This document shows, piece after piece, positions 1 through 32,000 of a stretch of DNA of 32,000 nt. The stretch covers positions 411,941 to 443,940 of the forward strand of contig CABIZV010000004.1 of assembly GCA_902363335.1 (NCBI GenBank), written 5' to 3'. The stretch's first letter is position 1. Every line of letters starts with the position of its first letter. Origin of the DNA: Enterobacteriaceae bacterium. GTDB taxonomy: Bacteria; Pseudomonadota; Gammaproteobacteria; Enterobacterales; Enterobacteriaceae. The position numbers were made by a program, and so were the translations under genes. The notes under the pieces were generated by a model. The model had not been told where the DNA came from. It saw nothing but the letters and a program-made list of their open reading frames with translations, and made no database searches.

Positions 1-919
1 GCACTAAAGTCCGTGCCAGCGTGTCCGCAACCAGTAACAGGCTGGCACCGGCAAGCGTTGAACACGGTAGCAGCCAGCGGTGATCGGCACCGATGGTCAT
101 GCGGATAAGATGCGGGACAACAAGGCCAATAAAGCCAATAACCCCGCTCACTGACACGGCCGCCCCCACCAGAAGTGAGCTCAGCAGCAGGAGTTGCTGG
201 CGCTTACGTTTGACGTTAACGCCGAGGTAGTGTGCTTCTTCATCGCCAAGCTGAAGAAGATTTAAGGTATTTGCCAGCCAGCCGGTGACAACCATGGCTG
301 GAAGGGCAAAGGAGGTGGCGACCAGCAGCGTCGGCCATTGCGCTTGTCCGAGGCTGCCCATCATCCACAGCGTCAGCTGCCGCAGCTGCTGCTCGTCGCC
401 CACATAGCTCAGCACTCCGATTGCGGCGCCGCATAGGGCGTTAATGGCGATACCGGCAAGCAGAAGCTGCATCATTCCGCCGTGGGTATGACGCAGGCTA
501 ATCAGGAAAATCACCGCGCAGACCACCAGGCTGCCCACTACTGCGAAAATCATCTGTTCATACAGCAGGAAAACCGCCGGCAGCGAAATGGGAAAAACGA
601 TCGCCACACCAACCATCAGCGCAGAACCGCTGCTGACGCCAAGCAGGCCGGGGTCGGCCATGGGATTACGAAACAGCCCTTGCATAATCACGCCCGCCGT
701 TGCCAGCGCGCCGCCGACCAGCACCGCCAACAGGACTCGCGGGAGGCGAATGTTGACCCAGATATCGAAATATTGGGCGTCCCGTAAAGAAGCGAAGCTA
801 ATTTTGAGCGCACCCTGACTGGCGCCAACCAGCACAAGCGTCGCCAGTATTAATAGCAGGCCAATAAAAACGCTCAAGGAAGATAGAGAATCCTTAAACA
901 CGCAAATCTCCAAAGACAT
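1..919 (-). CDS. chuU: Hemin ABC transporter permease (FecCD/BtuC family); 3' end cut by the window edge
   Basis: The minus-strand frame is open from the ATG at 919 to position 1. It is absent from the ORF track because no stop lies in the window. My translation reads MSLEICVFKDSLSSLSVFIGLLLILATLVLVG...RLPRVLLAVLVGGALATAGVIMQGLFRNPMADPGLLGVSSG...IGFIGLVVPHLIRMTIGADHRWLLPCSTLAGASLLLVADTLARTL, typical of FecCD-type permeases. It follows chuY as in chuTWXYU operons. Confidence 0.88.
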   Translation of the reverse strand, partial: MSLEICVFKDSLSSLSVFIGLLLILATLVLVGASQGALKISFASLRDAQYFDIWVNIRLPRVLLAVLVGGALATAGVIMQGLFRNPMADPGLLGVSSGSALMVGVAIVFPISLPAVFLLYEQMIFAVVGSLVVCAVIFLISLRHTHGGMMQLLLAGIAINALCGAAIGVLSYVGDEQQLRQLTLWMMGSLGQAQWPTLLVATSFALPAMVVTGWLANTLNLLQLGDEEAHYLGVNVKRKRQQLLLLSSLLVGAAVSVSGVIGFIGLVVPHLIRMTIGADHRWLLPCSTLAGASLLLVADTLARTLV

Positions 920-953
920 CGTTGCGACGCCGTTTGCCAGCGCCGCATGGGGA

Positions 954-1577
954 TCAGACTGGTTTAAGCTCAGGCTCAACCAGGCTATAAACCTGCTGGT
1001 TAAGCGCCGGGGCGCTCGCCAGCGCCTGAATGTGCGCGGCGACGTCAGCGCGCTGCACAAAACCGTGCACTTCCTGCTGCTGGATGCGCTGCGCTTTACC
1101 GCTGGCCTCGCCGTTCTGCAAGCCACCAGGTCGGAGGATGGCGAAGTCCAGCGTGCTGGTTTGCAGCCAGCTTTCCGCCAGCGATTTTTCTCTGACGGCC
1201 CGGCCAAACGCGGCTTTCGCGCGCGCCGACAGGAATGGCCAGCTATCGCCGCAGCCTAACGAGGTGACGAGGATCATGCGGCTGATACCCGCTTTTTCTG
1301 CCTCATCGATAACCGTGCGATGCGCCAGATAATCCTGTGCGCCGCCCATGGTGGAGATAACGGTAGCCGCCGTTCCCGCAGCCTGGCAGGCCTGGGCGAC
1401 GATATGGCTGTCGCAGGCGTCACCGATAAAGACATCGACGCCTTTGGCCTTTAGGCGTGCGGCTGCTTCGAGATGACGCACCAGCGCCACCACCGGACGG
1501 TTTTCGGCCAGCGCCAGCTCCACGGTTAATGCGCCGACACCGTTGCCGCCCGCGCCAAAAATCAACCACGGGCTCAT
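954..1577 (-). CDS. chuY: NAD(P)-binding Rossmann protein, ChuY-type anaerobilin reductase
   Basis: 207-aa ORF with an N-terminal GAGGNGVG dinucleotide-binding motif. Its start overlaps the chuX stop (ATGA at 1577). Its position after chuX matches chu/shu loci. Confidence 0.8.
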   Translation of the reverse strand: MSPWLIFGAGGNGVGALTVELALAENRPVVALVRHLEAAARLKAKGVDVFIGDACDSHIVAQACQAAGTAATVISTMGGAQDYLAHRTVIDEAEKAGISRMILVTSLGCGDSWPFLSARAKAAFGRAVREKSLAESWLQTSTLDFAILRPGGLQNGEASGKAQRIQQQEVHGFVQRADVAAHIQALASAPALNQQVYSLVEPELKPV

Positions 1578-2074
1578 CAGGCATCTCCTTTCAGCACGGC
1601 TGCCAATGTGCGGAAGGCATCAACCTGTTCACCCAGCAGTTGGCGATGGTCATCGCGGCCGAGGAAGATTTTAAACATCGCGCTTCCGGCGGCGTTAAAG
1701 AACAGGATTGAGGCCGTGTCCATCGCCATAAATTTGCGCTCTACCAGCGCGATGTGGGTGCAGTTTTCCGCTTTGATGTGCCCGGTCATGCCTTTTTTAC
1801 CGCGCAGGTTAAAGTAACCGTGGCGATGGAAGCCGGATGGCAGTTCGCCGGTAAATTCCAGAATCACGTCAGCGGAATGCACAAGTGTCGTCACTTTGCC
1901 CCACTCGCAAACGGTATCCCAGACGAGGTCGAATTTGTCGCCCGTCACAAGCGTATGGGAAGGCAGATTTTTGACCACCTCCAGCAGCGTGGTGTTGTAC
2001 TGTCCGGCGATAGCTTCCAGCGTGCCGTCCGGCTCAGTTTTTAAAAATTCAGCTAAGGAAACGTTGCTCATCAT
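1577..2074 (-). CDS. chuX: Heme utilization cytosolic carrier protein ChuX/HutX
   Basis: 165 aa. Strings such as EFLKTEPDGTLE, QYNTTLLEVV, VWDTVCEWG, GELPSGFHRHGYFNLRG, HIKAENCTHIAL and KIFLGRDDHRQLL match my recollection of E. coli ChuX almost residue for residue. Confidence 0.9.
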   Translation of the reverse strand: MMSNVSLAEFLKTEPDGTLEAIAGQYNTTLLEVVKNLPSHTLVTGDKFDLVWDTVCEWGKVTTLVHSADVILEFTGELPSGFHRHGYFNLRGKKGMTGHIKAENCTHIALVERKFMAMDTASILFFNAAGSAMFKIFLGRDDHRQLLGEQVDAFRTLAAVLKGDA

Positions 2075-2083
2075 GAACTCCTG

Positions 2084-3427
2084 TTATGGGGTTTCTACCG
2101 CAATGCGCGGCGCGTTAAGCTCCTGAATAAGTTCATCAAGAGACTGTAAAATATTGCTCGCCCAGAAGCGGCCTTCATTGGTCAGCCGCAGGCAGGTTGT
2201 CTCGTCCTGAGTCAACCCGGCCCGGTGCCACTGTGCCAGCAGCGGCGCGAGTCTGGCGGCGTGTGGGGTTAACGCATCCAGCGGGACACGTGCGGTTTCC
2301 ACCCCGGCCTGCAAGGTGTGGCGCCACTGGAAGTGCCCCCCTGCGGTACGCATCATCATCATCAGCGGCTTTTGTCCGTCGGCGATAGACTGGTGCCATT
2401 TTTCGAGATTGCGCTCCACCATCCATGAATAGCCGTTGATTGAGCCACCGGCCCCCGAACCGATTGCCAGACAATCAGCGCCTTGTTTAATGAGTAAATT
2501 GTAGAGGTTGCGCTCGCGTGCCGTGCGCGCCCAGTGGCTGTTGCTAATGCAGCGCCAGCCTGCTTGATCCATAAAATCACACCCCTGAAGATAGAGATCG
2601 CGGCGCTCAGCCGGTTGCGGCACGGCGGTACGTCCATTTTCAACGGCCTTGCCGAGCGGCGTGTTGGGCAGTAGGTTGAGGGCGTAAAGATCAACACCGT
2701 CGAGTCCGATATCGCGGGCAATCGCCAGATCCTCGCCCCACAATCTGGCGTCCTGACCCGGCAGGCCGAACAGCAGGTCGCATACCACGGCGGCGCGATC
2801 CCGGCGCACCAGCCCTTCCATAAAGGCGATAGCGGTAGGGCCATCGGAGGTGCGGGCCATCTTTTTACGGATTTTGCTGTTAAACGACTGAATGCCAATA
2901 GAGAAGCGGTTGGCCCCGGCGTCCAGACAGGCGTCAATACGCGCGTCGTCGAAATTCAGCACCCGGCCTTCAATGGTGATTTCACAGTCCGGGGCCAGCG
3001 GCAGGCGTTCCCGTAAAGTGGTAATGATCCGTGCCAGATTACGAGCGCTGAGGGCCGATGGCGTACCGCCGCCAAAATAGATGGCGTGAATAGGCGCGGA
3101 CTGGTGCAGCACGCTATCGGCTTCCATCTCAATTTCCCGCAGCAGCGCGTCGGTGTAGCGTTCACTGCGATCTTCTTCATAACGGTTCTGGTAGAAACCG
3201 CAGAACGTGCAGTGGGTCGCACAGAACGGAATATGCAGATACAGCAGACGTTTACGCGGCGGCGTAGTCTGGCTGAGAACCTCCTGCCAGGTTTGCGCCA
3301 GCTGTTCTTTGGCAATCGGAATAGCGCCGCGCCAGGGCATGGTTGCCCGGCGATCCTTAAAGGGTTGACCGCCTTCCAGAGCAAAGTGAGGCGTTAAATC
3401 CAGTTCGTTTGTCGTAGTATCTCTCAC
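2084..3427 (-). CDS. chuW: Radical SAM anaerobic heme-degrading methyltransferase ChuW/HutW (HemN-like)
   Basis: 447 aa with a GTG start. It has the CxxxCxxC radical SAM motif in YLHIPFCATHCTFCGF and a HemN-like GGGTPS motif. It lies between chuT and chuX. Confidence 0.9.
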   Translation of the reverse strand: MRDTTTNELDLTPHFALEGGQPFKDRRATMPWRGAIPIAKEQLAQTWQEVLSQTTPPRKRLLYLHIPFCATHCTFCGFYQNRYEEDRSERYTDALLREIEMEADSVLHQSAPIHAIYFGGGTPSALSARNLARIITTLRERLPLAPDCEITIEGRVLNFDDARIDACLDAGANRFSIGIQSFNSKIRKKMARTSDGPTAIAFMEGLVRRDRAAVVCDLLFGLPGQDARLWGEDLAIARDIGLDGVDLYALNLLPNTPLGKAVENGRTAVPQPAERRDLYLQGCDFMDQAGWRCISNSHWARTARERNLYNLLIKQGADCLAIGSGAGGSINGYSWMVERNLEKWHQSIADGQKPLMMMMRTAGGHFQWRHTLQAGVETARVPLDALTPHAARLAPLLAQWHRAGLTQDETTCLRLTNEGRFWASNILQSLDELIQELNAPRIAVETP

Positions 3428-3444
3428 GGGTATATCAACGTCCT

Positions 3445-4272
3445 TTAGTGTGGCCAGAACTGGCGATGCAGTGTTTCAACGGCGTCGGCGACGCGTGGTC
3501 CCATCCCCAGGATCAGCGCCTGATCGATGATGACGATCCGCTGATTTTTCCATGCTGCGGTGTGGGTGATCCCCGCAATCGTGCTCAGGCGGTTGAGATC
3601 GCCGCCGATCATTTGCGAGGTGACGATAATGACTTCAGGGTTGGCAGCAATCAGAGCTTCTGCGCTATAGCTGCGGTACTGTGGGTGCTTCGCCACGTTT
3701 TGCGCCCCGGCAAGCGTCATCACGGCGTCGGCAACGCTGCCTTTTCCCGCTACCTGCGGTGCACTGCCGCCCGCGCTTAAAATAAACAACGCTCTAACCG
3801 GTGCCGGTTTGCTGGCGCTGCTTTGCGCAACTTTTGCCAGACGTTGGCGAAGGTCGTTTATCAGGGCTTTTCCCTGTTCTTGTGCGCCAAGACTTTCTGC
3901 CAGCGTATCAATATTGGCGTACATCTGAGCGACGGTCGCCGGGATGCGCGGCAGAGTAATCACCTGCACTTTCTGCGCCCGCAGTTGGTCAAACACCAGC
4001 TGCGGCCCGGCATCCTGCCAGGTGATAAAGCTATCCGGGCGCAGTGACAAAATGCCTTCGCTGCTAAGCTGTTTCCAGTAGCCGATATGCGGTATTGCAT
4101 CGGTTTGCGGCGGGAATGACGTGGTTTCATCCACCCCGACCACGCGGTTGCCTGCGCCCATGGCATAGATCAATTCGGTAAGCGAACCGCCAGCAACCAC
4201 TATCCTCTGTGCCGCCTGCACGTTGAATGCGCAGACCAGCGCCAGTAATCCGAGAGCCAGTTTTTTCATCAT
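3445..4272 (-). CDS. chuT: Periplasmic hemin-binding protein of the ABC transporter
   Basis: The signal peptide MMKKLALGLLALVCAFNVQAA is followed by the RIVVAGGSLTELIYAMG motif typical of cluster A/8 heme and siderophore binding proteins. The likely ATG at 4272 overlaps the chuA stop. The track ORF extends to a GTG at 4284. Confidence 0.88.
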   Translation of the reverse strand: MMKKLALGLLALVCAFNVQAAQRIVVAGGSLTELIYAMGAGNRVVGVDETTSFPPQTDAIPHIGYWKQLSSEGILSLRPDSFITWQDAGPQLVFDQLRAQKVQVITLPRIPATVAQMYANIDTLAESLGAQEQGKALINDLRQRLAKVAQSSASKPAPVRALFILSAGGSAPQVAGKGSVADAVMTLAGAQNVAKHPQYRSYSAEALIAANPEVIIVTSQMIGGDLNRLSTIAGITHTAAWKNQRIVIIDQALILGMGPRVADAVETLHRQFWPH

Positions 4273-6407
4273 CAGAAGTTCCACGCAAAGCCAACAGCCG
4301 CGTTAAAGCCTGCCGCAGGAATGGATTCATGCGCCGTGCGATAGCGTTTGTCAGTTAGGTTGTTGAGGGCCAGATTGACTTGATACTGGTCGTTCGCCCC
4401 GAATTCGGTATTCACCGCCAGGTTTAGCGTCGCCCAGCCCGGCGAGCGGACTTCTTTTGTCCCCGTGTCATCTTTGGCGCTGGAGGCCGCGCGGATGTAG
4501 ACGTCAGAGGTGACGTTCGCGACGTTTAGCATCAGCGTGTGCTTGAGGCCTACGCGGCCGTTGACGCTGGGTTCACCGGTGTTAGTGGTTTTCAGCGTCT
4601 GGCCTTCATACTGGCGACGGAGAAGGTTGCCGCTGATGTACGGCGACACGGCCCAGCCGTTGTACTCTGCGCTCAGCTCTACGCCCCAGGTTTTGGCGCG
4701 GTCGATGTTGTCGTAGTAGTAATAGCCCCCACGGGAGGAGGTGCTGTTTCCGTTGCACAGTGCCTGGCCTGAACAGGCGAGGCTGGCGATGTAGTCTTTG
4801 GCTTCTGAGTAATAGACCGCGCCATCAACCATCCACAAATTGCCGTTGTAACGGGCGCCCAGCTCGTAGTTGTTGGAGTGTTCGGCTTTGAGGTCCGGGT
4901 TGCCATAGGTGGTGCCGCCTCCGGCTGCGGTTTGCATAAACAGCTGGCTGAGCGTGGGGAAGACGTAGCCTTGCGCAAAGGCGGCGCGCAGTTCTACGTT
5001 GTCAAAACCGGCGTAGCGCAGGCTGGTGGCGGTAACCAGTTCATTATCATGTGCTGATTGTTCCGCGAGTGAGGTATCGGTGGTGATGCCTTTGGTGGTG
5101 GATTGCGCATCGCCGCGCGTGAGTTTTGATGATAGCCAGTACTGGCGAGCCCCCAGCGTCCACGTCCAGTTGTCGGCAAAACGCCATTCATTTTGGGCGA
5201 ACAGCGAAGCGTTGCTTTGTTCAGACTCATTGTAAGCGCGGGTACGCGTTTCGACGTTTACCAGGCCAGTGAGTGATTTCTGGCTGGTGAAACCGTTGGA
5301 AGTCTGGGATACCCGGTCGCGTTGGTACTGCGCGCCCAGCACGAGGTCGTTATTGGCGGGCAGAGTGAAATTACTCTGTAATGTCACGCCCTGGGTGTAC
5401 TGCTTATCATGCGTTTGGGTCTGGTTATGTACCGTCAACGCTTGAATCATCGGGCTTGGGATAATCTGGGTGGTGGCGACTTCGTTTTCAAATTTCCGGT
5501 CGATGGTTTGTTCGTAGGCGTCGATATGGATTTTTTTTAGGTAATCGCCGTCGATATCAACGTCGTAAAACAGACCGATCTTCTCACGCTCAAGTTTTGG
5601 GATCTTAACGCTAAAGGCATCATATTCACCGTCTGGATCCTCAAAATAGGTTTGCGTGCTGAGCTTATAGCGGTCCAGCGATAAGCCAAAATGCTGGTTA
5701 TCGAGGTTGTAACCGAGCCAGACGCCCTGACCATTATTACGGAAGTTTGTATTAGGTAAACGGCCATCCGGCGTATCGCGATCGCCCTGATCGGAATAGC
5801 TACCGTTAATGCGGTAATCCAATTGCCCGATGCTGCCCCACGCTGCGGCGGACTCTTCCCAGCCAGCATTGGCCGAGTTGTAGACCGCTTTTACCGTCCC
5901 AGCGAGTGGCTTGTCGCCACCTTTTTTGGTAATAAAGTTCACCACGCCGCCGATAGCCTGCGAGCCATACAGTACGGAGTAGGGCCCTTTTACAACCTCA
6001 ATACGTTCAAGCGATGATTCATCAATTAGCAGGCCACCGCCATAGTTCTGCCCGGCGCGTTGGTAGGTAACTTCCTGCCCGTCGATAAGAATCAGTACGC
6101 GCGATGAGGCCTCGCCGCGGATGCGGATTTGCTTACGACCGGCCAGCGCATTGTCGGTCACTTCCACGCCCGGTATGTCCTGAAGATCATCAGCAATGGA
6201 GGTGTTAGTTGAGTTTTTAAGCGTCTGCTGGTCGATAACCTGCATGGTTGCCGCGCTTTCCCAAAGGCTGCTCTCTGAGCGGCTGGCGGTAACCACAAGG
6301 GTTTCATCTTTGTGTGAAGCGGAAGCCGTCGCGGCGATAACGGCACCAGAGATAAACAGTGGCAGGGCGGAGAGTACCCATGATCCCCGGGTAATGGAGT
6401 GCTGCAT
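4272..6407 (-). CDS. chuA: TonB-dependent outer-membrane heme/hemoglobin receptor
   Basis: 711 aa with a signal peptide and a TonB box (ETLVVTAS). It has a plug domain (IEVVKGPYSVLYGSQAIGGVVNFITK), a FRAP/NPNL-like heme-receptor region (AAFAQGYVFP...YGNPDLKAEH) and a C-terminal aromatic residue (AWNF). Confidence 0.9.
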   Translation of the reverse strand: MQHSITRGSWVLSALPLFISGAVIAATASASHKDETLVVTASRSESSLWESAATMQVIDQQTLKNSTNTSIADDLQDIPGVEVTDNALAGRKQIRIRGEASSRVLILIDGQEVTYQRAGQNYGGGLLIDESSLERIEVVKGPYSVLYGSQAIGGVVNFITKKGGDKPLAGTVKAVYNSANAGWEESAAAWGSIGQLDYRINGSYSDQGDRDTPDGRLPNTNFRNNGQGVWLGYNLDNQHFGLSLDRYKLSTQTYFEDPDGEYDAFSVKIPKLEREKIGLFYDVDIDGDYLKKIHIDAYEQTIDRKFENEVATTQIIPSPMIQALTVHNQTQTHDKQYTQGVTLQSNFTLPANNDLVLGAQYQRDRVSQTSNGFTSQKSLTGLVNVETRTRAYNESEQSNASLFAQNEWRFADNWTWTLGARQYWLSSKLTRGDAQSTTKGITTDTSLAEQSAHDNELVTATSLRYAGFDNVELRAAFAQGYVFPTLSQLFMQTAAGGGTTYGNPDLKAEHSNNYELGARYNGNLWMVDGAVYYSEAKDYIASLACSGQALCNGNSTSSRGGYYYYDNIDRAKTWGVELSAEYNGWAVSPYISGNLLRRQYEGQTLKTTNTGEPSVNGRVGLKHTLMLNVANVTSDVYIRAASSAKDDTGTKEVRSPGWATLNLAVNTEFGANDQYQVNLALNNLTDKRYRTAHESIPAAGFNAAVGFAWNF

Positions 6408-6434
6408 CGTTAACCCTATGAATAATTATTGAAT

Positions 6435-6453
6435 GATAATAAGAATTAATATC
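6435..6453. promoter_or_regulatory. Candidate Fur box in the chuA promoter region
   Basis: gataataagaattaatatc matches the 19-bp Fur consensus GATAATGATAATCATTATC at 15 of 19 positions by my count. It lies about 30-45 bp upstream of the chuA start in an AT-rich leader. Confidence 0.6.
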
Positions 6454-6689
6454 AATAAGATTCTCATATGTGGATATTGGACGTCTAGCCAAGAAGGTAT
6501 AATCGAGATGCATCTTTGATTTGTATCAATTTATGACTGTGAATGAGCAGTGAATTGTGATGTTGATCACTGCAATAGTGAGGATAATGAAAGGGTTATT
6601 GAGGGAAGTTTAATGTCAGAGGGTGGCGGTAATAAAAGATAAGGCAGCAGTACCCGGATTGAGTCACCCGGGATCGCGGCAGGAGAGCT

Positions 6690-6935
6690 TCATTCGTTTT
6701 CAGTTAACCACATTTCTGCTTCTTCAAACATCTCCTGCACGGCACGGCTAATTTGCTCTTTCTCATGTTTGCTGGCATCGGTGTTGATACCGGGCAGCGT
6801 CATCATCGGTTTAACGCGTACGTCTGCATCCGGGAAAATGCGATGCACTCGTTTGGTTAATTCATTGAGAATAGTTTCTTTGGCGCCGGGAAGACCTTCA
6901 AAATTACGCTTGTCATAAACGAGCTCGACGAACAT
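6690..6935 (-). CDS. dinI: DinI-family DNA-damage-inducible protein
   Basis: 81 aa, MFVELVYDKRN...ELTKRVHRIFPDADVRVKP...MFEEAEMWL. Length and motifs match DinI-like proteins, which are often prophage-borne. A LexA box sits in its promoter. Confidence 0.85.
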   Translation of the reverse strand: MFVELVYDKRNFEGLPGAKETILNELTKRVHRIFPDADVRVKPMMTLPGINTDASKHEKEQISRAVQEMFEEAEMWLTENE

Positions 6936-6977
6936 GTTGCTGACATCCTTAAGTTAGGTATATTGTGGTTATTTATA

Positions 6978-6993
6978 CTGTGTTTTTATCCAG
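6978..6993 (-). promoter_or_regulatory. LexA (SOS) box embedded in the dinI promoter
   Basis: The minus strand reads cTTGACActggataaaaacacagtATAAAT. CTG-N10-CAG (CTGGATAAAAACACAG) sits in the spacer between a perfect -35 TTGACA and a -10-like element, about 40 bp upstream of the dinI ATG. Confidence 0.65.
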
Positions 6994-7315
6994 TGTCAAG
7001 TGGTCGGTAAAGTATAAGCAGTCTTGTTGTGAAGTCGGCGTGGTCAGCATTAAATAAACGACGTGAGGGAATGGCATTGAAATCACCATGCGCTCAAAGT
7101 CAAAGGTCAGCGTCACCTTGCCTTTGTTGCCATTGTTCAGTACGCCCAGAGCGGTGTTGTTTGGTGCCGCGCGTACAGAACTCCATGTAAGAGCATGACA
7201 CCGACAGCACCACAGGGCAGAAATGCAAAACGATTTATGATAAATCATGGGGGATTAGCGGTTAAATCGCTGCCTCGTGTTTTTTACAACCGAGCGTTTT
7301 TATCTACAGAGCTTA

Positions 7316-8470
7316 TCAACCCCAGCCTTGTTTACTACGACGGATATAAGGTAATACGGATAATAAAGCCAGAACTGCTAATATCATTCCAATCCATAAA
7401 GCTGAACGTAAACCGAATCCTGATGAAATGGCCATTCCACCTAGATAAGAACCCCCCCCTAATCCAATATTGATAACGGAAGTATGAACGGCATTGACCA
7501 TTGGGCCAGGATGCGCAACGCTGACAATTCTTGCCATCATTGCTGGATTCATTGGCACACCTGATAGACCGATAAGTATGACAGCCAGAATAGCAATAAC
7601 CTGATATTGCACAAACAGTGCCATGCCGAGCAAAGAAATACTTAATATAGTTAATCCGACAACCATGACCGCTAAACTATGGCGATATGCAAGACGGCCT
7701 GTCACCATATTCCCGATAATATTGGCTAAGCCATAAAGCATCAGAATGAAGGGGACTGTCTGCATTGTAAATCCACTGACATCAGTCAGCACGGGAACAA
7801 AATAACTGAATGCCGCAAAACTTGCGCCCAAAATCAAACAGCTGGTTGCACAGGCTTTCCAATAGGCTTTATTTTTAAATGCCTTAATTTCTTCAGACAT
7901 CTTGATAGCACAACCGCCGCTCATCTGTGGCAATAAACGTACTAATGCTAACAGGCATATGAGAACCAGAACCGCGACCAGCCCAAAACTCATTTTCCAG
8001 CCCCAGTGCTGGTCAATGATAGTCGCGATAGGTACACCAAAGACATTGGATACCATAAAACCTGCGATCACTATTGATGCGGCACGAGGGCGATTTTCTA
8101 CAGAGACAAGAGCCATGCTTGTTGCAAGTGAAAGACTTAAACACCCTGCGCACAAAATACCTGTCACAATTCGAATGGCAACTAACACATTGTAATCAGA
8201 GACAAAGACGCTTAATCCTTGTACGAGAACATATAACCCTAATAGCCATAATAACGTTGCGCGATAGGGTGCTTTAAATTTAAGAAAGGCGTAGGTTAAT
8301 ACCGGGCCACCGAGCATTACACCGAATGCATAATATGAAATCAAATGCCCGACTTCGCCGACTGTAACGCCAAATGCTTCAGATAGCGTGGTCATCATAC
8401 CCGCCACCATTAACTCTGCTGTACCTAATGAAAAAATGGCCAACCCTAAAATATATACGACTAATGGCAT
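7316..8470 (-). CDS. MFS transporter (DHA1-like efflux/sugar-efflux type, 12 TM)
   Basis: 384 aa and highly hydrophobic, with periodic TM segments. The N-terminus LGLAIFSLGTAELMVAGMMTTLSEAFGVTVGEVGHLISYYAFGVMLGGP is typical of the YdhP/AraJ-like MFS group. It lies downstream of a TetR gene. Confidence 0.85.
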   Translation of the reverse strand: MPLVVYILGLAIFSLGTAELMVAGMMTTLSEAFGVTVGEVGHLISYYAFGVMLGGPVLTYAFLKFKAPYRATLLWLLGLYVLVQGLSVFVSDYNVLVAIRIVTGILCAGCLSLSLATSMALVSVENRPRAASIVIAGFMVSNVFGVPIATIIDQHWGWKMSFGLVAVLVLICLLALVRLLPQMSGGCAIKMSEEIKAFKNKAYWKACATSCLILGASFAAFSYFVPVLTDVSGFTMQTVPFILMLYGLANIIGNMVTGRLAYRHSLAVMVVGLTILSISLLGMALFVQYQVIAILAVILIGLSGVPMNPAMMARIVSVAHPGPMVNAVHTSVINIGLGGGSYLGGMAISSGFGLRSALWIGMILAVLALLSVLPYIRRSKQGWG

Positions 8471-8549
8471 GGATTTTTATTATCTCCCTGTATTGGAATG
8501 ATCGTTACAAAAATGGATGCAAGCAATTAATGAATTTTTACGCTTGAAT

Positions 8550-9152
8550 TTATAAGTTGATTAACAGACCAGCGACGACATCTTCGAGGATTTTTCTATC
8601 TGAAATGTTTTTATTCAGTACACGTAAACCGTAATAGCCTGCCATAAAGCCTCTCGCCATTTCGACGGCTGATGCTTTATTGCTTAGTTCACCGCTTTGT
8701 TGCCCTTCGATAAATACCGCCACCAACGTTTTTTCTAAATGCTGACGATATTCATTATTCAGGCTAGCAACGGCTTCATCTTTACTACCCATCTCCAGAG
8801 CTGAAAACAAGACCATTGCATCATGCTGTTCTGGCTGAGAAAGATCTTCGGCAATACCCCAGAGCAGGAGCGTATGCAATCGTTCTTTTACCGGGCCTGA
8901 TTGTGTGAGTATTGCTAACTGTGCTGACATAGTTTGTTCATGGCTACGCAACAAAGCTTGCTCGTACAGAGCTTGCTTGCTACCAAAGGCATTGTATAAG
9001 CTCCCCCGCCCCAATCCCGTACCATTGCATAAATCTTGCGCAGAGGTGCCTGCATAACCATTGGCGCTGAAAACAGCGACGGCAGCATCAATGACATCCT
9101 GATCTTCGAACTTTCGTGGACGACCCGGAAAGGTTGGTTTTACAGCACTCAT
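8550..9152 (-). CDS. TetR/AcrR-family transcriptional regulator
   Basis: 200 aa. The N-terminal HTH region is DAAVAVFSANGYAGTSAQDLCNGTGLGRGSLYNAFGSKQALYEQ. It is co-directional with, and upstream of, the MFS gene. Confidence 0.9.
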   Translation of the reverse strand: MSAVKPTFPGRPRKFEDQDVIDAAVAVFSANGYAGTSAQDLCNGTGLGRGSLYNAFGSKQALYEQALLRSHEQTMSAQLAILTQSGPVKERLHTLLLWGIAEDLSQPEQHDAMVLFSALEMGSKDEAVASLNNEYRQHLEKTLVAVFIEGQQSGELSNKASAVEMARGFMAGYYGLRVLNKNISDRKILEDVVAGLLINL

Positions 9153-9291
9153 AGGGATGGGGGACTTGAAATGAGTTGAAGCGGCATAGTATTGATTATG
9201 GAACGATCAGTCAAATAATTTTCATAAAAAAATTAGCAGTGGTTCGTTGACCGATTTTCTTATGAATTGTTACGCATATCAGCTTTAGTTT

Positions 9292-9504
9292 TTACCCGGG
9301 ATGGCTACGTAATTGCTGGTGTAATTCCAATAAAGCCGTCGATTCTGCTAACCGGTCACGTGCATAGCGAAGCTCAATATTCAACCGGTCATTACCACCG
9401 AGTTGGTGAAGAGTCTCGAGCTTCTGAAGATGCTCAGGCGTGGCGGCGATTGGTTTATTAACCACAATGGCGGATACGTTACCTGGCGATATGGCTTCAA
9501 GCAC
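9292..9504 (-). CDS. Orphan 70-aa GC-rich ORF; possible gene fragment of unknown function
   Basis: The ORF has a GTG start with no visible Shine-Dalgarno, and an in-frame TAG lies two codons upstream. I cannot assign a family. Confidence 0.2.
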   Translation of the reverse strand: MLEAISPGNVSAIVVNKPIAATPEHLQKLETLHQLGGNDRLNIELRYARDRLAESTALLELHQQLRSHPG

Positions 9505-9552
9505 GAGAAGCTATTGAAGTGAGGGAGTGGTTATCAGGACGGGTCAGAAGGC

Positions 9553-9646
9553 ACAAAAAAGCCCGCAAGGCTTGCGCCGTACGGGCTTTCAGGACTTCAT
9601 CGGATGACTCTGGTAATCACCGATGGAGAATTTTGGTGGGCTGGGG
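9553..9646. repeat. Left copy of the 94-bp imperfect direct repeat bounding the P4-like element (att site); identical 22-bp core at 9625-9646
   Basis: It aligns colinearly with 21318-21411. The core ggagaattttggtgggctgggg is identical in both copies. Homology stops exactly at both ends of the 94 bp. Confidence 0.85.
9555..9590 (-). terminator. Rho-independent terminator (minus sense) inside the repeat
   Basis: The minus strand reads GCCCGUACGGC-GCAA-GCCUUGCGGGC followed by UUUUUU. This is a GC stem with a GNRA loop and a U-run. Confidence 0.7.
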
Positions 9647-9713
9647 GAGTCTGACTTTGACTGTTAATTGTTTGTATTTAATGGTTTTTTTATTGATTTG
9701 AAATTTTAGATAT

Positions 9714-9732
9714 ACCTAAGCGTATACCAATT
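9714..9732 (+). repeat. Putative integrase arm-type site ACCTAAGCGTATACCAATT
   Basis: The same 19-mer with one mismatch recurs at 21248-21266. An inverted copy with a 2-nt insertion lies at 21211-21231. All copies lie just inside the element ends. Confidence 0.6.
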
Positions 9733-9848
9733 CTGCTTTGTAGGCACAAAAATACAGTCATGCTGGTATGACAATTCCAACCCCATCACGACTTGTATCC
9801 ATCTGGTCACACATGACAAAAGCAGGCAATCAACACTAAGAATTTACT

Positions 9849-10508
9849 TTACGACTCTTCGCTATTGGGGTTCTTAACTTTTTCCCATTCAATGCCCAAC
9901 CCTTTAAATTTTTGTGCAAATGGGATTACTATGAGCGCAACACAAGCCCCTAATAGAGCCATTCTCTCAGTGGTTAAAAAATTAAATCTTATATCTGCAA
10001 TTACTATAAGTAATAAGGCTACAGCAAGAGACCAAGTAACTCGTTGAAAAATATCCATCGTTTCAGATTTTTTCTGACGAATATCATTTTTCCTAACTGC
10101 TGACTGCTCCGCGGTAAGGGCTCGGAAAGTTGGGAAAAGACTGAAATCAGATTTAACTAAAGCACCTGAATCACTGACTGAATATAGTGAAAATGGCAAT
10201 GGGTTATTAGGCTGGGAGGATACAGTCACCAAGAAAAGTGGGATTTTTTCATTTCCAATTGCTTGTTTGTATTTTTTTAATTGATTTAGGTTTTTTTCGC
10301 TATGTGCAAATCTGTCTGACTTTATTTCAATAATGGCAAGATATTCTTTCTTTTCTGGATCTATAATTGCAAAGTCTGGTCTGTGTGTGTTTTTACCATC
10401 GTTGGAGAAAAATGCAGGTTCGTATAATATAGAATCTTTGGTATATCCTAGTGATAATAAGTATTCAGAGAATTTATTTTCCGCCTCTGAATGGTAATTG
10501 TTGTCCAT
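9849..10508 (-). CDS. Membrane-anchored HsdR_N-like / PD-(D/E)xK nuclease-fold protein (satellite cargo)
   Basis: 219 aa. The N-terminal half has the layout E(x)n...RPDFAII...LAIIEIKS...QLKKY, as in type I restriction enzyme HsdR N-terminal-like domains. The C-terminus has two hydrophobic helices (VTWSLAVALLLIVIADI and MALLGACVALIVIPFA). The gene is AT-rich. Confidence 0.6.
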   Translation of the reverse strand: MDNNYHSEAENKFSEYLLSLGYTKDSILYEPAFFSNDGKNTHRPDFAIIDPEKKEYLAIIEIKSDRFAHSEKNLNQLKKYKQAIGNEKIPLFLVTVSSQPNNPLPFSLYSVSDSGALVKSDFSLFPTFRALTAEQSAVRKNDIRQKKSETMDIFQRVTWSLAVALLLIVIADIRFNFLTTERMALLGACVALIVIPFAQKFKGLGIEWEKVKNPNSEES

Positions 10509-10703
10509 TACAGTCCCTCTCTGCTGTGTGAAAACTAGTAAGCTAAACTAGTAAGGTAACTAAGATAAGCAAGAGATTCAATTGATTAACGGGGAATAGG
10601 TCAAGTCAAGGTCAAACTCGGCGATCATGATGGTTATCTTGTTGAATCACAGCCAGACATGATGAATTTCTAGGTTGGAGAAAAAACTTTTTTTCAGGAA
10701 AAC

Positions 10704-10794
10704 TGTTCACACTGTTCACTCACCATTATTTTTATTATTTTTCAACATGATACACGGTGAATAGTCCGTGAACAGTGAACACTTTACTGTTCAC
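10704..10794. repeat. crr-like iteron cluster (TGTTCAC/GTGAACA octamer-type repeats)
   Basis: Six copies in both orientations, one degenerate: 10704, 10713, 10756, 10768, 10775, 10788. The motif equals the P4 type I repeat TGTTCACC bound by alpha protein. The cluster lies just downstream of alpha, as P4 crr does. Confidence 0.75.
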
Positions 10795-10811
10795 GCTCAG
10801 GGATTTCAGGC

Positions 10812-10836
10812 AAAAAAAGACCGGCTAATGCCGGTC
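10812..10836 (-). terminator. Rho-independent terminator after alpha
   Basis: The minus strand reads GACCGGC-AUUA-GCCGGUC followed by UUUUUUU, 9 bp after the alpha stop. Confidence 0.8.
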
Positions 10837-10844
10837 AGGATAGG

Positions 10845-13184
10845 TTATGGCGCTGTGGTTTCATCACATCGGGGCAGCCAGTCGGCGTTGCTTTCATCCC
10901 TGAGCGTGAGATTCGTCTGCATTCCCTGATTCGTTCGCCGCTTGCCATAATTCAGACCGTACTCTTTCAGCATCGATGACAGTCCTTTGCCGAACATGGT
11001 GAGGCTCAGCGTATTCTTGTAGCCGTGCGCCTCCATATAGACCAGATAGGCGTGGTACAGGTACAGGCGTGGCTGTCGCGGGATTATATTCGCGTTTCCC
11101 ATATACATACCGTCAGGCTCGGGCAGCGCCTCCAGATAGCCACAAAAATCGAATGTCGGGTCAGCATCACGCTTGATACTGAGCGCCTCGTCAGAGTTCT
11201 GCTGGGACTGGAGCAACGCGCGCGCCGTCATCGGGTCGCTGAATTTCTGCATAAGCTGGCGCACAATGACCGCCAGCTCACGGGCAATTTTATCTTTCAG
11301 CTTCGGATCACGTTCTTCCGGGGCTATCTGTTCCGGGAAGTGCATAATCACCCGGCGACGTGACACGCCGCCGCTGCGGTCAGTGAAGCGCATCGGGTTA
11401 TTGTTCACGGCCAGAATAACCGCCGGGATATGCGTTGAATACGCATCGCGGTATTTCGGGTCAACGGATACGGCATCGCCGCCGGTGATGGCCTTTAACC
11501 CCGCACCGTCGCCGCTCCATTTCTCCTGGTCAGGCAGACGTATCAGCGAGAAGCCAATCAGCGCCGCGCGTTCGCGGGGGGATTCCAGCGTTTCAATGGT
11601 CGCTGACGTGGCGTTATCCTCTCCGGCCAGCATGGTGGCAATTTCAGCCAGAATACTTTTCCCGCTGCCGCCGGGGCCGGTCACTTCAAGGAAGAGCTGC
11701 CAGTCATAACGGTTAGCCAGCACCATAAACAGCGCTGCGAGAATCACATCACGTTTATCCGCGCGTGAACCGGCGGCGCGGTTGAGCCAGCGCCAGAAGT
11801 TCGGCGCGTGGGTTTCCAGTGCTTCTCCCTCGACCGGCGGGGTAAAATCCACATCACACAGTGTACGCAGCCAGTGCGCTTTACTGTGAGGACTGAATAC
11901 GCCGGTGCTGGTATCGAGTACACCGTTTCGGAAACCTATCAGGCGGCGCGCCGGGGCGTCCTGCTGGGGAATAATCAGTTTCAGGGTATCCACCACCGAG
12001 GCAATTTTCCCCGACGAGAACGGCGCCCGCAGACGCTGGAACAGCCCGGCCACATCACGCGCAAAATCCGACGGCGGGATGATTTTCCATATCCCGGCTT
12101 CATAGCGTGACAGGAGCTGGCCGTTCGCATCCACCGCCAGCGCCTCGCCGTAATGCTCATGTACCCGCATCGCCTTTTCACTGGTGCTCATGGCGGTGAA
12201 TTCGGCCTCGCTCATGGTACTGAACGGGCTCTCTCCCGGTGGCCGGATAGCGTCATAAATCGCTTTACGCGTGGCCTCTTCACCTTTTTGCATAAACGCA
12301 TCATTCCAGTCACCGAACACCGGCGGCAGGGCGACAATGCCCTCACTGGCTTCTGCGGCCGCTGCGGCTTTTGTCTGACCGTCGCCGCTGAGGTCGCGGT
12401 CGGCAGCGAGCACAATCTGACACGCCGGGTGCTTTTGCCGGGCAAGGCTCGCCAGAGAAAGAAGGTTCACGGACGACAGCGCCACCATGACCGTTTCACC
12501 CGTCAGGTGATGCACGGTGAGTGCGGTCGCATAGCCCTCTGCTATCCACAGGCGTTTTCCGGCCTGTTTTTTCCCTTCGATGATATGACATGCTCCTTTC
12601 ACCTGACCGCCCTTCAGAGTGCGCTTGAGACCGTCAGCATTGATAAACTGAAGATTAACCAGCGCACCGGTATCGTCATAAAGCGGGACAACCACATCAC
12701 CGGCGCGGTAGGTCACGCTGCCGGTTTTATGTGTGGCCGTCAATGTCAGGCATTCCAACGCGGGAAAACCCTTGCGGGTCAGGTAGGCGTTGCCGGTCGT
12801 TGGTCGACTTTTCTCCATTAGTTTTGCGGCCAGCGCGGCCGCCGCTTTGCGGTCGGCTTCCGTTCCGGCCTCGGTGGCCGCAATCACCTCCGGGGCAACC
12901 GGCGACAGATTGCCGGTGACGGTGTTCACCTTTCCGGCAGCCTCTGAGGCCGACACGCCGAACACCTTTTCAACCAGTTTCAGCCCATCACCCGCGCCGC
13001 ACTGGTTACAGAACCACGTCCCGCGCCCCTCCTTGTCATCAAAGCGGAAACGGTCAGAGCCGCCGCATACCGGACAGGCCTGATGGCGGTTTTTAATGAC
13101 CTTCACACCCAGCGCCGGGAGAATGCGCGGCCAGTGGCCGCATGCCTGTTTTACGGTTTCCGTTACGTTCATATTCATGATCAT
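10845..13184 (-). CDS. alpha: P4 alpha-type primase-helicase replication protein
   Basis: 779 aa. It has an N-terminal zinc finger (CPVCGGSDRFRFDDKEGRGTWFCNQCG), a TOPRIM-like region and a helicase Walker A (VTGPGGSGKS). Its size is essentially that of P4 alpha. Confidence 0.92.
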   Translation of the reverse strand: MIMNMNVTETVKQACGHWPRILPALGVKVIKNRHQACPVCGGSDRFRFDDKEGRGTWFCNQCGAGDGLKLVEKVFGVSASEAAGKVNTVTGNLSPVAPEVIAATEAGTEADRKAAAALAAKLMEKSRPTTGNAYLTRKGFPALECLTLTATHKTGSVTYRAGDVVVPLYDDTGALVNLQFINADGLKRTLKGGQVKGACHIIEGKKQAGKRLWIAEGYATALTVHHLTGETVMVALSSVNLLSLASLARQKHPACQIVLAADRDLSGDGQTKAAAAAEASEGIVALPPVFGDWNDAFMQKGEEATRKAIYDAIRPPGESPFSTMSEAEFTAMSTSEKAMRVHEHYGEALAVDANGQLLSRYEAGIWKIIPPSDFARDVAGLFQRLRAPFSSGKIASVVDTLKLIIPQQDAPARRLIGFRNGVLDTSTGVFSPHSKAHWLRTLCDVDFTPPVEGEALETHAPNFWRWLNRAAGSRADKRDVILAALFMVLANRYDWQLFLEVTGPGGSGKSILAEIATMLAGEDNATSATIETLESPRERAALIGFSLIRLPDQEKWSGDGAGLKAITGGDAVSVDPKYRDAYSTHIPAVILAVNNNPMRFTDRSGGVSRRRVIMHFPEQIAPEERDPKLKDKIARELAVIVRQLMQKFSDPMTARALLQSQQNSDEALSIKRDADPTFDFCGYLEALPEPDGMYMGNANIIPRQPRLYLYHAYLVYMEAHGYKNTLSLTMFGKGLSSMLKEYGLNYGKRRTNQGMQTNLTLRDESNADWLPRCDETTAP

Positions 13185-13190
13185 TCTCCC

Positions 13191-13511
13191 TCAGTGTATT
13201 ACCGGTGATTTAATGTGACGGGCGCAAAGTTCATCCAGTACGACGAGGCCGAGAAAAGACAGTGATGGCGCGGCTTTCAGCGGGCTGGCTTCCATTAAAT
13301 CTTCCAGTAAGGCACAGGCAATCGTGCGGCCTTTATCCTCGCCATGCTGGCGCAGGTAAAAACCCTCCAGCTCGGCGGCAATAGCCCCCTCCAGCGCATC
13401 GAGAGTGAGGTGTGGGTAACGGTGCTGACGTTCACATAAAGCCAGCCATGCACAGGCCACGGCACGACGATAAAGCGCAGCGCGTAAGACGAGCGGTAAT
13501 GGCTGTTTCAT
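13191..13511 (-). CDS. P4 orf106-like small protein
   Basis: 106 aa, immediately upstream of alpha. Size and position match P4 orf106. It overlaps the preceding ORF by 4 nt. Confidence 0.6.
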
Positions 13512-13768
13512 ACGTTGCCCTCCCCGTTCAGCCAGCGTTGATTACAGCGTTCGACCACGCCGTCGAGCTGGGCGGTCATAAGATAAATCACGGAGGTAAG
13601 CTGTAACTGTTGCGCCGGATCACGACGCAATGATGTGCAGTCCTGCACCTGTACCAGCTCGCCGACAAACTGGCCGACGTTACGCAAATGTTCAAGGCAT
13701 TCGAGGTCAGCCTGACTGATGGCCGACATCCATTTATTCTGTGGTTGTTCAGTGATATTTAAATGCAT
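13508..13768 (-). CDS. Hypothetical small protein of the P4-like left operon
   Basis: 86 aa counted from the ATG at 13768, which is preceded by AGGAGA. The track ORF extends to 13813. Confidence 0.5.
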
Positions 13769-13839
13769 GATTTCGTCTCCTGAAGACGTGCGTATCCCTG
13801 TGCAGATACGCACATTTAATTTTCGTTATCGTTTTTTAA

Positions 13840-14289
13840 TTACAGATAATGGCGATAACTGTTATCCGGTTTTATTTCCGGTTCAGTCCGGAGAATATCC
13901 CACCATTTCCGCATTACCGGTGCTGACTGTCTGACGGGGATAATATCCTGCGGATAATGATTAATATTTTTATCCCGTCGTTTCTGTAATTCAGGGTCGG
14001 CAGCAATATCTTTCAGAACGATGTGACGATGTTCAGGGTTGCGCTTAAATATATCCGGGCTTTCGCAGGAAAAATCCCGTAAAAACCGGGCAAGCGGTAT
14101 TTCGACAATCCGGCTATCGGAAATAATACGAATGAGGATAGTGAATGTCCGGCGATATGGGTTCCAGACCAGCGTCGGACAGAGGTACGGCATTTCCCAC
14201 GGAATACCGTCGGCCAGAATGCCCACCACGCGCACATCAGGGAAACCGGCTGAGCAGAACAGTTCGCCCGGTTGAGGGAAATCAAACAT
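13840..14289 (-). CDS. P4 orf151-like protein
   Basis: 149 aa counted from the ATG at 14289, with GGAGG 6 nt upstream. It overlaps the upstream ORF by 8 nt. Position and size match P4 orf151. Confidence 0.6.
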   Translation of the reverse strand: MFDFPQPGELFCSAGFPDVRVVGILADGIPWEMPYLCPTLVWNPYRRTFTILIRIISDSRIVEIPLARFLRDFSCESPDIFKRNPEHRHIVLKDIAADPELQKRRDKNINHYPQDIIPVRQSAPVMRKWWDILRTEPEIKPDNSYRHYL

Positions 14290-14569
14290 GCCCCACCTCC
14301 TGCGTAGCGAGAAAATCACGGCACAGGCCTTTCGCTTTCAGTTCCTCCAGTACGTGGCTGATATCTTCATGCACATAACTCAGGATCTGCGGGGTATAAA
14401 GCTGGCTGAGTCCGTTTATTTCGTGGTGTCTTAAGTCATTGCCAAAAAAATGCAGGGTCTCACAGGCACGATTGAGTTTATGAAACGATTCGAGACTCAG
14501 GTGCTCACTGACAGCGTTAAGGTCATCACGGCGCGCTGAGACGGTCTGAACGGCATGTTGATTATGCAT
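14282..14569 (-). CDS. Epsilon-like (helper-derepression) protein candidate
   Basis: 95 aa counted from the ATG at 14569, with GGAGG 6 nt upstream. Size and position are the same as P4 epsilon. The assignment rests on synteny only. Confidence 0.45.
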
Positions 14570-15161
14570 GGCATACCTCCACAACCGGCAGACGGGCGGC
14601 AAAGGAAAGGACGTATTCACGAACCAGAGAACGGCGGGCGGTGTGTTCATCACCGGCTACGGTGCGCAGCATGCAGATACGGGGCTTACGGTCAGCACGG
14701 CGAATAGCGGCAAACACAAAGACAAATTCAGGGTGAGACGGGGTGAGGATCGTAGCCATAAGGCAACCTCCGATGGATAGCTGATAAATGCTATCGCCGG
14801 AGTTCTCACGCTCAGTGGCGATAGCCCAGACGGGGGTGAGAATACCGGCTCCATCGAGTACCGGCCAGCCCGAGGGCTGCCCCGCCTGAGCTACCATTGA
14901 CATGGCTGTGTGATATGCGATTACGGACAGGAGACACTGGGTCATACCTGCACGACTATCTGCACACCACACCATTATCTGGCGCGCTGTGGCGTTGATT
15001 GCGACACAAAAAAAGACGCATGGCGCGTCTGGTATCGCCGATGGATTGCTCGGGTTCTCACGCCCGGCTGCCGATTTTGCGGCAACGACAAAACTGTACC
15101 AGGAAACATACAACAGATGCAAGCCAGAAAAAGGGGCTGTTTGATAGCGGCTCATATTCAT
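14562..15161 (-). CDS. P4 orf199-like protein with Ash-like and Icd-like (cell division inhibitor) segments
   Basis: 199 aa. The segment [13 protein letters not shown] resembles Ash-family proteins. The segment [45 protein letters not shown] resembles Icd-like proteins annotated in P4-like elements. It has an ATGA overlap with the upstream gene. Confidence 0.65.
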
Positions 15162-15424
15162 GCATCACACTTCCTGTTGCGATGAGCAACACGTTCCATC
15201 ATCCATGCCGTGATTTCAGACTGGAGCCAGGCAACATTTTTACCACCCAGTGAGACCTGAACAGGAAAAGCATCACGGGCGATTAAATCGTAGAGCGTGG
15301 AGCGGGACAGACCGCACTGATGAATGACTTCGGGAAGGCGTAAAAAACGTTCCTGAACCGGCGCTGAAACCGCCATCAGGTGTGTACCAGTGGGGGAAGA
15401 TGGTGCTGATGAAACCGTGTGCAT
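15158..15424 (-). CDS. AlpA/Vis-family DNA-binding protein (P4 Vis-like regulator/excisionase)
   Basis: 88 aa. It carries the [49 protein letters not shown] motif typical of the AlpA/MerR-like HTH. The ATG at 15424 has GAGGT upstream. Confidence 0.85.
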
Positions 15425-15526
15425 AACGCTACCTCATTAATATCCGCAGAGATCCGAACGTATCCGTCCGGCATCAGGTAGCTCTCTATTTTGTGAATAT
15501 TTTTACTTAATGCAACAGGGCCAAAT

Positions 15527-15544
15527 TGTACAAAGCACAAGACA
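15527..15544. promoter_or_regulatory. TGT-N12-ACA dyad: candidate Delta/Ogr activator site for a leftward late promoter
   Basis: The sequence is tgt-acaaagcacaag-aca. It lies about 100 bp upstream of the vis-like gene. Confidence 0.45.
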
Positions 15545-15702
15545 ACGGGTGACGTTTTTTTACACAAGACCATTTAAAGGCGCAGGAAGGAGTTAGAAGC
15601 CACTGGAGATTTTAAAAGTGAAATGCAAATTGCTTTAATCTCTATAACAGAATTAATTAATAGGATAGAGCGCATAAAATTTACATTTATGACGTTCAGA
15701 CC

Positions 15703-15806
15703 GGTGAACAGTAGTGAACAGTTGGTGAACACTTCCCTTTCAACTGTTCACCCTTTAATTTGCTGTATTACTTATCTTTTTTCTTTTGGTGAACAGTAGT
15801 GAATAG
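15703..15806. repeat. ori-like iteron cluster (GGTGAACA/TGTTCACC repeats)
   Basis: Six copies, one degenerate: 15703, 15714, 15724, 15745 (inverted), 15788, 15799. The motif is the same as in the cluster at 10704-10794. The two clusters are about 4.9 kb apart, similar to the P4 ori/crr pair. Confidence 0.75.
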
Positions 15807-15882
15807 TTATTAGTAAAAAAACAAACAGAGAGAGGGTTTTCCAGCGACCTTTCTCTGGCAAGCCGGGTTTTTAAGTCCTGTT

Positions 15883-15900
15883 TGTGCCAGGACTGCTACA
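15883..15900 (+). promoter_or_regulatory. TGT-N12-ACA dyad: candidate Delta/Ogr-dependent Psid-like late promoter element
   Basis: The sequence is tgt-gccaggactgct-aca. Its centre is about 83 bp upstream of the sid ATG. That fits a -55 activator site with a short leader. Confidence 0.55.
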
Positions 15901-15974
15901 ACCGCAATGAATCGAGTTGTTGTCTGAGGGGCGGCAGAATGGCGTCAGGTTGAAAACACACAGAGGGCCCGACG

Positions 15975-16778
15975 ATGAAAGCAGACGTACTTACTTCAGT
16001 AATGAAAACCATTGGCAGCACACAGAATGAGACAATCCGCACGGCCATTGATATCGCACTGGATACGCTTAACGAGAAAGCGAACCAGAGCGCAGAGGCC
16101 GCAATGAATAACGCTCTTGACGCGTTCAGTCAGGCCAAATCCGCACACACGGGAAATATGCTGAAACTGAATGATATTGAGGCCGCCATTACCCGCAGCG
16201 AGAAAGAACGCCAGAACGCGCTGAATGAGAGTGCCGAAGCGGAGCAGAACTGGCGAGCCCGCTTTCGCGAACTGCGCGGCATGATGACCCCGGAACTGAA
16301 AGCGGAACATGGTCAGCGAGTGGCCGGTCGTGAGCTGGCTGAGGAGTTCACCGCCCTGATTGATGAGCTCAATGATGATAAAGCACGTACCATGCTGGCC
16401 GCCTGTACGTCAGGAAAAGAATACGTCAGCGCTCATTCAGATGTGTTCTCTGCCTATGCCCGGAATGAGTGGGCGGTGGTAATGAAAGACATTCCCCCTG
16501 CACTGGTACGCGCATTTGCTTTACGTCTGCGTGAGCTTGAGATTAAGGGGGAAGAACACCCTCACACTATTCTGATTCAGGAGCTGGGCGAGAATGTACT
16601 GACACAGAGCCAGTATTACGCATTCAACATGGAAAATGAGCCGGTGATTTCACAGATTGGCCTTCATCGCCCGGCACTCACCGGCGTAGACATGAAGCTC
16701 TTTAAAAGTCCTGCCCTCAGAATGGCGCGAGCTAAAGCGCTGGCACAGAAGAAAAAAGCGCAGGAGGTGAAGTCATGA
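15975..16778 (+). CDS. sid: Sid-like capsid size determination (external scaffold) protein
   Basis: 267 aa, helical and rich in charged residues. It is the first gene of the sid-delta-psu operon and overlaps delta via ATGA. Confidence 0.7.
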   Translation: MKADVLTSVMKTIGSTQNETIRTAIDIALDTLNEKANQSAEAAMNNALDAFSQAKSAHTGNMLKLNDIEAAITRSEKERQNALNESAEAEQNWRARFRELRGMMTPELKAEHGQRVAGRELAEEFTALIDELNDDKARTMLAACTSGKEYVSAHSDVFSAYARNEWAVVMKDIPPALVRAFALRLRELEIKGEEHPHTILIQELGENVLTQSQYYAFNMENEPVISQIGLHRPALTGVDMKLFKSPALRMARAKALAQKKKAQEVKS

Positions 16779-17017
16779 TGCGCTGTCCGTACTGCAAACA
16801 GGCTGCCCATGTTCGCACCAGTCGTTACCTGTCGGATAACGTCAAACAGAGTTATCTCCAGTGTGTGAATGTTTTCTGCTCCGCGACGTTTCGTACCATT
16901 GAGTCTATCGACGAGGTGATACGGCCACCGGCGGAGGAAAAGCCAGAACCGGCGCAGACCGCGCCAGTGACACCGCCACGAATTCTGGATAGCGCTCGCT
17001 CATCGTTGCGCCACTGA
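16775..17017 (+). CDS. delta: Ogr/Delta-family zinc-finger late transcription activator
   Basis: 80 aa. MMRCPYCKQAAHVRTSRYLSDNVKQSYLQCVNVFCSATF matches the Ogr CxxC...CxxxxC pattern (Ogr: CPLCQHAAHARTSRY...QCQNVNCSATF). Confidence 0.9.
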   Translation: MMRCPYCKQAAHVRTSRYLSDNVKQSYLQCVNVFCSATFRTIESIDEVIRPPAEEKPEPAQTAPVTPPRILDSARSSLRH

Positions 17018-17032
17018 TTCAGGAGAAAAGAA

Positions 17033-17608
17033 ATGATACGAGCACCACTGGAGCAGGCCTTTGAAACCTGTCAGAAGAATAAATCGGACTGGATGAGCAG
17101 CAAGTCAGCACTGGCACGGGCTGAAATGACGCTGAAAGAACATGAGCTCACCAGTACCCATTATGAGCCTGACGCTGTACAGGCGCTGCGTGATGATATT
17201 GACCTGAAAAAATGGGCAGTAAACCAGTCTGCCGGTCGGTATATCCGGTCACATGAGACTGTGCAGCGTATCAGTATGCGTCGTCAGCTCCACGTCTTTA
17301 TGCAGGTCAGTGGCGACGCGCTGGCCGCAGCGCTGGCACCGGAATTAATGCACCTCCGGGAGCTACCTGAAATCGTCAGGGAACGGGCTCTCGACCGGGC
17401 GGCCGCCAGCATTCGCGAAGCCCTATCGGTTCATCTGGCCAGCGGAAGAGATATTCATTATGTGCAGGATGACCGGGATATTCTGACCACTATCGGATTC
17501 CGGCCTGACAGAGCATCCAGAGAGGACAGCCGGGCAAAATATACGCCTGAGCAGTGTAAGATTTTCATGTGCCGACAGGCCACTCAGAAACGCAAAAAAT
17601 CCGCATAA
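17033..17608 (+). CDS. psu: Psu-like polarity suppression / capsid decoration protein
   Basis: 191 aa. It contains AFETCQKNK, KKWAVNQSAGRYIRSHE and LAAALAPELM, which match my recollection of P4 Psu. It is the last gene of the operon, before cos. Confidence 0.85.
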   Translation: MIRAPLEQAFETCQKNKSDWMSSKSALARAEMTLKEHELTSTHYEPDAVQALRDDIDLKKWAVNQSAGRYIRSHETVQRISMRRQLHVFMQVSGDALAAALAPELMHLRELPEIVRERALDRAAASIREALSVHLASGRDIHYVQDDRDILTTIGFRPDRASREDSRAKYTPEQCKIFMCRQATQKRKKSA

Positions 17609-17772
17609 AACGCCCCGAAAATACCCGTCTTTTTAAGAAAAATAGCGATGCATGCCTATGCTGCATGGTTTTGCATACAAAACCCTGAATTTTCCACACC
17701 CCGCCGCGCCAGCACTGGCGTGGCCTGAGCCCCTTCATCCACCTGCATTAAAAGTGCCCCACGAAGCGGGCA

Positions 17773-17791
17773 GGCGTGGCGGGGAGAGCAT
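17773..17791. other. cos cohesive-end site (P2/P4 type, variant)
   Basis: ggcgtggcggggagagcat matches the P2/P4 19-nt cohesive end GGCGAGGCGGGGAAAGCAC at 16 of 19 positions by my count. It lies between psu and the cargo slot, as in P4. Confidence 0.7.
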
Positions 17792-17982
17792 TGCGCGCCA
17801 TGTTTAATGGCGGGATAAATATCTTGAGTCATCACGCGATAGTTATTTTCTGAGTTATTAGGTCATTTGTTGAACAAAGTTATTATTTAACTCTAAATAT
17901 TGGAGTAGGGATAAAAACATGGTAATCCTTAGGTAAATATAAGGTGGAAGTTATCTGTCCAGAATTTCACGGGTAAATTAAT

Positions 17983-18015
17983 AAAGACAACAAATATGTT
18001 ATACTTGTTGTCTTT
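17983..18015. terminator. Perfect 11-bp-stem hairpin just downstream of the NACHT gene stop
   Basis: The sequence is aaagacaacaa-atatgttatac-ttgttgtcttt. It begins 12 bp past the stop at 18027. It probably insulates the cargo gene from the cos/psu region. Confidence 0.55.
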
Positions 18016-18026
18016 ATTATCTCTAT

Positions 18027-19985
18027 CTAAAATCCTTCTAGTAGTTTATTAATTCCGTTACTATCATCATGACGTATCTTATCTAATTCTTCTAGTGCTT
18101 TTCGATATTTGAGTTGCGGCGTTTTATCAAAAGATAATATTCCTGAAATTAACTTTAAATCAAAGCTCTCAGTGCAATTAAAAATATTATCGAAGTTAAC
18201 ATCTATTTTTAATTCATCTGTGTTTTTGATGGCTCGACGAACTTCGCGACCTAGATTTTCATCGTCACTGTTTAATCTATTTTCGCTGTGAAAGTATTCA
18301 GGGTTTCTTGATTTTAGAATGCTAAGAATGTAAGAAATGATAGTTTCATTTCTGGCAATGACGACCCATGTATTTCCAATGTCTGCAAAGGTTGTATTAA
18401 GATAACCATCTTTAGTGTTTAGTTCTTTAAATTCTCGGAAATCGCCGTTAATTAAATTAGAAAGTGTTGCATTCTCTACCCTTTTGGAAAACATGTAAAT
18501 TAATGACCTTCCTGGGAACAGTAGTTCAGCTTTAGAAACAACATCTTTTGGATTGCAGGCTGATTTATTTTGAATGAGTCTATCATATAGGAGGACGTAA
18601 TCTTCGAGTAGTGTTCTTATTACACTTGATCTGAATGTTGAGTAATCAATATCAGCACATAATTCAAATAGGTTTTTATGTCTGATAGATTCTTCAGTTT
18701 GATAAAGCTTAGTTAGTATTCCTCTTTGTCTCTCTTTCGTATCTCTGCAAATAAACATTGCAGCGAAGTACTCCATTAATGACTTATGAGACCATCTAAT
18801 AATTGCACCTTCCTTGACAAATAATGGAACGGTCTCAATTAAATCCTTAATGAATGAGGAAGGCGAAACTCTCATGCCAGGTATTTTTGATACAATATCA
18901 TTTATAATTATTTGCAAATCATCTTTTGTAAATTCAATACGTCCACCCTCCTTAAGACACCAAAAACCTAACCTTCTTAAAATTTGGTGAAAATCGGTAG
19001 AGTCGAGTTTTGAATATTTTTCTCGGACATACCCAAGTTCTTTAGTGAGGTCGTGGGACTCAAATAAAGCATCAAAAACTTGGCTATAAAATAGTTCTTT
19101 TTTACGGGGGATTATTGGTTTGAATTTATAAGCACAAAATAATAGCGAGACATATAAAGGAGTAGATAGGAAATCATCAAAATTACGACCTTCCTCTAAA
19201 CGCAAACCTTTTATTAATTGACTCGATATATAGCCTGTGTTGTCATATCTTCTTATTAAATCATAGGCTTGATATGTATCTAAAGGTCTAATTTTAAAAC
19301 GTGAAAAACCATAAAGTTCAGATAGGAAACTGTCATGACGTGATGTGATTATTATCTTGCTGTTCGGGAAGTTATCAGCAAAGTCTCTTAATAAAGTAAC
19401 AACTGTTGATTTAATATCTTGAGGTATTTCATCAATGCCATCGAAAAGATAAATGAAAGGAATTTCTTTAATGCACTCATTAGAAACACTTTTCCCTAGG
19501 CCAAGAAAATTTTTGATTTGTTCAGATATACTATAATCTTTTATGCGGCGCAACTCTAAATAAATGGGAATGTAATTGGTTTCTTCGATGCAGTACATTG
19601 CTATCCGCTTCATTAGGGTCGACTTACCCATTCCAGCAGAATCGGTGATAAGTATATGATTGAAAGAATTAAGTAAGTCTATTTTGTTATTAATTAGACA
19701 TTCGTAGTTGGACTTTTCGTTATCATGAAATACAGAAATTGGTTCATATATTCTTTTGAGCTCGACAGGTGTATTTTGAAAAGCTAGAGTGTTAACGAGA
19801 GAGCATTGCCCACCCATTCTAGCGAGAAAGAATTCCATTCTCTCATTAAGGAATCGTGCTGCTTTTATATCATCATAGTAACCTTTTATTCGTGAGGAAA
19901 TAATTGGTACGATTTTATTTTTAATTACCTCTTTTGCCCAAGGTAACGATGCAGCTATCATTCCTTCCAATGTTACAGGTTGCAT
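18027..19985 (-). CDS. NACHT-family STAND NTPase (bacterial NLR-related protein); candidate anti-phage defence gene
   Basis: 652 aa counted from the ATG at 19985, with AGGAGA 5 nt upstream. The track ORF starts at a TTG at 20000. Motifs are Walker A ITDSAGMGKSTLMKR, Walker B IYLFDGIDEI, sensor-1-like KIIITSRH, and a NACHT C-terminal signature RWSHKSLMEYFAAMF. The gene is AT-rich and sits in the psu-int slot. Confidence 0.8.
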   Translation of the reverse strand: MQPVTLEGMIAASLPWAKEVIKNKIVPIISSRIKGYYDDIKAARFLNERMEFFLARMGGQCSLVNTLAFQNTPVELKRIYEPISVFHDNEKSNYECLINNKIDLLNSFNHILITDSAGMGKSTLMKRIAMYCIEETNYIPIYLELRRIKDYSISEQIKNFLGLGKSVSNECIKEIPFIYLFDGIDEIPQDIKSTVVTLLRDFADNFPNSKIIITSRHDSFLSELYGFSRFKIRPLDTYQAYDLIRRYDNTGYISSQLIKGLRLEEGRNFDDFLSTPLYVSLLFCAYKFKPIIPRKKELFYSQVFDALFESHDLTKELGYVREKYSKLDSTDFHQILRRLGFWCLKEGGRIEFTKDDLQIIINDIVSKIPGMRVSPSSFIKDLIETVPLFVKEGAIIRWSHKSLMEYFAAMFICRDTKERQRGILTKLYQTEESIRHKNLFELCADIDYSTFRSSVIRTLLEDYVLLYDRLIQNKSACNPKDVVSKAELLFPGRSLIYMFSKRVENATLSNLINGDFREFKELNTKDGYLNTTFADIGNTWVVIARNETIISYILSILKSRNPEYFHSENRLNSDDENLGREVRRAIKNTDELKIDVNFDNIFNCTESFDLKLISGILSFDKTPQLKYRKALEELDKIRHDDSNGINKLLEGF

Positions 19986-20004
19986 GAGATCTCCTATCAA
20001 TATT

Positions 20005-21192
20005 TCAATTGTGGACTTTAAGTCCCCACCAATTCATTAGTTCTATTCTTGCATTTAAATATGTTGAGCGATTATAAGCTTTACGAACCTCGTTGTTATC
20101 CGAATGAGCTAACGCAGCTTCTACTACGTCACTGTTGAATCCCGCCTCATTCATAGCCGTGCTTGCTATGGATCGCAATCCATGGGCAACTAGTTTCCCA
20201 CCATAACCAATGCGCTTAAGTGCGGCATTGGCAGTCTGGCTATTCATTGGTTGTTTAGGGTCATTTCTGCTAGGAAAAACATGTTCTCGATGGGCGCTGA
20301 TTGGCTTCATTACTTCCAAAATTTCTAATGCTTGGGGAGATAAAGGTACGGTGTGCTCTCGTTTAGCCTTCATCCGTTCGGCTGGAATCGTCCAGAGCTT
20401 TGCATCGAGATCGATCTCTACCCATCTAGTACCGGAGGCCTCAGAAGGGCGCACGAGGGTTAGGAGCTGCCATTCAATTAGGCAGCGAGTCGAAACTGAG
20501 AGATTCGACATCACCAAAGAACGCATGAGTTTTGGTAATTCTTCTGGTCGTAGCGTTGGCATGTTTTGCTTTTTGGGTTTTTCAAATGCCATACCAATAC
20601 CTGACGCTGGGTTGGCATCAATCAAACCGGTGTTAACCGCATAAATCATTATCTCGTTAATACGCTGCACCAGTCGGCGTACTGTCTCGAGTGCTCCACG
20701 TGCTTTGATTGGTTCAAGGGCTTCAACCAGTGTTCGGGCTTTGATTTGCTGGACAGGAATCTCACCGATGGCAGGGAATACGTCTTTTTCGAGTGAGCGC
20801 CATATATCTTTAGCGTAATCAGGGGTAACGCTTTTGCTTTTGAGCCTGAACCAGTTAGCGGCGACAGTCGAAAAAATACTGTCCAGAGCGATTTGCTGCT
20901 GTTCCTCTGCAACTTCGGCCTGAATTTGCGGGTCGATTCCGTTGGCTAATAAGGCGAGGTAATCCGCTCTTAGCCCTCGGGCATCAGCAAGCGAAAGGGC
21001 AGGGAAGGCTCCGAGCCCCATCATTGTCCGCTGCTTTGTTGCCGGACGTTGATAACGGAAACGCCAGAGCTTTTTCCCACTGGTTTTCACTATCAGGAAA
21101 AGCCCATCGCCATCATGCAGCGTTAGATCCTTCTCTAATGCTTTAGCGCGCAGAACTTCAGTGTTGGTCAGGGGGCGTGTTGTCCGTGCCAC
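20005..21192 (-). CDS. int: P4-type tyrosine integrase
   Basis: 395 aa with a GTG start. The N-terminal arm-binding domain is LTLHDGDGLFLIVKTSGKKLWRFRY. The catalytic region has TLVRPSEA (R), HGLRSIAST (HxxR) and the LAHSDNNEVRKAYNRSTY (H...Y) motif. Confidence 0.92.
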   Translation of the reverse strand: MARTTRPLTNTEVLRAKALEKDLTLHDGDGLFLIVKTSGKKLWRFRYQRPATKQRTMMGLGAFPALSLADARGLRADYLALLANGIDPQIQAEVAEEQQQIALDSIFSTVAANWFRLKSKSVTPDYAKDIWRSLEKDVFPAIGEIPVQQIKARTLVEALEPIKARGALETVRRLVQRINEIMIYAVNTGLIDANPASGIGMAFEKPKKQNMPTLRPEELPKLMRSLVMSNLSVSTRCLIEWQLLTLVRPSEASGTRWVEIDLDAKLWTIPAERMKAKREHTVPLSPQALEILEVMKPISAHREHVFPSRNDPKQPMNSQTANAALKRIGYGGKLVAHGLRSIASTAMNEAGFNSDVVEAALAHSDNNEVRKAYNRSTYLNARIELMNWWGLKVHN

Positions 21193-21210
21193 TGTGGCCG
21201 CTCCTTCGTG

Positions 21211-21266
21211 AATTGGTATACGTTTTTAGGTCTACATCTTACCGTATACCTAAACGTATACCAATT
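21211..21266. repeat. Inverted pair of putative integrase arm-type sites
   Basis: aattggtatacgtttttaggt (21211-21231) is the reverse complement of acctaaacgtataccaatt (21248-21266), with a 2-nt insertion. It lies between the int start and the att repeat. Confidence 0.6.
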
Positions 21267-21317
21267 ATCACTGGATTCAGGCGGATCATCTCGGATGATC
21301 ATGGACAAATAACAGAT

Positions 21318-21411
21318 ACAAAAAAGCCCGCAAGGCTTACGCTTAGCGGGCTTTCAGGACTTCCTCGGACGACTCTGGTAATCGTTGAGGGAGAATTTTG
21401 GTGGGCTGGGG
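21318..21411. repeat. Right copy of the 94-bp imperfect direct repeat (att); identical core at 21390-21411
   Basis: See 9553-9646. It contains the homologous hairpin and the GC-stem/GNRA-loop/U-run terminator (minus sense). Confidence 0.85.
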
Positions 21412-21694
21412 TCCCTGTAATTAGCCATTCATTCCATTGATTTTTAATGTTATTTATACTATGAATTTTATGTGTGGTTCTAAAAAGGAACCATAAATCG
21501 TAATGGTATGGGTTATCACGATTAGCGGATTGGAGAATTGTATCAAAAGGAAACAAATTCTTCAGTTCAACTCCCTGCTAGTAGCTGAACTGCGCAAGCA
21601 GGATCTGCTTTTCACCGATTAGTGAATGCGGTAGTTTTTCAGCGAAACTGAATTCTATCCGTAGGGCAGTACCAGCATAGGTGGAGAATGGATT

Positions 21695-22540
21695 TTGAAC
21701 AACTGGTCACCAGAGCACACAAAAGACATCAAGAGTTGGTTTAAGATTGATACATATCGCAAATTTGAAGACCTCTCATTGCTCCAGTTTTACCATGAGA
21801 TATGGGCTCGTAACTTGTTCTTTAAGGAGTATCGGGAAGAGTTTGAGAGCAGAACTCTTATGGGTTACTTCTCAAAAATTTTCAGTGGCAATCCTTTTTT
21901 AATTGAAGAAGGGCAACTGGGATACATGACTCCTGCCAATAAACTTTTTCAGCCTCCCCATTTTTTTCTAACAACTCTTGATCGCCTTGCTGAAACGAGC
22001 ATCATTGCTATGCAACGCGGAGGTTTTGTTTGGGATGGTGATGACAATTATTCAATAAACAGAGATCTTCGGGAAGAATCACTTTCAGATATTATGCCAG
22101 ATCAGTTTTCACGAACAGTCATGTTCGAGATTGATTTGGCAAGTGGCACAGACGAAGAGATTGCAGAGTCGCTTAAAGCTGCATTACCGCAGTGGCGTAA
22201 AATCAAAAGTATCGAACCAGATCCTTTAGAATCAGTTCGCTTTGGGTATGGAACTATCAAGAAACTCATCAGTTATCGTGTGATACCTATGCTGGATATC
22301 CTGGTGTGGGCAGCCGTTAAAAAAATCCGTGTCTCTGACGACAGGTTATCCAGACTGCTATATACAGACGATGACGAAGAAAGCGAAATGAGGCAGTCTA
22401 GCCAAATCAAAGATACCGACAGGCCTTTGGCTCTTAAATCCTGCACAACTGACTTTATCCGACAATTCCATTACTTCATGAACAAAAATAGCCATTTGAA
22501 GCAAATGAAAGTCTCTGATGTAATGAAACTATCTGATTAG
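21695..22540 (+). CDS. Hypothetical protein (281 aa, TTG start in the track), unknown function
   Basis: Long ORF in an AT-rich region with an acidic stretch (YTDDDEESE). I recognise no motif. Confidence 0.5.
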   Translation: MNNWSPEHTKDIKSWFKIDTYRKFEDLSLLQFYHEIWARNLFFKEYREEFESRTLMGYFSKIFSGNPFLIEEGQLGYMTPANKLFQPPHFFLTTLDRLAETSIIAMQRGGFVWDGDDNYSINRDLREESLSDIMPDQFSRTVMFEIDLASGTDEEIAESLKAALPQWRKIKSIEPDPLESVRFGYGTIKKLISYRVIPMLDILVWAAVKKIRVSDDRLSRLLYTDDDEESEMRQSSQIKDTDRPLALKSCTTDFIRQFHYFMNKNSHLKQMKVSDVMKLSD

Positions 22541-22820
22541 AATTACATTTATAACTATTTGTTTTAATTGTTAAAATTAACTAAAGGCATCATTGTGAAT
22601 GGTGCTTTTTTTTGCGATTTTTACTTTAAACCGGGCATTTTGACACTTGCTATAAAACGGGGGAATTTCAGCTACTCTCAAGTTCCCCTTTTCTGTACGG
22701 CACCAACTTCGAGAAAAACATCCTGCATAGCTACGAAGAACCTCCGCTTCAGGAGCTTCGCTCTTTTCTTTTCCCAACTGTTCGTATAGTGACTTCACCG
22801 CAACGACAAGGGATAACGAA

Positions 22821-23027
22821 ATGAAAAATCAAGCAACCCGCCTAATACGATTACCAGAAGTTCTCGAACGAACTGGCTACGGAAAAGCCTGGATATATCG
22901 TCTGATCAACGATGGTAAGTTTCCTGCTCCTGTCAAAATTGGAAGTCGTGCAGTAGCTTTCGTTGAAAGTGAGATTGATACCTGGATTCAGTCTGTTATC
23001 GAAACAAGTCGAAATAATGTTGCTTAA
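22821..23027 (+). CDS. alpA: AlpA-family phage/island transcriptional regulator or excisionase
   Basis: 68 aa. It carries the RLIRLPEVLERTGYGKAWIYRLINDGKFPAPVKIGSRAVAFVESEIDTWI canonical AlpA motif. Confidence 0.9.
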   Translation: MKNQATRLIRLPEVLERTGYGKAWIYRLINDGKFPAPVKIGSRAVAFVESEIDTWIQSVIETSRNNVA

Positions 23028-23047
23028 TTGAACTTAGGAGTGATTTT

Positions 23048-23347
23048 ATGAATATCGAAGAATTTGTAAGCGAAGAAAACCATATGTGCAATTTATGCGG
23101 AGATCTTTTTTACAAGATCTTTGACCAAGAAGTGATTTATGACTTACCTAATAACGAGTTTAATAAAGAAATCATTTACTGGCTCAGTCAGTACCTTGTA
23201 GGAAATCTGAGAGAACCTTTAGACTCGATCTCTGAGCTTAATGCTTGCAAACAGATATATGTTTACGAGACCTGGTTATCTCTAATTAAATGTCCTGATG
23301 AATTGAAACTCCTAGCGAAGCGGATAATTTTATATCTAATGGATTAA
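23048..23347 (+). CDS. Hypothetical protein (99 aa)
   Basis: The ORF starts 20 bp after alpA, with AGGAG upstream. No recognisable motif. Confidence 0.45.
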   Translation: MNIEEFVSEENHMCNLCGDLFYKIFDQEVIYDLPNNEFNKEIIYWLSQYLVGNLREPLDSISELNACKQIYVYETWLSLIKCPDELKLLAKRIILYLMD

Positions 23348-23641
23348 GAGCTTTTTATGAAAATGTAAAGTTTGCTGCATAATTTATCTTAAAACTTTAC
23401 AGAATAACTTACATTATTTTGGTTGCCGTTTATTAGCAAGGCAGTGAGATAGTTTTCGAAGTATTAGGTGTACATAATAATAACTAGATCTACCAGATGA
23501 TAATTTGACAGGAATAAACATATATCTCACTGTTTTAATTTAACTAAATGGCTTAATCAATTCAAATAAATTTGTAAATCTACGAAATGCTTATTATTAA
23601 TATATTGGAATTATACTTTTTGTAAAGTTTAGGAGGAAAAT

Positions 23642-24844
23642 ATGTGCAGTATTTGTGTGGATTCTTTTATGTTCGAAAATGGTGAGAGATATTGTCATGT
23701 TGTAAATAAAGATACTGGTGAGCCATTGTATTATCCAAACTTGTATATAACAACACAAGTCAGGAATCGGTCAGAGTCTATATCAACAATGAAGGTTATC
23801 GCTGGGAGCATTTCATTGTTATATCGATTCTTTATGAGAAAAAATATCAATATTGATGAAAGAATTCAGAAAAGGATATTTCTGGCTCCTCATGAAATTG
23901 AAGATTTGATCGAATTCACTTCATTCAATTTTCGAGATGGCGAGAATGATAATTTTAGAAGTTCAAATGTCAAAAAACCAACTAAGTACTTTCGGATAAC
24001 AACCATAGCTAACTATCTGGAATGGCTGTGCAAAATACATCTTTCTCATACAGGACAGAAGGATACTCTCAAATATATTTTAGATTTCATAAACAACATA
24101 AAACGAAAGAAACCGAGAAATAATGATAAATATAATATGGATATAGAAAAAAGTTTAAATAATGAACAATTGGATTCTTTGTTTAGCATTCTTGCACCGG
24201 GTAGCAAATTAAATCCTTTTTCAGAAAAAGTGCAAAAAAGAAACAATCTAATATTCCTGCTATTACACTGCTTTGGCCTGAGAGCAGGTGAACTTTTGAA
24301 TCTGCGAATTGGTGATATAGATTTTGCAGAATCGACAATTGCAATAAGAAGAAGAGCAAATGATAAAACAGATCCGCGAGTGTATCAGCCTTTAGTTAAA
24401 ACTTGTGAGAGGAAATTAATTGCTGATAAAAAGCTCATGTTTGAAATTTCAGATTATATTCTGAATGATCGAAGAAACATAAAAAATTCTAACAAACATG
24501 ATTTCCTGTTTATTACTTATAAGGAAGGAAAAACTCAAGGGCAACCTATTTCATTTTCTTCATATCACAAAGTGGTGAGTGTTGTTCGTCAATCCTCCTC
24601 ACTTCTAGGGGGATTGACAGGTCACAAACTCAGACATACATGGAATTATGAGTTTTCGAAAGCAATAGACAAGAATCAGGACATATCCGATGAAAAAGAG
24701 CAACAAATCCGTTCTTATCTCATGGGATGGCGACCGGGTTCAGAAACTTCAATGATTTATAATCGCAGGCATATTTATGAGCTATCGAAAAAAACTGCAC
24801 TTGAACAACAAGAGCAACTATTCAAAGGAGAATTTGATGAATAA
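23642..24844 (+). CDS. Tyrosine recombinase 1 of the trio (GinA/TnpA-like)
   Basis: 400 aa. Catalytic motifs are GLRAGELLNLR (R), GHKLRHTWNYEF (HxxR) and the LMGWRPGSETSMIYNRRH (W...Y) motif. Confidence 0.85.
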   Translation: MCSICVDSFMFENGERYCHVVNKDTGEPLYYPNLYITTQVRNRSESISTMKVIAGSISLLYRFFMRKNINIDERIQKRIFLAPHEIEDLIEFTSFNFRDGENDNFRSSNVKKPTKYFRITTIANYLEWLCKIHLSHTGQKDTLKYILDFINNIKRKKPRNNDKYNMDIEKSLNNEQLDSLFSILAPGSKLNPFSEKVQKRNNLIFLLLHCFGLRAGELLNLRIGDIDFAESTIAIRRRANDKTDPRVYQPLVKTCERKLIADKKLMFEISDYILNDRRNIKNSNKHDFLFITYKEGKTQGQPISFSSYHKVVSVVRQSSSLLGGLTGHKLRHTWNYEFSKAIDKNQDISDEKEQQIRSYLMGWRPGSETSMIYNRRHIYELSKKTALEQQEQLFKGEFDE

Positions 24845-26141
24845 TTTAATTAAAAATAAATCTGATAAAATGTCTTTGCATGAACATAAAATCGTCAGTT
24901 CGATTGAAAATAACGGAATCAATCTTACAAACTTAATATATGCTATGAACGAAAATTTGGTTTGTGGGTTTGTATATACAGTACAATATTATTTTAATAG
25001 CAACAGCTATTTGTATGTGAAAAATATTGTTAGAAATATGGAGAGTCTTATCCGTAAACTATCTCCTACTCATATTGATGATAAGGTTCTAATTGAATAT
25101 CAAAATAAGAAATTATCAAAAGCCTCAGCATCATTTCGCGTTTTACGACCATTTTTGATTAAATGGTTTGAGTTAGGATATCCGGGAATAGATGAAAGTG
25201 CGGTAGAACTGTTAAAGCATTTGGACCTAAAAATAAAAAAATCTGGTCAGTCTGTGCTTCAAGATGATCCAACAGAGGGACCATTAAATAAAGAAGAACA
25301 TACTTCTTTGATTAAGGCTATGAATCATGCATATAGAAAAGGTGAACTGTCACTGCCACATTATGCAATATCACTATTGATCAGTCTTACAGGTAGAAGA
25401 CCTCAGCAGTTAGTTATGTTGAAATATAAAGACCTTCTTCAAAAGAACTTAGATAATGGCAAAGTAGAATATGTAATTTCAGTGCCACGAGTAAAACAAC
25501 GGGGTAAAGAACTACGATATCGAGAACTTGCAATAATATCAGAGGTTGCATCAATTGTTCAATTGCAAGCTAATCAATCAGTGAAACTTGTTGAGCAAGC
25601 TCTTGGAAAAACTCTTGATGATTATTCTAAACGAGAAGTTCCTATTTTCTTAAATGAGGAAAAACTCTCAGATTTATCCATAACAGGTTCAATTCTTCTG
25701 GAATATAATAAATTATATGCGAAGCCTACAATTGCTAATGTAGCATTGAAAAGTATTGTTAATAATGGGAATGTAATATCCAACCGTACCGGTTCGATAC
25801 TAAATATTACTCCTCGTAGGCTTCGTTATACAATAGCAACTATGCTGGCTAAGAATGGGCATAATGTTAATACTATAGCTGAATTATTGGATCATTCATC
25901 TACTTCAAGTGCGGGGATTTATATTAAAAATCATGCTGACAGTGTTGAAAGGATTGATTCCGCTGTTTCAGAACAATTGTCATTTGTCGCTGATATTTTT
26001 ATGAACGGAATCAAATCGAAAAAGAGTAGTCATTTCAAATTTTTTTCTTCAAGTAGATGCCAGAGTCAGAATTCAGGATTTCCTTGCAATCAATGTATGT
26101 TTTTTATTCCGATTGATCGCAGTGAGGTGAATCAACTATGA
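24837..26141 (+). CDS. Tyrosine recombinase 2 of the trio (GinB-like)
   Basis: 434 aa counted from the ATG at 24837, with AAGGAG upstream. It overlaps the previous gene by 8 nt. Motifs are LTGRRPQQL (R), PRRLRYTIATMLAKNG and LLDHSSTSSAGIYIKN (H...Y). Confidence 0.8.
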   Translation: MNNLIKNKSDKMSLHEHKIVSSIENNGINLTNLIYAMNENLVCGFVYTVQYYFNSNSYLYVKNIVRNMESLIRKLSPTHIDDKVLIEYQNKKLSKASASFRVLRPFLIKWFELGYPGIDESAVELLKHLDLKIKKSGQSVLQDDPTEGPLNKEEHTSLIKAMNHAYRKGELSLPHYAISLLISLTGRRPQQLVMLKYKDLLQKNLDNGKVEYVISVPRVKQRGKELRYRELAIISEVASIVQLQANQSVKLVEQALGKTLDDYSKREVPIFLNEEKLSDLSITGSILLEYNKLYAKPTIANVALKSIVNNGNVISNRTGSILNITPRRLRYTIATMLAKNGHNVNTIAELLDHSSTSSAGIYIKNHADSVERIDSAVSEQLSFVADIFMNGIKSKKSSHFKFFSSSRCQSQNSGFPCNQCMFFIPIDRSEVNQL

Positions 26142-28012
26142 ATAATATTATTTTGTTCAAATCAAAAAAACATATTCTTGTAGAAGAAAATTATAATGAG
26201 TTCATAAAATTTTGTCGCTATCAACTGTCCGGACTAACCCAAACTCAGGATTGGGAGCAGTATGCCTGGAAAGGATATGTCACATTTAGAAAAATAGGGA
26301 TTGGAAATAAAATCTTTGATTCCATTGATGCAATGCACGAAGATTATATCAATTTTGCGAAAGCATATATCAGATATCAACACACATTGAAACCATTAAA
26401 AAATTATGGGGTTATTATGATGGCCTTGCGATGTCTCGAACAGGCCCTTTTGCAGGTTCAGAACACTGGTCTCATTTATAATGTTACAGCCGTTGTTTTC
26501 GATGAGGCAATGCAGATCGGGAGTAAATATTTTGAAGGTAACGTTTTGGCTAAATGTGGAATACAGCTTGAAAAAATATCAAAGTTTCTGTGTGAACATA
26601 ATCTTGTGAAGTCAGGATATATCTCATGGAAAAACCATGTAAAACAGAAAGTCAAAAACAATTATCTTCCTGAGATTGAGGATTATCACCGAAGCGATAA
26701 GTTACCAGATGAAGAAGCATTGCTCGCTATTGCTGATATTTTTTCTCAAAATGATGAGTTACTGAGTCCAAGGGATAAGTTCACCAGTTCAGTATTTGCA
26801 CTTCTACTTTGTTGTCCGAGCAGAATTTCTGAAATTTTAGCCTTACCTGCTGATTGTGAGATTACACAAATAGATGGCAAGGGTATCGAAAGATATGGTT
26901 TGAGATTTTATTCGGTAAAAGGGTATGGCCCTAATATCAAATGGATTCCACGGGTTATGATACCAGTTGCAAAGAAAGCGATTAGAAGATTACTTTCCTT
27001 ATCACAAAATGCAAGAGCACTTGCTCACTGGTGCGAAAAGTACCCGGATAAATTTTACCGACATGAGCTTTGCCCAACAGTTGATGAAAAAGCTAAATTG
27101 ACCGTTGTACAAGTTTGCCATGCACTGGGGTATAATTTATTTGATCATAAATCATGTGTTTTAAAAATTAAAAGAACGAGTTTGGATGGTGGGAAAAGTT
27201 TCTTAAACCACAATGATTACAACTATTCATTGAGTAATTTGTGGGAAATTATTAGTTCTAATTTTAGCAGAGATTTTCCATGGTATGATAAAGAAAAATC
27301 CATAAAATTTAGTAATGCTTTATGCTTGCTCAATACTGATCAATTTTCTTTATCAAGAATGACTTCAATTTTCACATTTTACAAACCTACTAAAAGTTTC
27401 TTTTTCAGTGACATACAAAGAAAAAAAAGCTATGAGATGAATTATAAAAATATATTTTCCCGATATGGATATTATGATGATGAAGGTAAACCACTACTTA
27501 TTCGCTCACACCAGCCACGGCACCTTTTAAACACAATAGCCCATTATGGTGAAATGTCTGAACTGGATATAGCTAAATGGTCTGGTCGTATCAATGCGAA
27601 TCAGAACAGAGTTTATAACCATGTGTCGGAAGAAAATATGTTAGATAAAATCAAAGCTATTAAATTGAATAGGAGTAATTACTGTCAAAGGGAGTCAATA
27701 CCCACAAATGAATTGACAATTGATTTTGATAACCTTAATCAAGGTGCAATACACTTAACTGAATTTGGTTACTGTGTACATAACTATTTAATCAAGCCTT
27801 GTGCAAAAATTAATCATCTTATTGAATGTGATAATGAAACACCGGACATTAACTCAGTAGATAGAATTAGACTGCAATCTGTCCGAGAGAAAGTAATGCA
27901 ATTAAAGAGAATAACTCAGATCGCTTATGAAAATGGTGATTATGGTGCAGACAAATGGTTGCAACACCACAAAAAAAATTTGGAAAGAATTAATAAACTA
28001 TTGAATAATTGA
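26138..28012 (+). CDS. Tyrosine recombinase 3 of the trio (GinC / Tn554 TnpB-like, large)
   Basis: 624 aa with an ATGA overlap with the previous gene. Motifs are CCPSRISEILAL (R), RSHQPRHLLNTIA (HxxR) and IAKWSGRINANQNRVYNH (W...Y). Confidence 0.8.
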   Translation: MNNIILFKSKKHILVEENYNEFIKFCRYQLSGLTQTQDWEQYAWKGYVTFRKIGIGNKIFDSIDAMHEDYINFAKAYIRYQHTLKPLKNYGVIMMALRCLEQALLQVQNTGLIYNVTAVVFDEAMQIGSKYFEGNVLAKCGIQLEKISKFLCEHNLVKSGYISWKNHVKQKVKNNYLPEIEDYHRSDKLPDEEALLAIADIFSQNDELLSPRDKFTSSVFALLLCCPSRISEILALPADCEITQIDGKGIERYGLRFYSVKGYGPNIKWIPRVMIPVAKKAIRRLLSLSQNARALAHWCEKYPDKFYRHELCPTVDEKAKLTVVQVCHALGYNLFDHKSCVLKIKRTSLDGGKSFLNHNDYNYSLSNLWEIISSNFSRDFPWYDKEKSIKFSNALCLLNTDQFSLSRMTSIFTFYKPTKSFFFSDIQRKKSYEMNYKNIFSRYGYYDDEGKPLLIRSHQPRHLLNTIAHYGEMSELDIAKWSGRINANQNRVYNHVSEENMLDKIKAIKLNRSNYCQRESIPTNELTIDFDNLNQGAIHLTEFGYCVHNYLIKPCAKINHLIECDNETPDINSVDRIRLQSVREKVMQLKRITQIAYENGDYGADKWLQHHKKNLERINKLLNN

Positions 28013-28026
28013 AACAGGAGATGCAT

Positions 28027-28413
28027 ATGGCAAAACATTTAAACAGGAGTGAAATAAAGGCAATTAAACACATTATACTGACTTGGGACGGTAAAATCAC
28101 ATGGAGCGATTTATGTGAATCAGTTTATAAGAATCTAAACAGAACTATCACAAGGCAATCTCTAAGTGCTCATGATGAAGTTGTTGAAGCATATAGAACA
28201 AAGAAAAATTTGTCTAATTTGAAAAAATCTGGCCTTAAAAAGCCAGCTAACTTAACGATTGCGGCACAACAAATATTAAATCTTAAAGCCGAAAATGAAA
28301 TGTTAAAAAAACAGAACAATAGATACAAAGAGCAGTTTAGCTATTGGCAGTATAATGCTTATAGACATGGTCTCACTATGGAACAATTGAATAGACCATT
28401 TAATAAAAAATAA
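28027..28413 (+). CDS. Small accessory protein of the recombinase module (GinD/TnpC-like)
   Basis: 128 aa counted from the ATG at 28027, with CAGGAG 6 nt upstream. It is basic, with a coiled-coil-like tail (LNLKAENEMLKKQNNRYKEQ). The assignment rests on position as the fourth gene of the operon. Confidence 0.55.
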   Translation: MAKHLNRSEIKAIKHIILTWDGKITWSDLCESVYKNLNRTITRQSLSAHDEVVEAYRTKKNLSNLKKSGLKKPANLTIAAQQILNLKAENEMLKKQNNRYKEQFSYWQYNAYRHGLTMEQLNRPFNKK

Positions 28414-28500
28414 TAGTTGATAGGTTACACCTATTGACAAGTTAAATAAATACGATAAATATAAATATATGGTCAGGATGACTATTTCAATTATGCAAGG

Positions 28501-28935
28501 ATGCATTTTATGGACAAAAACATCATCAATTCAGAGTTTACTCTGGAAGAGCAACTTATCATTATAATTGATAAATATATCTCAAAACGGTACCAGCCCG
28601 GAGATAAAAGTTTCTCATATCAACTTTACTTAATTTTTGTGGGATACCATTTAAAATATTTTTACCCTAAAAGGATTTATTCCAAATCCAATCGTAATAT
28701 TGATAACATAATGACTATGTTTAGCTCGGTATACAAAAATCTGACAAGCAATCTTCTACAACGATTAAATAACAAAGAAGGAGTTATTAGGGAACTAAAC
28801 TCGCTTGTTAATTACATAGATAACAATCAAGAAAAAGCAGAGGAAATCTATGCTACTGTCAGAGCACAATATGAAATGAAAGTAATTGAGAAAGAGTTAA
28901 CCCATGAAGTTCGCGTAAGAACCGTCAGGTTATAG
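28501..28935 (+). CDS. Hypothetical protein (about 141-144 aa)
   Basis: AT-rich ORF. The better start is probably the ATG at 28510. No recognisable motif. Confidence 0.4.
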   Translation: MHFMDKNIINSEFTLEEQLIIIIDKYISKRYQPGDKSFSYQLYLIFVGYHLKYFYPKRIYSKSNRNIDNIMTMFSSVYKNLTSNLLQRLNNKEGVIRELNSLVNYIDNNQEKAEEIYATVRAQYEMKVIEKELTHEVRVRTVRL

Positions 28936-28945
28936 GCAATAAAAA

Positions 28946-28963
28946 GCCCCTAAGCAGGGGCTA
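28946..28963 (-). terminator. Hairpin terminator between convergent genes
   Basis: The sequence is agcccct-aagc-aggggct. The A-run on its left gives a U-run in minus sense, so it terminates the lipoprotein operon. It may also act on the plus-strand gene. Confidence 0.65.
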
Positions 28964-28985
28964 AAAGACTTCTTGATATAGGCTA

Positions 28986-29312
28986 CTACTGAACTTCTTT
29001 CCAGACACCATCAGATTTGATTAGTTTTACTGGTTTTGTTTGTTTCATATTACTAATAGAGGCATCGACAATGCAGTTATAAACATTGTTTGCTTCTTCT
29101 GTGCAACTAACTTTCTTCACGTAATCGATTCTTAAAAGATCTTTTTCTGTAACTCTTGAATCAAGAGCTTTCATACTTGTATTTGTTCTATCTACAACAC
29201 TTTTGAAAACATTGTATATATCGTCTTGCGATGGTTCATTGTTACATGCGGTTAGAAGGAAGGTGGTAATGATAACTGTGATAATTGAGTATATTTTCAT
29301 TTTCTTATCCAA
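28986..29312 (-). CDS. Small lipoprotein (108 aa)
   Basis: The signal peptide has the lipobox LLTAC (MKIYSIITVIITTFLLTAC). It is the last gene of a three-gene minus-strand cluster. Confidence 0.7.
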   Translation of the reverse strand: MDKKMKIYSIITVIITTFLLTACNNEPSQDDIYNVFKSVVDRTNTSMKALDSRVTEKDLLRIDYVKKVSCTEEANNVYNCIVDASISNMKQTKPVKLIKSDGVWKEVQ

Positions 29313-29319
29313 AAAACAA

Positions 29320-29706
29320 TTAATTAAGAATGCCAGTTTTGGTGTTGTTATTGTCAGAGGAAAAAGTCCATTTACTTACAGTCTCTCCCTTGAAGTCGAT
29401 TTCAAGAGTTTTAGACTGAGTTTGGGAACCGCCAGTAAACAGCCCCACAACAGGAATGAAAGTCGTTGCATTGAACTGATTGTTAGACATGAAATATTTC
29501 CATTGCTCATTTCCATCATCGAGTGTGGTTCTTGTATCAGGCTCACCTAACTTAGTGAGTAATTCCGTCTTAGTTGTTTTGTTTTTAATGATCTTTGACT
29601 GGAGGCTTTGTGGTGTTTCGTTTTTAAGGTTCTGGTTCCCTGATGTTGAACAGCCAGAAAGCAGGAAGACAATAATAAAAAAAGAGGACGTTATAAATCG
29701 GTTCAT
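29320..29706 (-). CDS. Small lipoprotein (128 aa), possibly BamE/SmpA-OmlA-like fold
   Basis: The signal peptide has the lipobox LLSGC. The IKNKTTKTELLTKLGEPD motif resembles BamE-like lipoproteins, but the call is weak. Confidence 0.65.
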   Translation of the reverse strand: MNRFITSSFFIIVFLLSGCSTSGNQNLKNETPQSLQSKIIKNKTTKTELLTKLGEPDTRTTLDDGNEQWKYFMSNNQFNATTFIPVVGLFTGGSQTQSKTLEIDFKGETVSKWTFSSDNNNTKTGILN

Positions 29707-29747
29707 TTACTTTCTCATTTTATGTTTGCGGTTGTGTGAAATTAATT

Positions 29748-30020
29748 TCACCGTATAAAAACAACTCTGTCTGCATACATTCTTTTGATTTTATAGATAA
29801 GAATAATGATGCTTACGAAAAACGTAATGACTGATACAAGAGTGCTGCCGGTCCACGAAAATGCTAACCACGCGAGACCAAATGCCACGAATTGAAACAG
29901 GAATGCCACACTGAGCGGGCTTTCACCGTAAGCGACCTTTGCATGACAGCCTTTGCAAATCCGCACACCATGAGGACTTTGTGTAAAGCAGAACGGGCAC
30001 TTTATTGTTTCGTTTTCCAT
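29748..30020 (-). CDS. Zinc-ribbon membrane protein (90 aa)
   Basis: The N-terminus is CPFC...x12...CKGC, followed by two hydrophobic helices (LSVAFLFQFVAFGLAWLAF and LVSVITFFVSIIILIY). Confidence 0.55.
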   Translation of the reverse strand: MENETIKCPFCFTQSPHGVRICKGCHAKVAYGESPLSVAFLFQFVAFGLAWLAFSWTGSTLVSVITFFVSIIILIYKIKRMYADRVVFIR

Positions 30021-30244
30021 AGCTATCCCAATCTGGAAGATTAAATGGTGCGTTTACAGAGATTCTCGATGACCGACTCGCTTTAGTAAAATTGCTTGTA
30101 CCGATCGATGGTTGCTGCTTGATAGGTGTTATCTTTCATAACTAGTTTATCGATCTGTAATAACGATCAATATTTTCTTGACTAAACACAAATCTATTAC
30201 TAGAGAATAGAGTGTGGTTACGAAAGGTGTTTACAACTAGCTGT

Positions 30245-31429
<1,185 letters not shown>

Positions 31430-31928
31430 AGGGTTTGCTCCATATGTCAGCATTTAGCAGATGCTGGCGAAGCTCTTCCAGTTGTCGCTTCACAGCGAAA
31501 AGCTCTGTATAAGTAAGCCGGCTATCTTTACTCTTACTATCGATATGATGAGCAATACGGTTTAGCTTCTGATTGATCTCACCCAGAGTCTTCCATGTAT
31601 CGATGTTTACAGGAGGTACAATCGTGGGGAGCTTCTGTAAGGAAGCCATACGTAACCATTCACCTTTTGCGTAATGACCTCTGAGATAATTCAATTTACT
31701 TAATTCTTTATTATTTAATCTCACACTGATACAGTGGGCTCGAAGTTCATTGTGTGTGATTTTAGCGCAAGCTTCGTTGCCATTTTTTTTAATTGACAGC
31801 AGTTCTGAATTTCTTGGTTTTTCAATGTTGTGTTTTTTCATATGACATCCTTGTAATATGGTTAAATATTTATTAATTCATTTATAGTATTGTGTCAACA
31901 TCCATTGTCATTATTTATTCAATCACGA

Positions 31929-31957
31929 TAACGAGCCATGATAGATAAGGCTCGTTA
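31929..31957. promoter_or_regulatory. Candidate oriT inverted repeat
   Basis: Perfect 9-bp inverted repeat taacgagcc-N11-ggctcgtta, about 90 bp upstream of mobC in an AT-rich leader. Confidence 0.4.
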
Positions 31958-32000
31958 CAATTCATCTAATGCGGTGGAAAGTCCTATTCGCTAAAAGTAA

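Follow-up and report, generated by a model that had tools for sequence, protein, structure and literature searches.

What does a small gene for a nuclease-like membrane protein do between the primase gene and the attachment site of a P4-like satellite, and is the place that it occupies a general slot for cargo? The question is raised by a 32,000-nucleotide stretch of DNA from an Enterobacteriaceae bacterium (GenBank assembly GCA_902363335.1, contig CABIZV010000004.1, positions 411,941 to 443,940), here called the window. A sequence-only reading of the window had pointed to a single open reading frame at 9849-10508, joining a restriction-endonuclease-like domain to two transmembrane helices, and had proposed that it fills an unrecognised second cargo hotspot. 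The gene and its family are referred to below as HsdR_N-TM.

The satellite and its alpha end

Judged by its sequence, the segment from ~9647 to 21317 of the window is a P4-like satellite, inserted at the 3' flank of ssrA. Its borders and main genes are as follows.

9553..9646, no strand: att repeat at the alpha end, consisting of the last ~19 nt of an ssrA-like 3' end and the downstream terminator
21318..21411, no strand: att repeat at the integrase end, from a direct-repeat search
9711..9732, no strand, second copy at 21245-21266: arm-type integrase site (TATACCTAAGCGTATACCAATT), from repeat D4
10845..13184, minus strand: alpha primase-helicase (Pfam Zn_Ribbon_Prim, Toprim_3, D5_N, DUF5906, Pox_D5)
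18027..20000, minus strand: NACHT/SNaCT5 STAND NTPase, cargo of the main psu-int hotspot (Pfam domains; 33.2% GC)
20005..21192, minus strand: P4-type integrase (Pfam Arm-DNA-bind_3, Phage_int_M, Phage_integrase)

The 94-nt att sequence at 9553-9646 recurs as a direct repeat at 21318-21411 with 88% identity, and the 22-nt arm-site sequence at 9711-9732 recurs at 21245-21266 with 95% identity (direct repeat D4). The arm-site motif also borders the alpha-att interval in the comparison loci L022, L032, L034, and L067. The alpha-end att repeat shows 95% identity to the 3' end and flank of ssrA from K. pneumoniae (L003, 5437-5540), and int adjoins a tmRNA gene in L034, L022, L032, and L003. A tRNA gene within the window was considered as the att site and rejected, as the window contains neither a tRNA nor a tmRNA gene; the true att location is the ssrA 3' flank, and another island separates the att site from ssrA itself.

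Downstream of alpha, two elements precede the cargo.

10809..10836, minus strand: alpha intrinsic terminator (seven-pair stem with six G-C pairs, followed by T7)
10672..10800, no strand: single crr-type unit with five TGTTCAC iterons (starts at 10704, 10713, 10768, 10775, and 10788)

Both had been recognised from the letters alone, the terminator at 10812-10836, and both are present. The terminator stem occupies 10836-10819, is followed by the T-run on the minus strand, and corresponds to t-alpha of P4. The five TGTTCAC copies span 10704-10794; the heptamer occurs 14 times in the whole window, against 3.6 expected, and none of 100 shuffles reached 14. P4 has two 120-bp crr repeats, whereas one unit is found here, with the ++--+ iteron orientation common to both, and either crr repeat of L034, L067, and L022 can be aligned with this unit.

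The cargo unit and its leader

Between the single crr unit and the att arm, positions 9736-10672 appear, on base composition and homology, to form a self-contained, horizontally acquired cargo unit.

9736..10672, minus strand: whole cargo unit, comprising leader, gene, and a 113-nt tail (homology breaks; 36.7% GC)
9849..10508, minus strand: cargo gene for a 219-amino-acid HsdR_N-like PD-(D/E)xK protein with a C-terminal membrane hairpin (ORF listing, Pfam, AlphaFold2, dN/dS)
10509..10672, minus strand: leader of the HsdR_N-TM gene (tandem 13-mers and three -35-like hexamers)

The separate AT-rich unit previously proposed for this interval is thus borne out by its GC content (36.7%, compared with 58.6% in alpha) and by the homology breaks. 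Its borders are the points at which homology to the cargo-less loci L034, L067, and L042 stops and resumes, one of them being marked also by K. pneumoniae L003, whose homology begins at 10673. The open reading frame starts with ATG, preceded 7 nt upstream by a GAGGGA ribosome-binding site, and its dN/dS ratio against three orthologues is 0.17-0.21. The gene is therefore real and under purifying selection (dN/dS about 0.2).

The leader does contain direct repeats at or near the places where they had been noticed: a tandem 13-mer, AAACTAGTAAG(C/G)T, at 10532-10557, and gtcaagtcaaggtcaa at 10600-10615. Three overlapping TTGAC(C/T) -35-like hexamers lie at 10599-10615, read on the minus strand; no sigma-70 consensus promoter within the leader passes the promoter scan, and the sole minus-strand match nearby, 10761-10734, falls inside crr. 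An operator role for the repeats, as had been suggested, is weakly supported and was set aside. The leader is kept in orthologues from E. coli and K. pneumoniae, but the two copies of the 13-mer diverge independently in both, and a Klebsiella orthologue of 81% identity has an unrelated leader in its place, from which the repeats are absent.

A variable slot between alpha and att

The alpha-att interval was compared in 17 further att-delimited P4-like elements: it ranges from 425 to 3086 bp and holds from none to two unrelated genes. Its contents, known defence genes among them, include a type XII retron RT-TIR, mREase_II (a methyl-directed restriction enzyme), HEC-07, a protein whose REase-type domain is of the Argonaute-associated kind (Aga_Helical-REase-like), and a match to the endonuclease model named 'Effector' in PADLOC. 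The position of the cargo also varies: it may lie before crr, between two crr repeats, or after the single remaining crr unit. The HsdR_N-TM gene itself occurred at none of 68 other alpha loci, and is thus dispensable for satellite biology. The interval is therefore variable and does not house a core function.

The slot is not a new one. A minor defence hotspot between the primase gene and att of P4-like satellites has already been reported (PMC13586616; NAR 2026), at the same position, from alpha/crr to att, and with low-GC contents that vary between elements, as they do here. None of the systems named in the hotspot section of the main text of that paper has the HsdR_N-TM architecture. The present comparison provides independent sequence-level support for the primase-att hotspot, and shows that cargo can enter on either side of the crr repeats or between them.

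A nuclease-fold domain joined to a predicted membrane module

The 219-residue product, modelled by AlphaFold2 with a pLDDT of 88, can be divided into the following parts.

10137..10508, minus strand: nuclease-fold domain, residues 1-124 (model, Foldseek, conservation, profile alignment)
10374-10376, 10326-10328, and 10320-10322, minus strand: codons of D45, E61, and K63, respectively
10041..10136, minus strand: charged helical stalk (RKNDIRQKKSE...), residues 125-156 (within the continuous model helix 128-175)
9915..10040, minus strand: two hydrophobic helices (157-175 and 183-198), residues 157-198 (Kyte-Doolittle, model)
9873..9914, minus strand: near-invariant juxtamembrane tail QKFKGLGIEWEK, residues 199-212 (column conservation)

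Sequence and model together indicate that residues 1-124 constitute a minimal PD-(D/E)xK-fold domain, a putative nuclease. Residues 19-94 match HSDR_N_2 (PF13588) with 28.5 bits (Pfam cut-off 25; E = 1.7e-6), and of 100 distant members of the family 32 also hit it. The secondary-structure elements of the model are H8-19, E27-29, E46-50, E55-64, H71-84, and E91-96, which gives alpha-beta-beta-beta-alpha-beta in the canonical order. The best Foldseek match is 3ijm (E = 2.2e-3, probability 1.0), and other top matches, also of the restriction-endonuclease fold, include BpuSI, TnsA, BstEII, Cas4, and viral endonucleases. When compared with PDB sequences, the A1 profile matched nothing, unlike the deeper A3 family profile, which retrieved BpuSI (E = 2.6e-4) and ST1444 (2eo0; E = 5.5e-3); the D...ExK motif lines up with aD...vEvK of BpuSI and with ST1444.

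The D/E/K triad noticed in the letters, with D45 where beta-2 begins and E61-x-K63 within beta-3, thus withstands profile and structure comparison, and it is well conserved among 100 distant representatives having 23-46% identity to the query: D45 in 98%, E61 in 99%, and K63 in 87%. An acidic residue in helix 1 is common in active PD-(D/E)xK enzymes; its counterpart here, E10, is conserved in only 46% of the representatives, and a Pseudomonas subclade has S instead of D45. From its sequence and model, the protein is a putative nuclease. HsdR and the type IIG enzyme BpuSI have endonuclease domains with this fold and D...ExK motif, but the domain described here comes with neither translocase nor methyltransferase modules and no partner subunits, and is fused instead to a membrane hairpin.

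The predicted two-helix membrane module also agrees with the initial description. Kyte-Doolittle analysis in 19-residue windows gave hydrophobic peaks at 153-175 and 183-201 (maximum 2.09), both falling within long model helices (128-175 and 180-212), and the short loop RFNFLTTER joins the hydrophobic helices 157-175 and 183-198. The uncharged helix cores are only ~16-17 residues long, so that a monotopic hairpin, instead of two full membrane spans, is possible. Positive charge on the stalk side suggests that this side lies in the cytoplasm, the compartment predicted for both the N-terminal domain and the C-terminal tail. TM1 contains an acidic residue, D172, conserved in 79%.

Conservation within the protein peaks in the membrane module, which also has the lowest dN/dS (0.09-0.17). 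Mean column conservation is highest at residues 199-210 (0.95), compared with 0.79 in TM2 and 0.74 in the loop. The tail follows the near-invariant pattern P-x3-K-x-K-x-L-G-x-E-x-E-R, with P196 in 99%, K200 in 93%, K202 in 93%, G205 in 98%, E207 in 99%, and E209 in 95% of the 100 distant representatives. Conservation above that of the nuclease core suggests for the membrane part a role beyond anchoring, and this part may itself be the effector.

Distribution of the family

An exhaustive profile search yielded about 273 clusters at 50% identity, almost all of 205-230 amino acids and with the same layout. A word search with the C-terminal module returned only truncated copies of its own family, and none of the 273 representative clusters joined the module to another sensor domain; the idea that it is a portable effector, fused to other sensors elsewhere, was therefore rejected. 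Family genes occur in satellites, integron-like cassette arrays, Tn7-like cargo (with a HEPN gene alongside), and defence islands, and their neighbours also include STAND, CTD1-MComp1-SMC, and NERD genes. One context, L097, has no defence genes, and no conserved partner gene was seen in the contexts examined. Such an association with mobile-element cargo is only suggestive of defence.

In E. coli the gene is rare (6 of 5,426 complete genomes) and always adjoins alpha. Members outside satellites include those of Pseudoalteromonas, Pseudomonas, and Sulfurimonas, and a look-up of cluster members showed the clusters of distant representatives to be metagenomic singletons. One gene variant is common in Klebsiella, a member of its cluster having been seen on at least 1000 contigs. 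It often lies within decayed satellites, in which the HsdR_N-TM and NACHT/SNaCT5 genes travel together and remain intact while alpha and psu are broken.

The family is undescribed. In a tblastn search, none of 50,697 phage and 72,556 plasmid records matched it, no significant match was obtained in NCBIfam, PHROGs, or PADLOC-DB v2.0.0 (in the last, the best was PDC-M47B; E = 0.0089, 13.7 bits), and literature searches found no study of it.

Known membrane-located nucleases

A nuclease fold tied to the inner membrane had been regarded as an unusual architecture; it is not unprecedented. Epona, a cassette of the V. cholerae chromosomal integron, consists of an Mrr_cat domain and a 2-TM domain, and reportedly hardly occurs outside V. 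cholerae (bioRxiv 10.1101/2024.07.02.601686). Like HsdR_N-TM, it is a single gene joining a nuclease domain of the PD-(D/E)xK superfamily to a two-transmembrane-helix domain, and it is a small mobile cassette, just as HsdR_N-TM members also occur in integron-like arrays. As described, Epona differs in these respects: its domain is Mrr_cat and its distribution narrow, whereas the HsdR_N-TM family is HSDR_N_2-like and widespread. Mrr_cat was not among the 25 Pfam families listed of the 26 matched by 100 family members.

[quoted passage not shown] It serves as a model for the sparing of host DNA by location and not by sequence. HsdR_N-TM differs in its reversed domain order, its PD-(D/E)xK fold, its lack of DUF4041, and an anchor that is the most conserved part; neither DUF4041 nor GIY-YIG was found in the 219-residue protein in Pfam at E <= 10. 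SNIPE is an analogue of HsdR_N-TM and not a homologue. Together with Epona, it provides a precedent for membrane-bound nucleases that can defend against phage.

Proposed function

The likeliest reading, which we regard as somewhat probable from sequence and structural modelling, is that HsdR_N-TM is a stand-alone nuclease held at the inner membrane for defence against phages or other mobile DNA. In this mechanism, a helical stalk of ~30 residues would join the nuclease domain (D45, E61-x-K63) to the hairpin and an amphipathic tail, the inner-membrane tether would keep the nuclease away from the chromosome, and the enzyme would act on incoming DNA or on DNA handled at the membrane. Beyond mere anchoring, the conserved hairpin and tail may position, oligomerise, or gate the enzyme. 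The abortive-infection or injection-sensing role originally suggested for the protein is plausible.

More tentatively, the family may represent a new single-gene immune system in which a bare PD-(D/E)xK nuclease, lacking a specificity domain, would have location or membrane state as its only cue for telling self from non-self. The very highly conserved hairpin and K-x-K-x-L-G-x-E-x-E-R tail would then act as a sensor or gate, responding, for example, to phage genome entry or loss of membrane potential, and, once triggered, would release or activate the nuclease. The small module could then be a portable cassette that satellites, integrons, and Tn7-like elements have carried across the Gammaproteobacteria and as far as the Campylobacterota.

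It is rather unlikely that the protein is instead an abortive-infection effector, whose hairpin and tail would oligomerise into a holin-like membrane lesion after the nuclease-fold domain has sensed phage DNA or protein, the nuclease chemistry being secondary or serving for sensing only. The strong constraint on the C-terminal module and the acidic residue inside TM1 would suit such an effector, as would the description of Epona, in which the domain fused to the nuclease is called a 2-TM 'holin' domain, and the usual reading of transmembrane proteins in P4 and P2 hotspots as suicide effectors (PMC9122126). Conservation of D45 and E61 at 98% or above, however, argues for retained catalysis, even lenient thresholds in Pfam and PHROGs revealed no similarity to holin families, and the absence of the module from other sensor proteins would be unusual for a portable pore effector.

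We consider doubtful a non-defence accessory role, whether in satellite-helper or satellite-satellite interference, in membrane DNA processing during satellite transfer, or in selfish stabilisation. The gene does adjoin replication elements (crr) and att, and its retention in decayed elements could also be explained by an addiction module, but no antitoxin-like partner gene occurs in the contexts examined. The family, moreover, is found far outside satellites, so that a role specific to P4 or P2 cannot be general, and the gene's absence from all 68 other alpha loci likewise speaks against an accessory function. Finally, that the gene is a remnant of a type I restriction enzyme, as its database name ('type I restriction enzyme HsdR N-terminal domain-containing protein') suggests, is hardly credible and was refuted by the uniform length and layout of the family, the absence of a helicase/motor domain from the protein and of hsdM/hsdS nearby in any context examined, the purifying selection on the gene, and the protein's own conserved C-terminal module.

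If the protein does defend against phage, HsdR_N-TM would be a compact (about 660 bp) and easily testable addition to the few membrane-located nucleases. With it, the question of how a nuclease that lacks a specificity domain spares the host chromosome could be studied in a second fold, unrelated to the first. The near-invariant tail at the membrane lends itself to mutagenesis. As one variant is common in Klebsiella, the gene may also affect the host range of phages used in therapy.

Satellite Anatomy and Borders

The window contains a P4-like element of about 11.7 kb, bounded by a 94-nt direct repeat and a 22-nt arm-type repeat. From the alpha end its order is alpha, DUF5375/orf106, a derepression (epsilon-type) protein, Ash, the C4/isrK immunity RNAs, a sid-like gene, psu, a NACHT/SNaCT5 cargo gene, and a P4-type integrase.

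Features of the satellite and of the adjoining island
9553-9646 and 21318-21411: 94-nt direct repeat, copies 88% identical
9711-9732 and 21245-21266: 22-nt arm-type repeat
10704-10794: five TGTTCAC iterons, after the alpha terminator
10836-10809, minus strand: intrinsic terminator 3' of alpha
10845-13184, minus strand: alpha primase-helicase, 779 aa (Zn_Ribbon_Prim, Toprim, D5_N, Pox_D5)
21695-22540: DUF6387 protein, second island
23642-28012: three consecutive tyrosine recombinases, second island
30245-31453: MobA/VirD2 relaxase, second island, holding a (GCAGGA)n repeat at 30525-30619

The att repeat is the 3' end of ssrA with its downstream terminator; it shares 95% identity with the ssrA flank of K. 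pneumoniae, and in related loci the tmRNA gene adjoins the integrase. No tRNA or tmRNA gene lies within the window, because a second island (21412-32000), abutting the satellite at the ssrA site, separates it from ssrA. A 70-aa ORF (9292-9504, minus strand) with no match in NCBIfam lies immediately outside the opposite att repeat, with a TetR/MFS gene pair on its far side. C4 antisense RNA and isrK (Rfam; 14814-14901 and 15009-15086, minus strand) lie within or overlap the Ash ORF, forming a P4-type immunity RNA region. The main psu-int hotspot (18027-20000, minus strand) is occupied by a 657-aa NACHT + SNaCT5 STAND NTPase, bacterial NLR-like and of 33% GC, for which PADLOC gave only a weak Avs2 match.

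The sequence-only reading had placed a terminator and then crr-like iterons 3' of alpha, and both are there. TGTTCAC occurs 14 times in the whole window against 3.6 expected, a second five of these at the ori near 15704-15795. The iterons beside alpha are oriented ++--+, as they are in a single 120-bp crr repeat from P4, where there are two. Window 10672-10800 holds only one crr-type unit of five iterons, as against two 120-bp repeats in P4 and in cargo-less relatives, and the cargo seems to sit where the second repeat would be.

A Cargo Gene Between alpha and att

The ORF at 9849-10508 (minus strand) is a real gene encoding 219 aa, with an ATG start and a GAGGGA ribosome-binding site, downstream of alpha and in the same orientation. 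It is also cargo. In the cargo-less loci L034, L067, and L042, alpha is followed by two crr repeats, and the arm site and att come next, all within about 430-600 bp; homology between these loci and the window ends at about 10672-10682 and picks up again at 9735. The K. pneumoniae locus L003, in turn, is homologous to the window from exactly 10673 down to 9553. The AT-rich unit that had been noticed up to the att arm (9736-10672) has 36.7% GC, compared with 58.6% for alpha, and is close to the NACHT cargo (33.2%). The gene is absent from all 68 other alpha-containing loci, from different species, including a Kluyvera locus with a 98% identical alpha. Among 5426 complete E. coli genomes just 6 carry it, beside alpha in every one, and in more than 700 the match to the window is limited to the alpha 3' end and crr.

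A large internal deletion in L003 (psu to crr) stops at L003 9836, equivalent to window 10673 and at most 1-2 bases from the crr/cargo junction; this may be coincidence or may reflect a recombination-prone junction.

The tandem 13-mers and the gtcaag repeats, proposed earlier as operator sites, are indeed present in the leader. In E. coli and K. pneumoniae orthologues the paired 13-mers now differ from one another, and an 81% identical Klebsiella variant has an unrelated, longer leader with only the ribosome-binding region in common; an operator role therefore has little support. On the coding strand the gtcaag repeats resemble three overlapping -35-like hexamers, TTGAC(C/T), and no promoter within the leader passed a sigma-70 consensus scan.

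The alpha-att Interval in Other Elements

Seventeen other P4-like elements were delimited by exact att repeats at ssrA, the 3' end of tRNA-Sec (tca anticodon), or similar sites. Between the stop codon of alpha and att lay 425 to 3086 bp; four intervals had no ORF of substance and 13 had one or two, mutually unrelated and of 34-44% GC. Six of these 13 matched defence models: retron type XII RT-TIR (two intervals), a type II methyl-directed restriction enzyme, HEC-07, an Argonaute-associated REase-type domain, and PADLOC 'Effector' endonuclease/PDC-S60 (one each). The interval is thus variable and holds unrelated genes, so the proposal of a second cargo slot was correct. It was not unrecognised: PMC13586616 already describes a minor primase-att defence hotspot, while earlier work covered the psu-int hotspot only (PMC9122126) or only intervals between core genes (PMC8628076). 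Cargo lies ahead of crr in L061 (11467+109..660), between both repeats in L022 (12334+165..2080), and past the single remaining crr unit in the window, and there is therefore no single insertion point.

A Nuclease-Like Domain Joined to a Predicted Membrane Hairpin

The suggested combination of a restriction-endonuclease-like N-terminus with two hydrophobic C-terminal helices was borne out. In Pfam, residues 19-94 score above the curated cut-off for HSDR_N_2. AlphaFold2, given 31 homologues, yielded a model (pLDDT 88) with an alpha-beta-beta-beta-alpha-beta core in residues 8-96 plus two further strands, then one unbroken helix (128-175) and a second (180-212); the best PDB and viral matches in Foldseek are restriction-endonuclease-fold proteins. 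When 100 distant relatives, with 23-46% identity to the query, were combined in a profile, it matched BpuSI (E = 2.6e-4) and ST1444 (2eo0; E = 5.5e-3), in alignments that place D45...E61-x-K63 on the catalytic-type motifs of those proteins. Over these 100 sequences the triad is conserved at 98% (D45), 99% (E61), and 87% (K63), in support of the triad proposed earlier. A Pseudomonas subclade (P0042-45, P0048, P0052; family alignments A1 and A3) has RPSF for RPDF at residue 45, and so is without the canonical aspartate; E61, K63, and the full C-terminal motif are kept.

Hydrophobic stretches 153-175 and 183-201 fall within the long helices, with short uncharged cores of about 16-17 residues. The charged residues on either side, RKNDIRQKK ahead of them and QKFK behind, suggest an in-out-in hairpin whose two ends are cytoplasmic. 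Unexpectedly, this membrane module is the best conserved part of the protein: mean column conservation is 0.95 in the tail (199-210), 0.79 in TM2, and 0.65 in the nuclease core, and P196, K200, K202, G205, E207, E209, and R/K210 are each at least 92% conserved in distant members. Overall dN/dS is 0.17-0.21, falling to 0.09-0.17 in the C-terminal part as against 0.22-0.32 in the N-terminal domain.

The best reading, somewhat better than an even bet, is a putative defence nuclease confined to the inner membrane, where it would spare host DNA while cutting injected phage DNA. Such sparing by membrane confinement has been described for SNIPE (bioRxiv 10.1101/2025.11.03.685801). The main rival, which seems rather improbable, takes the conserved hairpin and tail as the effector, producing a membrane lesion, and the nuclease-fold domain as the sensor. 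Neither reading as yet accounts for how unusually well the tail is conserved. Compared by description, the closest published architecture is that of Epona (bioRxiv 10.1101/2024.07.02.601686), a Vibrio integron cassette that has been validated and is described as Mrr_cat joined to a two-TM 'holin' domain. Mrr_cat is not among the Pfam families listed for the present family.

Distribution of the Family

Searched exhaustively as a profile on its own, the C-terminal module gave 273 clusters at 50% identity; nearly all are proteins of 205-230 aa that carry it at residues about 120-220, and shorter matches were truncated copies. It follows that no other domain architecture shares the module. Klebsiella, Enterobacter, and E. 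coli commonly carry close relatives, with contig counts of 860 for one variant and at least 1000 for another. In P4-like satellites the gene always follows alpha. Members also occur beside a HEPN gene in a Tn7-like element of P. aeruginosa, in islands with STAND, CTD1-MComp1-SMC, and NERD genes, and in integron-like cassette arrays, that of Microbulbifer with attC-like repeats and others TA-rich. The phage and plasmid collections gave no match, and no neighbour gene was conserved across the contexts examined.

In decayed Klebsiella P4-like elements (L092 and L093, 1-8657; L086; L003, 9020-10666) frameshifts break alpha into five pieces, and of psu and orf106 only fragments are left, but the integrase, a NACHT gene (with 84% identity to window 18027-20000), and the HsdR_N-TM gene are intact; the two cargo genes outlive the satellite core. 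This is how a stand-alone, mobile accessory gene is distributed, and its neighbourhood points, by association, to a defence role. The family appears undescribed so far and is a good, cheap candidate for phage challenge.

The Microbulbifer homologue (L081, 6500-13500) lies within a long array of small ORFs, all on the same strand, whose spacers carry repeated elements starting ATAACAA and ending GCGTTA(A/T)GC. These look like the attC sites of a chromosomal integron.

Follow-up and report, generated by a model that had tools for sequence, protein, structure and literature searches.

A bNACHT04-like NACHT gene as sole cargo of the psu-int hotspot in a P4-like satellite of a Kluyvera-type chromosome

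Background

Two of the NACHT proteins catalogued in bacteria (Kibby et al. 2023), bNACHT04 (WP_004899960.1, from Klebsiella pneumoniae UCICRE 8) and bNACHT22 (WP_001183326.1, from Escherichia coli ECOR36), are labelled clade 14 in Table S1 of Kibby et al., who cloned both from a position adjacent to an integrase gene (int) and scored the bNACHT22 locus as a two-gene operon. The bNACHT04 gene that was cloned directly follows a P4-type int, and one member of its cluster is located between int and psu, while bNACHT22 is the sole cargo of a psu - NACHT - int - ssrA layout, its satellite being integrated at ssrA. The 'Phage Defense' column of the Kibby et al. 2022 preprint tables is empty for both proteins, bNACHT04 having shown no defence in the published panel and the effect of bNACHT22 on T3 being explicitly not trusted; the SNaCT domain was not yet called on either of them in the 2022 table. 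"NACHT WP_001183326" was also tabulated as the sole psu-int cargo in E. coli by Rousset et al., and a 'NACHT NTPase' protein was counted as validated in the 2021 Rousset preprint; neither 'NACHT' nor 'NTPase' occurs in the file of Rousset et al. 2022 that holds Tables S2A and S2B.

Other single-protein systems are better characterized. [quoted passage not shown] Through its SNaCT domain it binds phage proteins; it assembles as a heptamer in which the C-terminal tail (residues 633-639) docks into the adjacent protomer, and its MDPIT extension is required for plasmolytic death, the D2A and P3A substitutions abolishing protection. A further STAND/NLR-like single protein, the TIR-NLR described by Rousset et al. 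2022, occupies the same psu-int slot of P4-like satellites and combines a TIR effector with a TPR repeat sensor. For the subgroup of bNACHT proteins ending in a SNaCT5 domain, no defence phenotype, trigger or structure is reported in the literature.

We analyze here a representative of this subgroup encoded in a stretch of 32,000 nucleotides of an Enterobacteriaceae genome, thereafter referred to as the window. The analysis mainly confirms published work, according to which the psu-int hotspot of P4-like satellites serves to shuttle NLR-like proteins encoded by single genes; the gene of the window adds one more allele of a protein already catalogued. What it still offers is a clean, intact representative of the SNaCT5 subgroup under strong constraint (dN/dS 0.03).

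Results and discussion

A single gene in the hotspot of a complete P4-like satellite

The region between psu and int is organized as follows (coordinates of the window):

17033 to 17608, forward strand: psu, left border gene of the hotspot (Pfam Psu, E 1e-68)
17773 to 17791, forward strand: cos-like site GGCGTGGCGGGGAGAGCAT, 3 mismatches to P2/P4 cos (1 match versus 0.02 expected)
17801 to 20014, no strand: variable hotspot segment of the P4-like satellite, edges drawn from the homology break with the E. coli UTME-7 element
18027 to 19985, reverse strand: bNACHT04-like gene from the ORF list, 652 aa plus stop, ATG start, N-terminus MQPVT
20005 to 21192, reverse strand: int, P4-type tyrosine integrase adjoining the NACHT gene upstream (Pfam Arm-DNA-bind_3, Phage_int_M and Phage_integrase)

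The cos-like site was called against a sequence that we take to be that of P2/P4 cos. Homology to the P4-like element of E. coli UTME-7 (84-87%) breaks at 17800 and resumes at 20015; in this element, genes for a HEPN protein and for a hypothetical protein fill the slot in place of the NACHT gene, and the element's int is 95% identical to that of the window. The satellite is complete, with alpha, the C4 immunity RNA, a sid-like gene, delta, psu, the cos-like site, int and att repeats, and it is inserted in a chromosome whose flank is of Kluyvera type. Scans of the window for tRNA, tmRNA and Rfam families retrieved no RNA that could serve as integration target, and the att site is predicted from 94-nt repeats that are 88% identical.

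The original prediction of a NACHT gene as sole cargo of the psu-int slot is supported by the edges of the slot and by the scan of its remaining ORFs: between 17801 and 18026, the only ORF of at least 20 aa wholly inside the interval is a chance one of 20 aa, so that no other real ORF is found within the slot. The foreign, AT-rich composition that had been noticed for this gene is equally clear, with a GC content of 33.2% as compared with 48.5% for int, 53.8% for psu and 58.6% for alpha. The ORF extends from 18027 to 20000 on the reverse strand and opens at a TTG, whereas the ATG at 19985 is the start kept across homologues, the close ones being all 650-655 aa long and opening with MQP[VI][TS].

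The same int, NACHT, psu layout is retrieved in E. coli R1, where a single NACHT cargo between psu and int was directly observed, in Enterobacteriaceae UBA7338, in loci L006/L007 from a metagenome/sequencing-run assembly, in the degraded P4-like element of locus L008, and in Pectobacterium, the gap between the P4-type int and the NACHT gene ranging from 3 to 24 nt across genera. The scan of genome contigs recovered 4 loci only. Searched against complete E. coli genomes, the gene gave no match with megablast, and only the 'distant' mode of blastn matched 42 of them, in which the part coding for the N-terminus and NACHT is 71% identical; no nucleotide similarity to the E. coli copies remains in the SNaCT part.

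A close relative of bNACHT04

The protein is 84% identical to P0002, the representative of the bNACHT04 cluster, and 65% identical to P0021, that of the bNACHT22 cluster; P0002 differs by 1 residue from the first ~400 aa of the published bNACHT04, and P0021 likewise matches bNACHT22. It is near certain that the window gene and that of bNACHT04 are orthologues or alleles; bNACHT04 also counts 652 aa, shares the MQPVT start and the NACHT/SNaCT5 composition, and is 84% identical over the N-terminus, 89% over NACHT, 75% over SNaCT and 82% over the tail. The two differ in their host genus (Kluyvera-type flank in the window) and in one quarter of their SNaCT residues. The representative locus of the bNACHT04 cluster, L008, harbours in addition a gene of 353 aa within a decayed satellite, its int being frameshifted and its alpha fragmented, in contrast to the intact satellite and sole cargo of the window. 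bNACHT22, of 652 aa, has the same architecture and the same layout except for ssrA, the window containing neither tmRNA nor tRNA, and its SNaCT domain is only 39% identical to that of the window.

The placement in clade 14 is made by proxy, through the labels of the 84% and 65% identical relatives. It agrees with a feature of this clade, since the protein carries a short, repeat-free C-terminal extension (SNaCT5) that diversifies faster than its NACHT module. Both Pfam domains, NACHT and SNaCT5, are also called on the cluster representatives of bNACHT04 and bNACHT22. Being 84% identical to a named, cloned and tested protein, the window protein is an ordinary additional member of a known family, and the novelty that had been proposed for it does not hold: it is a close member of a described bNACHT clade and its terminal domains are for the most part named.

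A conserved NACHT module

The central part of the protein is occupied by the NTPase:

18651 to 19694, reverse strand: NACHT NTPase module, residues ~98-445, with Walker A at 118-123, Walker B at 180-186, sensor-1 R216 and winged-helix H400

The four motifs on which a NACHT/STAND assignment had been based are GMGKST (118-123), LFDGIDE (180-186), IIITSR (211-216, with TSR at 214-216) and HKSLMEYFAA (400-409, with HKS at 400-402). Among 74 homologues, G118, G120, K121, T123, D182, G183, D185, E186, S215 and R216 are invariant and H400 is kept in at least 90%. The assignment is confirmed by Pfam NACHT PF05729 (33.6 bits for a cut-off of 26.7, residues 113-247) and by the AF2 model of the protein (pLDDT 85), whose best PDB matches in Foldseek, NLRC4 (E 3.6e-12), NAIP, NOD2 and NLRP3, point to the NBD-HD-WHD fold of animal NLRs; NLRC4 and NAIP are also the top fold matches reported for bNACHT11. 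An NCBIfam search gave nothing meaningful, and PDB sequences, queried with either the protein or the family profile, returned weak matches to animal NLRs only and no bNACHT structure.

In the window, the gene is intact and lacks none of its catalytic residues. It is under strong purifying selection, dN/dS being 0.03 at a dS of 0.88 over all domains in the comparison with a 94%-identical copy.

The hypervariable SNaCT5 domain and its conserved tail

Two features follow the NACHT module:

18069 to 18650, reverse strand: SNaCT5 domain, putative sensor, residues 446-639, alpha/beta and hypervariable (Pfam PF22711)
18030 to 18068, reverse strand: conserved C-terminal tail DDSNGINKLLEGF, residues 640-652, pattern DxSNGIxxLLxGF

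The C-terminal ~190 residues had been described as matching nothing recognisable. They are in fact already assigned, because Pfam SNaCT5 (PF22711) is found above cut-off on residues 446-639 (33.8 bits versus 27); with the protein as a whole 84% identical to bNACHT04, the suggestion that both terminal domains could be new is not a likely one. The domain is far more variable than the NTPase, with a column entropy of 2.2-2.95 bits versus 0.5-1.7 bits for NACHT and a mean identity over 73 homologues of 24.5% versus 57.6%, and only 10 of 1.84 billion representatives matched at E <= 0.001 when SNaCT5 by itself was searched with phmmer. Its isolated model is confident (pLDDT 89, pTM 0.83), and Foldseek found nothing significant for it among PDB and viral structures (best E ~0.1, TM < 0.22). 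Despite this hypervariable neighbour, D640, S642, N643, G644 and L648 of the tail are kept in at least 90% of the 74 homologues.

Comparison with bNACHT11 and other systems

The tripartite plan is that of bNACHT11, a protein of 639 aa as compared with 652 aa here. Residues 36-463 of the window protein, which reach from the second N-terminal helix across NACHT into the beginning of SNaCT, are homologous to bNACHT11, with 22-24% identity (hhalign against its family: probability 99.96%, E 9e-39), and the full-profile alignment ends at residue 463. Both proteins begin with M-x-P-[IV]-T and end in a conserved tail at the extreme C-terminus. Beyond the five-residue motif, the first ~35 residues show no significant sequence relationship, and neither does the C-terminal sensor: when the C-terminal sub-alignments were compared by hhalign with the bNACHT11 family, the probability was 0.3%, which is not significant, and bNACHT11 has no SNaCT5 match, its distant relative P0190 matching SNaCT1. 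As judged from these alignments, the two proteins would be less likely to possess the same sensor, a result that would leave the likelihood of their working alike unaffected.

bNACHT12 is 24% identical to the window protein over the NACHT region, and both founders of clade 14 differ from it by another SNaCT family and by their N-termini (MDIIQ in bNACHT01, MDLVF in bNACHT12). Compared with the TIR-NLR of the same slot, the window protein has neither a recognised enzymatic effector nor repeats.

The N-terminal extension is the remaining part of the protein:

19800 to 19985, reverse strand: N-terminal extension, putative death effector, residues 1-62, MQPVT motif followed by helices 6-32 and 40-61 in the AF2 model

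Pfam finds no domain before residue ~100, and no hydrophobic segment of transmembrane grade is present in the extension. BLASTP aligned it from residue 1 with the MDPIT extension of bNACHT11; hhalign of the N-terminal sub-alignment (residues 1-70) against the bNACHT11 family was not significant (probability 4%). The wider family begins with M(L)ETIT, and P3 and T5 of MQPVT match MDPIT, D2 being replaced by Q. The motif and its predicted two-helix hairpin resemble the effector extension of bNACHT11 at the motif level only, and since neither terminal alignment is significant we claim no terminal-domain homology to bNACHT11.

Expression signals

Three elements flank the coding sequence, all on the reverse strand:

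19991 to 19995, reverse strand: AGGAG ribosome-binding site read 5 nt upstream of the ATG
20071 to 20099, reverse strand: candidate internal sigma-70-like promoter in the 3' end of int, ATAACA-17-TATAAT, 10/12 matches (consensus scan only)
17979 to 18019, reverse strand: A/U-rich hairpin directly past the stop codon, likely terminator (RNA fold)

The int stop codon (TGA, 20005-20007) and the ATG at 19985 leave a gap of 19 nt, in agreement with the 4-19 bp and the dedicated ribosome-binding site that had been predicted, and five related loci also have a purine-rich GGA/AGGA there. Read-through from int, also proposed earlier, is plausible because of this short gap, the gene's own ribosome-binding site and the lack of a terminator in between. 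The tight coupling to int suggests that limits of expression, or of the phage panels, may have affected the earlier negative tests. As for the candidate promoter, conservation of its -10 box is uninformative because it lies within conserved int coding sequence, and the consensus match is unproven, being indistinguishable from a chance one. The hairpin is likely the terminator of the NACHT gene, as the predicted fold of 17960-18035 on the reverse strand reaches -26.1 kcal/mol (z = -7.3), a stability equalled by none of 200 shuffled sequences.

Proposed function and alternative explanations

By analogy with bNACHT01 and bNACHT11, the protein is most likely a single-protein abortive-infection sensor in which SNaCT5 would sense, NACHT oligomerise and the N-terminus kill. 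In the lysogen, low amounts of the protein would be produced, probably by co-transcription with int and translation from the AGGAG site, and would wait as inactive monomers. Upon infection, the hypervariable SNaCT5 domain would bind at least one phage protein, the NACHT module would take ATP and form a ring, and the tail DxSNGIxxLLxGF could help to lock adjacent protomers. The clustered MQPVT helical extensions would then harm the envelope, leading to death before completion of the phage cycle and to protection of the clone and of its satellite. Since comparison of the termini by themselves detects no homology to bNACHT11, both sensing and killing are transposed from its architecture, as is defence itself from bNACHT01 and bNACHT11. 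Taken as a whole, this explanation, of a bNACHT04 orthologue carried by a P4 satellite and acting from sensing to killing, appears to us reasonably probable. Its counterpoints are the lack of a trusted phenotype in the tested relatives bNACHT04 and bNACHT22, the Q at the motif position where bNACHT11 needs D2, the frequency of inactivated or deleted alleles among relatives, and the fact that the PADLOC 2023 models do not call the protein and only give a weak Avs2 match.

A narrower proposal, which we regard as possible albeit rather doubtful, is that the int-linked SNaCT5 subgroup (bNACHT04, bNACHT22 and the window protein) is an active sensor whose trigger falls outside the classical coliphage panels, its expression being, as part of the same reading, wired to the integrase operon of the satellite. 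P2-like helpers, competing temperate phages and Klebsiella/Kluyvera phages are candidate sources of the trigger protein. If it were found, a new sensor-ligand pair would be gained for the biology of bacterial NLRs and two published negatives would be explained.

The subgroup could instead be functional in conflicts proper to the satellite and not in general anti-phage defence: it might detect a P2-like helper or some competitor, satellite or prophage, or stabilise the element in an addiction-like manner. Such a role would explain the negative scores of the coliphage panels, and it fits with the recurrent linkage to P4-type int by gaps of 3-24 nt across genera, with the strong purifying selection acting on a gene whose relatives show no measured defence, and with the P2-like prophage genes adjoining two related loci. 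We nevertheless consider it unlikely, as a 75%-identical protein is encoded on an Arsenophonus plasmid that has neither int nor P4 genes, non-P4 contexts are also found for more distant members of the family, and defence against unrelated lytic phages is known for other bNACHTs of clade 14. There is a similarly small chance that the gene is a silent or dispensable cargo on its way to loss in the present host. The absence of a trusted phenotype for bNACHT04 and bNACHT22 would agree with this, together with the 586-aa in-frame deletion alleles devoid of the sensor-1 region that are widespread in K. pneumoniae, the split or truncated copies of Scandinavium and Citrobacter, and the degraded satellite of L008; the window copy, however, retains all its catalytic residues within a complete satellite and displays the low dN/dS already mentioned across all its domains.

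With PADLOC (2023 models), the protein was not called and the only match was a weak one to the P-loop of Avs2. This match aligns residues 75-170 with positions 309-402 of a profile of 1499 (E 7e-6) and does not approach full length, and membership in Avs2 was rejected. A MEPIS-like N-terminal motif reported for Avast2 too would also favour the Avs2/AVAST family over a bNACHT clade, an attribution that we hold to be highly improbable: the match spans 95 residues around the P-loop, the protein, of 652 aa, lacks a repeat sensor and scores above cut-off for both Pfam NACHT and SNaCT5, and the relatives nearest to it are listed under bNACHT clade 14.

Genomic context of the NACHT gene

The NACHT gene is surrounded by a complete P4-like satellite, with ~78% nucleotide identity to P4 across the alpha-to-epsilon region and an intact P4-type RNA immunity region (C4, isrK).

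Features of the satellite
9553-9646 and 21318-21411: direct repeats, 94 nt, 88% identical, enclosing ~11.8 kb with the satellite
10845-13184: alpha primase, satellite core gene
14814-14901 and 15009-15086 (-): C4 antisense RNA and isrK (Rfam, 70.9 and 69.7 bits)
Satellite core: sid-position ORF, delta and psu (Pfam search)
17773-17791: cos-like site
20005-21192: P4-type integrase, int (Pfam search)

In E. coli UTME-7, a P4-like element matches 10681-17800 and 20015-21371 at 84-87% identity; between these blocks it encodes a HEPN protein together with a hypothetical protein. As homology ends at 17800 and restarts at 20015, the variable slot corresponds to 17801-20014, where the NACHT gene is the only ORF, as anticipated by the original prediction of a sole cargo in the psu-int slot. 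The 94-nt repeats terminate in ...TGGTGGGCTGGGG. The reverse complement of this, CCCCAGCCCACCA, resembles a tRNA or tmRNA 3' end. The satellites of the E. coli relatives are integrated at ssrA, whereas no tRNA or tmRNA gene was found within the window. The host chromosome flank points to Kluyvera.

Reading frame, signals and composition

The ORF listing gives a single long ORF at 18027-20000 (-). No RBS precedes the TTG at 20000, and the 652-aa length and MQPVT-type start obtained from the ATG at 19985 are common to all close homologues.

Signals bordering the NACHT gene
20005-20007 (-): int stop codon (sequence read)
19985 (-): ATG start, preceded by AGGAG at 19991-19995; gives 652 aa with an MQPVT N-terminus
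17979-18019 (-): strong A/U-rich hairpin directly past the NACHT stop (-26.1 kcal/mol, z = -7.3)

The position of the int stop leaves 19 nt to the NACHT ATG, and the proposed int-adjacent start (4-19 bp) with its own RBS was thus borne out. So was the foreign, AT-rich composition, the gene having 33% GC against 48.5% in int, 53.8% in psu and 58.6% in alpha. A candidate promoter matching the consensus lies in the 3' end of int (20071-20099).

Relatives and prior description

The NACHT protein is, with near certainty, an allelic or orthologous form of bNACHT04. Its database relatives include one sequence at 94% identity and two clusters, represented by P0002 (84%, 412 sequences) and P0021 (65%, 458 sequences). 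These representatives were matched to the tested proteins over the first ~400 residues only, the portion given for every protein in Table S2 of Kibby et al. Over this stretch, P0002 differs by one mismatch from bNACHT04 (K. pneumoniae UCICRE 8, WP_004899960.1, 652 aa) and P0021 by one mismatch from bNACHT22 (E. coli ECOR36, WP_001183326.1, 652 aa). Both belong to clade 14 (bNACHT01-like) in Table S1 of Kibby et al., where their domain label was then "NACHT" only; SNaCT5 (PF22711) is now called by Pfam on the representatives of both clusters. Their cloned inserts start within or upstream of a P4-type integrase.

The genomic configuration is likewise on record. "NACHT WP_001183326" appears as the lone psu-int gene at many E. 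coli loci in Table S1A of the P4-hotspot survey of Rousset et al., and the E. coli R1 annotation reads psu - NACHT (WP_001183326.1) - int - ssrA. The 2021 preprint of Rousset et al. included a "NACHT NTPase" among its validated proteins, whereas neither "NACHT" nor "NTPase" was found in the file with Tables S2A and S2B of the 2022 paper. The original reading, which placed a NACHT protein in this hotspot, is correct. Its suggested novelty is not upheld: the protein ranks as a further allele or orthologue of one that was already named and cloned, the configuration is already tabulated, and the C-terminal domain has an existing Pfam family.

The int-NACHT junction, with gaps of 3-24 nt, also occurs in L006/L007 (a metagenome or sequencing-run assembly), in L008, which carries P0002, and in Enterobacteriaceae UBA7338 and Pectobacterium. 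In L008, int is split in three frames and alpha is in fragments (2888-3979 and 7948-9957); this copy lies in a decayed satellite, whereas that of the window lies in an intact element.

Domains and predicted structure

All the NACHT motifs quoted originally were found (GMGKST 118-123, LFDGIDE 180-186, IIITSR 211-216, HKSLMEYFAA 400-409), and PF05729 matched at 33.6 bits against a cut-off of 26.7. The catalytic residues are invariant across 74 aligned homologues, with H400 retained in at least 90%. Assignment to another STAND family, Avs2, was rejected, as the PADLOC match to that profile was weak (E 7e-6) and confined to 95 residues around the P-loop. The C-terminal domain, initially not recognised, is already covered by SNaCT5 (residues 446-639; 33.8 bits against a cut-off of 27).

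An AF2 model built from the 74-sequence alignment was confident (pLDDT 85, pTM 0.70), with long N-terminal helices (6-32 and 40-61), the NACHT module and an alpha/beta C-terminal domain. Its Foldseek matches in the PDB were NLRC4, NAIP, NOD2 and NLRP3, with E-values from 3.6e-12 upward; the first two have also been reported as the closest structures to bNACHT11. SNaCT5 modelled in isolation was also confident (pLDDT 89, pTM 0.83) and gave no significant Foldseek match among solved or viral structures, a set that did not include the bNACHT11 structure 9ORF. Its beta-hairpin-plus-helix (residues ~508-554, window ~18324-18464) has weak sequence matches to two beta-grasp-type domains, namely the PB1-like repeat units of P0302 (a plant-like protein of 1273 aa, matched in six stretches) and ThiS (NCBIfam, E 0.095), a likeness that Foldseek did not support.

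Comparison with bNACHT11 and possible function

BLASTP aligned the NACHT protein with bNACHT11 from residue 1 to ~393 (24% identity, E 3e-25), and profile-profile comparison of the two families gave a probability of 99.96% (E 9e-39) over residues 36-463 only. Compared as separate sub-alignments, the first 70 residues and the C-terminal domain showed no significant relationship to their bNACHT11-family counterparts (probabilities of 4% and 0.3%). The architecture is thus common to both, with terminal domains forming a separate sequence family; bNACHT11 lacks a SNaCT5 match, and its distant relative P0190 matches SNaCT1. The N-terminus M-Q-P-V-T is analogous to M-D-P-I-T of bNACHT11, in which D2A and P3A abolish protection and the N-terminal extension causes plasmolytic death. 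Similarly, the tail DxSNGIxxLLxGF, conserved behind the hypervariable domain, is analogous to that of bNACHT11, which docks in the adjacent protomer and is required for assembly.

By this analogy, the NACHT protein would operate on the bNACHT11 plan as an NLR-like sensor triggering abortive infection, a mechanism that we consider moderately probable. A rival reading confines its role to satellite conflicts. The "Phage Defense" cell is blank for both bNACHT04 and bNACHT22 in Kibby et al., who expressly distrusted the T3 effect of bNACHT22, cloned together with int and classed as a two-gene operon. If the int promoter drives the gene, it was absent from the bNACHT04 clone, whose insert starts within int. 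A 75%-identical copy is found on an Arsenophonus plasmid from which P4 genes are absent.

The NACHT gene could otherwise be silent or decaying cargo. Its 90% cluster includes split or truncated copies, and K. pneumoniae relatives of bNACHT04 (P0004-P0016) comprise 586-aa alleles in which a 66-aa in-frame deletion, present on many contigs of this species, fuses FADDF to LSTPLYV and takes out the IIITSR sensor-1 region. Found on dozens of contigs (e.g. 46, 35), these alleles indicate that a probable loss-of-function allele circulates in K. pneumoniae. Comparison with the 94%-identical copy gives a dN/dS of 0.03 (dS 0.88), alike in every domain, and on these substitution rates the NACHT gene is under strong constraint. 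Column entropy is 2.2-2.95 bits over residues 451-625 and 0.5-1.7 bits for the NACHT module; averaged over 73 homologues, identity is 24.5% for SNaCT and 57.6% for NACHT, a variability that reproduces the clade-14 hallmark.

Neighbouring elements

A second AT-rich accessory slot (9647-10844) separates the att-like repeat from the alpha end, and homology with the UTME-7 satellite begins only at 10681. The 90% cluster of its HsdR-like protein occurs on over 860 contigs, from Klebsiella, Enterobacter and E. coli. Adjoining the int-side att repeat, a second AT-rich integrative element (21695-32000) resembles a mobilisable island, placed in tandem to the satellite.

Features of the neighbouring elements
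9849-10508 (-): 219-aa protein with HsdR N-terminal-like domain (PF13588), second accessory slot
21695-22540: DUF6387, second element
22821-23027: AlpA, second element
23642-24844 and 24777-26141: two neighbouring tyrosine recombinases, second element
26138-28012: 624-aa ORF without match in the Pfam search, second element
30245-31453: MobA/VirD2 relaxase, second element
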